Assembly: GCA_965215005.1 (NCBI GenBank)
Contig: CBDCCZ010000004.1
Span: forward strand, 317,115-381,114
DNA from: Kofleriaceae bacterium
GTDB lineage: Bacteria > Myxococcota_A > Polyangia > Haliangiales > Haliangiaceae
Direction: 5' to 3'
DNA: 64,000 nucleotides
Shown in pieces: positions 1 to 64,000 of this stretch. The position numbers and the translations under genes are program-made. The first letter of the stretch is position 1. Each line of letters opens with the position of its first letter. The notes beneath the pieces are model-generated. The model saw only the letters and a list, made by a program, of their open reading frames with translations. It was not told the DNA's origin and did not search any database.

Positions 1-2
1 TG

Positions 3-122
3 ACCGAGCTCAAGGCCGAGAACCTTGTGCTCAAGGAGCTCGTGCCCGGCCGAGGCCGGCGTGCAGGGACCTATGTCTTCCCCGAGCTACTCAACATCGC
101 GGAAGGAAAGAAGATTTTTTGA
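3..122 (+). CDS. 3' end of upstream gene, probably Fic-family protein (partial)
   Basis: Frame runs off the window edge: TELKAENLVLKELVPGRGRRAGTYVFPELLNIAEGKKIF* (TGA 120-122). 'GRR..xFPELLNIAEG' resembles the C-terminus of Fic/DOC proteins; no catalytic motif is in the window. Confidence 0.45.
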   Translation, partial: TELKAENLVLKELVPGRGRRAGTYVFPELLNIAEGKKIF

Positions 123-148
123 TGATCACCGGTTCGCAGCAACCTGGA

Positions 149-182
149 TTGTCGCTCATGGAATGCGTTCCATGAGCGACAA
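149..182. repeat. Perfect 15-bp inverted repeat (hairpin or operator) upstream of pglZ
   Basis: TTGTCGCTCATGGAA-tgcg-TTCCATGAGCGACAA, with no U-tract. Confidence 0.85.
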
Positions 183-299
183 ATGCACTTGCCTGCCACT
201 GGTGCGCGACAAGACCCGGCTTTGTACGTCGGATTACGCGATGAGCTGGCCACGTGATGGCCACGTCAAGATCATCCACCCGCTCAACGGAGAACGCCA

Positions 300-2594
300 G
301 TGAGCCATCCCCTGCACCAGTACATCGCTGGCCAACTCGACGACATGCTGAAGAAGCGCGGCATCGTCGTCTTCTACGATCCGCGGCGCGAGTTCGAGCC
401 GTTCTTCGACCGCGAGTTGAAGGAGACCGGCACTGGCTACGAGGGCCTCCCGCGCGTCTTCGTGAATGACCGTCTGACCTTCGTCGCGCGGCACGAGGGC
501 TCGTTCTTCGCCCTGCGCCACGCAGTCGAGCCCATCGCGGACCTCGACAAGCCCGACCCGCTCATCGCCTACCTCCCCGGCGTCGAGCGAGACCGGCAAG
601 CGTCGGTTCTGATGGAGCTGGAGAAGAGCGGCCGTACCTACGAGCCAGCGCTGCGGGACCTCGCTCGGAAGATGCTGCTCAAGCTCGGCTATTCGGACGT
701 GCATATTGATCAACTTAAGCTTGCGAAGGCTGGCTACGACGACATCGTTTCGTTCCTGCACCAGGGCGAGGAAGGCACCTCGGCCTCGGTGCTTCGGACC
801 ATCTTCGATGGCGCGCAGAGCGAGGCCCTCATCACCCGGTGGCTCGCTGACGAGGACAAGGACGAGACCATTGTCGAGAAGGACGCCACGGTCGAGCTCT
901 TCAAGCTCATCGAGTCGCGCCTCGGTCTACCGGTGCCGGAGAACACCTCCGTCACCGAGACGCGAGACAAAGTCCTCCGCTACGTTCTCGTCGGCGAGTT
1001 TCGCTCCGACCTCGAATGCGATCCGCCGCAATCGGTCGGAATGGTGCCCGAGCCCCCGAGCAAGGAGCACGTCGAGCGACTCCGGGATGTTGCGGAGAGC
1101 CTTCGACGTGGCCATGCAGACCGCTACGTGGCCCTCGCCAGCAAGGTCGAAGCCGACCTCGGACTCGGCAAAGCAAAGATCGACGCCGGTCACCTCGGCA
1201 ACATCGACACCTTCCGTTTCGAGGAGCGGGCGCTCTTGGCCTACGCTGGCGAGCTCATCTGTGCTCGCGAGTACAAGAAAGCGCTCGGCATCGTCGCTGG
1301 TCGCAGCCGCAGCTTCTGGGTCGACCGCGACGTGGGCCGGCAGGCGCAGTGGGAAGCCTGTCGTCTGATGGCCGAGCTCGATCGCGAGATCGAAAAGGTC
1401 CGTCCCGCGTTGTCCAAGGGCAACGGCAATCCGGCCAAGTGGGTTCAGGCGTATTCGACCGAGGACGGCTGGTTTCGCGTCGACGAGCTTCAGCGTCGGC
1501 TCGAAACCTGGGTCGCCAAGATGGACGAGGAGCCCGAGACCGAGAAGGGTCTCGCTGTCGTCCGGCGCGAGCACGAAGAGCTCCTCAAGAAGATGGCCGA
1601 CGGCTTCGCCAAGGTCCTTGGCGCGGCCGCTTGGACCGTTCCCGGAGCCCTGCATCAGACGCGGGTCTACCCGGAGGTGGTCCAGACCATGGGTGGCCGG
1701 GTCCCCTACTTCTTCGTCGATGCCATGCGCTTCGAGATGGGTGTAGAGCTCGCCCGCCAGCTCGAGGGCACCAAGGACCTCACCATGCGGCCCGCCATCG
1801 CGGCACTGCCGACGATCACGCCGGTCGGCATGGCAGCGCTGCTGCCCGGCGCGTCCGCGAGCTTCTCGGTCGTGGAGCGCAAGGGCAAGCTTGCCGCGAG
1901 CATCGAGGGTACGGAGATGTCCGGCTTCAGTGAGCGCCTCAAGTTCCTCAAGGCCAAGGTTCCGGATGTCACCGACATCGCCCTCGGCAAGCTGCTCGGC
2001 AGCTCGACTTCCAAGTTGAGCAAGTCGATCGGGGACGCCTCACTGGTGGTTGTGCGCTCCCAGGAGATCGATGCGCTGGGCGAGAACGTCGACGAGCTCA
2101 CCGCCCGTGCGGCCATGGAGGGCGTCATCGGCAACGTCGCCCGTGCGATTCGGAAGCTCGCGTCGGCCGGCATCGAGAACTTCGTGGTCACCGCCGACCA
2201 CGGCCACCAGTTCTCGATTCGCAAAGACGACGACATGAAGACCGACAATCCGGGTGGCGACACGGTGGACATCCACCGCCGGTGCTGGATTGGGCACGGC
2301 GGCACCACGCCCCCTGGCACGGTCCGCGCTTCGGGGGCCGAGCTCGGCTACGACACCAACCTCGACTTCGTCTTCCCGACCGGGCTGGGGGTATTCAAAA
2401 CCGGCGGCGGTTTGAGTTTTCATCACGGAAGCGTCAGCCTGCAGGAGCTTGTCATCCCGGTGCTATCGTTGCGCATTCCCCGAAGGCGCAGAAGGCGATC
2501 CACGGGCGCAGTCGCGGAGATTCGAGGGGTTCCATCCGTTCTCACGAACAGAACATTTGGCGTTCAGATCTTCTTCTCTGAACAACGGGCGTAA
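300..2594 (+). CDS. pglZ: BREX PglZ-domain phosphatase (type 1-like), truncated by IS66; N-terminal 764 aa
   Basis: PglZ/alkaline-phosphatase motifs FFVDAMRFE, LPTITPVGMAALLP, VTADHGH and HHGSVSLQE. The stop is supplied by the IS end (GCG TAA). brxL follows. Confidence 0.9.
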   Translation: MSHPLHQYIAGQLDDMLKKRGIVVFYDPRREFEPFFDRELKETGTGYEGLPRVFVNDRLTFVARHEGSFFALRHAVEPIADLDKPDPLIAYLPGVERDRQASVLMELEKSGRTYEPALRDLARKMLLKLGYSDVHIDQLKLAKAGYDDIVSFLHQGEEGTSASVLRTIFDGAQSEALITRWLADEDKDETIVEKDATVELFKLIESRLGLPVPENTSVTETRDKVLRYVLVGEFRSDLECDPPQSVGMVPEPPSKEHVERLRDVAESLRRGHADRYVALASKVEADLGLGKAKIDAGHLGNIDTFRFEERALLAYAGELICAREYKKALGIVAGRSRSFWVDRDVGRQAQWEACRLMAELDREIEKVRPALSKGNGNPAKWVQAYSTEDGWFRVDELQRRLETWVAKMDEEPETEKGLAVVRREHEELLKKMADGFAKVLGAAAWTVPGALHQTRVYPEVVQTMGGRVPYFFVDAMRFEMGVELARQLEGTKDLTMRPAIAALPTITPVGMAALLPGASASFSVVERKGKLAASIEGTEMSGFSERLKFLKAKVPDVTDIALGKLLGSSTSKLSKSIGDASLVVVRSQEIDALGENVDELTARAAMEGVIGNVARAIRKLASAGIENFVVTADHGHQFSIRKDDDMKTDNPGGDTVDIHRRCWIGHGGTTPPGTVRASGAELGYDTNLDFVFPTGLGVFKTGGGLSFHHGSVSLQELVIPVLSLRIPRRRRRRSTGAVAEIRGVPSVLTNRTFGVQIFFSEQRA

Positions 2595-2705
2595 GCGCCC
2601 GACAGCGCGCACCTGCCTAAGGCGGTGCGGCCGTGCGAAAAGGCGGGGGTGAAATGTAGTGAACCAGGAAGAGCCGCCGAGGACGGGCTCGCCGGCGCTT
2701 TGGCG

Positions 2706-4313
2706 TCAGGAGAGAGTATCGCCGGCGGGCTGCTCTGGGCACTCGCGGGCGGCGAGCCAGGCGCGTGGCAGGAGCTCAGGGGCGCGGCTCATCATCCAGC
2801 CGTTAGCGACTTTGTCGATGACATCGGCGAGGTAGTCGTAGGGGTTGACGCCGTCGATCTCGCACTGGAGAACGAGCGAGAGGAGGATGGCAAAGCGCTG
2901 ACCTGCCTCGATGCTGCCGACGAAGAGGCAGTTTTTGCGGAAGATGCCGACGGTGCGCAGCCGGCGCTCGACGTGGGCGTTGGAGATGGGCAGCGAGCCA
3001 TCGGTAAGAAAGACCTCGAGTGTTGGCAGCTGGCGTTGAAAGTAGACGACGGCTTTGCCCAATGGACTCTTGCTGCCTGCTTGCGGCGCGAGTTTGGCAA
3101 CGGCCTCTGTGAGCCGCTTCCAGGTCGGCACCGACGCGGCAGCGCGCAGCGTGCCCCGCCCCACGTCATCTAACCCGCGCTCTTTAGCCTCGCGTTCGAT
3201 GGCGTAGAGTGCTTTGTAGATGTCGACGATCGGCTGAGCTCGTCGATCGCCTTGCTCGAGCGCGGCCACGAATTTGCGGCGTGCATGGTCGTTGCAGCCG
3301 ACGCGGATAGGTCCACCTTCGCGGGCGAATAGCGGATTGATGCCGCCATAGCCGTCGCCTTCGATGCTGCCGGAAAAACTAGAAAGCACAGCGCGAGGGT
3401 GCTTTCCTTTCCAGTCTTCGCTGAATTCAGCGTAAGCGATACGACTGATGTCGCCAAGGTAAAGCCATTGACGGCCGCGCACCATCGTCTTGCCGCTTGG
3501 CGAGCCGCGGCCTTGTGCCTTGAGCGGTGTGTCGTCCAAACTGATGAGTCTAGACTTTAGAAGCTCTGTTCGCAGGAGCGGATGGAGAAACGCCAGCATG
3601 CGTGCCGTCTCGCCGAACCAGTCGTTGAGGGTCGAAATAGCTAGATTTGCACCATGGCGGCGGAGTCCGCGGGCAATACGCTCGATCGGCAGACCATCGA
3701 GCACTTTGCCAACCACCAAATGGGCAAGCAAGCTGGCTGACGCCATGCTACCGGAGATGGGCTTTGCAGGCAGTTGAGGCGGCGCCGTTACGATGCCGTC
3801 GTCGCAGCGCCGACATGCGTACTTGAAGCGGTGCTCTTCCAGCTTATAGAGCTGCGCCGGCTGAAAGATGATGCGCCGCTGGATATCTGGCGGCAGCTCC
3901 GCTCGCGTCTTGCCGCACGAGCCGCAGTTACGCTCGTCGCCAGTGAGGCGTGCTTCGACCACCTCGACACGTAGCTCCTTGCCACGACGCACTCGCTTCT
4001 GTTTTGGCTTTGCCGGCGCGCTGCGTTCAACTTCCACTGGCTCCGGGGAAGTCACTTCGCGGTTGAAGGCGAGCACATTCAACAGATCCAGCGCTAACTG
4101 TCCAGCGGGCACCGCTTCAGCCTTCTTGCGATATGGTGCGCCGATCAACCATCGCACGCGCTCGCTGAGCTCGGACACCTCGTCTCCGAGCGAGCTCAGC
4201 AGAGCAATGATGCGATCCACCGTCGCGCGTTCCGCGTCGCTCACCTTGTCTCGAAGCGCATCGAGCGCCTCAAGTGCCTCGTGAACCTCTGTGCGCGCTG
4301 CCGTCACCTGCAC
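2706..4313 (-). CDS. tnpC: IS66 DDE transposase TnpC
   Basis: Coiled-coil N-terminus, zinc finger CGSC...CRRC, 'SLDDTP', 'EGDGYGG', 'CNDHARRKF', 'ISNAHVERRLR', 'NPYDYLADV', 'ELLPRAW'. Confidence 0.95.
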   Translation of the reverse strand: MQVTAARTEVHEALEALDALRDKVSDAERATVDRIIALLSSLGDEVSELSERVRWLIGAPYRKKAEAVPAGQLALDLLNVLAFNREVTSPEPVEVERSAPAKPKQKRVRRGKELRVEVVEARLTGDERNCGSCGKTRAELPPDIQRRIIFQPAQLYKLEEHRFKYACRRCDDGIVTAPPQLPAKPISGSMASASLLAHLVVGKVLDGLPIERIARGLRRHGANLAISTLNDWFGETARMLAFLHPLLRTELLKSRLISLDDTPLKAQGRGSPSGKTMVRGRQWLYLGDISRIAYAEFSEDWKGKHPRAVLSSFSGSIEGDGYGGINPLFAREGGPIRVGCNDHARRKFVAALEQGDRRAQPIVDIYKALYAIEREAKERGLDDVGRGTLRAAASVPTWKRLTEAVAKLAPQAGSKSPLGKAVVYFQRQLPTLEVFLTDGSLPISNAHVERRLRTVGIFRKNCLFVGSIEAGQRFAILLSLVLQCEIDGVNPYDYLADVIDKVANGWMMSRAPELLPRAWLAARECPEQPAGDTLS

Positions 4314-4341
4314 TCTTCGCTAGCAGGCGGCGGATCGAAGT

Positions 4342-4680
4342 TCAAGTGCTTTGCGACATCTCTTGCACCAACTCAGCGCGCGTAAGCAGTCGACTTAGCT
4401 CCGCTTGCGTTATCTCAGCAGCGCATTGATCATTTTTGATCGAAAGGCGCATCTGAAACGTGCCCTTCACCAGCCGCTTGCTCAGTAAGCAGTACCCGCC
4501 TTGATCAAAGAACAAGATCTTGATCATATCGCCGCGACGGTTGCGAAACAGATACAGGTCGCCACCTTCTGGCTCCCGCTCGAGCTGTTCGCGCACCAGC
4601 GTCGACAGCCCATCCATCTGCTTGCGCATGTCACACGGCGACGCATACGCAAAGACGCGCGCGGCACGGTTACTCAGCAT
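4342..4680 (-). CDS. tnpB: IS66 accessory protein TnpB
   Basis: 'DMRKQMDGL', 'LYLFRNRRGDMIKILFFDQGGYCLLSKRLVKGTF'. ATG 4680 has a GGAGG RBS. Confidence 0.95.
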   Translation of the reverse strand: MLSNRAARVFAYASPCDMRKQMDGLSTLVREQLEREPEGGDLYLFRNRRGDMIKILFFDQGGYCLLSKRLVKGTFQMRLSIKNDQCAAEITQAELSRLLTRAELVQEMSQST

Positions 4681-5059
4681 GGTCGCCTCCCAAGACTGCC
4701 ATCCAAGGCCGTAGCGACACCGCATTCCAGTCGCCACGAAACACCATCGTTGCGCCAGTTCGCAGCGTGACCTCGACCTGCCGCCGATCCATCGTCTGCT
4801 CTGGCTCATCCACCACCAGGACCGGCACGAAGCCGCCCGTTCCCGCCATCGATCTTGCAAGCGGCTCCGCGCCAAGCCTCTTGCGCCAATACTGAATTCG
4901 GTGCGACGCGACCCCTGTTCGGCGCGAATAGCCGGCGTCACTTTCGCCGCTAGCCGCCAACTCCTCCAACATCGCCGCTCCCTCCGCCGCGCTCCACCGC
5001 GCACGACCGCCCAGCGGGGCAGCTGATTGGCCCTGATCTCGCTCTCGTTGATGCTTCAT
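4670..5059 (-). CDS. tnpA: IS66 TnpA (HTH)
   Basis: 'ASGESDAGYSRRTGV...YWRKRL...FVPV...VEVTLRTG' pattern. First ORF of the element, with an AGGAGG RBS. Confidence 0.85.
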   Translation of the reverse strand: MKHQRERDQGQSAAPLGGRARWSAAEGAAMLEELAASGESDAGYSRRTGVASHRIQYWRKRLGAEPLARSMAGTGGFVPVLVVDEPEQTMDRRQVEVTLRTGATMVFRGDWNAVSLRPWMAVLGGDHAE

Positions 5060-5127
5060 GCCCTCCTACTGACCATGAAGCCGCGCATCGCAGTAGGTGC
5101 GGACTGTCGGGCGGATACCAACGGGCG

Positions 5128-5391
5128 TTGGATAATCCTCCCCAGGATTATTTCTCTGTGCGTGTCGTTCTTCTCGCCGGTGGCGAGGAAGTCGGCAACG
5201 CCGGAATGGCCGTCGATGCTGACCTGGATCGCACCACAGGTGTCCTCCGTGTGCAGCCCGGCTCTAAGGCGAGTGTGGGCCTGATGCTGAGTCGGGACAC
5301 GGTGCCGTCGTTCCGGATCGTGGTCATCGAGACGTCGACCGACATGGTTCTCGTGCAGACCCCAGAGATCCCGGTGAAGCTAGGAATCTAG
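5128..5391 (+). pseudogene. pglZ: C-terminal 87 aa of pglZ, separated by IS66
   Basis: Removing the IS and one TSD copy joins FFSEQRA to LDNPPQDYFSVRVV...VKLGI* in frame (851 aa). Ends 4 nt before brxL. Confidence 0.9.
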
Positions 5392-5395
5392 TGAA

Positions 5396-7435
5396 ATGAA
5401 TGAGCAAATGCCACAGAGGGATCTTCTTGACGACAAAGTTAACCGCGTCTTCGCTGGTAAGGTCGTCCGCAAGGACCTGGTCCGGAAGGTCAAGGTCGGC
5501 GCCAACGTGCCGGTGTTCGTGCTCGAGTATCTGCTCGGCAAGTATTGCGCCTCCAGTGACGAGATGGCCATCCAGATGGGCCTTCAGGTCGTCAATGACA
5601 CGCTGGCCGACAACTACATTCGGCCGGACGAGAGCACCAAGGCGCAGAGCAAGGTTAAGGAAGCGGGCAAGCACACCTTCATCGACAAGGTGAAGGTCCG
5701 TCTCGTTGATTCGCAATATTGGGCCGAGGTCACCAACTTCGGCCATAAGTACGTGCACGTCCCCGACCATTACGTTCGCGACTTCGACCGGCTGCTCACC
5801 GGTGGCATCTGGGCCCAGGTCGACATGCGCTTCGAATACGACGAGGAAACGAAGGGCAAGTATCCCTTCTGGATCGATAAGCTCACGCCGATCCAGCTTG
5901 CGACCTTCGACCTCGAGGACTACCGCAACCTTCGCAGCGAGTTCACCACCGACGAGTGGCTCGACCTCATGGTGCGCAGCATGGGCTACGAGCCTGCTGT
6001 CATGGAGCGGCGCCTCAAGCTCCTGTTCCTCACCCGGCTCATTCCGCTGTGCGAGCGCAACTACAACCTGGTCGAGCTCGGACCTCGCGGCACCGGCAAG
6101 AGCTACGCGGTCCAGGAAATCTCGCCGTACTCAGCACTGCTGACCGGGCCCACCACGGTCGCCAATCTCTTCGGTCAACAGCAGGGCCGCTATAAGGGCA
6201 TGGTCCAGATCTGGGACGCCATCGGCTTCGACGAGGTCGCCGACCTGCAGAAGATGCCGAAGGAAGTCATAACCACGATGAAGACCTACTGCGAGTCGGG
6301 CCAGTTCCAGCGTGGCCAGGAAGCGATGGCCGGCTACGCCAGCATCGCGATGTTCGGCAACACTCAACAGCCCATCGACGTGATGGTCCAGACCGGACAC
6401 CTCTTCGCGCCCATGCCCGACGTTATTCGCGATGACATGGCCTTCATCGACCGCCTCCACTTCTACCTCCCGGGCTGGGAAGTGCCGAAGATGCGGAACG
6501 AGCATTTCACGAACCACTACGGATTCGTCGTCGACTACCTCGCCGAGGCCCTCCGCGACCTGCGCAAACACAACTATACCGAGATCATCGACCACCACTT
6601 CGGCCTCGGCACGCATCTCAACGCTCGCGACCGCAAAGCAGTGCGACGCACCGTCTCTGGCCTTGTGAAGATCCTGCACCCGCACGGGCAGGTCTCCAGG
6701 AACGACATGGAGGAGCTCCTGACCCTCGCGCTCGAGGGCCGCCGACGCGTCAAGGAGCAGCTCAAGAAGATGGGCTCCTTCGAGTACTACCAAACCTCCT
6801 TCAGTTACCAAGTCAGCGAGACCGGCGAAGAGAGGTTCGTCGGCGTGCCCGAGCAGGGCGGCAAGGACCTCATCTCGCCCGATCCCCTGGCCCCCGGAAC
6901 CATCTACAGCGCGTCGGTAAGCGGCGACGGCACCGTCGGCATGTACCGGCTCGAGCTCACCACCTCATCCGGCAGCGGCAAGCTCAAGCCCGCCGGCGGC
7001 ATCTCCGGCGCGTTGAAGGAATCCATCAACCGCGCCTTCAGCTACCTACTCGCCAACAAGGGCTCCTTCGGCGTCGCCCGCGAAGTAGACACCTCCGACT
7101 TTCACGTCGAGGTCATCGACCTCCTCGGCAACAAGGTCGAGGCCGAGCTCGGCGTCGCCTTCTTCGTCGCCGCCTACTCGATGCTCCGCAAGGCGCCACC
7201 GCAACCCGGCCTCCTCGTCCTCGGCGACATGAGCGTCCAGGGCAACGTCAAACCCGTGCGCTCCCTCACCGAGCCGCTCCAAGTCGCCATGGACAACGGC
7301 GCCAAACGAGCCCTCATCCCGATCGAAAACAAGCGCCAGTTCCTCGAGGTAAATGCGGACGTCCTCGAGCACGTGGACCCCGTCTTCTACGGTGACCTGC
7401 GACAGGCGGCGTTCAAGGCCCTGGGGCTGAACTAG
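5396..7435 (+). CDS. brxL: BREX Lon-like AAA+ protein BrxL
   Basis: 'FAGKVVRKDL', 'NVPVFVLEYLLGKYC', Walker A GPRGTGKS, Walker B-like FDEVAD, 'AFIDRLHFYLPGWEVPK', C-terminal Lon-like domain. Confidence 0.95.
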   Translation: MNEQMPQRDLLDDKVNRVFAGKVVRKDLVRKVKVGANVPVFVLEYLLGKYCASSDEMAIQMGLQVVNDTLADNYIRPDESTKAQSKVKEAGKHTFIDKVKVRLVDSQYWAEVTNFGHKYVHVPDHYVRDFDRLLTGGIWAQVDMRFEYDEETKGKYPFWIDKLTPIQLATFDLEDYRNLRSEFTTDEWLDLMVRSMGYEPAVMERRLKLLFLTRLIPLCERNYNLVELGPRGTGKSYAVQEISPYSALLTGPTTVANLFGQQQGRYKGMVQIWDAIGFDEVADLQKMPKEVITTMKTYCESGQFQRGQEAMAGYASIAMFGNTQQPIDVMVQTGHLFAPMPDVIRDDMAFIDRLHFYLPGWEVPKMRNEHFTNHYGFVVDYLAEALRDLRKHNYTEIIDHHFGLGTHLNARDRKAVRRTVSGLVKILHPHGQVSRNDMEELLTLALEGRRRVKEQLKKMGSFEYYQTSFSYQVSETGEERFVGVPEQGGKDLISPDPLAPGTIYSASVSGDGTVGMYRLELTTSSGSGKLKPAGGISGALKESINRAFSYLLANKGSFGVAREVDTSDFHVEVIDLLGNKVEAELGVAFFVAAYSMLRKAPPQPGLLVLGDMSVQGNVKPVRSLTEPLQVAMDNGAKRALIPIENKRQFLEVNADVLEHVDPVFYGDLRQAAFKALGLN

Positions 7436-7444
7436 GGAGATACC

Positions 7445-8752
7445 ATGGTCAAGAAGCCTCTCACGCCCGATCCGGGTGCCAACGCGTCAGCCATACCGAG
7501 CGCTGCCCCGGAAGAGCAGACTATCTGTGCTAGGCGGGGCGGCCAGTGGCTGTCGCCTGACGACCTGCAGGCGCAGCTGGCATGCCTCCTTCGGCTCGAC
7601 AATATTGGCGTACTCCTGGGCTCGGGCGCATCCATGGGAACGCTGGGCGGCATGACGATTGCGAGGCTGTGGGAACACTTCGAGTCGACCTATGGAGACA
7701 GCGCGAAGTGGCTTCAGGACAACGGGTTCACGGAAGCGGGGGACGCTCCAAACGTCGAGCAACTGGCCGACGCCATCGAAGTCGCTGCGCTCGAGTGGCG
7801 ACGTGCGAAGAATACGGAGCTTTCCAAGCTACTGGGCGCGCAAGCCGACCTTGCCCGGGCCGTGATCCATGCGGCGCTTCTTCAACAGAAGTGGTGGGAG
7901 GAGCCAGCGCTCGTGGATGTGGACGTTCCCGAACTGAAGCATCACCGCGCCCTCCTCCAGAAGCTGACCGCAGCGAGGCAACCAGGGCAGCCTGCGCCGT
8001 GGGTCTTCACCACGAACTACGACCTGGCCGTCGAATGGGCCGCGGAGTCGATTAACCTCAAGGTCATCAACGGCTTCGACGGTCTTCACCGTCGAGTCTT
8101 TTCGCCGCACAATTTCGATCTGGGGTGGCGAAACGTGCTGGCTCGCGGTGAGGCAAGATTCGGCACGTATCATGTGTACCTAGCGAAGGTGCACGGCTCG
8201 CTTTCCTGGCACAGCGAGGAAGACGGTACCGTTGTCGAACTACCCGCGTCAGCGCGCTGGGCCGTATTTGACAAGCTCTTCCAAGGCGACACGAGCAAGG
8301 CGGCTGGGTTGCTCGTTCTGCCGAGCGCTGCGAAGTACATGCAGACCGTAGGCTTCGCTCTCGGCGAGCTGTTCAGACGGCTCGCCGAGTTCCTTGCCCG
8401 TCCGCAAACGGCAATCGTCACGAATGGCTACTCGTTTTCCGACGACCACCTCAACAGGTTGCTCATCACTGCGCTGCAGAACCCCACGCTTCAACTCGTA
8501 ATGTACCTGCCGGAGGCTCGGCGCGACGGCGACAATCTCGACCTCTCGGGCTGCTCGCCGTGGGCACGGAAAGTCCTAGCCCTCGAGTCTCCTCAAGTGA
8601 CCATCGTGGGCGGCGGTGCTGATGCGTACTTCGACGCGATGACTCGACAGCTTCCAGATCCGGCTGTGTACGACGAGCAGGCTGCGCGGATGCGCTCCAT
8701 CGTGAGGGAGCTTGGAACAGCGGCTAGGTCCGACCAGCAGAGACAAGCATGA
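7445..8752 (+). CDS. SIR2-family NADase of a Sir2-HerA anti-phage system
   Basis: 'LDNIGVLLGSGAS', 'RQPGQPAPWVFTTNYDLAVEWAAE', 'GEARFGTYHVYLAKVHGSL', 'NGYSFSDDHLN'. ATGA overlap with herA. Confidence 0.92.
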   Translation: MVKKPLTPDPGANASAIPSAAPEEQTICARRGGQWLSPDDLQAQLACLLRLDNIGVLLGSGASMGTLGGMTIARLWEHFESTYGDSAKWLQDNGFTEAGDAPNVEQLADAIEVAALEWRRAKNTELSKLLGAQADLARAVIHAALLQQKWWEEPALVDVDVPELKHHRALLQKLTAARQPGQPAPWVFTTNYDLAVEWAAESINLKVINGFDGLHRRVFSPHNFDLGWRNVLARGEARFGTYHVYLAKVHGSLSWHSEEDGTVVELPASARWAVFDKLFQGDTSKAAGLLVLPSAAKYMQTVGFALGELFRRLAEFLARPQTAIVTNGYSFSDDHLNRLLITALQNPTLQLVMYLPEARRDGDNLDLSGCSPWARKVLALESPQVTIVGGGADAYFDAMTRQLPDPAVYDEQAARMRSIVRELGTAARSDQQRQA

Positions 8753-10494
8753 AGACCCGCGAGTCGTTCGCATATGTGGTTGGTGTCGAGGGGGCCAACG
8801 TTCGATTAAATCTTCTCGATGCGCATCGCGGGCACGTCGCGGCACATCGAGACGGTGTCTCGTCCGTCACGGATATCGGCGGCTTGTTCGGGGTCGATGC
8901 CGGAATTCGGCTCCTGCTCTTGCGGGTGAAGAGTCTCTCGTTCGCTGAGCCGCGAGAGGCACACCGCGCTGGGGTTGGCTCAACACACAGCGCGGGTGAA
9001 CCGCTGCGGCACGTCGAAGCCATCGTCGTCGGCACGATTTGCCGACGAGATTCGGGCCTGACCTTCACCGCGGACTCGCTGGTTTCGCCGTCCCTTGGTG
9101 CCGAGGCATATCCGCTGTCTCAGGAGGAACTCGCCTGTGTGCTTCGCACCGAGGCAAACAAAGGCCCGGATGTCAGTATCGGACTCGACACGAGGGGTGG
9201 GGGCAACCTCCGGTGCGATCTCTCCGAAATGCTTGGGCGCCATGTCGCTGTGCTTGGCAGCACGGGGCAAGGTAAGAGCTGCTTCACCGCAGCCGTACTG
9301 CAGCAGTTGACGCGGCTCCGCGCACCTCGAATCGTGGTGTTCGACATCAACGGCGAGTACGAGACAGCGCTCGCTCCGCACCTTCCGGGCACCACTTTCA
9401 AGAAAACGGTGCTCGGCGGGAGCAACTCGACGTTCACGATCCCGTACTACGCCCTCGGCCGCCACGGTCTGGCGCGGCTCTTCCTGCCCAGCGAGAAAAC
9501 GCAGAGGCCCGCTCTTACGTTCGCGCTTGAGCACCTAGGCGCGGTGAAGTGGTTTCCCACGGAACAGGGTGCCGGCCTCGTAAGTTCGAATAGCCCGGCT
9601 CTGTTTGACGATGGGCGCCCAGGAGATGCCAGCGCCGCCTGGAAGGCGATCGACATCCTCCGACGAGGGGCGGGGCACGGTGCGACGGAGTGGCCTAACA
9701 TGGGAGCGCTCGCTTGCCTGGTCGCCGAGAGCCACTCGCTGAAGCAGGTGAACAGGGGGGGCTCGACGATCTACGAACGTGATGCCTTCCACTACAGCAA
9801 CGTCGCACCGTTGGTGACGCGGATCCGTCGGTGCATGGACGACCCGTTGTTTACCTCAGTCGTGAATATCGGGGGTGGGCCACCAAAGCAGGCCGGCGTC
9901 CTCGATTGGAATGCTGAGGGTGCGGCGCTTTGCGACGAGGTGTTCGGTGCCCAGGACGCTGAGTGGAAGGTCCACCTCGTCGACCTCCGGCGTGTGGCAC
10001 ACGATCTGTTGCCGCTTGTCCTTGGTTCTCTCCTTGAGCTCCTGGCTTTTCAGCTATTTCACCGGGGCCAGGCGAACACGTACCCGACGATGCTCGTGCT
10101 TGAGGAGGCGCACCACTACCTACGCCAATTCGCCGAAGGCGGTGAGGAGGCCCGTCGCAACGGCCTTGCGTACGAGCGACTCGCGAAGGAGGGGCGGAAG
10201 TTCGGACTGAGCCTCTGGCTCAGCACGCAACGCCCCTCGGAGGTCTCCAACACGGTCCTGGCCCAATGTGGCACGTGGGTGGTCTTTCGCCTCACGTCGG
10301 AGCAAGACCTGAAATCGGTAGGCTCCGCTGGGGAATGGGTGGACCGACACGAGTTGAAACGGATCTCGGGGCTGCCGAGGCAGCAAGCCGTTGTCTTCGG
10401 CTCCAGCGTCACCATGCCGGTGCGAGTAATCGCCCCGCGGGCAGAACCGCTCCCGAAGTCCGCTGATCCCGACTTCAGCAGATGGTCCGGGTGA
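8749..10494 (+). CDS. herA: HerA/DUF87 ATPase of the Sir2-HerA system
   Basis: N-terminal HAS barrel, 'RHVAVLGSTGQGKS', 'VFDINGEY', 'LEEAHHY', 'ERLAKEGRKFGLSLWLSTQRPSEV'. Confidence 0.93.
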   Translation: MKTRESFAYVVGVEGANVRLNLLDAHRGHVAAHRDGVSSVTDIGGLFGVDAGIRLLLLRVKSLSFAEPREAHRAGVGSTHSAGEPLRHVEAIVVGTICRRDSGLTFTADSLVSPSLGAEAYPLSQEELACVLRTEANKGPDVSIGLDTRGGGNLRCDLSEMLGRHVAVLGSTGQGKSCFTAAVLQQLTRLRAPRIVVFDINGEYETALAPHLPGTTFKKTVLGGSNSTFTIPYYALGRHGLARLFLPSEKTQRPALTFALEHLGAVKWFPTEQGAGLVSSNSPALFDDGRPGDASAAWKAIDILRRGAGHGATEWPNMGALACLVAESHSLKQVNRGGSTIYERDAFHYSNVAPLVTRIRRCMDDPLFTSVVNIGGGPPKQAGVLDWNAEGAALCDEVFGAQDAEWKVHLVDLRRVAHDLLPLVLGSLLELLAFQLFHRGQANTYPTMLVLEEAHHYLRQFAEGGEEARRNGLAYERLAKEGRKFGLSLWLSTQRPSEVSNTVLAQCGTWVVFRLTSEQDLKSVGSAGEWVDRHELKRISGLPRQQAVVFGSSVTMPVRVIAPRAEPLPKSADPDFSRWSG

Positions 10495-10522
10495 ATGCTC
10501 GGCGCATGGATCGGGACAGTAG

Positions 10523-13194
10523 ATGCCGACGGCAATGTCCCAAGCGCGAAGTTCCCTCGCTCGTAGCCAGCGCGGCGCAAGCAATGCTCGCATCGCGCCG
10601 ATTTCCTGCGAGCTCGAGCTGCGCGCCACCCTGGCCGAGAGCGATGGCGAGCCGGTCGCCATCTTGGTTCCGTACCTGGCCGAGCCGGTGCCGCCGGACA
10701 TCGCTGGGATCCACCCGGTCACCGGCGAGCGTCGCCTGGCGCGCATCTTCGATGCCGCTGGCGCCCATCCCGCGCTGTTGCAGTCGCCGCTCAAGCAGGC
10801 GCTGTTGGCCCAGCCCGACAAGTTCGCCGGGCCGATCAGCGGCACCACGGTGAGCCTGGAGCTGGCCTGGCGGCGGTTTCTCGACCGCGAAGCCGGCTTG
10901 CCGCAGACCGAGGTGCTGTCGGTGCAGCACCTGGCCAAGTTGTGCGCCGAGGCGCCCGGTGGCGTCGAGTTTGGTCAGCGCTGGGTCTACGATGGGCCGC
11001 TGCGCGAGGCGTTGGCCAGATTTCTGGACTCGCAGGTCGGCGAGCTCGGCCGGCGGCTGTGGGCTGCCTGGGAGCAGGGCCGCGGCACCGACATGGCCGC
11101 GTGGTCGCTATTGCTCGAGACCTTGGCGCCGCAGATTGCCGGCAGTGAGGTTTTGAAGACGTATCTGCCGGAGAAGCTGGCGTCGATGGTGCCCGGCATC
11201 GATCTCGCCGATGATTTGGCGCTGCTCGCGCAATGGGGCGAGCTCGCCAAGAGCTTGCGCCTGCGCCTGGGTGAGACCGCCTTTGCGCGGCTGGCCGCTC
11301 AGGCCGATGGGCTCTTTCCCATTGAGACGCTCGCTGCTCAGCTTCTCGACAACCCGTATGTGCCGAGCTCGCTGGTCTGGGCCAAAGACCAGCTCGCCGC
11401 ATCGCTCCGCGATGCCATGGCCTCGCTCACCGTCGAGCGCTTTGCCGCCGCCAAGGCCGACCTGCAGCGGCTCGAGGCCCACCGCCTCAAGGTCGACCCG
11501 GCGCACGTCTCCACGGTGCTGCGGGCGCGCATGGCGGTGCGGCTCTTGGCCTATCTCTGGCAGCGGCAAACCCGGCCGCCGAGCTCGGCGCCAGCGCACA
11601 AGACGCGAGCCTGGCGTTGGCCGAGCACTACGCTAGCGAAGGGGGCTTTGTCGACTACGCGCGCCGGCGCGCCCAAGGCGGCGGCAGCGGCGCGCTGGAT
11701 GCCGCCATCGAGTCGGTCATCGCCCGCGTTCATGCGCTGCGCGACGCCGACGATGAGGGGTTTGCGCGCGGATTGCAGTCGTGGCTGCACGCCGGTCGGC
11801 CGCACGATCGCGTCGTGGCCATCGACAAGGCGCTCGACCGCTTTGCGGTGCGCTTCCTCGAAGGCGGCGCGCACCGCAAGCTCTTGGTGCTGCTCCTCGA
11901 TGGACTGTCGTGGTCGGTGGCCGTCGAGCTGCTCTTGGATTTGGAAAGTCATGAGTATGGCCCAATCAAATGGCGACCGAGCGGCTACCACGGCGCCGCG
12001 CCGCTGCCGCCGATGCTGGCGGCGTTTCCGACCATCACCGAGGTGAGCCGCAGCGCGTTCTTCGCCGGCGCGCCGATGCCAAGCGGCGCCTCGCACGCAA
12101 CCAGCCGCGATCCGGATCGCTTCGAGGCTCACCGCGGCTTGAACAAGCTCCTCGGCGAGGGCCCGACGCTGCTCCTCAAGGGCGCGGCCGAAACCGCCAC
12201 CGGCTTTGCGACCAGCGAGCTGCGCGAGCTTCTGCGTGGCGACGACCGCGTGGTCGGGGTGGTGGTCAACGCCGTCGACGACCACCTCAAGCTGACCATG
12301 AGCCTCGAGGTGGAATTTCGGCTTGAGTCGATTCGCGTGTTGGGCGAGGTGCTCGAGCTGGCCACCCACGAAGATCGCGCGGTGTTGGTGGTGGCCGATC
12401 ACGGTCACGCCACCGGCGGGCGCATGGACTACCTCGCGCCCAAGACCAGCGAATGCGGCGCCCGCTGGCGCCTGCTCGATGACGGCGAGGAGCCGGGCGC
12501 GGGCGAAATCGCACTCGAAGGCGAGGGCGCTTGGAGCCCGCACAAGCGCCGGCGCGTGGCCATGCTCGCCACCGAAACCAAACGCTACGTGAGCAGTAAG
12601 CACGCCGGCGAGCACGGCGGCGCCACCTTGGCCGAGGTGGTCGCGCCGGCGTTCTTCCTCGGCTCCGACCGCCTGGCGCAAAGCCCCACCTACGTTGGTG
12701 ACGAAGACATGGAAGCCGGCGCGCTGGCGCCGCCGGTGTGGTGGGACTGCGAGTTAGCGCCCGAGCGTGCCGAGGCGCGGCCGGCGGCTCCGGCGCCGCG
12801 CGCCAAGAACGCCACCAAGAAATCCAAACCCGCGCCCAACCAAGTCGCCATGCCCTTCGCCGAGGCGCCGGTGGCCGAGGCGGCGGGCGCGAAGCCGAGC
12901 AAGGTCCGCCAAGCGATCGAGGCGAGCGAGCAGTTCGCCGGCCTCAACAAGCGAAAACGCGCCGAGCTCGACGCGGTGATAACGCAGCTCGAGGTCCTCC
13001 TCGATTACGGCGACGACGGCAAGCTGCCCGACGAGGTCTTCGCCCACCGCGTCGGCGTGCCCAAGCGCCAAGTCGAAGGCGTGGTCGCCCGCATCCGCGA
13101 ATACCTCAACATCGATGGCTATGCAGTGGTGCGCTACGAAGCCCAGCAGGTCATCTTCGACCTCGAGCTCTTCCGCGAAATGTTCGAGGCCTAA
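10523..13194 (+). pseudogene. pglZ: BREX-2-type PglZ, frameshifted near 11570 and probably 5'-truncated
   Basis: ORFs 10523-12046 and 11617-13194 join through one missing base near CAAACCCGG (about 11568-11575). Motifs LLLDGLSW, FPTITEVSRSAFFAG, VVADHGH, HGGATLAEV and 'LNIDGYAVV'. Followed by brxD and brxHI. Confidence 0.8.
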
Positions 13195-13218
13195 AAATCA
13201 CCGAATGAGCGATTGTCG

Positions 13219-14556
13219 ATGAGCCAACCCAGCAAACTCCTCCGTCGCGACATCATGGCGGCGCTGCGCAATGGCACCGTCCCCCAGCGCGGCATCGAGC
13301 ATTTCGCCGTTGGCCTCGACCGCTTCGCCGACGCCATCGACGAGGAGCTGGCCCGCGCCGCTCAAGGCAGTGGCGTCTTCAAAGCCGTGCGCGGCGAATA
13401 CGGCAACGGCAAGACCTTCTTCGCCCGCTGGCTCCAGCACCGCGCGCAACACCAAGGCTTTGCCACCGCCGAGGTGCAGATCTCCGAAACCGAGACTCCC
13501 CTGTACCAAATGCAGACCATCTACCGACGGGCCATGGAGAGCCTGCGGACCAAGGAGTGGCACACCGGCGGCTTCCGCTCGCTCATCGACCGCTGGTTTC
13601 TCGACCTCGAAGAAGAAGTTTGCGCCCGCCCCGGCATCGATGTTCACGACGGCCCGCGCGTCGCCACCCTGGTCGGCGAGCTCCTCGAAACCCGCCTTGC
13701 CAGCGTTAGCGCCACCCAAAGCCAGTTTTCTGCCGTCCTTCGCGCCTACCACCGCGCCCGCGTCGCCGAAGACCAAGCCACCGCCGAAGGTCTTCTATCG
13801 TGGATCATGGGCCAGCCCAACGTCGCCGCCGCCATCAAGCGCCAAGCCGGCGTCAAAGGCGAAGTCGACCACGCCGGCGCTAGCGGCTTTCTGCGCGGCA
13901 TGCTCGAAGTCCTGCGCCAAACCGGCCGCAAAGGCCTCGTCCTCGTCCTCGACGAAGTCGAAACCGTCCAGCGCATGCGCCGCGACGTCCGCGAACGCAG
14001 CCTCAACGCCCTGCGCCAACTCCTCGACGACCTCGACGGCGGCAGGTATCCCGGCCTCTACGTCCTCGTCACCGGCACCCGCGACTTCTTCGAAGGCCCC
14101 AGAGGCATCCGCTCGGCCGAAGCACTCGCCCAGCGCCTCTACGTCGACTTCCGCCTGCCCTTCGAAAGCTCCAAAGCCGTGCAGATTCGCCTGCAGCCCT
14201 TCACCCTCGAACGCCTCATCGAAGTCGGCACCACGATCCGCGACCTCTACAACGCCAAACACCCGGGCCGCATCGCCGCCAAAGTCACCGACGTAATCAT
14301 CGCCGCCCTCGCCAAAGACACCGCCGGCGCCCTCGGCGAAAACGTCGGCGTCGCCCCGCGCATCTACCTCAAAAAGCTCGTCGGCGGCCTCCTCGACATG
14401 GTCGACGAGCACGAAGCCTTCGACCCCGCCACCCACTTCCACCTCGACCTCACCCCCGCCGAGATGACCCCCGAAGAAAAGGCCGCCGCCGGCCTCGAAA
14501 CCTCCGTCGACGACATCGAGCTCGACCTCGCCAGCGAGCCCGGCGCATTGTCATAG
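13219..14556 (+). CDS. brxD: BREX ATP-binding protein BrxD (DUF2791-like)
   Basis: 'ALRNGTVPQRGIEHFAVGL', 'FKAVRGEYGNGKTFF', 'EVQISETETPL', 'LVLVLDEVETVQRMR'. Confidence 0.92.
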   Translation: MSQPSKLLRRDIMAALRNGTVPQRGIEHFAVGLDRFADAIDEELARAAQGSGVFKAVRGEYGNGKTFFARWLQHRAQHQGFATAEVQISETETPLYQMQTIYRRAMESLRTKEWHTGGFRSLIDRWFLDLEEEVCARPGIDVHDGPRVATLVGELLETRLASVSATQSQFSAVLRAYHRARVAEDQATAEGLLSWIMGQPNVAAAIKRQAGVKGEVDHAGASGFLRGMLEVLRQTGRKGLVLVLDEVETVQRMRRDVRERSLNALRQLLDDLDGGRYPGLYVLVTGTRDFFEGPRGIRSAEALAQRLYVDFRLPFESSKAVQIRLQPFTLERLIEVGTTIRDLYNAKHPGRIAAKVTDVIIAALAKDTAGALGENVGVAPRIYLKKLVGGLLDMVDEHEAFDPATHFHLDLTPAEMTPEEKAAAGLETSVDDIELDLASEPGALS

Positions 14557-14663
14557 GAGGAAGTTAGGGTTCTGGAAAATGGCACCCAGGCGCCCTACAC
14601 TTCGCGGCGCGCGCTAACGCGCTGCATGGCGACAGAGTCGATCATTAGACGTCAGAGCCAGGA

Positions 14664-15191
14664 CTACTCCTCGAGGTCGGGTTGCTCGGCTTCTAGCTCA
14701 TCGATCTCGGGGAGCACCATCTCGCCCATCGTCGTTGAGAACCTCGCGGATTGGTCTTCTTCGAGCCGAGGATGGTGCGCGAGTTTCGCGGCCTCGTCCT
14801 GGGCCAGGGGCGCTTCCATCTCCTTAGGTGGCGGCATGATGCACGTGTACGTATTCACCGACGCGGCCTGCTGATAGCCGAAGGCGACCGCCATGCCTGC
14901 GCTCACGCCGGCGCCCACACCGAGGAGTAAGCGCTTTCGACGCGCGGAACGCGCGCCCACTGGACAATCGCCGGTGATGACGGTGCCATCGGCGCGATGG
15001 TGGAAGCGAACACATGGCGTCTCGTCCTGCCGAGCGAGCAGCGCCTCGAGCTGCTCACTGGTCATATGTGAGAGGTGATAGACGTCCTTGTCGCACTGGG
15101 AGCAGTGGCGTATTGCGTCGTCCCCCCGCATGTCGTCCCAGCTGGCGCGGCAAGGACTCGCAACCTTCAGTCGCATCGAACGCTTGGTCAT
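14664..15191 (-). CDS. Hypothetical membrane protein with a Cys-rich N-terminal domain
   Basis: 'VASPCRASWDDMRGDDAIRHCSQCDKDVYHLS...PCVRFHHRADGTVITGDCPVG', then one TM helix and an acidic tail. ATG 15191 chosen as start. Confidence 0.7.
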   Translation of the reverse strand: MTKRSMRLKVASPCRASWDDMRGDDAIRHCSQCDKDVYHLSHMTSEQLEALLARQDETPCVRFHHRADGTVITGDCPVGARSARRKRLLLGVGAGVSAGMAVAFGYQQAASVNTYTCIMPPPKEMEAPLAQDEAAKLAHHPRLEEDQSARFSTTMGEMVLPEIDELEAEQPDLEE

Positions 15192-15269
15192 GGGGCTATG
15201 CAACGCCCGATGCTCCCATTGGATCTGGAAGTCGACGGCGATTGCCACGACCGCCGCAGCAAGGGGCAA

Positions 15270-15319
15270 CGATCAACCTATCGAATATTGCGATCAACAT
15301 ATCGATATTTCGATATAAT
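15270..15319 (+). promoter_or_regulatory. Tandem imperfect palindromic operator-like repeats plus a TATAAT -10 box
   Basis: CGATCAACCTATCGAATATTG / CGATCAACATATCGATATTT repeats. TATAAT at 15314-15319, 8 nt before the GTG of an XRE gene. AT-rich island. Confidence 0.55.
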
Positions 15320-15327
15320 CGAGAGAA

Positions 15328-15480
15328 GTGCCGATAGAACTCGAGAAGAATCGAGTCGAGATAGCGCGAAACGTGCGCGAGCTACGCCGCTCTCGCAAGT
15401 GGAGCCAGGCCGAGCTGGCGGCGCGGCTGGGGCTGTCGCAAAGCCGGCTGAGCGAGCTCGAACGCGGCGACGGGTCGTTC
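15328..15480 (+). pseudogene. XRE/Cro-C1 HTH regulator, truncated
   Basis: 'IARNVRELRRSRKWSQAELAARLGLSQSRLSELERGDGSF', then runs out of frame into a different gene remnant. Confidence 0.7.
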
Positions 15481-15865
15481 AACTCTGGGCCGTCGGTATC
15501 ACAGAGATCTTTCTCGACGGCTCGTTCGCCGAAGACAAGGATCATCCGAATGACGTCGATGGCTATTTCGAGTGCGACCTCCACTTCCTCGCATCCGGCC
15601 GCTTACAGCGCCAGCTGAATCTCCTGGATCCTCACAAGGTCGGGACGTGGGATCCTCGTTCGCGTCTGCCTACCGCGGCTATCCGAAGAAGCAGCTGCCG
15701 ATGTGGCATCGGTATCGAGTCGAGTTCTACCCCCCTTATGGCCAGCGCTCGGGAATCTGCGATCGCTACGGCAACCAGCTCGAGTTTCCGTCGGCATTCC
15801 GGCTGTCTCGCCGGGATGGGCGACCCCGAGGAATCATCAAGGTGAAGAAGGACGGCAGTCTATGA
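15475..15865 (+). pseudogene. Pol-beta-type nucleotidyltransferase-like (DUF6932-like) remnant, 5'-truncated, frameshift near 15670
   Basis: 'QLWAVGITEIFLDGSFAEDKDHPNDVDGYFECD' (GSF...DxD) continues after a frameshift as 'YRGYPKKQLPMWHRYRVEFYP...FPSAFRLSRRDGRPRGIIKV'. ATGA overlap with the next gene. Confidence 0.6.
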
Positions 15866-16323
15866 TCCGCAACGAAAATGAGTACAAGGAGGCAATTCGC
15901 CGACTTCAAGAGGAGGAGGGGCGGCTTAGCGATACGAAAACCAATCTCGAAGAGATGGGGCTGAGCTCGGACGAGGTCAAGCGCGCGCTCGATCCCATGC
16001 GTTCGTTCCACGCGCAGCTGGTAGAAGAAGTCGAGAGCTACGAGCGGCTTCGCCGCGGGGAGTTCTCTGAGCTAACGAATCTTCACGGCCTGGGCCAGAT
16101 GTTCGTGGCGGTGCGAATCGCCAAGGGGCTCTCTCAACGTGAGCTGGCGCGAATCTTAGGGGTTCACGAGACGCAAGTATCACGCGACGAGCGCAACGAA
16201 TATCACGGCGTCACCGTGGACCGAGCCAGCAGAATTCTCGACGCTCTGGGTGTCTCGATGCGAAGTCAGCTCGAACAGCCGTTGGTTCCAGGCGCTGGCG
16301 CGGAGCCTCTCACCCTCGGATGA
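15862..16323 (+). CDS. XRE-family HTH protein (HigA-like antitoxin or regulator)
   Basis: 'MIRNENEYKEA' N-terminus and C-terminal HTH 'RIAKGLSQRELARILGVHETQVSRDERNEYHG'. Confidence 0.85.
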   Translation: MIRNENEYKEAIRRLQEEEGRLSDTKTNLEEMGLSSDEVKRALDPMRSFHAQLVEEVESYERLRRGEFSELTNLHGLGQMFVAVRIAKGLSQRELARILGVHETQVSRDERNEYHGVTVDRASRILDALGVSMRSQLEQPLVPGAGAEPLTLG

Positions 16324-16342
16324 AGCCGCGAGTTGAGCAATC

Positions 16343-18421
16343 ATGAGTGATGCATTCGCGCGCTTCAGTCCGGCACTGCAGTATCAAATCGTCAACGCGC
16401 TGGGATTTACGGGGCTGCGGCCGGTGCAGGAGCAGGCGGCCGCGCAAATTCTCGATGGCAAGAACTGCGTGGTGCTGGCGCCGACAGCGGGCGGCAAGAC
16501 CGAGGCGGCGTTCTTTCCGCTGTTGTCGCAGATGGACGCAGGCGATTGGAAGCCGGTGTCGGTGATCTACGTGGCGCCGATTCGGGCGCTGCTCAACAAT
16601 CAGGAAGAGCGGCTGATTCGCTATGCGGGGCTCGTTGGCCGGCGCGCGTTCAAGTGGCACGGCGATGTGTCGCAGAGCGCGAAGAAGCGGTTCTGCGGCG
16701 ATCCAGCCGACATTCTATTGACCACGCCGGAATCGCTGGAGGCGATGCTGATGAGCCAGCGGGTGCCGGCGCGGCGGCTGTTTCGCGGTTTGCGCGCGGT
16801 GGTCATCGATGAGGTCCACGCGTTCGTCGGCGACGATCGCGGAGGTCATCTTTCTGCGGTGCTAGAGCGTCTGAGCCGCTACTGCGGCAGTGACGTGCAG
16901 CGTATTGGACTCTCGGCCACGGTGGGCAATCCGGCCGATATTCTGGCCTGGGCGGCGGGAAGCTCACAGCGTGCGGGGGTGGTGGTGGATCCGGGTGGTG
17001 GTCGCGCCGAACCGCAGGTGACTCTCGACTTCGTCGGTAGCCTCACCAACGCCGCGATCATCATTGCCAATTTGCACCGGGGCAAGAAGCGGTTGGTCTT
17101 TGCCGATAGCCGTCGCGTGGTCGAAGATCTCGGCCGCGAGCTGGTGAGTCGTGGGATCGATGCGTATGCGATTCATGGATCGCTGTCCTTCGATGAGCGG
17201 CGCCTGGCTGAAGAGAAGTTCGAGCGTGGGCGCGACTGTGTGATCGTGGCAACCAGCGCCATGGAGCTCGGCATCGACATCGGCGACCTCGACCACGTCA
17301 TTCAGATCGACGCACCGACCACCGTGGCTGCGTTTCTTCAGCGCATGGGCCGCACCGGTCGCCGCGCCGGCACGCAGCCCAATTGCCTGTTCTTGGCCAC
17401 CGACGACAAGGGCCTGCGGCGCGCCGCTGCCATCATTCATCTGTGGGAGCAGGGCTTCGTCGAGTCGCTGCCGATCGGCAGGTTCGCGCCCCATCTCTTG
17501 GCGCACCAGCTCATGGCGCTCATCGTTCAGCAAGGCGGCATCCCAGCCGGCGACTGGTGGGCGTGGATCTGCCGGGCCACGCCGTTTCAGAACATCGAAG
17601 ACGCGGATCGTGCCGAGCTCGTGGACAAAATGCTCATCGAGGACATCCTCTGCGAGGCCGACGGCCGCTTACTGCTCGGCGCGGTCGGCGAGCGCGTGTA
17701 CGGCAAACGCAATTTCCTCGACCTCTACGCGGTCTTCTCGACGCCGCCGGAGATGACCGTGATCTACGGCGGTAAGGTCATCGGCACCATTGCGGTCGAC
17801 TTCGTCACCTTGCAGGGCGAGAACGATCTCACCTTCACCCTCGCCACCCAGGCCTGGCGCGCCACCGAGATCGACTGGAGCAAGTCCATCATCTACGTGG
17901 CCAAGGCTGAAAGCGGCCACGCACCCCGCTGGGTGGGCAGCCGCAAGTTTCTGTCGCGCACGCTGTGCCAGGCGATACGGCACGTCGTCGCCGGCACCGA
18001 GCTCAACCCTCGCTGGTCGCAACGCGCCCAGGACGCCATCGGCCGAATCCGCGACGAGTACGGCTTTCTCGGTAGCTCGAATGGATTCCAGCTGGCCCGC
18101 CACGAAACCGGTTATCGCCTCTACACGTTTGCCGGCGGCAAGCACAACGTGGTTCTCGCTCGCCTGCTCGAAGAGCCGTTGGGCGAGCGCATCTCGTCGA
18201 GCAACCTCTACCTCACCTTGCGCGACCGCGCCGGCCAGAGCGAAGCGGCGATCCGCGACGCGCTGCGCGAGCTGCACGACCAGCGTCGCCCAAATGCCGA
18301 GGATGTGGTTCGGCTCGCGAAGTCCTGCGTGACCCATCGCCTGAGCAAATTCCAGCGCTGCCTGAGCGATCGGCTCGAGTCGCGCTACATCGCCCATACC
18401 CTGGCCGACGACATCGCCTGA
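16343..18421 (+). CDS. brxHI: Lhr-like DEAD/DEAH helicase, BREX BrxHI
   Basis: 'APTAGGKTEAA', 'LTTPESLE', DEVH box, 'GLSAT', 'ATSAMELGIDIGDLD', 'QRMGRTGRR'. Lies downstream of brxD. Confidence 0.88.
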   Translation: MSDAFARFSPALQYQIVNALGFTGLRPVQEQAAAQILDGKNCVVLAPTAGGKTEAAFFPLLSQMDAGDWKPVSVIYVAPIRALLNNQEERLIRYAGLVGRRAFKWHGDVSQSAKKRFCGDPADILLTTPESLEAMLMSQRVPARRLFRGLRAVVIDEVHAFVGDDRGGHLSAVLERLSRYCGSDVQRIGLSATVGNPADILAWAAGSSQRAGVVVDPGGGRAEPQVTLDFVGSLTNAAIIIANLHRGKKRLVFADSRRVVEDLGRELVSRGIDAYAIHGSLSFDERRLAEEKFERGRDCVIVATSAMELGIDIGDLDHVIQIDAPTTVAAFLQRMGRTGRRAGTQPNCLFLATDDKGLRRAAAIIHLWEQGFVESLPIGRFAPHLLAHQLMALIVQQGGIPAGDWWAWICRATPFQNIEDADRAELVDKMLIEDILCEADGRLLLGAVGERVYGKRNFLDLYAVFSTPPEMTVIYGGKVIGTIAVDFVTLQGENDLTFTLATQAWRATEIDWSKSIIYVAKAESGHAPRWVGSRKFLSRTLCQAIRHVVAGTELNPRWSQRAQDAIGRIRDEYGFLGSSNGFQLARHETGYRLYTFAGGKHNVVLARLLEEPLGERISSSNLYLTLRDRAGQSEAAIRDALRELHDQRRPNAEDVVRLAKSCVTHRLSKFQRCLSDRLESRYIAHTLADDIA

Positions 18422-18590
18422 GCGGCAACATCGGAGCCGTGGTTGGCGCGGCAAGGCTCGAGCGGTGCGCAGTGCTGCCCGGCATCCCCGAGCCGTTTCT
18501 CTAGCTTACGGCGCTTGCTCCGGGAGAGGGGCGACGCTTCGAATTCGGCACGCGGAGGGCGCAATCTACGGGCAGATTCCTCGACGAGGC

Positions 18591-18642
18591 TCGCCGCTGC
18601 AGCTGCCACGTTCATCTAAGTCGTGGCGGATTGCAGCGGCGA
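18591..18642. terminator. Long hairpin between convergent genes
   Basis: TCGCCGCTGCA...TGCAGCGGCGA outer stem with a GCCACG/CGTGGC inner stem. Confidence 0.5.
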
Positions 18643-18658
18643 AGCGAGTGGGCCGCAG

Positions 18659-19249
18659 CTACTCTAGGTCGAAAACTTGCAGTGAGGCTGCGATCATAAG
18701 GACGGTAGATAGCTCACTCCTTTTGAGTGCACTCAATTGCGACGCAGTCAGAATCTCCTTTGCCGGCTTCCAAAGCAGCTCGTCTCGGCTCATCTGCCAC
18801 GGTTGCGCTTCGACGGCATCGACCGACCATCCTTGCTCTATCAGTTCGAGCCTAGCTAGCCGCTCTGCTTGATAGTTCTGCTGGGCATCGTAATAAAGGA
18901 GCGAGAAAATGCGTTTCTGCTCAGGCGAGAGCTTCGCGCGCTCGAGGAACTTCTCGTATGCATCTATGACAATCAACCGATGCTCGTAATCGAAATCGGA
19001 TTCGTTCTCTCGACGGTCTCGGGAGTACGAGAGTCGCGGCTCGTGCATCGCAGGCACCGAATGGGTCTGAACGTTCACCAGCGTTGAACCTGTTTGCGCC
19101 GCGCGCACGGGGGCCTTCTTGCTTAGAATAGAATCCGAGACCGGAATCGTTCGCTTCAACTCCCGGGCGGTGTCTTCGAGACCGAGTAATAGCAAGGCGA
19201 CACCAACGGCAATTGTGACGAAGGCTCCCAAAGCAACGCTGCGCTTCAT
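18659..19249 (-). CDS. Hypothetical N-terminally anchored or secreted protein (196 aa)
   Basis: AAAGGAG RBS, hydrophobic N-terminus MKRSVALGAFVTIAVGVALLLLG, helical-looking C-terminus. Confidence 0.7.
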   Translation of the reverse strand: MKRSVALGAFVTIAVGVALLLLGLEDTARELKRTIPVSDSILSKKAPVRAAQTGSTLVNVQTHSVPAMHEPRLSYSRDRRENESDFDYEHRLIVIDAYEKFLERAKLSPEQKRIFSLLYYDAQQNYQAERLARLELIEQGWSVDAVEAQPWQMSRDELLWKPAKEILTASQLSALKRSELSTVLMIAASLQVFDLE

Positions 19250-19275
19250 GGCCAGCACTCCTTTCTCTTCCAACC

Positions 19276-20221
19276 CTATAAAGGTCGACCGGAAGTATCG
19301 AACCCGGGCAGGGGCGACATCAGCGAGCTCGAGGGTGAGTCAAAACCTGACGGGCAATTTGCCTTCTGCTCACACGTGGCGGCACCGCCGGCGCATTCTT
19401 GAAGAAGATACGTGTACGAAAGTGAACGGCACATGGTGCGGCTTCCGTCTCGACCCCCGAAGGTGGCTTGCAGCGACTGCGATCCACCAACGCTAAAGAA
19501 GCTGCTCGCGGACAAGTTCACGGAAGCGCCCGAAGTGGTAGAGAGTTGGGGAGCATCGGCCTCGAAGCTCTCGATGCAACGGTCGATTCCTCGGCCTCTG
19601 CAGGTGTAGGCGCTGAGTACAGGTTCTCCATTCTCCATCTCGGGCCTTCCATTCGGACCAAGGATCGGAAACCGGCCACACGTGAAATCGCTAATGGTCG
19701 CGCCACTGTGGTCTCTTCTATCCCGAATGCAGCGGTTGCTTGCCAGGCGCGAAAACATGCCAAGACAGGTGCTTTCCAGCCGCCGAGCGTAGTCCTCGCA
19801 ATTGCTCTTCTTTTTCGCGCATCGCTCGCACGGGGTTTCAGGGTAGCAGGCCTGATCGTCGTTGGCAGACGGCGCGAAACCGCTGGGACACTGGGGCTCT
19901 GGAGGCGGGTTTTTGTCGCCTCGATCACCTTGACCGCCACCACTGCCGCCACCCTCGCCGCCGGTTCCTGGCGACGGGCCGGGTCCCGAGGGCCCGAGTC
20001 CGTGATGATGATGACTTCGCCGCCACCGCCACCGCCACCGCCACCGCCGCCGCTGCCACCGCCGCGGCAGATGCTGGCTGTGGTTCCATCGTCTGCCGTG
20101 ACCGTATCCACGAGGTTCTGGTGCGTGGGTGGGCAGTCATCGTCGATGCCGGCAGAGGCGGGCGCGGGGCCTACGCGATGAGCGCGGCCGCCAAACTCAA
20201 AGTGAGTACTACAGATTTCAC
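19276..20221 (-). pseudogene. Cys-rich, Gly-rich secreted protein reconstructed across about 3 frameshifts
   Basis: GTG 20221 gives signal-like VKSVVLTLSLAAALI. Fragments APASAGIDDDCPP...G-run...; GPSPGTGGEGGG...QCPSGF...CYPETPCERCAKK; KKSNCEDY...CPSGFDS...GRPL* chain via shifts near 20170, 19985 and 19810. Confidence 0.55.
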
Positions 20222-20559
20222 TGCTTCGAATGGTCCTTCTTCGTCGTTTGCTCGAGTCTCTAGTGGAGCTCGAGCGTTGCGGCCGCGGAATCTACGCAGG
20301 CGCGATATCCGATGCAAGCGTAAAAAGGCGGCAAACAACGATCAGCCGAGCAGCGGTGTTCTGGCTCTCTATTCGGCCATTCTCCAGTGAGATCGTTGCT
20401 AGTTTCGAGCGCGGGACGCCGTCGTGAGCGACGGTTACGGCCGCGGCATTGCTACCTGTTACCTATAGGTTTGCCGACATACAGCTCGGCCTGACCGAGG
20501 TCGAAGGGGGCCGCGGACAACGATTCACGTCGACCCGCGGATGACGGTAGGGTGGGCCG

Positions 20560-21456
20560 ATGAGCGACTATGAAGACGAGATTCGCTACTACGACCGCGA
20601 GAGTGGCGAGATGCGCAGCGAGCGCGTGTTTGGGGGCGATGCGTTGCGCAGGCTGTATCGGACGCGGAGCGGTCGCTTCCTCACTGACCGCCTGCTGACT
20701 CGAGGGCCGCTGAATCATCTCTATGGTTGGCTCAAGCGGGCGCCTTGGAGTGCGCGTGAGATCGTTGCGTTTGCCGATGGGCTCGGAATCGACGTGGAGG
20801 AAGCCGAGCGGCCGGTCGGTGGGTATCGATCATTGGATGAGTTCTTCACGCGTCGCCTGCGCGCCGGTGCGAGACCGATCGATCCCGATCCGGAGGCACT
20901 GCTCTCGCCTGGGGATGGTCGATTGCTCGTGTTCCCCGCGCCGGTAGGGCTGCTTCCGATCAAGGGAACACGTCTGTCGATTGCAGAGCTTGTCGCGGAT
21001 CGCGAGCAAGCCGCTCGCTATGCAGAGGGCGATGTCGCGGTGCTGCGGCTTGCTCCGGCGGACTATCATCGGTTTCATTTTCCCGCGGCGGGTCGGGCTC
21101 ACGCGCCGCGTGCGGTCGCGGGGCGATTGCACTCGGTGCATCCGATTGCGCTCACGGCAGGCGCGCCGAGCTTTGCCAATAAACGCGTGGTGACGGCGCT
21201 GGTCACACCGCTGTTTGGAACCCTGCAGCTCGTGGAGGTGGGCGCGCTGCTGGTTGGCACCATTGTGCAAACCTTCCGGCCCGGCGAGGTCGAGAGAGGC
21301 GCGGAGAAGGGCTACTTTCGGTTTGGCGGCTCGACGGTGGTCGTCCTAACTCCACCCGGCGTGCTGCGGTTTGACGATGATTTGGTGGAACGGTCGCGGC
21401 TCGGCATCGAGACGTTCGTCAAAGTCGGCACTCGCATCGGGCGGCGGCGCGGCTAA
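20560..21456 (+). CDS. psd: Phosphatidylserine (or archaetidylserine) decarboxylase proenzyme
   Basis: 'SLDEFFTRRL', 'SPGDGR', 'RLAPADYHRFHFP', self-cleavage motif 'GYFRFGGSTVV'. Confidence 0.93.
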   Translation: MSDYEDEIRYYDRESGEMRSERVFGGDALRRLYRTRSGRFLTDRLLTRGPLNHLYGWLKRAPWSAREIVAFADGLGIDVEEAERPVGGYRSLDEFFTRRLRAGARPIDPDPEALLSPGDGRLLVFPAPVGLLPIKGTRLSIAELVADREQAARYAEGDVAVLRLAPADYHRFHFPAAGRAHAPRAVAGRLHSVHPIALTAGAPSFANKRVVTALVTPLFGTLQLVEVGALLVGTIVQTFRPGEVERGAEKGYFRFGGSTVVVLTPPGVLRFDDDLVERSRLGIETFVKVGTRIGRRRG

Positions 21457-21558
21457 TTCGTCTGTTGCCAAGTACGCCGCTCTTGCCCGGCAACCGCCGG
21501 CGCACGCGCTAGCGGCACCTCGGCTTCCGCTGGCGCGCGAGTTGCTCTACGCCACAGA

Positions 21559-24177
21559 ATGTCAGCTGGCTCCTCTTCTGTACCGAATCGCATCGCTAGT
21601 TCCGCAGAGGTCACCGTCATTGCGCTCGACCGGGCGGGATCGGCAGAGCTGGCGCAAGTAGGCGGCAAAGCGCAGTCCTTGGGCGTTTTGTTGGCTGCGG
21701 GCTTCGATGTTCCGGACGGCTTCGTTGTGACGGTTGCCGCATTCGAAACGGTCTTACAGGCCCCCGCGCTGGCAGCTCGAGTTGCCGCTGTAGAGACTGC
21801 ATTGGTCGCCGGTGAGCTTCCCGATGAGTCGACACTCGCGGCGCTGCGCGAGGCGATTCTGGCGGTCGAGTTGCCGCCGGCGCTTCGTCAGCAGTTGGCC
21901 GAGGCGTACGGCGCGCTGGCAAATCCGCGGGTCGCCGTTCGTTCGAGCGGAAGCCGCGAAGATCTCGATGATGCGAGCTTTGCTGGTCAATATGAGACGT
22001 ACTTGAATGTTCGCGGCGAAGTAGCTCTGGAGCGAGCGTTAAAACAGTGCTGGGCCTCGCTATGGCAGTCGCGGGTACTGCAGTATGCATCGCGCCATCG
22101 CGAAGGTGCCAGCGGTCTGCGCATGGCGGTGGTGGTTCAGGAGATGGCCGCCGCCGAGGTTGCAGGCGTTGCGTTCACCGTCAATCCGCTCACCGGTCGG
22201 CAGGAAGAGATGCTTGTCGAGGCGGTGTTTGGTCTCGGCGAGTCGCTGGTATCGGGGCGAGCCAACGCCGACCGATTTGTGCTCGCGGCCGCCAATGGAG
22301 ACGTTATGCAGCAGGAGCTTGCGGCCAAGACGCTGCAGGTCGTGCCCGTCGAGATAGGCGTGGAAGAGCGGCAAGTAGAGGGCGAAGAGGCCACGCGCGT
22401 CACTCTCACGGGCGAAGAGCTGCGCAAGCTCGCGCAGGTCTCTGCCGACATTCAAGAACATTACGGTCGTCCCATGGACATCGAGTGGAGCTTCGCAGCG
22501 GGGCGGCTCTACATCTTGCAAGCCAGGCCCATCACGCATCTGGCATTCGCAGCGGAGATCGGGCAGTGGACGACCGCCGATTTTCGCGACGGTGGCGTTT
22601 CCTCGGAGGTGTGTTCGCCTTTCATGTGGTCGCTCTACGAGCTTGCCTTGCAGAGCTCGATGCCGACCTACTTCAAAGCGCTCAAGCTGATCCCGCAAGA
22701 CCACGAAGCGACGTGGGCACGGATGTTCTTCGGGCGTCCGTACTGGAATCTCAGCGAAGTGAAGCTCGGCCTAGAGCGGATTCCAGGTTACAGCGAGGAT
22801 AGCTTCCACGCCGATCTGGGTGTCGATGTCGACAGGGAGTTCGAGGGCAAGAAAACCCGCACGACGGTGACGGGCGTGCTCCGCGCGCTGCCTACGCTGT
22901 TTGCACTCAAGCGCAACTATCGCGAGCGGTTGGGCCAAAATCAGGCGTTCTTGACCCAGTTCGAGGAGCGCAAAGCTCCGTTCGACATTTCCGCCGCCGA
23001 CATAGCGGCTCTCGACGACGAGGCGTTTTTGCGCTCCTATGCAGAGCTCATCGAAGACCTCTATCGAGACACCGAAACTTCCTACTTCTACACCATCTAC
23101 AACACCTCGAACTCGAAGCTCGACTTCAAACCGTGTTTCGAGAAGGTCAACGCGTTGGCTGGCGGCAGTCTCGATGAGCCGACGCTGCTCACGGGTCTGC
23201 AGAACTTGTCGCATCTGCGGCCGATGAAAGACCTACATGCAGTAGTCGAGGCGGTGCATCAGCGCGGCGGCGAAATCGACGACGCGCTGGTGGCGGAGTT
23301 TGCGCATCGCTGGCGTCATCATGGACGCCGCGAGCTCGATATCCGCGTGCCCCGTTGGGATCAGGATCATGACTATGTTCGCGACATGCTCGAGGCTGCT
23401 CTCGAGCACCACGACGCTGAGCGCGACCCCGCCGAAGTTGAACGCCGGCACGTACAAGCGCATTCCGCAGCGTTGTCAACTGCGTTGGCGCCGCTGCGTT
23501 GGCGACCGCTGCTCCGCCGTTCGTTCATTGCTAAGCTCGAACTAGTTCGACGCTATGCTTGGTGGCGCGAAGAGATGCGCGACTGCTCGAGCTTTTTGTA
23601 CTACTTGGTTCGCCAATGGACAGTCGATGCCGCACGCCGTCTAGTCGCGGCAGATATGCTCGCGTCCACCGATAGCATTTGGGCGCTCTCGTTCACGGAG
23701 GTTCTGCAGGCGCTGCGGGGCGCACTGAGCTCAAGCGAGGTGAAAGCGCGGGCGGCGTGCGGCGAGCGGATGATGCGCTCGTATCGCAACTTCGCCAATC
23801 CCAACGAGATCGGCTCGCATTTCCGTTTCGCTCGCGAGCAGTCGCCGCCTACCGAGGGCGCGTTGCGCGGTACCCCATGCTCGCCAGGACGCGTCACTGG
23901 GCGCGCCCGCATCATAGGCAGCCTAGAAGAAGCGCACTCTCTCGAGCCGGGCGACATCCTGGTTACGCGCTTCACGGACCCCGGCTGGACTCCGCTGTTC
24001 GGTCGCATTCGCGCTGTCGTCACCGAGACCGGCGGCGTCTTGTCTCACGCTGCGGTCATCTCACGTGAGTACGGAATTCCCGCGGTGCTCGCTGTCTCCG
24101 GCGCCACCGAAGCCATCGTGGACGGCACAACCATCACCGTCGATGGCTGCCAAGGCATCGTCGATCGCGGCGACTGA
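21559..24177 (+). CDS. PEP-utilising enzyme (ATP-grasp, central substrate domain, phospho-His swivel; RPH/PigC architecture) #1
   Basis: 'VGGKA', 'VAVRSS..EDLDDASFAGQYET', 'DIEW...LQARPIT', C-terminal 'TDPGWTPLF...GGVLSHAAVISREYGIPAV'. No PpsA TIM barrel. Confidence 0.88.
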   Translation: MSAGSSSVPNRIASSAEVTVIALDRAGSAELAQVGGKAQSLGVLLAAGFDVPDGFVVTVAAFETVLQAPALAARVAAVETALVAGELPDESTLAALREAILAVELPPALRQQLAEAYGALANPRVAVRSSGSREDLDDASFAGQYETYLNVRGEVALERALKQCWASLWQSRVLQYASRHREGASGLRMAVVVQEMAAAEVAGVAFTVNPLTGRQEEMLVEAVFGLGESLVSGRANADRFVLAAANGDVMQQELAAKTLQVVPVEIGVEERQVEGEEATRVTLTGEELRKLAQVSADIQEHYGRPMDIEWSFAAGRLYILQARPITHLAFAAEIGQWTTADFRDGGVSSEVCSPFMWSLYELALQSSMPTYFKALKLIPQDHEATWARMFFGRPYWNLSEVKLGLERIPGYSEDSFHADLGVDVDREFEGKKTRTTVTGVLRALPTLFALKRNYRERLGQNQAFLTQFEERKAPFDISAADIAALDDEAFLRSYAELIEDLYRDTETSYFYTIYNTSNSKLDFKPCFEKVNALAGGSLDEPTLLTGLQNLSHLRPMKDLHAVVEAVHQRGGEIDDALVAEFAHRWRHHGRRELDIRVPRWDQDHDYVRDMLEAALEHHDAERDPAEVERRHVQAHSAALSTALAPLRWRPLLRRSFIAKLELVRRYAWWREEMRDCSSFLYYLVRQWTVDAARRLVAADMLASTDSIWALSFTEVLQALRGALSSSEVKARAACGERMMRSYRNFANPNEIGSHFRFAREQSPPTEGALRGTPCSPGRVTGRARIIGSLEEAHSLEPGDILVTRFTDPGWTPLFGRIRAVVTETGGVLSHAAVISREYGIPAVLAVSGATEAIVDGTTITVDGCQGIVDRGD

Positions 24178-24183
24178 TTGCAC

Positions 24184-24227
24184 GAGCGGAGAGCGGGCGG
24201 AGCGCGTGCTCCGCTAACCGCTCGCTC
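24184..24227. terminator. Hairpin between convergent genes
   Basis: GAGCGG-GCGGAGC-gcgt-GCTCCGC-taa-CCGCTC. Confidence 0.45.
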
Positions 24228-24250
24228 TGCCGTATCGCTAGTGTGAGCGC

Positions 24251-26137
24251 TCAGGCCGGCTCGCGGCGACGCTTGAGCGTTTGCCGCAGCTGCATGAGCA
24301 AGTATCCAGCGCCCGAGCGGACGAACACGCCACCCAGATCAAGTTTGGTTTGCCGCGGTGCCATCAGCGAATCACTGAGATAAAGCTGACGACACGCGTT
24401 GCGTTGGCGCTTGCCGCTAGAGGTTTTGGGAATCGCGCCGGGTTCGGTGAGCACGACCTCTTCGAGGTTCACCCCGCACTCTCGTAGCACCGCCTCGGCG
24501 ACGCGAGCCGAAAGTGCCACTCGCTTGTCCGAGTCACTGATGCGCGTCTCGCACACGAGAACCACCAGGTCGCGCGCCTCGCGGTCATCATAGACTGCGA
24601 ACGCAACGGTGGCGCCGGCGCGGACGCCTTCCACGGTCTCGGCCGCACGCTCCAAATCTTCTGCATAGTAGTTGCGACCTTGCAGGATGATTAGATCCTT
24701 GGCGCGACCAGTGACGTAAAGCTGGCCATCCGACACGTAGCCCAAATCGCCAGTCCACAAGCTGCCCTCGCGAAGCACCTTAGCAGTGGCTTCCGCATCT
24801 CCCCAGTAGCCACGCATCACCGAGCGACCTGATACTACGACGTGGCCGACCTGGTTCTCGCTAAGTTCTCGACCGTGCTCATCCACCACCGCCAATCCTT
24901 GGCCGGGGACTGCGCGCCCGACGCTCACGAGCGTTAGCGCACCGGCGCCTTCTGCCGGCACGACGTGGCCATTGGCGAGCTGCTCGCGATCGACCGTTTG
25001 GTGGGCAATCCGGCGGTGCGGCTCGGGGAACGCCGCGGCCAAACTGACTTCTGCAAGACCGTACGCTGGCAGTATCGCCTCGGCGGAAAATCCATGCGGC
25101 GCGTACGTGGAGACAAACTGCTCAACGGTTGCCAGATTCACCGGCTCTGCACCGTTAGAGGCGACGCGCCAGCTCGACAGATCGAGCCCCTCACGCTGCT
25201 CGCGCGACACGCGCTTTACCGCCAACGCATACCCGAAGTTGGGCGCAGGCGATAGCGTGGCGCGGTAATCCGAAATCGCGCGCAGCCAGCGATGAGGTCG
25301 CGCCAAGAATGCCGTGGGAGACATGAGCACGAAGGGCAAACGCCAGTACACGGCGAATAGCAGCGCGCCGATGAGACCCATATCATGGTACAGCGGGCAC
25401 CAGCTCATCACCACATCGTTGCGCGAGACCTCTAGAGCCTGACCCATCGTGTGGATATTGGACACTAGGTTGTCGTGGGTCAGAGTCACGCCTTTGGGCT
25501 TGCCCGTGGAGCCAGAGGTGTATTGCAAGAACGCCGGCTCACTGGCGCTGGCGCGGAATTTTTCATCAAGCACGCTACTACGGGCGAGCTGAGCCGCCGT
25601 TACCACGCGAGTGATGCATGGCGCGCGAAGTCCCAAATCGCCGAGTAGACCGGATATATCGGCACAAGTGACGCAAACCGTTGCCTGCGAGTGGTTTGCG
25701 ATATGCGCGAGCTTGCGCAGCCCAGCCTCCAATCGTAGACCCGTTGGCGGGTACGCCGGAACTGGAATGGCTCTCAGCAGCTGGACGGCGAAAAAGGCTT
25801 CGACAAACTCAAAGGATGTTGGCAGCACGAGGAGCACGCGGTCACCGGCAGAGACTCCGAGCTCGCGAAGCCCGCGGGCGATGCGGCGAGCACCATGATA
25901 GAGCTCGCGATAGGATCGGGTCTGGGCTGGACGATTTTCGCGCTCCGGCAACAGCGTGATGCCGCGGTCCGCTTCTAGTCGTGCCGCTTCCGCGAACGCA
26001 TGCAACAGGGTTGGGTGATATGGCTCGAGCTCTGTTGGAAGCTCGGCTTTGCCGCTTGCCCACGCTCCGGTACGGAAGCCTGTTTGCTCGTGGCTCGGAA
26101 AGCTCGAGCGAAATTGTCGATTGAGGGACGGGTTCAT
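24251..26137 (-). CDS. Fatty acyl-AMP ligase (FAAL)
   Basis: 'AFLQYTSGSTGKPKGV', 'SWCPLYHDMGLIG', 'YGLAE', 'TGDLG', 'GRNYYAEDLE', 'PKTSSGK'. Co-operonic with an ACP. Confidence 0.92.
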   Translation of the reverse strand: MNPSLNRQFRSSFPSHEQTGFRTGAWASGKAELPTELEPYHPTLLHAFAEAARLEADRGITLLPERENRPAQTRSYRELYHGARRIARGLRELGVSAGDRVLLVLPTSFEFVEAFFAVQLLRAIPVPAYPPTGLRLEAGLRKLAHIANHSQATVCVTCADISGLLGDLGLRAPCITRVVTAAQLARSSVLDEKFRASASEPAFLQYTSGSTGKPKGVTLTHDNLVSNIHTMGQALEVSRNDVVMSWCPLYHDMGLIGALLFAVYWRLPFVLMSPTAFLARPHRWLRAISDYRATLSPAPNFGYALAVKRVSREQREGLDLSSWRVASNGAEPVNLATVEQFVSTYAPHGFSAEAILPAYGLAEVSLAAAFPEPHRRIAHQTVDREQLANGHVVPAEGAGALTLVSVGRAVPGQGLAVVDEHGRELSENQVGHVVVSGRSVMRGYWGDAEATAKVLREGSLWTGDLGYVSDGQLYVTGRAKDLIILQGRNYYAEDLERAAETVEGVRAGATVAFAVYDDREARDLVVLVCETRISDSDKRVALSARVAEAVLRECGVNLEEVVLTEPGAIPKTSSGKRQRNACRQLYLSDSLMAPRQTKLDLGGVFVRSGAGYLLMQLRQTLKRRREPA

Positions 26138-28833
26138 CAGGCTCTGTTCTCCTCGATAATGAAGCCATGCATCCGTGCTAAGTCGCGTGCCCGGCGCACT
26201 TGCAGCGCCCGAAGTGGGCCATACGAGAAGTTCTCTCGAAGTCCCGCCAACCCGAGCAGCACCGTCTCGGCCAAGCAGCCATAGAGCTCGCCCGGACGTA
26301 GCGACAGCTCCTCGAGATCAACTGTTTGTCCGAGCGGCGCGCGCACCATGCCGCCTTTGAGCACCACGGCATTAGGACGCTCGTGGCTTACTTGCGGCGC
26401 CACGTCTCTTGGCACCGCGACATCGGAAATGATGACCGTGCCGGTGCCGACGTGCTCGGGCAACACCACGGGTTCCGCGGCATTGGTGGCAGAGACGATG
26501 ATGTTGCAGTCGCGCAGCGCCCCCATGTCAGTTGCAATCTCGATTTTCGGCCTGCCGGCGTCGCGAGCGATGGCGTCGCGGGTGCGTTCCAGCCGGCGCT
26601 GCGCACGCGGCTGCCCGACCAGCACCAGCTCGTCCACCGCCTCGGCAGCGACCTCCGCCAACACCGCGCCAATGTTGCCAGCGGCGCCAACCACGCCCAG
26701 CCGCAACTGGCGCAGGTCGCGGCGTTTTGCCGCCAACAGTGCCGCCTCGAGTGCCGAGGCGGCGGTGAGCGAGTTGCCGCTGGTGATGCCGATGTCGGAG
26801 GCGACCACCGCTCGGCAGTTGTTAGTGAGGATTGACGTGTAGCCGCCAAAGCCGACGGCGGAGCAGCCAAGGCGCCGCGCATACGCTACGCCGCGATGGA
26901 TGAGATCGAGGATGACGTCGCCGTTGCCCTGCCGGAGCCCCAGAAGGGCCTGCTCTGGGGTGAACGCAAGTCCCAGCACGGTCACCGTCACGCGATTGCC
27001 GAGGGCTGATTCGATCTCGCTTTGGCCGACGACGAATGGCTCGATGGCGCCGGTGGTGCGTCCCAAGAACTGCGCGCACTCGTTGTCGCTGAAGTCGCCC
27101 AGGGTCGGGTCCCAGGAGCGAAGGGTGCCTGGCTCGAGAAAGTGCGCGAGAAAGCCTACGTGCGCCTGGCCCGGTCGACTCGGACGGGCGGCGCGTTTAG
27201 GCGGGGCACTCGGAGCGGGTTTGCTCCGCGTCGAACGCGCGTTGCCCACTAAATAGCGACTGAGCAGGCTGGCATCAGAGCATCGGAGCGCCTCGCAGGC
27301 GCGCTCGAGGGCAGCGCAGAAACGATCGAGCGCGGCCTCTTCGATGAAGGCGGAAGGTTGCAGTCGAAGCGTGGCACCCGCTGATAGCGTGGGCAGCACG
27401 CGAATGCGTTCTTCATGAAGGAAGTACCCAGCAAGAAATTGTCCCAAGCGATCCTGCTCACCGAGCACACGCAACAACGGGCTGCGGGAATCCTGCTGCG
27501 CACCGAGCTCGATGCCGAGCATCAGCCCACGGCCGCGAACCTCGACGATTTGGTCTGGGTAGCGGCGCTGCAACTCCTCGAGGCGACGGCGCAAATATTC
27601 GCCCTTGACGCGGCACTTGAGCAAGACCTCGTCGCCCTCCAGTACATCGAGTGTGGCATTGGCCACCGCCGCCGAAAAATGATCTTCGGCGTAGGTTGAC
27701 GTATGGACGTAGCCGAAGTGCGGCTGGTAGCGCTCTCGATCGACGAGTAATACGGCAATCTTTGCGAGGCCGCCGCTGAGCGTCTTTGCAAGGGTGTAGT
27801 AGTCACCGCGAACGCCCGCGGCCTCGGAAGCTAAGAACGTGCCCGTTCGACCCATGCCAGACTGTATTTCATCGATGATCAACGGGAACTCCGCAGCGTC
27901 GGCGGCGGCGCGCAGCGCTCGCAGGTACGCTGCCGGCACTTCTCGAACCCCGCCTTCCCCTTGAATTGGCTCTACGAAGCAGGCAGCGATGTTGACCACA
28001 TGCCCGGTGGTCAGCCGCGCCACGCCGTGGTCGTCGAGCTCGAGCATCGGATACGCGAGCGTCTCTGTCGCCACCACCTGCGCCAGCGTTGACTCGTCGC
28101 CAACCGGCAAGAACAACACCCGCGGCCCCAGGTGCTGCCAGGCGGTTCGCATTTGCGGATTGTGGGTGAGCTGCAAGGCGCCGAGGGTCTTGCCGTGAAA
28201 CGCGCCTTCTAGGGCGAGCAGCAGCGGGCGTTGCTCGAGCGCATCGAGGATCGCTCGCGAGAGCCGGAGCATGAGCTCATCGAGAGTGTGAATGGCCTCG
28301 ACACCGAACCGCCGGGCGGCGTCGCGAAACAAATCCTCCGGCAGCACTGCCGTCTGTTCCCGTAGCCGTAGCCGCAGCTCATGGTGGCGACGCTCGAGCT
28401 CGTCTTGCACTGCCTGCCAACGGAGCCGGCGCTCGAGCTCGGCGTGCTTGATCGCTGCCTCGATAGCTTCGGCGCCGGAGTTGGTGAACGTCGCAACATA
28501 CTCGCGGTTGGTGACGCTACCCAGCCGCGCGGCTAAGCGTTCGGCCAGTACGCCAGCCTCGCCGCGGGCACTGCCCTGCGCCAGGAACGGCCGTTGCTCG
28601 TCCAGGACCCGCCGTGCAGCGGCGACCAGTGTTGGATGATTATGACCGAGAAGGGTGGCGCCAAATCCACCCACGAGATCGAGCACCGCGACCTCGCTGC
28701 CATCGGCTTGGCGAAAGTAGAGCGTGTCGCCTTCGCCACGCTCATATTCGAAATCGAGCGCGAGTGCCCGGAGCCGCTGCATGAGGGTTGGCTTGACGAA
28801 CTGCTCGTAAGCCGCACGACGCTCGCTGCTCAT
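26137..28833 (-). CDS. Class-III aminotransferase fused to a C-terminal acyl-ACP-reductase-like domain
   Basis: PLP domain: 'NSGAEA', 'EPIQGEGG', 'DEIQSGMGRTG', 'LAKTLSGG'. Reductase domain: 'GFGGYTSI', 'ITSGNSLTA', Rossmann 'GVVGAAGNIG', 'DVAVPRDV', 'YGCLAETVLL'. Confidence 0.88.
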   Translation of the reverse strand: MSSERRAAYEQFVKPTLMQRLRALALDFEYERGEGDTLYFRQADGSEVAVLDLVGGFGATLLGHNHPTLVAAARRVLDEQRPFLAQGSARGEAGVLAERLAARLGSVTNREYVATFTNSGAEAIEAAIKHAELERRLRWQAVQDELERRHHELRLRLREQTAVLPEDLFRDAARRFGVEAIHTLDELMLRLSRAILDALEQRPLLLALEGAFHGKTLGALQLTHNPQMRTAWQHLGPRVLFLPVGDESTLAQVVATETLAYPMLELDDHGVARLTTGHVVNIAACFVEPIQGEGGVREVPAAYLRALRAAADAAEFPLIIDEIQSGMGRTGTFLASEAAGVRGDYYTLAKTLSGGLAKIAVLLVDRERYQPHFGYVHTSTYAEDHFSAAVANATLDVLEGDEVLLKCRVKGEYLRRRLEELQRRYPDQIVEVRGRGLMLGIELGAQQDSRSPLLRVLGEQDRLGQFLAGYFLHEERIRVLPTLSAGATLRLQPSAFIEEAALDRFCAALERACEALRCSDASLLSRYLVGNARSTRSKPAPSAPPKRAARPSRPGQAHVGFLAHFLEPGTLRSWDPTLGDFSDNECAQFLGRTTGAIEPFVVGQSEIESALGNRVTVTVLGLAFTPEQALLGLRQGNGDVILDLIHRGVAYARRLGCSAVGFGGYTSILTNNCRAVVASDIGITSGNSLTAASALEAALLAAKRRDLRQLRLGVVGAAGNIGAVLAEVAAEAVDELVLVGQPRAQRRLERTRDAIARDAGRPKIEIATDMGALRDCNIIVSATNAAEPVVLPEHVGTGTVIISDVAVPRDVAPQVSHERPNAVVLKGGMVRAPLGQTVDLEELSLRPGELYGCLAETVLLGLAGLRENFSYGPLRALQVRRARDLARMHGFIIEENRA

Positions 28834-29078
28834 CGAGCATCCCGCTTTGCATCCACCAGCGCGGCGAGGTCCCGAACGGTAACCACTTTCGCTAACGCTG
28901 GATCATGCTCGCTGATTTCGATGTCAAACTGGCCTTCCATCGCCAAGATGAGATCCAGCGAGCGAACTGAGTCGAGGCCATAGCCAAGGAGGTTGCCGTC
29001 ATCGCGGATCACCTCGCGCTCGACTCCGCACACGGTGGCAAGCTCGCATTTGACGGCTGTGAGTACTTCATCAGACAT
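28830..29078 (-). CDS. Acyl carrier protein (82 aa)
   Basis: Acidic small protein with a 'GLDSV' phosphopantetheine site. GGAG RBS before ATG 29078. Confidence 0.9.
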   Translation of the reverse strand: MSDEVLTAVKCELATVCGVEREVIRDDGNLLGYGLDSVRSLDLILAMEGQFDIEISEHDPALAKVVTVRDLAALVDAKRDAR

Positions 29079-29107
29079 GCTCAACTCCATTGGCGAATGC
29101 GCATCAA

Positions 29108-29741
29108 TCACAGGTTTTTTCGTATGGAAGCAAGGCGAAGTGCAGCGTTGATCACGAGGTGCAGCACCGTGAGCGTGAGCGTGCCCGCGACTGCAATGGT
29201 CCAGGAATAGCCAAAGGCTAACGCACCGAGAAAAAGGGCGGCGATGACGCTGTCGGCTTGATCGAGAACAAAAAAACCAGCTCCTGCCACTCCAGCGCCC
29301 CGCTTGCCGGGAATGATGTCGATGCGGCGCCTTGAGAAACGAATTGGGTAGCTCGCCCAGTGCGTAGCCAAGGCCAAAGATCGTGTTGACTATCGCGTAG
29401 CCCACAGCGAAGGACGTCCAGCCTTCGGGGGCGCGAAAGGCGCTACCCACCGCCGAGTACGCGATCAGCTCGAGCCCTGCGCTGGCGGCCCATGCGCCGC
29501 CGACGGCACCTTGCACGAATCCGACAGCAGCGCTGCCGACGATCATGAAGCACACGCCACGCCACGTCTTGTTGTCGCCGAAGATTCGCTTGCCGCGAAA
29601 GCTCCGGCCGCCGTCGAGCGGTAGCTTGAAGGCCGGGAACAAGTCGAGCTTGACCACGACCATATGCAAGATGCCGGTCAACGCGACGGCACTGGCGAGC
29701 CAGAAGACGGGTCCACTAAAGGCGATAGCTAAGAAATTCAT
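29108..29741 (-). CDS. CDP-archaeol synthase-like (CarS/DUF46) membrane cytidylyltransferase; +1 frameshift near 29330
   Basis: 'PLDGGRSFRGKRIFGDNKTWRG' and 'LGELPNSFLK|RRIDIIPG...LDQADS' after removing one G. Multiple TM helices. Confidence 0.82.
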
Positions 29742-29755
29742 CGTACATTCCCTCG

Positions 29756-30748
29756 ATGATCGATTGTCACGCGCATGCATTCCCTCGTCTGGATGAGTTG
29801 GTTTCTCGAGTTCCTGGCTCTGCAGCGGCCGTGGCTGCCTCGCTGGTGCGTGGTGGCAGCGGCGCGGTCACCGCGGTCGGCAAAATGCTTCGGAACGTGG
29901 TGCCTCGCGATGAGCGGCCGCCGGCGCTGGGCATCGAGCGAGTCGCGGCAATGCGCCAAGCTCGCTCCGACAAAGCCAATCGAGTCATCGAAGGCACGCT
30001 GGCTACCGTGGCTGCACCGGCTATGCTCGCCACCGGTGGCGTTTCGCAGCTGCTTGCCTCCATGGAGCGGCATCAGCTCGCGGCGACGGTACTGATCGGC
30101 GCGCCTCCCATCGCGAGCAACGCCTGGCTTCTCACCGAGGCGGCTCGATGCTCGCCGCGCTTGATTCCGGTGACCACCATGCCCGAGCTCGACCCCGCAG
30201 CGAACGCCAACGCGTGGCAGGCGGCATTCGAGAAGCTCGCAGCGGAAGGCGCACAGGGCTTCAAGATCCACCTCAACATGGATGGGCTGTCGCCGCAGCA
30301 TCACGCGTACCGGAGCCTCTTTAAAGTGGCCAGCGACCGCGACTGCTTCGTCATCGTTCACACCGGTTGCTTTCATGTGCCCTCGTATCACCGCCACGGA
30401 CCGATCGAGCCCGGTGAGCTCGAGCCGCTGCTTCGCGAATTTCCCGACGTACGGGTGTGTTTGGCGCACATGAATCGCGAGCGGCCGGAAGCGGCTTGGG
30501 AGGTCATGGAACGCCATTCTCAGGTCTTTACGGACACCAGCTGGCAACCGGCGAGCGTCATACGTCAAGCAGTCGATCGGGTCGGCATCGACCGCGTCTT
30601 GCTCGGCTCCGACTGGCCGCTGCTTCACGCAGACCTGCAAGGTGACGCACTGCAGGTGTTGCGGAAGGCGGTATCGGCTGAGGAGGTCGAGCAGATTGGT
30701 CATGGCAATGCGAAGCGTTTTCTCGGTCGGGCGCTCGTCTCCGAGTGA
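29756..30748 (+). CDS. Amidohydrolase family protein (Amidohydro_2)
   Basis: 'IDCHAH', 'GFKIH', 'VHTG', 'LAHM', 'DTSW', 'LLGSDWP', 'GNAKRFL'. Confidence 0.88.
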   Translation: MIDCHAHAFPRLDELVSRVPGSAAAVAASLVRGGSGAVTAVGKMLRNVVPRDERPPALGIERVAAMRQARSDKANRVIEGTLATVAAPAMLATGGVSQLLASMERHQLAATVLIGAPPIASNAWLLTEAARCSPRLIPVTTMPELDPAANANAWQAAFEKLAAEGAQGFKIHLNMDGLSPQHHAYRSLFKVASDRDCFVIVHTGCFHVPSYHRHGPIEPGELEPLLREFPDVRVCLAHMNRERPEAAWEVMERHSQVFTDTSWQPASVIRQAVDRVGIDRVLLGSDWPLLHADLQGDALQVLRKAVSAEEVEQIGHGNAKRFLGRALVSE

Positions 30749-31132
30749 CCCTCCGCTAGCCGGCGCGCGAGCCTCAATGCACCCAGCTGACGACGAGCAC
30801 CAGTAGCGCCGCCAGAATCATCCACGAGCCGAGCGCCGGCCAACGGCGCGCTCGAGTCATCGTTCCCACCGCCGTCCATTCCCCATTCACGTTTCGATAC
30901 TTCACTGTCATTGCGAGCCACCAAGGTTGCACTCGCTATGCCACGGGCAAATGCCGTAGCGGCGTTGCTCGAGCCCGCTTTGCCGCGCAACTCGGGTGGC
31001 TAGTGTAGCCACCGCGAGGGCGGTCATGAACCGAGGTGGCGGGCTCGATGGGCCCGTTTAGGGCGGTTCGCTGCTTGCACTGCGTCGCGCTGCCCAAGTT
31101 ATTCAGTTCCTAACAAAGGAAGTTACTGCATC

Positions 31133-31939
31133 ATGCGACACGTAAATTTCACCGCCGCAGGCACCTTTGCGCTTGCCTTGCTTTCGCTGCCTCTACTTGC
31201 ATCGGCGGACAAAGGCAGCAAGCGCACAAGCGGCAATGAGAGCGCGGACGCCATCGTCGAGCGGATGCTCGACATCGACCCGCTGACGTATGGCGGCGCC
31301 GAAGCCAACGTCCAGATGATCCTCGTCAACGGCCGCAATCAACAGCGGAGCCGCGACGTCGTGATGTTGAGCCGCAAGGATGGCGATGAGCGGCGCACCT
31401 TTATTCGCTTTCGCTCGCCCAGCGACGTGGCCGGGACAGCGTTTCTCGGACTGGATGACGATGGCGATCGCGTCCAGCACCTGTTTCTGCCGGCGCTCGG
31501 CAAGACCCGTCGGATCTCGACCAAGCAACGCAACGCCAGCTTCGTTGGCAGCGACTATACCTACGCCGATCTCGACAATCGCGATATCGATGACTCGAAG
31601 CGGAAACGCCTCCCAGACGAGACGTTGAGCGGCAAGGACTGCTACGTCATCGAGCTCGAGCCGACCTCGAAGGAGAGCGAGTATGAAACGATCAAACTGT
31701 GGCTCGCAAAAGAGAGTTACTTGCCGCTCGCCATTCGTTACTTCGATGGCAAAGGCAAGGAGATGAAGCGCTTCGTCGTGACGTCGGCGAAGAAGCACGA
31801 CGGTCGCTGGGTCATCGAACAATCGAAGATGGTGGATCTCCGGAAGAACCATGCAACGGGAATGAAGCTCACCGCGATCCGCTTCCGCAGCGACATCTCC
31901 CGCGATCAGTTCACGATCCAGGCGCTCGAGCGCGAGTAG
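31133..31939 (+). CDS. Periplasmic LolA-like outer-membrane lipoprotein-sorting protein
   Basis: Signal peptide; 'FRSPSDVAGTAFL', 'LFLPALGKTRRIS', 'FVGSDYTYADL'. Confidence 0.85.
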   Translation: MRHVNFTAAGTFALALLSLPLLASADKGSKRTSGNESADAIVERMLDIDPLTYGGAEANVQMILVNGRNQQRSRDVVMLSRKDGDERRTFIRFRSPSDVAGTAFLGLDDDGDRVQHLFLPALGKTRRISTKQRNASFVGSDYTYADLDNRDIDDSKRKRLPDETLSGKDCYVIELEPTSKESEYETIKLWLAKESYLPLAIRYFDGKGKEMKRFVVTSAKKHDGRWVIEQSKMVDLRKNHATGMKLTAIRFRSDISRDQFTIQALERE

Positions 31940-31942
31940 TCG

Positions 31943-33643
31943 ATGCGTTGGTTTACGGTCGTGGTGTTGATCTGCGCTGGGCGTACGGCGCTAGCGCAGA
32001 CGGCCTCCGCCACTCCCCCCGCGGCCAATGAAACGCTGACTCCGGCGGTCGTCGAGCGCGGCGCGGCGCGGCGCTCGGCAGGGCGTCTGGCGGCCGAGCC
32101 CGCCATCACGGCTGACGATGCGAGCTCAGCGCCAGACGAGGGCGGCGATAGCTTCACGATGAGCGCGGGCCTTGACGATGTCGGGCCGCAGCTGGAGCTC
32201 GACTCGGCGCCGATCGTGACTCTTGATGAGCCGGCGGTTGAGAAAAATCCGGGAATCGAGATGTCCGCGCTGCTTTACGCTCGCGCGGGCACCGACCTCG
32301 TTCATCAGCCCGGCGCCGCCAGTGGTTCCACCTCGGTTCCCATCGGCGAGGACGTGCTGTCGTTTCGCGGTCACGCTCGCGCCGAGGCCACGAGCCGATA
32401 CCAGCGAATGCTCAAGCTCAAGTTGTCGGGCCGGCTAGACGCCGAGTGGGGCATGGACGCCGACTCGCGTTTGGACGTCGAGCGCTACGAAGCACGTCTG
32501 GGTGAGACCTATGTCGACTATTTTGGCTCGGGCCTCAGCGCCCGTGCAGGCAATCAAGTCATCGTTTGGGGCACCGCAGAGCTCATTACTCCCAACGATG
32601 TCGTCAATCCGCGCGACCTGCGGCGAGGCTTTCTCGAGCGCGCTGACGAGCTGCGCCAGCCTGTCGTCGCTCTCGAGGTGAGCGGCTTTCACGGTCCCGC
32701 GTATCTCACTGGAGTGTGGGTTCCGGTTCCCGCCAGTCATCGAATGGAGCTTCTAAACAGTGATTTCGCGTTGCTTGGACCCAGCGCCCCGAGGCTCGAG
32801 CGGTCAATAGGTACGGCGCTCCAGCGGCTGAAGGCCGATCCGGAGCTCGGGCCCGCGCTGGCTCCAATGCTCGAGCTCGATGGCAGCTCCTCGTTTGGCA
32901 TTCAAGATAGTGAATTGGGTGCTAGTGCCGGCTTTCATTTTCGTCATCTAGATCTACTTTCGTACTTCTTTTGGGGGCATGAACGGAGCCCGCGCATCGT
33001 GATCGCCGAGGAGCTCGCGACGATGCTCGCTACAGCGCCCGCGGAAGCCCTCACGCCAGAGCAACTGGCCGATGCGGTTGGAGCGCTCGCGAGGCAAGGT
33101 GTGGTGGCGGTCGCGAGCGATTATCCGCGGCGCGTCCACACGGGAGGTGCCTTGGCGACTCGCCTCGAGCCAATTGGCATCAAGCTCGATGTTGGCTACA
33201 CGTTTGGTGCGACGGCGCCGCTGACTCGCGAAGGCGGCGGTTTGCTGGCGGCCGAGTCGCGCCAGCTCGACCGAGCGAGCGGCACGGTGTCGCTCGACTA
33301 TCAGCGCGGCGCATTCATGGTGGTGGCGGAAGGAAACGTCACGCGAGTGCTCGGCGTTCCGGCCGGCGCGGACGTGTATCAGATGCACGGCGCAAGCGCG
33401 TATCTCGCCGCCGCGCGAATCGACTGGCGGCCAGCGGCGAGCGCTATCTCGATGAGCCTGCTTTCGTTCGTTGATGTCGCGACCACGCCATCGTACGCGG
33501 TGCGACCGGCGATTCGCTTCTCCGGTCACGACCACATCTCGCTAGAGGCGGCCGCCATTCTCTATGAAGGCCCTCCAGACACGCTGGCAGGCGCCGCCGA
33601 CCGCAATGACGAAGTGGTCTTGACGGTGGAGCTCGGCCTCTAA
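31943..33643 (+). CDS. Putative outer-membrane beta-barrel (DUF1302-like)
   Basis: Signal peptide; 'ETYVDY...RAGNQVIVWG...DVVNPRDL'; amphipathic strands; 3 nt downstream of the LolA-like gene. Confidence 0.65.
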   Translation: MRWFTVVVLICAGRTALAQTASATPPAANETLTPAVVERGAARRSAGRLAAEPAITADDASSAPDEGGDSFTMSAGLDDVGPQLELDSAPIVTLDEPAVEKNPGIEMSALLYARAGTDLVHQPGAASGSTSVPIGEDVLSFRGHARAEATSRYQRMLKLKLSGRLDAEWGMDADSRLDVERYEARLGETYVDYFGSGLSARAGNQVIVWGTAELITPNDVVNPRDLRRGFLERADELRQPVVALEVSGFHGPAYLTGVWVPVPASHRMELLNSDFALLGPSAPRLERSIGTALQRLKADPELGPALAPMLELDGSSSFGIQDSELGASAGFHFRHLDLLSYFFWGHERSPRIVIAEELATMLATAPAEALTPEQLADAVGALARQGVVAVASDYPRRVHTGGALATRLEPIGIKLDVGYTFGATAPLTREGGGLLAAESRQLDRASGTVSLDYQRGAFMVVAEGNVTRVLGVPAGADVYQMHGASAYLAAARIDWRPAASAISMSLLSFVDVATTPSYAVRPAIRFSGHDHISLEAAAILYEGPPDTLAGAADRNDEVVLTVELGL

Positions 33644-33667
33644 AGCACGAGCTCCACTGGCGTCGCG

Positions 33668-34636
33668 CTAGAGCCCGAGATTCAAAGTCAGGCCGCGGTC
33701 GATGATATAGGCGACCGGAACCGCGAACGAAATCGCCATCGTGATGAGCTCGCTCACGGGGCGCAGCTCGGCACGAGCCGGCGTTGGTGCCGCCAGAAAC
33801 TGGGCGGCGCGGCCAATCGCGAGGCAGCCGACGACGATGGTGATTCCGGCGCCAAGCCAGCCAAACCCGGCGCGCATCAGCGTCCATGCGACACAACCCG
33901 TGGCCACAGTCCAGAACAGGATGACCATGGCGGTCGCAACTCGCCATCCAACGATCTTCGAGTACGTCGTGTAGTCGGTCTCCTGCTCCGGCAAGCGAAT
34001 CTTCCGCGACCACTCCCATGCTGCTAACGGCATCCAAAGGCCGATGAGGAGCACGAGAATATCCACTACGGCCGCATCGCGGGTGAAGTCGGCTTGGAAC
34101 AGAACCAACGCGTATACGAGCATGACCGCAACGAGCGGATTATGCGTGATGAACGCTAACAGCAAGTTGCGCTGCATCGGTGGATAGAAGAACCAGCGAA
34201 ATGATGCGTAGGTAAGACCAAAGCAGACCAGAAACGCCACGAAGGCGCTGCTCGGGAAGAGCGGTAGGTTGATCGCGAAGAGCAGCGCAGTCGTTAGCCA
34301 TCGCAGCCAAACGATATCCTCGACACGGACCTCTCCGGTCACGATCGGTCTGTCCGCGTAGCGCGGGTCTCCGGCACGTCCAAGCCGCAGGTCTGTCTCG
34401 ACGTCTTTGAGCTCGTCATAGACGCGCAGCAGTAGCGAGAGCAGGACGAACGTGACTGCACCGATAACCGAGCGGGTGGTGAGCGAAATCGGCGCGTATC
34501 CAGCGAGCGCTTGTAGCGACCCGTAGAAGGCGGCGAAGTACATCAGGAACGCAGGCACCATTAGCACCGGCGGGAACATGTACTGGAGGTATCGGGCTAT
34601 ACGAATGAATCGTGATCGACTGGCTGGTTTGTTCAT
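33668..34636 (-). CDS. UbiA-superfamily prenyltransferase
   Basis: Asp-rich 'RVYDELKDVETD', 'RPIVTG', about 8-9 TM helices. Confidence 0.85.
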   Translation of the reverse strand: MNKPASRSRFIRIARYLQYMFPPVLMVPAFLMYFAAFYGSLQALAGYAPISLTTRSVIGAVTFVLLSLLLRVYDELKDVETDLRLGRAGDPRYADRPIVTGEVRVEDIVWLRWLTTALLFAINLPLFPSSAFVAFLVCFGLTYASFRWFFYPPMQRNLLLAFITHNPLVAVMLVYALVLFQADFTRDAAVVDILVLLIGLWMPLAAWEWSRKIRLPEQETDYTTYSKIVGWRVATAMVILFWTVATGCVAWTLMRAGFGWLGAGITIVVGCLAIGRAAQFLAAPTPARAELRPVSELITMAISFAVPVAYIIDRGLTLNLGL

Positions 34637-34895
34637 TGGGGGCTCCGTTCGTTTGGTCCCCTTTATGCAAACCCGCTGCCTGTTCGATGCGAGCGAAATT
34701 TCCTAAAACGGCGCAAAAACGGGCTTGCTGGGCGATCTGCGTGGCTTCTTTAGTTGCCAGCAAAGCGGCTAACGCTGCCGCCGGAGGAAACGCTGGACCC
34801 TGTCCGCCGGTGCACCGCGCCCAGGCGGCTTTCGCGTTCAACCTCGACCCCAACGAGCTTGCAGGCTCTGCGAGCGCAGGAAGTGGTGTGCGATC

Positions 34896-37634
34896 ATGAG
34901 AGATCTTGCAAAGCTGAGCACGATTTGTCTTCTCGATGAGGATGAGCTCGCCGGCGCCCCGGAGTCGCTGGTAGGCGGCAAGGCGCGTCAGCTCGGGGCT
35001 TTGGTGGCGCGTGGGGCGCGAGTTCCCGAGCTCTTCTGCGTGCCTACTCCAGTCTTTGACGCGCTCGTCGCCAAGGTTGGTCAGCCAGTCTCGGAGCTGC
35101 TCGCAACGGCGCGAGCAAGCGAGCCCCAAACCGTTGTCGCCGCGAGCTCGGCAGCCCGTCGGGCCATTCAGTCGCTGGCGCTCGACGCAATCGATCAGAC
35201 CGCTATCCTGCATCGGTTCGATTCGCGATTTCCCAAAGGCTCGCGGGTTGCGGTGCGGTCGTCGGCGGTCGGCGAAGACTCTGCAAGCGACTCCTTCGCC
35301 GGCCAACTCGACACCTTTCTTCACGTTCCGCGCGCCGAGCTGTGCCGCGCCATCGTCGACTGCTTTGCTTCGGCGTTTACGGAGCGGGCGTTGATGTATC
35401 GACTGCTGCGCGGGCATGGCGCGCAGGCTCGGGTGGCGGTTGTGGTCCAGTGCATGGTGGAAGCACGCGCCGCCGGTGTGATTTTTACCGCCAACCCGAC
35501 CACCGGCGATCGCTCAGAGGCGGTGATCTCCGCGGCGCTCGGGCTTGGCGAGGGCGTGGTAGACGGCACCGTCGAGACCGACACCTTTTATGCAGAGCTT
35601 GCTACCGGACGAATCCGCCGAAGCGAGCTTGCTTGCAAGCAGACGCGGGTGGTGTTTGATGACGCATCGGGCAGTGGAACCGCATTTGCGGAGGTTGCCG
35701 CGCCTGAGCAGAACGAAGCCGCCATTGACGAGGCGCAGCTTCAGACACTGGTGTTGCATGCTGCGGCGCTCGCTGACCAGCAAGGTTCTCCTCAAGATAT
35801 TGAATGGGCGCTAGATCAGCAGGGCACGCTATACCTATTGCAGTCTCGCCCCATCACGACCTTGCCGGCTGCCGATGCGCACGTCTCGGTCTTCGACAAT
35901 GCCAATATCGTCGAGAGTCATCCGGGGTTGACGCTGCCGCTCACGTTCTCCTTTGTTCGTCGCGGCTACGAGAAAACTTTTCGCGAGGCGCAGCGATGTT
36001 TTGGCGTCTCCGAGGAAGTTCTGCGCCAGAACCGCGATCTGCACGAGAACCTCGTCGCGATGATCGACGGGCGCATGTATTACAACTTGCGCAACTGGTA
36101 TCGAATCTACGAGATCATGCCGGGCTTTGCGTGGGCGCTTCCCGCCTGGGAAGAAGCGCTGGGGCTCGATGCGCTCGGGCAGAAGACCGAGCCGCTGCAG
36201 CTGTCGCATCACCTGCGCCGCGTGCCGGCGTATGGCGAGCTGGCGGTGAGGCTCATGATGCTGATGCGAGGCTTGGAGCGCCAAGTTGGCCATTACTTGC
36301 GCCGCCTCGACCGCGTGCAGCAAGCGGTGACCGAGAAGGAGCTCGACGCGTTGAGCATTCACGAGCTGGTTGCACTGCTCGATGACGTCACCGAGGAACT
36401 GACGGCACCGTACGCCATCGCCGTAGTCAACGACTTCTTTACGCAGCAGCTTTACGGTCTCGTCAAAGCGCTCATCGTGCGTTGGCAGCTGGGCGAGCCT
36501 GAAACACTGCGCAATGAGCTGCTATGCGGCGAGCACGGCGTTGATAGCGTTGCGCCGGTGCGGTCATTGGTGGCTTTGTCGCAGTGGATTGCTGCTTCAC
36601 CGGCGGCGCTGGCGCTATTTCAAAGCGCTGCCTCTCATGACGAGGTGTGGCGCCAGCTCATCAGCCGGCCCGAGCACGCGGTGCTCTACGCCGCGCTCAC
36701 CGAGCACATCGCGAAGTACGGCGACCGCGTGTTGCACGAGCTGAAGCTCGATAGCCCACTCATCGAAGAACAGCCGGGTTTCCTCGTGCAGATGCTGCGC
36801 AACTACCTGGCGACCGAGCAGTGCGTCGAGGAAATGGAGGCGCGCGAGCGGACCATCCGCAATCGCGCTGAGGCCCACGTGCGCGAGCGGCTCCGGCGCT
36901 CGCCCATTCGTCGACGCATCTTCTTTGAAGTCTTGGCGCGCGCGCGTGCCGGAGTGCGCTTTCGCGAGAACCTGCGGCTCGCGCGCAGCCGCAGTTACGG
37001 TCTGGCCAAGCGCATGTTCAGAGCTCTTGGCCGGCAGTTCGTTCATGCAGATCTTCTCGACGACTCTGCTGAGCTCTTGTATCTCACCGTGGAAGAAGCC
37101 ATCGATGCCGTGCGCGGCGCCTCGGTGACTGACAACTTGCGCAACTTGGTCGAGCTGCGCCGCGAGGAATATGCGGTGCTCGCAACGCGCTCCGCACCCG
37201 CCGACCGAATCCTTCGGCGCGGCGCGGTATTGGCGCGCGCCGACGTGCAGCTCGATACGGCGATCGAGCCCGCTGCCGGCGACGACGACCTCCTTCGCGG
37301 GACCGGCTGCAGCTCGGGTCGGGTTCGCGCGCCTGCGAAGATCTTGCTCGAGCCGAGTGGCGATCTCTCGGTGCGCGGTGAGATCCTCGTTGCTCCCATG
37401 ACCGATCCGGGATGGGTGTTCCTGATGGTGAGTGCCGGCGGTCTGGTGGCCGAGAAAGGCAGCGTCCTCTCCCATACTGCCATCATTGGTCGCGAGCTCG
37501 GCATCCCCACCATCGTGGGTGTGAAGGGGGCTACCAGCCGTATTCAGCCAGGCGATGAGATCGAGCTCGACGGCAGAACGGGCGAGGTGCGCATCCATCG
37601 CCCAAGCGCTGTCGAGGTCAACGATGCTGCGTAG
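34896..37634 (+). CDS. PEP-utilising enzyme (RPH/PigC architecture) #2
   Basis: 'VGGKA', 'VAVRSSAVGEDSASDSFAGQ', 'DIEWA...LQSRPIT', 'TDPGWVFLM...GSVLSHTAIIGRELGIP'. Confidence 0.88.
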   Translation: MRDLAKLSTICLLDEDELAGAPESLVGGKARQLGALVARGARVPELFCVPTPVFDALVAKVGQPVSELLATARASEPQTVVAASSAARRAIQSLALDAIDQTAILHRFDSRFPKGSRVAVRSSAVGEDSASDSFAGQLDTFLHVPRAELCRAIVDCFASAFTERALMYRLLRGHGAQARVAVVVQCMVEARAAGVIFTANPTTGDRSEAVISAALGLGEGVVDGTVETDTFYAELATGRIRRSELACKQTRVVFDDASGSGTAFAEVAAPEQNEAAIDEAQLQTLVLHAAALADQQGSPQDIEWALDQQGTLYLLQSRPITTLPAADAHVSVFDNANIVESHPGLTLPLTFSFVRRGYEKTFREAQRCFGVSEEVLRQNRDLHENLVAMIDGRMYYNLRNWYRIYEIMPGFAWALPAWEEALGLDALGQKTEPLQLSHHLRRVPAYGELAVRLMMLMRGLERQVGHYLRRLDRVQQAVTEKELDALSIHELVALLDDVTEELTAPYAIAVVNDFFTQQLYGLVKALIVRWQLGEPETLRNELLCGEHGVDSVAPVRSLVALSQWIAASPAALALFQSAASHDEVWRQLISRPEHAVLYAALTEHIAKYGDRVLHELKLDSPLIEEQPGFLVQMLRNYLATEQCVEEMEARERTIRNRAEAHVRERLRRSPIRRRIFFEVLARARAGVRFRENLRLARSRSYGLAKRMFRALGRQFVHADLLDDSAELLYLTVEEAIDAVRGASVTDNLRNLVELRREEYAVLATRSAPADRILRRGAVLARADVQLDTAIEPAAGDDDLLRGTGCSSGRVRAPAKILLEPSGDLSVRGEILVAPMTDPGWVFLMVSAGGLVAEKGSVLSHTAIIGRELGIPTIVGVKGATSRIQPGDEIELDGRTGEVRIHRPSAVEVNDAA

Positions 37635-37647
37635 CACCACCAGTGCC

Positions 37648-38763
37648 TCAATCCAGCTCTGCGCTCGAGCGCTCGTAGAGGGCGTAAGAGCGGCTGGGTG
37701 GGGCAAACGAGCCGAACAGCGGCCACTCCGCAGTGACCAGCGCGATGATTGTATCGCTAGCGCGATCAGTTGCCAGCGCGAGCTCGACCGCCCGTCTGAT
37801 CATGGCAGCGGCCAGTCCGGTGCGGCGAACCTCGGGAACGATCGCGATGGTGTGCAAGACCATGCGCGGAACTGCCGTGGTGGCGAGCCAGCTGCCCCAA
37901 GAGCTCGCGTCGCCAGCAAGCGCCTGAACCTCTTTGAAGTAATCGGGGAATGTCAGCACGCAGCCGACATCTTCGCCCGCGCTTTCGTCACGGGCGATTT
38001 GCACGTGTCCCGGGCGGGTCAGCGTGATGATTGGTGCATACGTCGGCAGGAACTCATCGGCCTCGAGCGTGGTGAAACCCACATGGCCGGCCCACATGCG
38101 CGTGAGCAGGGGATGGATGCGCACGAGGCTTTCAGCGGCCTCGTGAGGCCCCGGCGTGTCGATCCGGTAGTGACCTGGCAGATGTTTTTCTTGCGTTTGC
38201 AGATGCTCGCGCAGGGTTTGCCACTGCGCAGGGCTGGGCTCGTAGCTATGCCAGCAATGCTTGGCCTCGAACCCACAGGCGCGAAACAACGCCGGGTAAT
38301 AAGCAGGATTGCGCGGCTCGAACAGAAACGGCTTAGTTTCGAAGCCCTTGGTCATGAATCGATGCGCGCGGTGAGCTCCGCCATTGATGGGGCCCAGTAC
38401 CGAAAGTGCCCCTGCCGCTCTGAGATGAGCCAGCGCCGCTGCCAATACGCTCTTCGCGGCCGCTACATCGTCGATGCACGCAAAAAAGCCAATTTGACCA
38501 ATGATGGCACCGGTGGAGTCTCGCAGCCGGGGATTGACGATCGCTGCCGCATGGGCCACGGGCTCGCCACCTGCTTCGCACAGAAACCGCGTCGTGGTCG
38601 CGTAGCTGCCGAAGGAGTCGGTGCCGTCAAGGGCACGTTCGGTGGACTCCGCCAGCGGCGTCATCCAGCTCGGGTCGTGGTCGTGGAGGTGCCGAAGCAG
38701 GGTGAAATAGCTTTCTGTTGCGGTAGGCGCGACCCGGATTGTCTTCATTGAAGATGGACTCAT
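37648..38763 (-). CDS. GNAT-fold acyltransferase (YghO-like)
   Basis: 'GQIGFFACIDD', 'LGPINGG', 'NPAYYPALFRACGF', acyl-CoA motif 'IVPEVRRTGLA'. Confidence 0.75.
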   Translation of the reverse strand: MSPSSMKTIRVAPTATESYFTLLRHLHDHDPSWMTPLAESTERALDGTDSFGSYATTTRFLCEAGGEPVAHAAAIVNPRLRDSTGAIIGQIGFFACIDDVAAAKSVLAAALAHLRAAGALSVLGPINGGAHRAHRFMTKGFETKPFLFEPRNPAYYPALFRACGFEAKHCWHSYEPSPAQWQTLREHLQTQEKHLPGHYRIDTPGPHEAAESLVRIHPLLTRMWAGHVGFTTLEADEFLPTYAPIITLTRPGHVQIARDESAGEDVGCVLTFPDYFKEVQALAGDASSWGSWLATTAVPRMVLHTIAIVPEVRRTGLAAAMIRRAVELALATDRASDTIIALVTAEWPLFGSFAPPSRSYALYERSSAELD

Positions 38764-38866
38764 TTCGAATGGGCACTAAGCAAATGGCGCACTGGCTACC
38801 GGTGCGCACGCGGAGCGACCATGCTGGTTGCTCTATAGTCAACAACGCGACTCGCTTGGAGATTGT

Positions 38867-41335
38867 GTGATTCGCAAGATTTTTGTTTGGGGCCTGGAGC
38901 ATCGTCGCATCGTCGCGCTGGTGCTCCTCGTGGTATCGGCAATATTGGCAGGCCTTGCGGCCCAAGTGCGGCCGGATTACTCGGTCGAGCATTTGTTCCC
39001 GGTTTGGAGTGAGTCTAGAGCGGTCTATGACCGCTACAAACGCGACTTTCCCCACGAAGACACGGAAGCGTATTTTATCGTCGAAGCTGACGATTTGTTC
39101 AGTCGCGAGGGGCTCGCTCGGCTGCAGGCTCTGGAAGATGCCGCCGAGGAGTTGCCGCACGTCATCGAGGTTCGCGGTCCGCTCTCCATTCGAGACCTCG
39201 TCGGTGAGGACGGCATGCTCGCGATCGAGCCGCTATTCTCTGGGCCCGATCTCTCTCCCGAGGCGATCGCCGAAGGCCGGGCCACCGCGACCACTGATCC
39301 TATCTTTGCCTGGAACTTGGCTGCTCCAGATGGTGATGCCGTCACGATTCGAGTGACCCTCGATCCGCGCGAAGGTGACAGCGACCAGGGTCGCCAAGAA
39401 TTCTACACGGCCGCGCGCGAGCTGGCGCGAGCGCAGGCGCATCCGGGGCAGCGCATCGTGGTGTCGGGGCTACCGTCTATCCGCGCTCGCTTCGCCCAAG
39501 AGATCACGCAGGATACGGCCAAGCTCATGCCTCTGGCGCTCCTGATCGTTCTGGTCATGCTGTTCGTCATTTACCGCAGCATCGGCGCCGTGCTCGCTGG
39601 CCTCGCCACCGTTCTGGCGGCATTGGTTTGGTCGCTCGGCGTGCAGGGTCTGCTCGGCTTCCCCACCACGTTGATGATCTCCATTGCGCCCATCGTCGTG
39701 ATGATCATCTCGGTTTCCGACACCGTGCACATCGTCAACGAATTCTTCGCATTGCGCCGTGAGGGCCAGACCACTCGCGACGCGTTGGCGACTGCCATGG
39801 CGCATGCTGCCGGACCATGTCTAGCCACGGAGCTGGTCATCGCGTGCGGCTTTCTCACGCTGCTGGCAGTCAACATCGTGGCGGTCTATCAGTTCGCCCT
39901 CACCGCCGCTTGCGCGATGCTGCTCACCTGGGCAGCGAACATGACGGTGCTGCCGCTGTGTTTGTCGCTCGTGAAGAGCGATGGCCGCTCAGGCCGCGGC
40001 GGCGACGAGCCTCCCGGATTCATTCGCCTCGTGCGACGCGTCATCGGCTGGATCGAGCGCCAGGTGGTTCGCCGTCCGCGCGTGGTCGTTGCCAGCGCAG
40101 CGCTGATTGTCGTAAGCGGCCTCGCCACCGCCACCCTGGTCGACCAGCAGTCCTATGTCTTCGACGATTTGGACCCGCAGAGCCCGTTCGCGCAGGAGCT
40201 GCGCTTCGCCGAGGCCACTCACGGTGGACTGGTGCCGGTTGCCATCTACATCGAGTCGCTCGAGCAGCAGAACGGCGCCATCCTGAGTCCACAAGTCATT
40301 CGCGCGGTCGACGAAGCGGCGGCGATGCTCGACTCGTTTCCTGAGCTGCGGCAAGCCACCTCTGTAACCGACTATCTGCGCAAAGCGCACGGCTTGCTCG
40401 CCGCGGGCGATGAGGAGCTACTTGGCAAGGACGGCCTGCCGCAGACGCGCCGGGCGATCGCGCAAGAGGTCGAGCTCATCGATGAGGGCAGCATGTTGCG
40501 CGACTACCTGTCGTTTGATCGGCGTTCGGTGGCGGCGGTTGGCTATGCGGTCGATGCGGGATCGCAGCGTTTCGACGAGATGTTCGCCACCATGGACGCC
40601 TGGGTACAGCGCAAGCAGCGTGAGCTCGATGCCGACCCCAGCGCGCCACGGGTGCGCATCGCGGTGACCGGCCAGCTCGAGCTATTCCGCGAGATCAATG
40701 CCTCCCTCACCGGCGGCTTGGCGGCGAGCTTCGGCTTGGCCATCCTAATCACGTTCGTGGTCTTCATGATCGCATTGCGATCGATTCGCCTCGGCCTCAT
40801 CGGCATCATTCCCAACGTCACACCAATGGTCCTCACCATCGCCTTCATGGCAGTTGCAGGGATCGACCTGCGACCGATGACGGTGATCGTGTTTTCGATC
40901 ATCTTGGTCATCGCCGACGACGACACGGTGCAGTACCTCGCGCGACTGCGAAGCCACTGGCGACAGCAGCGCGAGCTGCACGCCGACGATCCCAACGTCG
41001 ACCTGCATCGCGAGACCGCGCTGGCGACGATGCGCGAGACCGGCGAGGCGATGTTCGTAACCTCTACAACGGTCTCCGCCGGCTTTCTCTTGCTGCTTAC
41101 CTCGGGTTTTCGCGGACTCGCTCACATGGGCGTTTTGATCGGCGTGACGCTGTTCTTCGCTATCTTCGCCGACCTCTTCCTAGCGCCTCTTCTAGTGCAG
41201 CGCTTGCGGCCCAAGCTCGGTCGCGCGCCGGATCCACGGCTCGGAAGATTCGCTACCCGCGCAACTGATCGCCAAACAGATACACAACTTGCAACACCCC
41301 AGCGGCCAGACCGAGAGCAGCGCCCGCAACGATGA
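38867..41335 (+). CDS. MMPL/RND-family lipid transporter
   Basis: Two repeats of TM + periplasmic loop + 5 TM, with 'SVSDTVHI' and 'IADDDTVQY' acidic motifs. GTG 38867 has a GGAG RBS. Confidence 0.9.
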   Translation: MIRKIFVWGLEHRRIVALVLLVVSAILAGLAAQVRPDYSVEHLFPVWSESRAVYDRYKRDFPHEDTEAYFIVEADDLFSREGLARLQALEDAAEELPHVIEVRGPLSIRDLVGEDGMLAIEPLFSGPDLSPEAIAEGRATATTDPIFAWNLAAPDGDAVTIRVTLDPREGDSDQGRQEFYTAARELARAQAHPGQRIVVSGLPSIRARFAQEITQDTAKLMPLALLIVLVMLFVIYRSIGAVLAGLATVLAALVWSLGVQGLLGFPTTLMISIAPIVVMIISVSDTVHIVNEFFALRREGQTTRDALATAMAHAAGPCLATELVIACGFLTLLAVNIVAVYQFALTAACAMLLTWAANMTVLPLCLSLVKSDGRSGRGGDEPPGFIRLVRRVIGWIERQVVRRPRVVVASAALIVVSGLATATLVDQQSYVFDDLDPQSPFAQELRFAEATHGGLVPVAIYIESLEQQNGAILSPQVIRAVDEAAAMLDSFPELRQATSVTDYLRKAHGLLAAGDEELLGKDGLPQTRRAIAQEVELIDEGSMLRDYLSFDRRSVAAVGYAVDAGSQRFDEMFATMDAWVQRKQRELDADPSAPRVRIAVTGQLELFREINASLTGGLAASFGLAILITFVVFMIALRSIRLGLIGIIPNVTPMVLTIAFMAVAGIDLRPMTVIVFSIILVIADDDTVQYLARLRSHWRQQRELHADDPNVDLHRETALATMRETGEAMFVTSTTVSAGFLLLLTSGFRGLAHMGVLIGVTLFFAIFADLFLAPLLVQRLRPKLGRAPDPRLGRFATRATDRQTDTQLATPQRPDREQRPQR

Positions 41336-42473
41336 GCTTCCACTCGTCCTTCTGGAACGCCGGCCGCAACACGCCCTCGAAGCTGCGCGAATCGAGCTGC
41401 GTCATGCGGTCGAACAGCTCACTGTAGACGTTGATGGCGCGGCTGGTGAAAATGTGTAGAAAGCCCCCCGGCTTGGGGAGCTCCTCGCGCAGCCGCTGGT
41501 GCAGCTCGAGGCGAATCGAGTCCCACTGATCGGCGGGAACCATGGCGGTCACCATGGGATTGTGTTGGAACTTGGTGACCAGCTCATCGACCCGCCTATC
41601 AACGATGCCAAAGAGCGTTACACCGGCCTCGCCCTCCACCATCTTGGCGACCATGTTCTCGGGGTTGAGAATGTCGCGTGACACCATGGTGGCGAACTCT
41701 TTGGCAACGGCTTGCTGCCGCTTGTGAAACAGGCCGTGCAGCGTGAGTGGACCCAGCTTGATCGGATCCGCAGGCTCGAAAATCAGCTTGAGCGCCAGCC
41801 AGTTCGTTGCGTAGCCGACGAAGAATCCAAAGAACGGCAGCACCCACCACGCCGGATACGCAATCCATGCAAACAGCTGGACCACGCCAAACAGCAGCCC
41901 AAAGTAGGCCCCAGAGCGCTTGATGAACTTGAACTCCTCGACCCCAACGGTCTGGAACATGTCGCCGATGAGCTTGCGGTCGCGATGCGCGGCATCCACG
42001 ACCACGTGCTTGAGATTGACGATGTCCTCGATGACACAGCTCATGTCCGCGAGGATTTGCACCGTTACCTGCTCGACCTCGACGCGCAGGAGCACCCGAA
42101 TCTGCGCCCGTACCGGCTCGGGAAGCTGCGTCCACTTGTCTTTGCCGTACTTCCCGGCGGTTTCGGCAATGACCTGGTCAACCAGCTCCTCGATCGCGCC
42201 GTCGAGGTGACCGCTGAAGCCATGGGCATCGAAGCTCGCGAACAGCGCGCGTAAGTTGATGAGCTTATCGGTGATGAGGTCGGTCGACTTCGCCGCCAGG
42301 GCCTTGGCGTTGGCGGGAATGATCCCCTGCCAACCCAAAAACGGTCGCACGCCGAAGAAATCGACAGGATGAAACATCATCTGCACCGCGATGACGTTGG
42401 TTCCCCAGCCGATGATCGCTGAGAACAGCGGGATCAGCAGGTTGAGGGGGTCTGCAAATAGCCAGTCGATCAC
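41253..42473 (-). CDS. DUF445-family membrane protein
   Basis: Duplicated 'GWGTNVIAVQMMFHP' / 'GYATNWLALKLIFEP', 'GWQGIIP', 'RPAFQKDEWKLIVAGA'. Confidence 0.85.
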   Translation of the reverse strand: MIDWLFADPLNLLIPLFSAIIGWGTNVIAVQMMFHPVDFFGVRPFLGWQGIIPANAKALAAKSTDLITDKLINLRALFASFDAHGFSGHLDGAIEELVDQVIAETAGKYGKDKWTQLPEPVRAQIRVLLRVEVEQVTVQILADMSCVIEDIVNLKHVVVDAAHRDRKLIGDMFQTVGVEEFKFIKRSGAYFGLLFGVVQLFAWIAYPAWWVLPFFGFFVGYATNWLALKLIFEPADPIKLGPLTLHGLFHKRQQAVAKEFATMVSRDILNPENMVAKMVEGEAGVTLFGIVDRRVDELVTKFQHNPMVTAMVPADQWDSIRLELHQRLREELPKPGGFLHIFTSRAINVYSELFDRMTQLDSRSFEGVLRPAFQKDEWKLIVAGAALGLAAGVLQVVYLFGDQLRG

Positions 42474-42560
42474 CGAAGCCTCCGACCAAAAGGATCATCG
42501 ATTCTACGGGAATCACGTCGCGGAGCGCGATGGTTAGTTCGCCGCCCTATCGCTGTCGCC

Positions 42561-43454
42561 TCAGCGATGGCCATTGGCTCGCCGCCGCTGGCGTCGGTTG
42601 TGGAGCCAGCACGGGTCGTCATCTCGGATGTCCCCGCGTAGACACGCGGCGCGGATGTCTTTCTCGACCTCGGCCAACCCCAGGATCGCGTCGCGAATCC
42701 TGTCGGCGCAGCGCTTGTAGAGCGCCGTCCGAGGACGGGCGTGGGTGAGCTCCTCGTAGTCGAGCGGATCGCCAAAGACGGCGATGATGGGCGATTTTTG
42801 GCGCACGCCCGGCTCGTAGGTGCGGGCGATGTCGCGCAAAAAGTTGTTGCCGAGGCCGTTTAGGAACAGCGGCACCACCATCGGTTTTGCGTGCAGGACG
42901 ATCTGGCCGATCCCTGGCTGGGCAGGTAATAGCTCGTAGGGATCTGAACCTTTGCCCCGGGTGCCCTCGGGATGCACGCCGATCATCACCCCGGGCTCGC
43001 GCAAAAACGCAACCATGCGACCGATGGCATTCTTGTTGAGTGTCGCGCGTCCGCTATCGCGAAACAGCGGCGGATACATAACGAACCCGCCGACCGCGGC
43101 GTTCACCAAGACGCCGAGCGGCTTGTCATAGAAGAAGTTTGCCCTGACCGGGAAGAACGTCCGTGTTACCCAGTCGGTCCCGCTCTCGTACATCGCGAGC
43201 ATCGCCACGTACTGATCGAAGAAGCTGCGGTGGTTGGAAGCCAGCAGCATGCCGCGGTCCGGCGGCTGTTCGATCAGCCGATCGAGGCCGATCACATAGG
43301 TTCGCGGCGCCACGGTATAGCGGATCCACGGCTGCGACACGTGGCGGATGAATTGCTGCTGCACCCGCTTGGGAAGCGCCTTCTCATTGGTGAAGCGACT
43401 CATGGCGAGCGCCGCACGCTCGAGGCGGCTAAGCGGGACCGGGTGCTCGGACAT
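42561..43454 (-). CDS. Lysophospholipid acyltransferase (PlsC family)
   Basis: 'SNHRSFFD' (HX4D) and 'HPEGTRG'. ATG 43454. Confidence 0.88.
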   Translation of the reverse strand: MSEHPVPLSRLERAALAMSRFTNEKALPKRVQQQFIRHVSQPWIRYTVAPRTYVIGLDRLIEQPPDRGMLLASNHRSFFDQYVAMLAMYESGTDWVTRTFFPVRANFFYDKPLGVLVNAAVGGFVMYPPLFRDSGRATLNKNAIGRMVAFLREPGVMIGVHPEGTRGKGSDPYELLPAQPGIGQIVLHAKPMVVPLFLNGLGNNFLRDIARTYEPGVRQKSPIIAVFGDPLDYEELTHARPRTALYKRCADRIRDAILGLAEVEKDIRAACLRGDIRDDDPCWLHNRRQRRRANGHR

Positions 43455-43556
43455 TCGCGGATGGATACCACAACAGCTCGCAGGCGCGGTCGCCGCTCCT
43501 GCCTTCTCCGGCTGACCGTGCAACATCGTCTGCCGCGCGGGATCGCCACGCGCGGG

Positions 43557-43641
43557 CGCCGCGGACTGCGACCGCCGCGGACTGCGACCGCGTTTCCGCA
43601 GGGTCCATGCCTTGACAGCATCGCGCAGCAGCCCGTATTTT
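43557..43641 (+). promoter_or_regulatory. Sigma70-like promoter for nuoE with an upstream 2x16-bp tandem repeat
   Basis: TTGACA 43612-43617, 18-nt spacer, TATTTT 43636-43641. CGCCGCGGACTGCGAC repeated at 43557-43572 and 43573-43588. Confidence 0.55.
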
Positions 43642-43705
43642 CGCGCCCGCTCGCCCCGGCCGGCGCGCTGATGCGACCGCCGCGCAGGCAGCATCGAACA
43701 ACGCG

Positions 43706-44203
43706 ATGTCACTCGAGTTTTCCCAGCAAGCCAAACAGAAGATCGCCGCCTTGTGCGAGCGCTACCCGAGCAAGCAGCCGGTTGTCCTACCAGCGTTGCA
43801 TCTGGCGCAGAAGGAATTCGGCTACCTCAGTGACGATGCGCTGCGCTTGGTGGGCCGCGAGCTCGACCTGCCGTATCCGCACGTCTACGGGGTCGCCACC
43901 TTCTATACGATGTTCAGGCGCCAAGCTGCCGGCACCAACGTCGTGCGGGTTTGCACCAACATCTCGTGCATGCTGCGCGGCGCCTATGAGGTGCTGGAGG
44001 CGTTCGAGCGGATGCTGGGGATCACCACCGGTGGCACCACCGACGAGTTCCATCTCGTCGAAGAGGAATGCATTGCCGCGTGTGATCGCGCTCCGGCAGT
44101 GTTGTGCGGAACCGCTTACTTTTACGACGTTACTCCTGACCAAGTGGGAGAGATCGTCGACATCCTGCGCAAGACCCCGCATCCCGAGTCGGAGGTGGCG
44201 TGA
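43706..44203 (+). CDS. nuoE: NADH-quinone oxidoreductase subunit E
   Basis: 'VATFYTMF'; 2Fe-2S ligands CTNISC...CIAAC. Confidence 0.95.
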   Translation: MSLEFSQQAKQKIAALCERYPSKQPVVLPALHLAQKEFGYLSDDALRLVGRELDLPYPHVYGVATFYTMFRRQAAGTNVVRVCTNISCMLRGAYEVLEAFERMLGITTGGTTDEFHLVEEECIAACDRAPAVLCGTAYFYDVTPDQVGEIVDILRKTPHPESEVA

Positions 44204-45534
44204 TGGCTGCCGATATGGCGACAAAGCTGGTGACGGCGCGTTTTGGCGATGAAGCGGCGCGTACCATCGAAGGATACGAGCGCGGCGGCGGTTATCAAAT
44301 GCTGCGCAAAGCGCTGCGGATGAAGCCCGAAGACATCCTCGCCGAGGTGAAAGCCTCCAATCTTCGCGGGCGCGGTGGCGCTGGATTCCCCACCGGAATC
44401 AAGTGGGGATTCCTGCCGCCGGATCGCGCCGAAACGCACATCGTGTGCAACTGCGATGAGTCCGAGCCAGGGACCTGCAAAGATCGACTGCTCGTCTACT
44501 GGGACCCGCACCTTCTGATCGAAGGCATGATCATCAGCGCTTTTGCGCTGGGGGCCAAGCACAACTACATCTATCAGCGCGGCGAGATGATGCTCGAGTA
44601 CCAGGTGCTGCAGAAGGCCATCGATGAGGCCTATGCGCGCGGGTATCTCGGTTCGAACATCTTTGGAACCGGGCTCGAGTGTCACCTCACGCTGCATCGC
44701 GGCGCGGGCGCGTACATTTGTGGCGAGGAGACCGCGCTGCTGAACTCGCTCGAGGGGTTGCGTGGTCAGCCACGCCTCAAGCCGCCGTTTCCCGCGGTCA
44801 AGGGCCTGTTCGGCAACCCCACCATCGTCAACAACGTCGAGACTCTGATGAACATTCCGTTCATCATCGACAAGGGCGGCAAGTGGTTTGCTGATCTCGG
44901 CGTGGGCCGTTCGGGTGGCACCCGCATCGTATGTGTCTCGGGCCATGTCGAGCGTCCTGGGGTCTACGAGCTGCCGATGACGCTGAGCTTCAACGAGCTG
45001 ATTCGCGACGTCTGCGGCGGCGTTTGGAAGGGCAGGGGAGTGAAGGCCGTCATCCCCGGAGGCTCGTCGATGCCGCCGCTCAGCGCCGACGAGCTCGATG
45101 TTCAAGTCGAGTTCGACGCGCTGATGACCGATGAGCGAATTCGTCCCGTGGAAGTTCGCGCGGGTGAGCTCTTCGACATGGGCGGCGGTCGCCCGCTGCG
45201 CACGATGGCGGGCTCGGGTGGCATCGTGGTGATCGATGACGAAACCGACCTCACCAAGGTGTTGTGGCGAATCCTCAAGTTCTACCACCACGAATCATGT
45301 GGCCAGTGCACGCCCTGTCGCGAAGGCACCGGCTGGCTCGAAAAGGTCGCCCATCGGGTGGCGAGCGGTCATGGCAAGCCCGGCGACATCGATTTGATGT
45401 CCACGGTTGCCCACGGCATCGCCGGCAACACGATCTGCGCGCTCGGAGAGGCAGCCGCGTGGCCGACGATGGGGTTCATCAGCAAATTCCGCGATGAGTT
45501 CGAGGCCAAAGTGGCCGCGGGAGTCGCCGCATGA
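44200..45534 (+). CDS. nuoF: NADH-quinone oxidoreductase subunit F
   Basis: 'LRGRGGAGFPTG', 'DESEPGT', 'GAGAYICGEETAL', 'ESCGQCTPCREG', 'TICALG'. Confidence 0.97.
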   Translation: MMAADMATKLVTARFGDEAARTIEGYERGGGYQMLRKALRMKPEDILAEVKASNLRGRGGAGFPTGIKWGFLPPDRAETHIVCNCDESEPGTCKDRLLVYWDPHLLIEGMIISAFALGAKHNYIYQRGEMMLEYQVLQKAIDEAYARGYLGSNIFGTGLECHLTLHRGAGAYICGEETALLNSLEGLRGQPRLKPPFPAVKGLFGNPTIVNNVETLMNIPFIIDKGGKWFADLGVGRSGGTRIVCVSGHVERPGVYELPMTLSFNELIRDVCGGVWKGRGVKAVIPGGSSMPPLSADELDVQVEFDALMTDERIRPVEVRAGELFDMGGGRPLRTMAGSGGIVVIDDETDLTKVLWRILKFYHHESCGQCTPCREGTGWLEKVAHRVASGHGKPGDIDLMSTVAHGIAGNTICALGEAAAWPTMGFISKFRDEFEAKVAAGVAA

Positions 45535-46286
45535 CCAGATCGTCGTTGGTCCTTGCAGTACTGACGGTGACGGTGCTGGTGGCACTCGCGGCGCCCATGG
45601 CGTCTGCGCAGCCCGCCGTTGTCATCGAAGAGCCGCGCCTCATCATCGAAAATCCGGACGTCCACCTCGACGCCGGTCATGCGCATCGCGGGGCGCTGGG
45701 CGACGTGCCCAAGCAGATGCAGGCCAGCACCGGTGCTGCGCTGGCGTTCTGGTTTTTCGCCCTTGCTTGCATCGCCGGTGCCGGATTCGTCATTACCCGC
45801 CGCAACTTGGTGAGCGCGGTGATGGGGATGGTCGGCACCTTCATGGCAGTGGCGGCGCTGTACGCCATGCTGTATGCCCACTTTCTCACCGCCATTCAGG
45901 TTCTGGTCTATGCCGGCGCCATCATGGTGCTGTTCGTGTTCGTCATCATGATCTTGAATCGCCCCGAGGACGAGCCATGGGGCATCACGGGGGTGCCCGG
46001 CAAAGCGGTCGCCGGACTCGCACTGGCGTACTTGTTTTGGCGCTTGGCGAGTGTCTTGATCGATGTCGAGCCCCAGCGGGTGACGGCCAATCTGGCGCCG
46101 GGACCGACCGTGACGGGCGATGACTTCGGCTCCGTTGCCGCTGTCGGCAAGGTTCTCTTTGGCGACTACTTGTTTCCCTTCGAAGCGGTCTCCATCGTCC
46201 TTCTCGTGGCCGTTGTCGGTGCGATCATGATCGCCCGGCCGACGGAGCCGAGCGCCGAGCATGTCGCCGGCGGCGCAGAGACCTGA
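45531..46286 (+). CDS. nuoJ: NADH-quinone oxidoreductase subunit J, with N-terminal extension
   Basis: 'QVLVYAGAIMVLFVFVIM', 'YLFPFEAVSIVLLVAVVGA'. Confidence 0.93.
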   Translation: MTRSSLVLAVLTVTVLVALAAPMASAQPAVVIEEPRLIIENPDVHLDAGHAHRGALGDVPKQMQASTGAALAFWFFALACIAGAGFVITRRNLVSAVMGMVGTFMAVAALYAMLYAHFLTAIQVLVYAGAIMVLFVFVIMILNRPEDEPWGITGVPGKAVAGLALAYLFWRLASVLIDVEPQRVTANLAPGPTVTGDDFGSVAAVGKVLFGDYLFPFEAVSIVLLVAVVGAIMIARPTEPSAEHVAGGAET

Positions 46287-46295
46287 GAGCGAGCC

Positions 46296-46616
46296 ATGGG
46301 CGACGCACTTACGACCATCTCCTACGGCCATTTCCTGGTGTTGGCAGCCATCATCTTCGCGATCGGTGTCGTTGGCGTCTTTCTGCGCCGCAACGCGCTG
46401 ATCGTGATGATGAGCATCGAGCTGATGCTCAATGCTGCCAATATGTCGATCATCACCTTCGCTCGCATGCACGGCGACGTCGGCGGCCACGCGCTCGCGT
46501 TCGTGGTCATCGCGGTTGCTGCCGCCGAGGTCGCGGTGGGCTTGGCGCTGGTCGTCCAGTTGTTCCGCACCCGGCATCACGTCGAGATCGACCGACTCGA
46601 CGACCTCAAGCACTAG
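46296..46616 (+). CDS. nuoK: NADH-quinone oxidoreductase subunit K
   Basis: 'RRNALIVMMSIELMLNAAN', 'AAAEVAVGLA'. Confidence 0.96.
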   Translation: MGDALTTISYGHFLVLAAIIFAIGVVGVFLRRNALIVMMSIELMLNAANMSIITFARMHGDVGGHALAFVVIAVAAAEVAVGLALVVQLFRTRHHVEIDRLDDLKH

Positions 46617-46628
46617 TCTGCGGCCACT

Positions 46629-48928
<2,300 letters not shown>

Positions 48929-48932
<4 letters not shown>

Positions 48933-50533
48933 TGCCCGGCGCTTACGTCCTGCCGCTGCTTCTCGCGATCCCGCTCATTGGGGCTGTGCTCGTGATGCTG
49001 ATTCCCGCCGAAGAGAGCGGCATGCAGCGCGGCTTTGGCTTCGCGATCAGCTTGATCACCTTCGGCGTCTCGCTGCTGATCATTGGCTACTTCCAAGCTC
49101 GCGAGCCGGGGTTTCAGCTCGTCTTCGACACGCCATGGATCGAGACCATTGGTGTGCGCTTCAAGCTCGGCATCGACGGAATCTCGCTGTGGTTGGTCTT
49201 ATTGACCACCTTCACCACGCCCATCGTGCTGCTGTCTTCGTTCAGCTCGATCGAAAAACGCGTCCGCGAGTTCGTCGCCGCGATGCTGGTGCTCCAGGTC
49301 GGAATGCTCGGTGCCTTCTTGGCGCTCGACGTATTCCTGTTTTACGTGTTTTGGGAGGTGATGCTGATCCCGATGTACCTGCTCATCGGGATTTGGGGCG
49401 GCCATCGGCGACTCTACGCCTCCATCAAGTTCGTCATTTACACCATGGTCGGCTCGCTGTTGATGCTGGCCGCGATCCTGTTCGTTTACGCGCAGTACGG
49501 CGAAGTCACGGGGAGCTACACCTCGGACCTCGAGGCGTTAACGACTCTCACGCTCTCGTGGGAGGCGCAAGTCTGGTGCTTCTGTGCCTTCGCGTTGGCC
49601 TTCGCCATCAAAATTCCGCTGTTTCCAGTGCACACGTGGTTGCCCGATGCCCACGTCGAAGCGCCCACCGCGGGATCCGTGGTGCTCGCCGGCGTGCTCC
49701 TCAAGTTCGGCATCTACGGGTTTTTGCGCTACGCGATCCCGCTGTTTCCGCACGGTGCCGAAGTCATGGCGCCGTACATCGCGGTGCTGGCGGTCATTGG
49801 CATCATCTACGGAGCGTTCACGGCCTTCGCGCAAGATGACGTGAAGAAGCTCATCGCCTACTCGTCGGTATCGCACTTGGGGTTTTGCGCGTTGGGCGTG
49901 TTCGCGATGACCAGCCAGGGGATCGAGGGCAGCATCTACGCGATGCTGTCGCACGGCCTCACCACCGGTGGCCTCTTCCTCGCCATCGGAGTGCTCTACG
50001 AGCGGCGTCACACGCGGCGTCTCGCAGAGTACGGCGGGCTATGGCGCGTGATGCCGGTGTTTGCGGCATTCTTCCTGATCGTGACGCTCGGCTCCGCCGG
50101 CTTGCCCGGTCTCTCGGGCTTTATCGGCGAGTTCCTCGCGTTGTTTGGCACCTTCTTGGCTTCGCCTGAGCTCTTGCCGGTGCCGAAGCTACTCGCGGCG
50201 CTTGCCGCTACCGGCGTGATTCTCGGTGCGGTTTACCTTCTATATATGTTTCAGAAGGTGATGTTCGGGCCGGTCACACGACCCGAGAACCTGCACCTGC
50301 CGGACCTGTCGCTTCGCGAGATCTTCGTGTTCCTCCCGCTCATCGTCATGATCTTCTTCATGGGCGTCTATCCGCGCCCGTTTCTCAAGTCGATGGAGCC
50401 GGCGGTGCAGCAGCTAATCGCCAACTTCGAGGCGCGTCGCGAGCTCCCCGACGGCCCAGTGCGCGTCACCGCCGTGCCCACCGCCACCATCGAGGCTACC
50501 GCTGTCGCGGAGCTCGCGGGAGAGCAGCCGTGA
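48929..50533 (+). CDS. nuoM: NADH-quinone oxidoreductase subunit M
   Basis: 'FYVFWEVMLIPMY', 'HTWLPDAHVEAPTAGS', 'IAYSSVSHLG', 'GLPGLSGFIGE'. Confidence 0.96.
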
Positions 50534-51999
50534 TCCAGCTCAGTTCGCAAGATTTCCTCTACCAGCTACCGCTGCTGGTCTTGATCGTCGTCGGTCTGCT
50601 GCTGATCTTGGCCGAATCGTTCTCGAGCGGGCGCCAGCAGGCAAGTCTGATGGGCCTGACCGTGGCGGGATGCATTGGCGCGTTGGTGGCCTGCATCTTC
50701 GTGTATCGCCAGGTTGGCGAGGCCACGGTGCCGCTCATGGGCGGCATGTTGCTCGCGGACCAGTACGCGTTCTTCTTCATTGGGTTGTTCAGCGCTGTCG
50801 CCGCAGCCATTGCGCTCATCAGCCCAGGGCATCAGCGCGAGCACGACTGGGTCCACGGCGAATACTACGGGCTGCTTTTGCTAGCGACTGCGGGCATGGC
50901 GATGTTGGCCATGGCCGGAGACTTGGTTGTCGTGTTCCTCGGCATCGAGACCATGTCACTGGCGGTCTACGTGATGACGGGCTCGCGGCGGCGATCACGA
51001 CGGTCCACGGAAGCGGCGCTCAAGTATTTCCTCATGGGCGCGTTCGCCACGGGCTTTTTGGCTTATGGCATTGCGTTGATCTACGGCGCGATCGGCTCGA
51101 CGAACCTGTTGGTGATCCAAGCGCAACTACCGCTGCAAGCAAGCAACCCGTTGCTGGTGATTGGCATCTTGGTGTTGGTCGTGGCGTTCGGCTTCAAGGT
51201 CGCCGCGATTCCGTTCCATATGTGGGCGCCCGATGCGTATGAGGGCGCTCCGACGCCCGTCACCGGTTTCATGGCGGCGGCGGTGAAGGCCGCGGCGTTC
51301 GCCGTGATGCTGCGGTTGTTTGGCGACATCTTCGCCGGCGACGTCATGCCCTATGGGCGAATGGGCTGGGCCAGCTCGATGGTGGTGCTCGCCGCGCTCA
51401 CCATGACGGTTGCCAACATTGCCGCGCTGCGGCAGGCAAACATCAAGCGCATGCTGGCGTATTCGTCCATTTCGCATGCCGGCATTTTGCTCACCGGCGT
51501 GGTCGCGGCGGGGCTGGGCGCTGGTGACGAGGCCCGCTCCGCGGTGATGTATTACTTATTGGCCTACAGCGTGACCACGGTGGGGGCGTTTGCGGTGGTG
51601 TCTTGGATCGGCTCGCGCGGCCATGAGCGGCTGGCGGTCGACGATTGGGCAGGCCTTGCGCAGCGTCATCCGGGCGCGGCCTTGGCGATGACCATCTTCA
51701 TGCTGTCGATGGGTGGGTTGCCGCCAACGGCCGGCTTTTTTGGCAAGTTCTATTTGTTCAAGGCCGCGATGCAGGTTGCTGATCAGCAGCTCTTGTGGCT
51801 GGTGATCCTCGGCGTCGTCAACTCCGCGATCAGCATCTTCTATTATCTGCGCGTGGTCATGACGATGTACTTCCGCGAGCCGGATGGGGAGTTCCGCGTC
51901 GAGCGCACCGGCGCCGTGAGTCTCGTCCTAATCGTCTGCGCATTGGCGGTCATCGAAATGGGAATCCTGCCCGGGTTCTGGCTTGGCCTCACCAACTGA
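50530..51999 (+). CDS. nuoN: NADH-quinone oxidoreductase subunit N
   Basis: 'EAALKYF', 'FKVAAIPFHMWAPDAYEGAPTP', 'KRMLAYSSISHAG', 'PPTAGFFGKF'. Confidence 0.96.
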   Translation: MIQLSSQDFLYQLPLLVLIVVGLLLILAESFSSGRQQASLMGLTVAGCIGALVACIFVYRQVGEATVPLMGGMLLADQYAFFFIGLFSAVAAAIALISPGHQREHDWVHGEYYGLLLLATAGMAMLAMAGDLVVVFLGIETMSLAVYVMTGSRRRSRRSTEAALKYFLMGAFATGFLAYGIALIYGAIGSTNLLVIQAQLPLQASNPLLVIGILVLVVAFGFKVAAIPFHMWAPDAYEGAPTPVTGFMAAAVKAAAFAVMLRLFGDIFAGDVMPYGRMGWASSMVVLAALTMTVANIAALRQANIKRMLAYSSISHAGILLTGVVAAGLGAGDEARSAVMYYLLAYSVTTVGAFAVVSWIGSRGHERLAVDDWAGLAQRHPGAALAMTIFMLSMGGLPPTAGFFGKFYLFKAAMQVADQQLLWLVILGVVNSAISIFYYLRVVMTMYFREPDGEFRVERTGAVSLVLIVCALAVIEMGILPGFWLGLTN

Positions 52000-54043
52000 C
52001 AGTCTGCTCGAGCTCGGACACCTCTACGGAGTCTTTACCGACTATCGCGACGGGCTCGGTAGCGAGCGCCGGGCTTCTAGTGAAGTTCTCCTGAGCGTTC
52101 TGCAGGCGCTGGGAGCCGACATCGACCGCGTCGAGCAGGCGCCGGCCGTGCTGCAGCGCGAGCTGCGACGCCGCTGGTCTACGCTCGTTGATCCGTGCGC
52201 GGTGGCCTGGGGACAGCAGCCGGCACAGCTAGAGCTTCGCGTCCCCGAGAGCGCGGCGGATGCCAGCTTCGTGATTGACGTCACGCTCGAGTCGGGTGCG
52301 TCTCACCAGGCGCGCGGCCGTCTCGATACGTGCCGCGCAAGCGAGCGCGTCATCATCGATGATGCGGCGTATCGCGTGTGTCGGGTCGCGCTGGGGTCGC
52401 TGCCGCACGGCTACCATCGGCTCGTCGCTTGTGTCGGCGATCAGAGCGCAAGCAGTCATCTCATTGCTGCGCCGGAGGTGGCCTACGGTGAACCGCGCGG
52501 CGCTGCGCGCTCGTGGGGCGTGTTCGCGCCGATCTACGCGCTGCATTCAGCGGCCAGTCGAGGCGCTGGGAGCATCGCTGAGCTTGGCCGGCTATGCGCT
52601 TGGGCAGGTTCTTTGGGGGCACGCTTCGTCGGCACCTTGCCACTGCTCGCGGCGTATCTCGATGATCCGTTCGAGCCCAGCCCATATTCGCCAGTGAGCC
52701 GGCTCTTGTGGAATGAGCTGTATCTCGATCTCGACGCGCTCGCCGGTGTGGACCCGGCTGCCATCGGCGAGGCGTTGGCGAGTGCGGCCCTCGCGAGCGA
52801 GCCGCTGCGCGCCGAGCCGCTGATCGATTATCGCCGGCAGTATGCAGTGGTGCGTCAGGTTCTCGAGCCTGCGGCTCGGGCGGCGTGGGCGAGCGACACA
52901 ACCCGTGCAGCGCTCGAGCGGTACGCTGAGCAAGACCCATGGGTTGCCGATTACGCCGCGTTCCGTGCCGCCACCTGGAGCCAAGGAACGCATTGGGGCC
53001 AGTGGCCGGCTCGCATGCAAACGTGCCTGCAGCCGAGCGACTATCAAGAAGATGCGCGCCGATATCACCTGTACGCGCAGTGGGCAATGCACGAGCAGCT
53101 CGGTGCCATCGAAGACGCCAGCGGTGCTGACTTGTACCTCGACTTGTCGGTTGGCGTGAATCGCTTCGGCTTCGATACCTGGCGAGCGCGGCAGGACTTC
53201 GCCATGACGATGTCCGCCGGCGCGCCGCCAGACGCTTTGTTCTCGCAGGGACAGAATTGGGGGCTGCCGCCGCTGTCGCCCGCGCGGATGCGGCAGCAAG
53301 GGTATGCATACTTTGCGGCCTGCGTGCGCAATCACATGTCGCACGCGAGCATGCTGCGCATCGACCACGTGATGGGGCTGCACCGCATGTACTGGGTGCC
53401 CGAGGGAGCGCGCGCAACCGAAGGTGTATACGTCCACTATCACGCCGACGAGATGTACGCGGTACTGTGTTTGGAGTCGCATCGGCAGCGGTGCGCCCTC
53501 ATCGGCGAAGACCTCGGCACAGTGCCCCCGGAGGTTCGGCCGGCGATGGAGGCCCACGGAATGGCGCGGCTGCATGTGGCGCAGTTCGCCATGCCTAGTC
53601 ACGCGGCTCCGGTGATTCCTCGGCCGCCTGCTGGCACCGTTGCCAGCCTCAATACCCACGATACGCCGACCTTTGCGGGCTACTGGCAGCTGGATGACGT
53701 GGAGCAAATGCACGCGCTCGGGCTCCTCGATGAGGTCGGGGCAGCCAACGCGCGCCGCGAGCGCCGCGAGCAGCTTGCGATCACCGAATCCCTCGTCGGC
53801 GAACCTGGCCCGATGGCTGCGATGCGAGCCGTCACCGAGGCCATGGCGACGAGCCCGGCGGAGCGCTTCCTGGTCAACCTCGAAGACCTGTGGCTCGAGC
53901 CGGCGCCGCAGAACGTCCCCGGCACCAGCTACGAGCGGCCAAACTGGCGCCGCAAGATGCGTCCCTCGCTCGAGGAGCTCGAGAGCGATGCCGAGGTGCT
54001 GGCGATATTGCGCAGCGTCGACGGCCGCCGCCGCGGCACTTGA
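51983..54043 (+). CDS. malQ: 4-alpha-glucanotransferase (GH77)
   Basis: 'PSPYSPVSRL', 'LYLDLSVG', 'GAPPD...GQNWG', 'LRIDHVMG', 'GEDLG', 'NTHDTPT', 'QNVPGT...NWRRK'. Confidence 0.93.
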   Translation: MASPTDSLLELGHLYGVFTDYRDGLGSERRASSEVLLSVLQALGADIDRVEQAPAVLQRELRRRWSTLVDPCAVAWGQQPAQLELRVPESAADASFVIDVTLESGASHQARGRLDTCRASERVIIDDAAYRVCRVALGSLPHGYHRLVACVGDQSASSHLIAAPEVAYGEPRGAARSWGVFAPIYALHSAASRGAGSIAELGRLCAWAGSLGARFVGTLPLLAAYLDDPFEPSPYSPVSRLLWNELYLDLDALAGVDPAAIGEALASAALASEPLRAEPLIDYRRQYAVVRQVLEPAARAAWASDTTRAALERYAEQDPWVADYAAFRAATWSQGTHWGQWPARMQTCLQPSDYQEDARRYHLYAQWAMHEQLGAIEDASGADLYLDLSVGVNRFGFDTWRARQDFAMTMSAGAPPDALFSQGQNWGLPPLSPARMRQQGYAYFAACVRNHMSHASMLRIDHVMGLHRMYWVPEGARATEGVYVHYHADEMYAVLCLESHRQRCALIGEDLGTVPPEVRPAMEAHGMARLHVAQFAMPSHAAPVIPRPPAGTVASLNTHDTPTFAGYWQLDDVEQMHALGLLDEVGAANARRERREQLAITESLVGEPGPMAAMRAVTEAMATSPAERFLVNLEDLWLEPAPQNVPGTSYERPNWRRKMRPSLEELESDAEVLAILRSVDGRRRGT

Positions 54044-54261
54044 TACGCTGGAGCGTAGCGCCGGTCGCTCATGACTCGTTCATCGCGCCCTCAATGACAC
54101 CGCGCAGTGGCCTGAGCGAATCCAGAGCCGACGCTTCGAGGTCCTTGGGACGGCGAGCGCGGCGCCGATCTCCTGGGAAGGCGGGCGCGGCCTGACGCTG
54201 CAAATGGCGCAGACGCGTCTGGCGCGCGAAGCGCGGAGCCGTGCCGGGGTAAGCTCTAGCG

Positions 54262-55086
54262 ATGAGCTTGCCGCTTGCCGACCGATGGATTTCCGATGAG
54301 GTCGCCCGGCGCGTCGAGCGTCTCGATATTCGCACCAATGACTTCGGCTTCGATCGCTGGGGCGTCTCATCGAAAGCGACGCGGCGCGCGCTCGCTGTGG
54401 CTTGGTGGTTTTATCGCCACTACTTTCGTGTCGAGACGCTCGGGCTCGAGCACGTGCCCGCGGGACGGTCGCTACTCATCGGCAATCACTCGGGGCAGCT
54501 GCCCTTCGACGGCGTGTTGGTGGGGACCGCGTTGGCGATGGAGGCCGAGCCGCCGCGCTTTGCCCGCGCCATGATCGAGAAGTTCTTTGCCACGCCGCCG
54601 TGGCTCAACGTGTGGATGGCGCGCGTTGGCCAGCTCATCGGCCTGCCGGAAAATGCCGAGCGGTTGCTTCTCGAGGAGGACGCCGTGGTGTTGGTGTTTC
54701 CCGAGGGCGCGCGCGGCTCCGGGCGCGTGTGGCGCGACCGCTACAAGATCCTTGGCTTTGGGCATGGCTTCATGCGGCTTGCGCTGCGCACGCGGACGCC
54801 AATCGTGCCGTTTGGACTGGTCGGCGCCGAGGAAGCGTGTTTGAGCTTCTCGCGCTTGGCGCCGCTGGCACGCCTGCTCGGTACGCCGTACCTGCCGCTG
54901 AGCCCGCAGTTGATACCGCTGCCGCTGCCCACCAAGATTCACATCCGCATCGGAGCGCCGATGCACTTCGAAGGCCGCGGCGACGAAGACGATGCGGACA
55001 TCGACATGATGGTTGCCGAGGTCGAAGCTCGCTGCGCTTCACTGATGCAGGAAGGGCTGGCCGCTCGGCGCGGAATATTCCGCTGA
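54262..55086 (+). CDS. Lysophospholipid acyltransferase family protein
   Basis: 'GNHSGQLPFD', 'VFPEG', 'TPIVP'. Confidence 0.88.
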   Translation: MSLPLADRWISDEVARRVERLDIRTNDFGFDRWGVSSKATRRALAVAWWFYRHYFRVETLGLEHVPAGRSLLIGNHSGQLPFDGVLVGTALAMEAEPPRFARAMIEKFFATPPWLNVWMARVGQLIGLPENAERLLLEEDAVVLVFPEGARGSGRVWRDRYKILGFGHGFMRLALRTRTPIVPFGLVGAEEACLSFSRLAPLARLLGTPYLPLSPQLIPLPLPTKIHIRIGAPMHFEGRGDEDDADIDMMVAEVEARCASLMQEGLAARRGIFR

Positions 55087-55103
55087 GCGGCCAGCGTCGG
55101 CGG

Positions 55104-56939
<1,836 letters not shown>

Positions 56940-57288
56940 GTTGACTGCATTGCGCGGTGCGCAGAACGAGGCATGCGACGGCGCGGGGTCGGTGCAAGAC
57001 CTCGCCGGCGCCCGCACCGAGGGCGTCCAGGAAAAACGGCAGGAACGCGCCGTTTCGTGCGTATGAGTGCTGAACCATCACGGCAAGCCGGGGCGTCTAT
57101 AGCAGCGGGCATGCCGCAGAGCAAGATGGGTCCGAAGCGGCGAGCCAGCGACGTGCCCTCCAAACCGGGGTAAATGTCGGGTTCGCTACGACTTCTGCCG
57201 CGCCATGCGTTTGCGCCAGGGCGTGATCCGTGCTCCGTGAGCGCGACGCAGGAGCACCTGGACCAGGTGCTGGCACAGCGTCTGCCCT

Positions 57289-57744
57289 ATGATGTCTGCC
57301 GTGTCGCAGTCAGAGCAAAACCCGCCCAAGCGGACCCGTACGGGTCGCATCGTGCGCACCGGCGTGAGCGGCTTAACGGCTACAGCCCTCGACGTTGGTG
57401 TGCTGGCGGGGCTCGTAGAGCTTGCAGGTGCGCCGGTTGCGCTTGCCGCGTTCGTGGGCGCGCTGTGTGGCGGCGTCGTGAGCTTTCTGCTCGGCAAGTA
57501 CTGGGCGTTTCTCTCGCCGCGGCCGATTGAGCCGCGGCAGATTCTGACTTACGCCATGGTATCGCTGGGGACGGCGGCACTGATGGCCGGTGCGGTCCAC
57601 GTTCTCGCGATCACCATCGGGATGCCCTACCTATTGGCAAAGGCGATCGCGGCGGCTGCCATATTCCTTCTCTGGAGCTACCCGGCGCAGGCCAAGCTGG
57701 TGTTTCCAGATGCCCAAGTCGCCGGCCGCCATACCAGTTGCTGA
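57289..57744 (+). CDS. GtrA-family small membrane protein
   Basis: 4 TM helices; 'ATALDVGV', 'KYWAF', 'YLLAKAIA', 'KLVF'. Confidence 0.8.
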   Translation: MMSAVSQSEQNPPKRTRTGRIVRTGVSGLTATALDVGVLAGLVELAGAPVALAAFVGALCGGVVSFLLGKYWAFLSPRPIEPRQILTYAMVSLGTAALMAGAVHVLAITIGMPYLLAKAIAAAAIFLLWSYPAQAKLVFPDAQVAGRHTSC

Positions 57745-57816
57745 GGTCTCGAGGGCATGGACGGCCGCGAGCGCTGGTCACGGCACGCTGGTCGATCTAC
57801 AGTGCGCGGCAGTCCT

Positions 57817-58191
<375 letters not shown>

Positions 58192-58358
58192 CGGGCTACT
58201 TTACGCGTCGACGCCAGCCTTGGCGTCTCCGCCGTGAAATGCGAGAGCATTGCTGCTCGAGCGCCTTCGCGGCGTCTGCTCTATCGCCTGTTGCTTTGCT
58301 AGCGGCTCCGCTTTCGCCGTGTCCCGCGGCGCGCCGCCGCGGGAAGAGTGACGCGAAG

Positions 58359-59096
58359 TTATCCTTCGGCGGCGTCGCTCGCGGCGCTAGAACGCATCTC
58401 TTCGGCGAACAGCAGCCGTTGACAGTGCGGGCAGCTCTCGATGCTCTCGACGCGGGCGATGATGTTGGCCAGCTGCGGCGGCACGGACATATGGCAGCCC
58501 TGACAGATGCCCTTGACGAGCGGGCACACCGCGAACACGCGCTTGCGCATGACGAACTCATACCGCTTGTAAATGCTTTGATCGAGCTGGCTCACCAGCT
58601 GGTCACGCCCCGCCGCGCGCTCTTCCGCCTCGACCTTCAGCTCGCTGATACGCTCGATCAAGCTGGATTCCTCGGCCTGAACGCTATCGCGCAGCTTGCC
58701 GACGTCTTCCTCGTGCGCAGTAATCTGGCCGCGACTCTTTTCGAGCGCCTCGATGACTTTGAGGACCTCTTCTTCGCGCTCAGAGATGGCGCGGCGCTTA
58801 TTCTCGACCTCGCGACTCGCCGCTGCGTAGTCCTTGGCGCCTTTGGACGCCTGCAGCTTGCTCTTGGCCTTGATCAGCCCCTCCTGATCGCGGCGGATCT
58901 GCTCCTCCTGATCCGCCTTCCAGCGCTCAGTATCGGCAAGCCGATCCTTTTCGGCCTGCAGCATCGTCTCGAGCTTGGCGAGATCCTGCTTGGCGGGCGC
59001 GAGCTTCTCAGGAAGCGCTAGCATCGAAGCGCGCAGCTCCTGGACGCGAGAATCAATGGTTTGAAGTTCGAGGAGGAGCTGGAGTTGTTCCTTCAA
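58359..59096 (-). CDS. Coiled-coil / C4 zinc-ribbon protein (DUF164/CT398-like)
   Basis: 'LLELQTID', long coiled coil, CQGC...CPHC. TTG start with an AAAGGA RBS. Confidence 0.88.
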   Translation of the reverse strand: MKEQLQLLLELQTIDSRVQELRASMLALPEKLAPAKQDLAKLETMLQAEKDRLADTERWKADQEEQIRRDQEGLIKAKSKLQASKGAKDYAAASREVENKRRAISEREEEVLKVIEALEKSRGQITAHEEDVGKLRDSVQAEESSLIERISELKVEAEERAAGRDQLVSQLDQSIYKRYEFVMRKRVFAVCPLVKGICQGCHMSVPPQLANIIARVESIESCPHCQRLLFAEEMRSSAASDAAEG

Positions 59097-59123
59097 AGCT
59101 CGTGCTGTCCTTTGGCGGTAGCG

Positions 59124-59200
<77 letters not shown>

Positions 59201-59278
59201 GTTACCGAAAGCGATAGAGGTCGCAAGGTAACGTTTTGCCGCGCCGTTTGCAAACCGCGGATGGTAACCTCCCCGGCC

Positions 59279-59879
59279 ATGAAGACGAGGGCATACGCTC
59301 CCTACGTGCGGCTCCTGGTGGTCTTCATCGCCGCGATCGCGGCGCTGGCTTCCGCCGGAAGTCAAGATCCTCCGCCGCAACCCCACCTATCGCTCCACGC
59401 CTCCCGCGTCCACGGACATGGCCGTCGAGGAAGCGCTTGGGCTTTGGCGCACCAGCTTTGGCCCGGTGAAGATCGAGCGCGATGCCTCTGGTGGCGAGAA
59501 CGCGGTGATGGGCGTTTGGGTGTATCAGCGCGATGGTCAAGAAGTGGTCGGCTACTTCGAGGGGACGCTAGCCGGCAACGTCCTCGAGCTACGCTGGCAG
59601 GAACCGTCGACAACGCAACCGCTCGTGGGCAGCGGCTACTTGGTCTTCGATCCCGGCGGTGAACGCTTCGATGGCCGTTGGTGGACGAGCCGGCGCGACC
59701 GCAGCGGTGACTGGAGCGGGTGGCGTGCTGAGCAAGAGGGTGGCTGGGGCGCCCAGGGCTCGTCGCCGGAGGCGCCCGAGGGTGAGGCGCCGCTCGATCC
59801 GGCAGCTGACGAGGCGCCAACAGCGGCGGAACCGCTGCCGGGACCACCAGGACCGCCGCCGCCGCCGCCGTTTCGCTAG
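59279..59879 (+). CDS. Hypothetical exported beta-rich protein; +1 frameshift in CCCC at 59381-59384
   Basis: Signal-like MKTRAYAPYVRLLVVFIAAIAALA joins 'TYRSTPPASTDMAVEEALGLWRTSFG...FDGRWW...' after removing one C. Pro-rich tail. Confidence 0.6.
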
Positions 59880-59888
59880 CGTTGCGAG

Positions 59889-61359
59889 TTAGCGCAACGT
59901 GGTGAGCGCGCCGCCGTACCCGCGGTCGCCGAAGTAGTCGGTCTCCATGCCCATCGCCTGGCAGATTGAGGTGAACAGCCGATTGGCGGGAACGGTTTGC
60001 TCGTTGGTGCCGCCCGCGTAACGGAGGTAGCGGCCGGTGCGGAAGGCGCCATCGGCGTTGCCGGCCATGAGCCACATCAGGTCGTTGGTTTGGTGGCCGC
60101 CACCGGTGCGCTGAAGGTTGACGTGCAGCACCATGGTGTTGTCGAGCATGCGACCGCCACCAACGTCTTCGGTGGCAGCGAGCTTGCCCACCAAGTACGC
60201 GAACTGCTCCACGAACCACTGGTCCACGAAGTTCTTGCGGCGGCGATGCGCTTCGCTGCGACCATCGGAGTGGGCCATGGAGTGGTGGTGGCGCAGTCCT
60301 TCTTGCGGTCCGCCGGCGGTCTCGTCTTCGGGGCCAATTTCCTCGCCAAACGATGGATCCCGGTCAACCAGCCACGGGAACACGTACTGGTTGTTGTGCG
60401 AGTTGGACAGCAGCATCGTGCCCACGCGGGTCATGTCACACGCCATTGCCGCCACCATCATGTCGAGCTGGGTGCGGATGACCAGTGGCAGCAGCTCGTT
60501 GCCGAACTGGCGGGTGTAGTCGAGTCCAGCTTCGGGCCGAGTGGTCGGCATACACGAGGCGCTGAGGGCATCGAGCTGTCTCTCGATCTGCCGCGTCGCT
60601 TCCAGATGTTGCTCGATGCGCGGGCGATCCTCAGCACCCACGCGCGTCGCGAAGCTCTCGAGCTGGCGACCCGTGAAATCGAGGATGCTGCGCCGCTCAC
60701 GCCGCACCCGCGTCAGCTCCGCGGTGCTCGAGCCGTCGCCGAACAAGTCTGTGTAGAGTTGCTCGGGGTCATCCCGCGGCGCCGGCGCGTTGGGCGTGCT
60801 GCCGTCCAGGCACGGGGCCGCTGAACGACAAATAGATGTCGTTGCCATTCAGCCGCAGCGGCCGCAGCACCAGCGAGCCAAATGGCAGCGCGGCGATCTC
60901 TGGCAGGCTCTGCGCCAGGTACTGATCGATCGAAGGATGACCGGAGGACATCTCGATGCCGTCGCTGATGCGCGGGCCGGGGACGCCGCGGGCGCCGGTG
61001 AGCACGAAGGGCAGGGCGGCGTGTCCGCCGAGGCTGCCTTGCTCGCCGCGGCTGGCTTTCCACTCTGAAACCGTGTCGCGGCCGTTGGCGATGTCGATAC
61101 CGCCGAGCAGCAAGATGTCATCGCGATACGGGATCAGCGGCCTCAGGGGCGCGTCAGCCGCGTCGGATATCTGCCAGTCGAGCTCACCGCCGCTGGGAAA
61201 GTAGTCGGAGGTGTAGCCGTTGGGCGAGGCCATGATGATGAGGCGCTTGGGAACGCCGGCGGCGCGGCGGCCGGCGCGCACCGGGTTGAGCATCGGCAGC
61301 AGCGCCGCACCGGCGCCGAGCCCGGCGAGAAAGCCGCGACGGGTGAGAGAACGACTCAT
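59889..61359 (-). CDS. DUF1552 family protein with Tat signal; frameshift near 60811
   Basis: 'LTRRGFLAG', 'PKRLII...PNG', 'SIDQYLA', 'SILD', 'ACDMTRVGT', 'MLDNTMV'. Confidence 0.82.
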
Positions 61360-62962
61360 GGCGACCCTCCTGGGGTGCGAAACGCTCGCGAGGTGGCGAT
61401 GGCGACCAACAGCTCGCGCACGTCGTAGCCGGCGGCGCGGAAGGTTTCGGTTGCCGACTCGAGTGAGTCGGAGTCGGCTACTTGCTCTTGGCGACCGAGT
61501 GCGTAACGCAGCCATTGCCGCGCAAAGCAGGTATAGGCCTCCTGCCGAGTCGCCAGCAGCTCGGCGAGGGCGCGAGCATCGCCGAACGGAGCTGACACGG
61601 AGGCGTCACTCATGAAGGTGAGGGCGCCGGTGGTGTCGATGGGGCTCTCGCCCTCGAGCTGTTGAAATCGCCCAATGGCGTCGAAGTGGCCAAAGGCGAA
61701 CCCGAGCCGATCGATGTGTCGGTGGCACGATTGGCAAAGCTCGGGGGCGGTGTGTTCTTCGACGCGCTCGCGCACGGTCACGCCGCCCATCGGCGCCGGC
61801 AGCGGCGGGATGTCCGCCGGCGGCGGTGGCAGGTGCTCACACAGCAGCTGTTCGCGGACCAACACGCCGCGAAAGATAGGATTGCCTTCGACCGCGTCGG
61901 CGGTGGCCATCAGCACGGCAGGCAAGGTCAAGAGGCCGGCGCGCTGGCTCGGGTCGAGCTCGACGCGAGTGAGCTCCTGCCCCCTCGACGGAATCCAGGC
62001 CATACACCGCGGCCGAGGAGGCGTTGGGCATAGCCATGACTGGCGGTGAGCATCGCGGTGAGGGTGCCCTCTTCTTCGAACACGGCTTGTTCAATGAAGG
62101 TGGACACCTCAGCGAGCATCGCGCGCCGCATCGCGTCGTCAAGCTCCGGATACAGGCTGGGGCTCTTGGGCTGCGTTAGGACCTTGTCGACGCGCAGCAA
62201 CTGGCGAAAGAAGTCGTCGACGACCTGGCGCGCGCGCGGGTCATCGAGCATTCGGCGAGCCTGGGCTTGCAGCTCGGCAGGATCGCGCAGGCTGCCGCTT
62301 TCGGCAGCGGCAAAGAGCGCTTCGTCGGGCATGGAGCGCCACAGGAAGTACGAGAGGCGCGAGGCGAGGAACCATGGGTCGAGCTCAGTGGCATCCAGCG
62401 CGTCGTGCTCCCAGTGGTAGAGGAAAAACGGCGACTGCAGCATCGCGCGAACGACGAGCTCGATCGCGCCGTCGAAATCGCGGCCGAGCTCGCCGCGGGC
62501 GCTCTCGTAGAGGCTGACCAGCTCTTCGAGGTCACCGTCGCGGAGCGGCCGGCGATAGACTTGTGGGCCAAGCTTGGCAAACATCTCGCGGGCGCATTCG
62601 GTCTCGCCGGTTGCCGGATCGCAGGGAAGCAACGCGGGCAGCTCGGCAACTACATAGGCTGCGACCTCTTCGGAGGCCTCCATGAGCTCGCGGACATGCA
62701 AGTCGGAAACGCGGCCAACCGTGGCAAACCCCGAGTCACCGGTGATCTCCGATGGGAAGTCTCGCGCCGGCGCGCCGGTGTAGCCGAACAGGTCGCGAAC
62801 GGTGTTGTCGTACTCGTTGCGGGTGAGCATGCGCAGCTGCAGCGCTCCGACGGCACCGTCGCTGCCGTCGGCTCCGTTGGGGCCATTCGAGCCGGGCTCG
62901 TAGATGTTGCCCTGGCATGCAGACGCAAGAGCAAGCACGAGCACGAGGAGCAAACGCATCAC
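61356..62962 (-). CDS. DUF1592-family lipoprotein (DUF1587/1595/1592/1588/1585); two +1 frameshifts near 62027 and 61982
   Basis: Lipobox LASAC, 'LTRNEYDNTVRDL', 'MLQSPFFLY', 'LASRLSYFLW', 'RAGLLT', 'CQSCH', 'GFAFGHFDAIGR'. Confidence 0.85.
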
Positions 62963-63106
62963 CAGGCGTTGAGCAAGTAACGGACCCGAACGCGCGTCCG
63001 CAACATGATGATTTCCTAGGATGTAGGGCCGATGAGGTAGCAGAAGAGCTGGGGGAGAGGGCCCCAGGACGTGAAGAGGCGAGACCCCAGCGAAGCGACG
63101 AAACTC

Positions 63107-63878
63107 CTAGCTTGGTCGCACGTTGGCTGAATTCTGCTGCGTGTGTTCCGCTGCGCGCAGTCCGCCCGCGAGGGCGACTAGACACATGCCGCCGACCACG
63201 GCGCCGCCGACGATATCGGTGGGCCAGTGGGTGGCGACCCACATCCGGCCCCACGGCTACCGCGCCGACGATGGCGACGGCTACAGTTATACCCACGAGC
63301 GCCTCGGTGCGCGACGAGGTCCTACGCGCGAAGAGGTAGGCGAGAAGGCCAAAGAATACGGTGCATTGGGCGACGTGTCCCGAGGGGAAGGCGCTGAAGC
63401 CGCTGTTGATGGCACCGTCGAGAACGCCGGTTGGCCGCGGCCGCTCCCACACCAGCCAGCCGCTGATTACGACCAGGTCGACCATCGGCACCGCGAGACC
63501 CAGCGCCAAGGCGTGGAGCGGACGTCGGTGTTGTCCCGCGAGCACCGCGGCGACGATGCCAGCTGGTATCAACACCACGGCGTTGGCGGGAACCGCCAGC
63601 CACAGCGCCATTTGCAGTGAGATCGGCACGCGGTCATGGACCGCCTGCAACAGCGGCGACTCCCAGCGCAACGCGCCGCTGCCCTCCGCGGCATCGACCG
63701 CCCAGCCAAGGAGCTGCACCACCGCAAACGCCACTGCCCAGCCGCCAAGCACCCACTGAGCCCATCGCCGCACCGGCGCATCGCCGAGGTTCTGGAGATC
63801 GCTGCGTAGACGCAGGAAGCTGCTCCGCAGCGCCTCGCCGGCGACGGTCCGGGAATCGGTGCGTTCGGCAAGAGACAT
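63107..63878 (-). CDS. PAP2-family membrane phosphatase; +1 frameshift near 63250
   Basis: 'RPRP', 'FPSGH', and 'RMWVATHWPTDIVGG' restored after removing one G. Confidence 0.8.
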
Positions 63879-63946
63879 GGTGGGACAGAGCGGCGGCGTC
63901 AATCTTCGGGAGGCGCGTGAAACATCACTGCGAGCGAGCCTCAGGC

Positions 63947-64000
63947 TCAGTATTCGGGAGGCGCGTAGAAGTTGATGGTCCGCAGCGGCTCGTCCGCGGC
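63947..64000 (-). CDS. 3' end of a probable cupin-domain gene (partial)
   Basis: AADEPLRTINFYAPPEY* resembles cupin_2 C-termini. Confidence 0.45.
   Translation of the reverse strand, partial: AADEPLRTINFYAPPEY

Follow-up and report, generated by a model that had tools for sequence, protein, structure and literature searches.

Several described systems share components with the locus analysed here. The OlsB/OlsA logic of ornithine-lipid synthesis combines an N-acyltransferase with a PlsC-like O-acyltransferase, glucan, water dikinase phosphorylates hydroxyl groups as does rifampin phosphotransferase (Rph), and the superfamily of CarS-like enzymes also includes CTP-dependent lipid kinases. CarS itself has been described as preferring DGGGP over phosphatidic acid (PMC9385802), and TamH and PigE are presented as transaminase plus thioester-reductase enzymes that convert thioesters into amines (PMC9594044, PMC8341465).

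Composition of the cluster

In the window (the whole stretch of DNA that was analysed, 64,000 nucleotides, to which all coordinates without a contig name refer) we found a cluster of ~23 kb (20560-43712) that includes CarS-like, UbiA-like and Psd genes, together with genes for a fatty acyl-AMP ligase (FAAL), an acyl carrier protein (ACP), a TamH/PigE-like aminotransferase-reductase, two rifampin-phosphotransferase/PigC-like dikinases, a tandem GNAT, a PlsC-like acyltransferase and export proteins (MMPL, LolA-like and DUF1302):

20560..21456, + strand: cluster-specific phosphatidylserine-decarboxylase-like gene, a second Psd of the genome (Pfam PS_Dcarbxylase, 160 bits)
21559..24177, + strand: dikinase no. 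1, Rph/PigC/RedH-like (Pfam PPDK_N and PEP-utilizers)
24251..26137, - strand: FAAL (Pfam AMP-binding and DIP2-like C-domain)
26137..28833, - strand: class-III aminotransferase with acyl-ACP/thioester-reductase-like part, TamH/PigE-like (Pfam Aminotran_3, Shikimate_DH-like)
28830..29090, - strand: ACP (Pfam PP-binding, NCBIfam ACP models)
29108-29741, - strand: predicted CarS-like CTP:lipid-phosphate cytidylyltransferase gene, its ORF broken in the assembly by one extra base
29330..29331, - strand: +1 frameshift site, an additional G behind codon AAG that splits NSFLKRR
29756..30748, + strand: Amidohydro_2-family protein, accessory and divergent from the CarS operon (Pfam, 117 bits)
31133..31939, + strand: LolA-like periplasmic lipid carrier (Pfam LolA_like, 181 bits)
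31943..33643, + strand: DUF1302-like predicted outer-membrane protein (Pfam DUF1302, 38.5 bits)
33668..34636, - strand: divergent UbiA-fold intramembrane transferase (Pfam UbiA, 41.2 bits, cut-off 34.2)
34896..37634, + strand: dikinase no. 2 (Pfam PPDK_N and PEP-utilizers)
37648..38763, - strand: tandem-repeat GNAT N-acyltransferase (Pfam Acetyltransf_1)
38828..41335, + strand: predicted MMPL/HAE3-type RND lipid exporter (Pfam MMPL, 125 bits)
41253..42473, - strand: DUF445 membrane protein, membership uncertain (Pfam DUF445, 53 bits)
42561..43712, - strand: PlsC-like acyltransferase, probable cluster member (Pfam Acyltransferase, 48.8 bits)

A family could be assigned to every cluster enzyme and the catalytic motifs were intact. 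The CarS-like, ACP, aminotransferase-reductase and FAAL genes form a tight operon with overlapping stops and starts. No isoprenoid-synthesis gene, prenyl synthase or geranylgeranyl reductase was seen in the cluster in a Pfam survey, and our literature search found no publication describing such a cluster. A first-pass annotation had singled out the CarS-like, UbiA-like and Psd genes as a lipid-linked set; their functional linkage is borne out by conserved synteny across phyla (see below), but most of the cluster had been missed, namely the two dikinases, FAAL, ACP, the aminotransferase-reductase, GNAT, MMPL and the PlsC-like gene. With moderate confidence, we assign the CarS-like, UbiA-like and Psd genes to a single bacterial cluster, conserved and patchy in its distribution, that would produce an undescribed exported phospholipid, the hydrophobic part of which is likely derived from a long-chain amine. 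All functions in the cluster are predicted from homology and from gene neighbourhood in MAGs.

The CarS-like gene and the head-group genes

The motifs GDNKTWRG, NSFLKRR and LDQADS and the one-base frameshift at 29330 reported in the first-pass annotation were all located in the minus-strand ORF, with NSFLKRR broken after its K. Reading AAGG as a single step gave a CarS-like protein of 210 aa (P0001) that reached 45.1 bits with the Pfam model CarS-like (cut-off 22; the fragment in the unbroken frame scored 23.5 bits) and 65 bits in NCBIfam, where the equivalog cut-off is 148. Intact homologs of ~200 aa align with it end to end (96% coverage, identity up to 68%), the residues on either side of the break (K137 and R138) are invariant in these homologs, and the family profile matched ApCarS in the PDB (5GUF, E 4e-8), with which the family has the motifs GDxKT, SFxKRR and LDQxD in common. 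A contig from the public run X1 (9322 nt, depth 4.4) equals 28900-29346 except for one letter missing at 29330, and it ends 16 nt from the frameshift site, with 29347-29475 lying outside contig coverage. Since this independent contig is without exactly that base, the frameshift probably arose in assembly, and the gene is probably not the true pseudogene that had been considered earlier. Errors of this kind, single-base indels, occur often in MAG assemblies.

The Psd annotated at 20560 was recovered as well. It scored 287 bits against NF001941 (cut-off 371) and has kept the FGGST pyruvoyl self-cleavage site. Besides the cluster genes, the genome has retained a normal CdsA and another Psd (on C26), so the Psd and CarS-like set is an additional one. 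The statement that the window holds no CDP-alcohol phosphotransferase was correct, as all nine CDP-OH_P_transf matches of the genome lie outside it, but incomplete, since a search of the whole genome identified a PssA-like ortholog on the same contig (C4:302044-302727), 14.4 kb ahead of window base 1 and 35 kb from the cluster, beyond a BREX/IS66 defence island. This gene is the reciprocal best match of the PssA-like genes of the relatives (141-163 bits, next best 43-62) and has its top scores on archaetidylserine synthase models. In 12 related loci the PssA-like gene is inside the cluster, directly adjoining the CarS-like gene in L003 and L054 and Psd in L031, which, together with the ortholog found here, backs the proposed order of CarS, serine synthase and decarboxylase.

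The UbiA-like protein

The UbiA-like ORF with the motif YDELKDVETD was confirmed. The protein fell outside the quinone and haem prenyltransferases, its only NCBIfam match being NF010118 (103 bits, cut-off 443), and a comparison with the PDB by sequence, also as a profile, gave no match, DGGGPS included; by sequence, it is neither a quinone/haem prenyltransferase nor a DGGGPS. The family comprises 159 matches at E<=1e-10, all metagenomic proteins, with no cultured-organism name among the best 120 of the 159. Its alignment (A2) has the invariant residues D74, E75, K77, D78 and D82, as well as W207, E208, R211, K212, R214, E219, Y222, T224, Y225 and S226, and a second DxxxD motif could not be recognised in it. 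Foldseek searches with the AF2 model (pLDDT 90.7) were led by DGGGPS (7BPU/6M31) and ApUbiA (4OD4), with TM 0.6-0.7 and 13-16% identity.

The amine module, the dikinases and the accessory genes

The FAAL scored 458 bits against NF006624 (fatty acyl-AMP ligase, cut-off 600), and its start codon shares 1 nt with the stop codon of the gene upstream. In the aminotransferase-reductase, Aminotran_3 covers residues 29-512 and a Shikimate_DH-like NAD domain residues 703-817, with a GAAGNIG Rossmann motif; the protein scored 350 bits against the PigE model (cut-off 850), its PDB matches were CrmG (5DDS, E 2e-86) and PigE (4PPM), and the C-domain of the L020 ortholog matched TIGR04058 (long-chain acyl-ACP reductase, E 2.7e-10). 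The ACP has an LDSV phosphopantetheine-attachment site, and its stop overlaps the start of the next gene by 4 nt. By homology and synteny, FAAL, ACP and the two-domain reductase-aminotransferase are seen to form a TamA/TamH-like module.

Dikinase no. 1 reached about 380-413 bits with the NCBIfam RedH, Rph and PEP-synthase models, each time under the cut-off, and had rifampin-phosphotransferase-type proteins as top PDB matches (5HV1/5FBS, E 3e-82); dikinase no. 2 matched NF004881 over its full length (697 bits, cut-off 883), and usually adjoins the CarS-like or UbiA-like gene in the relatives. Both have a swivel-domain His motif (GGVLSHAAV and GSVLSHTAI, respectively). PigC/RedH ligase, Rph and PEP-synthase models fit the dikinases equally well, each time under the cut-off, and the dikinases could be kinases or ligases.

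The AF2 model of the GNAT (pLDDT 80) matched tandem GNATs in Foldseek (7Q3A, 2WPW, 5KF1 and MshD). The PlsC-like protein has HRSFFD and PEGTRG motifs; tblastn gave no ortholog of it in the related loci, but 6 Planctomycetes clusters include a PlsC-family gene, and we count it as a probable member. The MMPL protein had TIGR00921 and HpnN-like matches under the cut-offs. The LolA-like gene is also found in L003, L007 and L054, and the DUF1302-like gene has weak matches in L003 and L054. Among the related loci, the Amidohydro_2 gene is a divergent neighbour in L007 only, and tblastn found no DUF445 ortholog.

Conservation in related genomes

Around the CarS-like genes most closely related to this one, the set recurs in MAGs from Myxococcota, Planctomycetota, Acidobacteriota and a single alphaproteobacterium; these MAGs are related to one another, and misassembly is possible in them. 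A CarS-like match was found in only 5 of 31 related genomes, this one included. Among 80 loci with CarS-like relatives, a PPDK-like dikinase is present in 27 and in none of the other 53, the median length of which is 20 kb. In tblastn searches over the 80 loci, we found PssA-like (12), Psd (8), UbiA-like (8), GNAT (9), FAAL (10) and MMPL (9) orthologs, the first five exclusively within the 27 dikinase loci. Clustering of 27 loci gave the following counts (CarS 27, PPDK 26, PssA-like 12, FAAL 11, UbiA-like 10 plus 8 weak, GNAT 10, aminotransferase-reductase 10, MMPL 9 and Psd 9). In L020 the order on one strand is aminotransferase-reductase, PPDK, GNAT, UbiA, PPDK, Psd, CarS, PssA-like and UbiA.

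Proposed pathway

The FAAL/ACP/reductase-aminotransferase module would take a fatty acid through acyl-ACP and aldehyde stages to a primary amine. One dikinase, by chemistry of the Rph/glucan-water-dikinase type, would place a phosphate on a hydroxyl group of the lipid core; it counts against the phospholipid reading that a plain fatty amine lacks such a group. Also against this reading are the absence of a recognisable second DxxxD motif from the UbiA-like protein, the equal scores of the dikinases as ligases, the CTP-dependent lipid kinases in the CarS-like superfamily, the distance of the PssA-like gene, the frameshift in the deposited CarS-like gene and the CarS-like match in only 5 of 31 related genomes. 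The CarS-like enzyme would then form a CDP-lipid from the lipid phosphate and CTP, the PssA-like protein (encoded 35 kb upstream in this genome and adjacent in the relatives) would attach serine, and the cluster Psd would decarboxylate the serine head group to ethanolamine. More loosely, the tandem GNAT and the PlsC-like protein might add amide- or ester-linked acyl groups, and the UbiA-like protein might link the core to an additional group of an alkyl, prenyl or phosphoribosyl type. In several relatives the second dikinase adjoins the aminotransferase-reductase gene, and it may couple the amine in a PigC/TamQ-like manner. Transport of the product to the outer membrane would fall to the MMPL, LolA-like and DUF1302 proteins.

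Alternative explanations

The CarS-like enzyme could also be a CTP-dependent lipid-alcohol kinase, with a second phosphate supplied by a dikinase and the resulting alkyl or prenyl diphosphate passed by the UbiA-like enzyme to an acceptor, for example the fatty amine, so that no CDP-lipid is made; we consider this unlikely. Plants have an analogous route (phytol kinase, phytyl-phosphate kinase and a UbiA-type transferase), UbiA enzymes require diphosphate donors, both the UbiA-like enzyme and the amine would have a direct role, and the CarS-like, dikinase no. 2 and UbiA-like genes are consecutive in the Planctomycetes loci and in L020. However, the CarS-like family retains all cytidylyltransferase motifs of ApCarS, the CarS-like gene is accompanied by a serine-type CDP-alcohol phosphatidyltransferase in 12 loci and by a Psd in 8-9, as a CDP-lipid producer would require, and the dikinases we know of add one phosphate to a hydroxyl, so that phosphorylation of a phosphate ester would be new. 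It is quite unlikely that the cluster makes a secondary metabolite, a tambjamine/prodiginine-type alkylamine conjugate formed by PigC/TamQ-like condensing dikinases, with the phospholipid genes as bystanders, resistance genes or export helpers: no pyrrole- or bipyrrole-forming genes are present in the cluster, the CarS-like, PssA-like and Psd genes co-vary with the set across phyla, and the PigC/RedH scores (381-413 bits, cut-offs 1300-1350) are equalled by those of the Rph and PEP-synthase models, even though FAAL, ACP, the transaminase-reductase and the PigC/RedH-like proteins parallel TamA, TamH and TamQ and the distribution is patchy and phylum-crossing like that of accessory clusters.

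We think it very unlikely that the CarS-like gene has truly become a pseudogene, in a cluster that is decaying or works without CDP activation. The extra base of the deposited assembly does fall in the motif that is conserved best, the PssA-like gene is set apart by a 35-kb island of defence and IS genes, and the CarS-like genes of L010 and L054 are broken as well; yet the X1 contig is without the base, both halves of the gene are free of further stops and 60-64% identical to the L002 ortholog, and all other cluster genes are intact, catalytic motifs included. Least probable, and highly unlikely, is an archaeal-type isoprenoid glycerol ether lipid in a mixed-membrane bacterium, in which the UbiA-like protein would be a DGGGP-synthase analogue and a CDP-archaeol-like lipid would receive serine that is then decarboxylated. 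The motifs shared with ApCarS, the structural matches of the UbiA-like model (7BPU and 6M31 being the best), the archaetidylserine synthase scores of the PssA-like gene and a G1P-dehydrogenase-like gene on C18 (158 bits against NF002022) would fit this. The last score is under the cut-off of 413, though, and the gene is also present in the relatives G006, G012, G013 and G014, all without a CarS-like gene; the UbiA-like protein matches no DGGGPS sequence model, and it is only 13-16% identical to DGGGPS, which ranks about level with ApUbiA and a PRTase in the structural search; and in place of a prenyl synthase or geranylgeranyl reductase the cluster has FAAL, ACP and acyltransferases. The first-pass annotation rightly saw no GGGPS in the window, and a search of the 92.8%-complete genome gave no PcrB/GGGPS match either. 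Of its proposal of a prenyl-ether or prenyl-amine lipid on a non-standard backbone, the amine backbone is plausible in view of the FAAL, ACP and aminotransferase-reductase, whereas the isoprenoid glycerol ether is unsupported.

Comparison with known systems

With the UbiA superfamily (DGGGPS, UbiA, MenA, haem O synthase and DPPR synthase) the UbiA-like protein shares the nine-helix fold and the first acidic motif (D74/D78/D82), but the motif spacing is DxxxDxxxD, an invariant WE..RK.R....E..Y.TYS replaces the canonical second DxxxD, and no solved member is matched by sequence. The dikinases have the ATP-grasp plus swivel-His architecture of the Rph type, their best PDB matches, whereas no characterised member has a central substrate domain related to theirs; we know of no membrane-lipid substrate for the Rph/glucan, water dikinase family, and one is proposed here. 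As in OlsB/OlsA, a GNAT-fold N-acyltransferase is paired with a PlsC-family acyltransferase (a Planctomycetes PlsC-like member weakly matches OlsA models), but the GNAT is of the tandem-repeat type. The export genes resemble MMPL/HpnN-type exporters with LolA-like and DUF1302 partners in all three families, with scores under the HpnN cut-offs.

TamA/TamH and PigE with TamQ/PigC, as described for these systems, likewise combine a carrier protein with an adenylating enzyme and a class-III transaminase fused to a reductase, and have a PPDK_N/PEP-utilizers enzyme nearby (PMC9594044, PMC8341465). In contrast to tambjamine and prodigiosin clusters, bipyrrole genes are absent here, the reductase domain is acyl-ACP-reductase/PigE-like and the module sits among phospholipid head-group and export genes. 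With the archaeal head-group pathway (CarS, archaetidylserine synthase and decarboxylase), the locus has all three enzyme families and the logic of their order in common, but its host is a bacterium without GGGPS or DGGGPS and its CarS-like protein scores under the equivalog cut-off; the lipid core is probably derived from a fatty acid or amine, and the phosphate probably comes from a dikinase instead of being inherited via glycerol phosphate.

Organization of the gene cluster

The cluster lies in a high-GC window (about 63%; G000:C4:317115-381114, G000 being the Kofleriaceae genome and C4 the contig) of a genome of 6.2 Mb that is divided over 62 contigs and is 92.8% complete. Its genes, as called with Pfam and NCBIfam, are listed below together with the neighbouring island of defence and mobile genes.

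Genes of the defence and mobile island and of the cluster (window coordinates unless a contig or locus is named; strand given for the cluster genes)
300-18421 with G000:C4:303200-317114 (L098:6093-19999, a locus extracted from the same genome): defence and mobile island, between the PssA-like gene and Psd
C4:303200-317114 with the window part of the island: NERD-protein kinase, BrxA/BrxB/BrxC and Fic/DOC genes
300-2594: PglZ
2706-5004: IS66 transposase genes
5396-7435: BrxL
7445-10494: SIR2 and HerA
11617-14556: second PglZ-like gene and BrxC/D pair
16343-18421: Lhr-like DEAD helicase; the island also has two HTH regulator genes
20560-21456, plus: Psd
21559-24177, plus: dikinase no. 1 (PPDK_N and PEP-utilizers domains)
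24251-26137, minus: FAAL
26137-28833, minus: class-III aminotransferase fused to a NAD-binding reductase domain
28830-29090, minus: ACP
29108-29741, minus: CarS-like
29756-30748, plus: Amidohydro_2
31133-31939, plus: LolA-like
31943-33643, plus: DUF1302
33668-34636, minus: UbiA-like
34896-37634, plus: dikinase no. 2
37648-38763, minus: GNAT
38828-41335, plus: MMPL
41253-42473, minus: DUF445
42561-43712, minus: PlsC-like

The genes for the CarS-like protein, the ACP, the aminotransferase-reductase and the FAAL are closely coupled in one operon, in which overlaps of 4 nt and 1 nt occur, and the PlsC-like gene is followed by nuo genes. The predicted start of this operon and that of the divergent Amidohydro_2 gene are ~14 bp apart (29741-29756), a head-to-head layout also found in a related locus (L007), and one of the two start codons may be miscalled. 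The gap between the helicase and Psd (18659-20390) holds three overlapping ORFs of 160-216 aa, which matched neither Pfam nor NCBIfam models and had no counterpart among the related loci. The nuoL/M/N-like membrane-subunit genes (46001-52000) show a strongly negative AT skew (-0.22 to -0.27), and the NuoL-like ORF (46629-48932) has a weak match to a PKD domain at its C-terminus.

The CarS-like gene and its frameshift

In the deposited DNA, the first part of the minus-strand ORF 28830-29780 encodes CarS-like sequence that includes GDNKTWRG, the frame is lost behind ...GELPNSFLK, and the last part encodes the ACP; RRIDIIPGK...LDQADS is read in a second frame (29108-29377). The break is due to one extra G behind an AAG codon, at 29330, and taking AAGG as one step yields a protein of 210 aa (P0001). 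The repair doubled the score against the CarS family PF01864 from 23.5 to 45.1 bits (cut-off 22; model positions 30-163 of 175), 96% of P0001 could be aligned with intact homologs of ~200 aa (identity up to 68%), and a protein search returned 1895 matches at E<=0.001. An alignment of 12 sequences shows no variation at K137 and R138, the residues flanking the break. The profile of the CarS-like family matched the solved ApCarS structure 5GUF (E 4e-8), pairing GDNKTWRG with GDGKTIEG, NSFLKRRL with GSFVKRRL and LDQAD with LDQLD, motifs of the putative CTP/metal site. The score against the CarS equivalog NF003114 (CDP-2,3-bis-(O-geranylgeranyl)-sn-glycerol synthase) was 65.1 bits, under the cut-off of 148, and the homolog in a Niveispirillum MAG (L020) scored 79.2 bits on the same model.

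The public sequencing run X1, possibly the source sample, contains 83% of the sampled words from 28900-29900. A 9.3-kb contig of this run (depth 4.4) matches 28900-29346 with zero substitutions and lacks one letter at 29330, exactly the extra base, 16 nt from the contig end; a second contig spans 29476-29900, and positions 29347-29475 lie outside all contigs. Conservation is equally good in both halves of the CarS-like gene, no other stop occurs, and the remaining cluster genes are intact, which together with the thinly covered X1 contig makes an assembly indel likelier than a pseudogene; what looks like a pseudogene is probably an artefact of assembly. The first-pass annotation had listed the motifs GDNKTWRG, NSFLKRR and LDQADS and a frameshift at 29330. 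The motifs are indeed there, NSFLK and RR being split by the extra G, and the frameshift holds for the deposited DNA and is absent from the X1 contig.

Broken cluster genes also occur in relatives. In L010 (10349-10557) the frame changes in the C-terminus of the CarS-like gene, and in L054 (7475-8446, 10001-10559 and 11476-14048) the UbiA-like gene is interrupted by an in-frame stop and the CarS, dikinase and GNAT genes are split. These breaks are likely MAG errors or decay. An apparent CarS-aminotransferase fusion in a third relative (L009) was rejected: its long ORF does not share a frame with the CarS match and is a high-GC read-through artefact.

The UbiA-like protein

The UbiA-like protein, described in the first-pass annotation by its YDELKDVETD motif, scored 41.2 bits against PF01040 (cut-off 34.2). 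The fold of its predicted model (pLDDT 90.7) is that of UbiA, and the best Foldseek matches were 7BPU, 4OD4 and 6M31 (probability 1.00, TM 0.6-0.7, 13-16% identity), the similarity of the model to DGGGPS (7BPU, 6M31) being no better than that to ApUbiA. Neither the single sequence nor the profile matched a PDB sequence, and among the NCBIfam models no DGGGPS model was matched. The same annotation had considered that the protein might group with quinone or haem prenyltransferases; no curated model of these (UbiA, MenA, CyoE/CtaB) was reached, and the only NCBIfam match at E<=0.001 was NF010118, with 103 bits below its cut-off of 443.

Members of the UbiA superfamily carry two Asp-rich motifs, NDxxDxxxD and DxxxD. 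In the family alignment the first is present at altered spacing (invariant D74, D78 and D82, giving DxxxDxxxD), and the site of the second has no DxxxD and instead the invariant residues E208, R211, K212, R214 and E219, in an unusual invariant signature WE..RK.R....E..Y.TYS. Among the matches listed, the family is confined to metagenomic proteins. The genome has three further UbiA-family genes, all scoring higher than that of the cluster. The top one (183 bits) lies ~0.7 kb upstream of a same-strand CDP-alcohol phosphatidyltransferase gene, a second pairing of UbiA with a head-group enzyme in this genome (G000:C60:130795-132739, loci L090/L083).

Psd, the PssA-like gene and the predicted amine-forming module

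Psd, located correctly at 20560 in the first-pass annotation, has the FGGST self-cleavage site and the score of a family member (160 bits against PF02666), and misses the equivalog cut-off (287 vs 371 bits). As that annotation had noted, no CDP-alcohol phosphotransferase gene is present in the window: all nine PF01066 genes of the genome lie outside it. The search for PssA in the rest of the genome, which it had proposed, led to a PssA-like gene on the same contig (C4:302044-302727), a PF01066 member by its 48.3 bits. Its top NCBIfam models are serine synthases of the archaetidylserine synthase and PssA kinds, NF038087 (99.5 bits, cut-off 240) and TIGR00473 (71.7 bits, cut-off 107), with neither cut-off reached. 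The protein is 41-56% identical to proteins encoded within the CarS loci of 11 relatives; in L003 and L054 the gene is located directly upstream of CarS, and in L031 beside Psd. In the reverse comparison, which covered all the paralogs but the ninth (on contig C54), these relatives' genes scored 141-163 bits to C4:302044-302727 and 43-62 to the next best paralog. The PssA-like gene is separated from Psd by ~35 kb of defence and mobile genes, in which the IS66 genes appear to interrupt a BREX set; the simplest reading is that this island was inserted within the cluster or beside it.

The aminotransferase-reductase has the layout of TamH and PigE, a class-III transaminase fused to a thioester/acyl-ACP reductase domain, next to an adenylating enzyme and a carrier protein. 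According to the available text of two papers (PMC9594044, PMC8341465), TamH and PigE each combine a transaminase with a thioester reductase, and TamA acts together with TamH to turn fatty acids into amines. The top solved relative of the aminotransferase domain is CrmG (E 2e-86), followed by PigE, and the reductase domain of the L020 ortholog matches a long-chain acyl-ACP reductase model. The PigE equivalog cut-off was missed (350 vs 850 bits), so the protein is an architectural analogue of PigE and not an ortholog. Both dikinases resemble rifampin phosphotransferase-type proteins and keep the phospho-histidine motif. Dikinase no. 1, which adjoins the aminotransferase-reductase in L020, L048 and L067, may be a TamQ/PigC-like coupling enzyme. 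The predicted GNAT model (pLDDT 80) matches tandem-repeat GNAT N-acyltransferases, and against PDB sequences the protein gave a chance-level match only.

Conservation and spread of the cluster

A scan of one genome per species yielded 168 CarS-like relatives, of which the best 80 loci, all from MAGs, were analysed. In tblastn with the window proteins, a PPDK-like gene was found in 27 of these 80, and all matches to the PssA-like protein (12), FAAL (10), GNAT (9), Psd (8) and the UbiA-like protein (8) fell within these 27; the other 53 loci (median length 20 kb) gave zero matches to these five. Clustering of the ORFs of 27 loci recovered the same core and showed that the Planctomycetes versions add a fatty-acid desaturase, a methyltransferase, a weakly UbiA-like protein and a PlsC-family acyltransferase; the desaturase, methyltransferase and PlsC-like genes received no informative NCBIfam names. 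In L020 the order, on one strand, is aminotransferase-reductase, dikinase, GNAT, UbiA, dikinase, Psd, CarS, PssA-like and UbiA.

In a quick tree, from which three short or broken matches (L054, L058, L065) were left out, the dikinase-linked CarS-like proteins group together (7 label changes vs 22.5 in shuffles; 0/500 shuffles as low), with phyla mixed inside the group. The clade with cluster partners covers at least four phyla of uncultured bacteria, and a look-up of cluster members returned no name of a cultured organism. A CarS-like match was present in 5 of 31 related genomes, that of the window included, so the cluster belongs to the accessory genes and is probably passed on horizontally. 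Annotation of CarS-like loci at greater distance (Gammaproteobacteria, Actinomycetota and others) revealed no common context; the neighbours there are unrelated, except for a Patescibacteria locus in which a CDP-OH_P_transf gene adjoins CarS.

A proposed pathway and its alternatives

Homology and synteny show that the predicted amine-forming module, the CarS-like/PssA-like/Psd set, the two dikinases, the putative N- and O-acyltransferases, the UbiA-fold transferase and the exporter belong together. A normal CdsA and a second Psd are encoded elsewhere in the genome, so the cluster set does not replace housekeeping phospholipid synthesis. We propose that a dikinase would add a phosphate to a hydroxyl group on the lipid core, that the CarS-like enzyme would form the CDP-lipid, and that serine would be added and subsequently decarboxylated. 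A bolder and less probable reading is that the cluster encodes a horizontally spread, glycerol-phosphate-independent phospholipid pathway. In it, a fatty-amine-derived core would be further alkylated or prenylated by the new UbiA clade and receive its phosphate from a lipid, water dikinase, and an archaeal-type CarS-like CDP-lipid synthase would lead to serine and ethanolamine head groups.

The first-pass annotation had suggested archaeal-type lipid chemistry and a look for GGGPS in the rest of the genome. A search for the PcrB/GGGPS family in this 92.8%-complete genome gave 0 matches. A G1PDH-like gene is present (G000:C18:207889-209475, L105:1093-2679), encoding a 528-aa protein that scores highest, among the NCBIfam models, on NAD(P)-dependent glycerol-1-phosphate dehydrogenase (158 bits, under the cut-off of 413); PF13685 is unspecific, matching 13 of 14 control genomes. 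Homologs of this gene were present in 4 of the 30 relatives, in three of which TGA codons interrupt the matching frame, and only in genomes without a CarS-like gene; as it does not co-occur with the cluster, it was rejected as a link to an archaeal backbone. The cluster genes include no isoprenoid-synthesis gene. An archaeal-type diether lipid is therefore unlikely; we consider a true archaeal-type lipid very improbable. Decay of the cluster is quite unlikely, given the X1 contig without the extra base and the intact state of the other cluster genes. That the cluster makes an alkylamine secondary metabolite seems unlikely, and it is doubtful that a CTP-dependent kinase route supplies the UbiA-like enzyme.

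Comparison with known systems

Our literature search, which left out subscription journals, found no paper describing this gene set. Its parts belong to known families; what is undescribed is their combination, along with the clades of the CarS-like and UbiA-like proteins. CarS counts as a hallmark of lipid synthesis in archaea: a review, in its available text, describes it as an archaeal enzyme selective for DGGGP (PMC9385802), and in the FCB-group bacterial MAGs, the best-known candidates for archaeal-type lipids, CarS is reported as not detected in the available part of the source (PMC7852524). Here we find a distinct bacterial CarS-like clade that comes with its own putative serine synthase, decarboxylase, phosphotransferases, new UbiA clade and fatty-amine module. 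If the island was inserted, a defence island would have split a biosynthetic cluster. If the prediction holds, the product would be a lipid class new to science, from which orphan aminolipids or phospholipids in the environment might derive. Its synthesis would involve new enzyme activities, a lipid dikinase and a CarS acting on something other than an archaeol substrate, and the cluster would offer a concrete, testable case of head-group machinery crossing the lipid divide. The glycerol-phosphate-independent pathway, if true, would be a third way of assembling a membrane phospholipid, besides the bacterial and the archaeal one.
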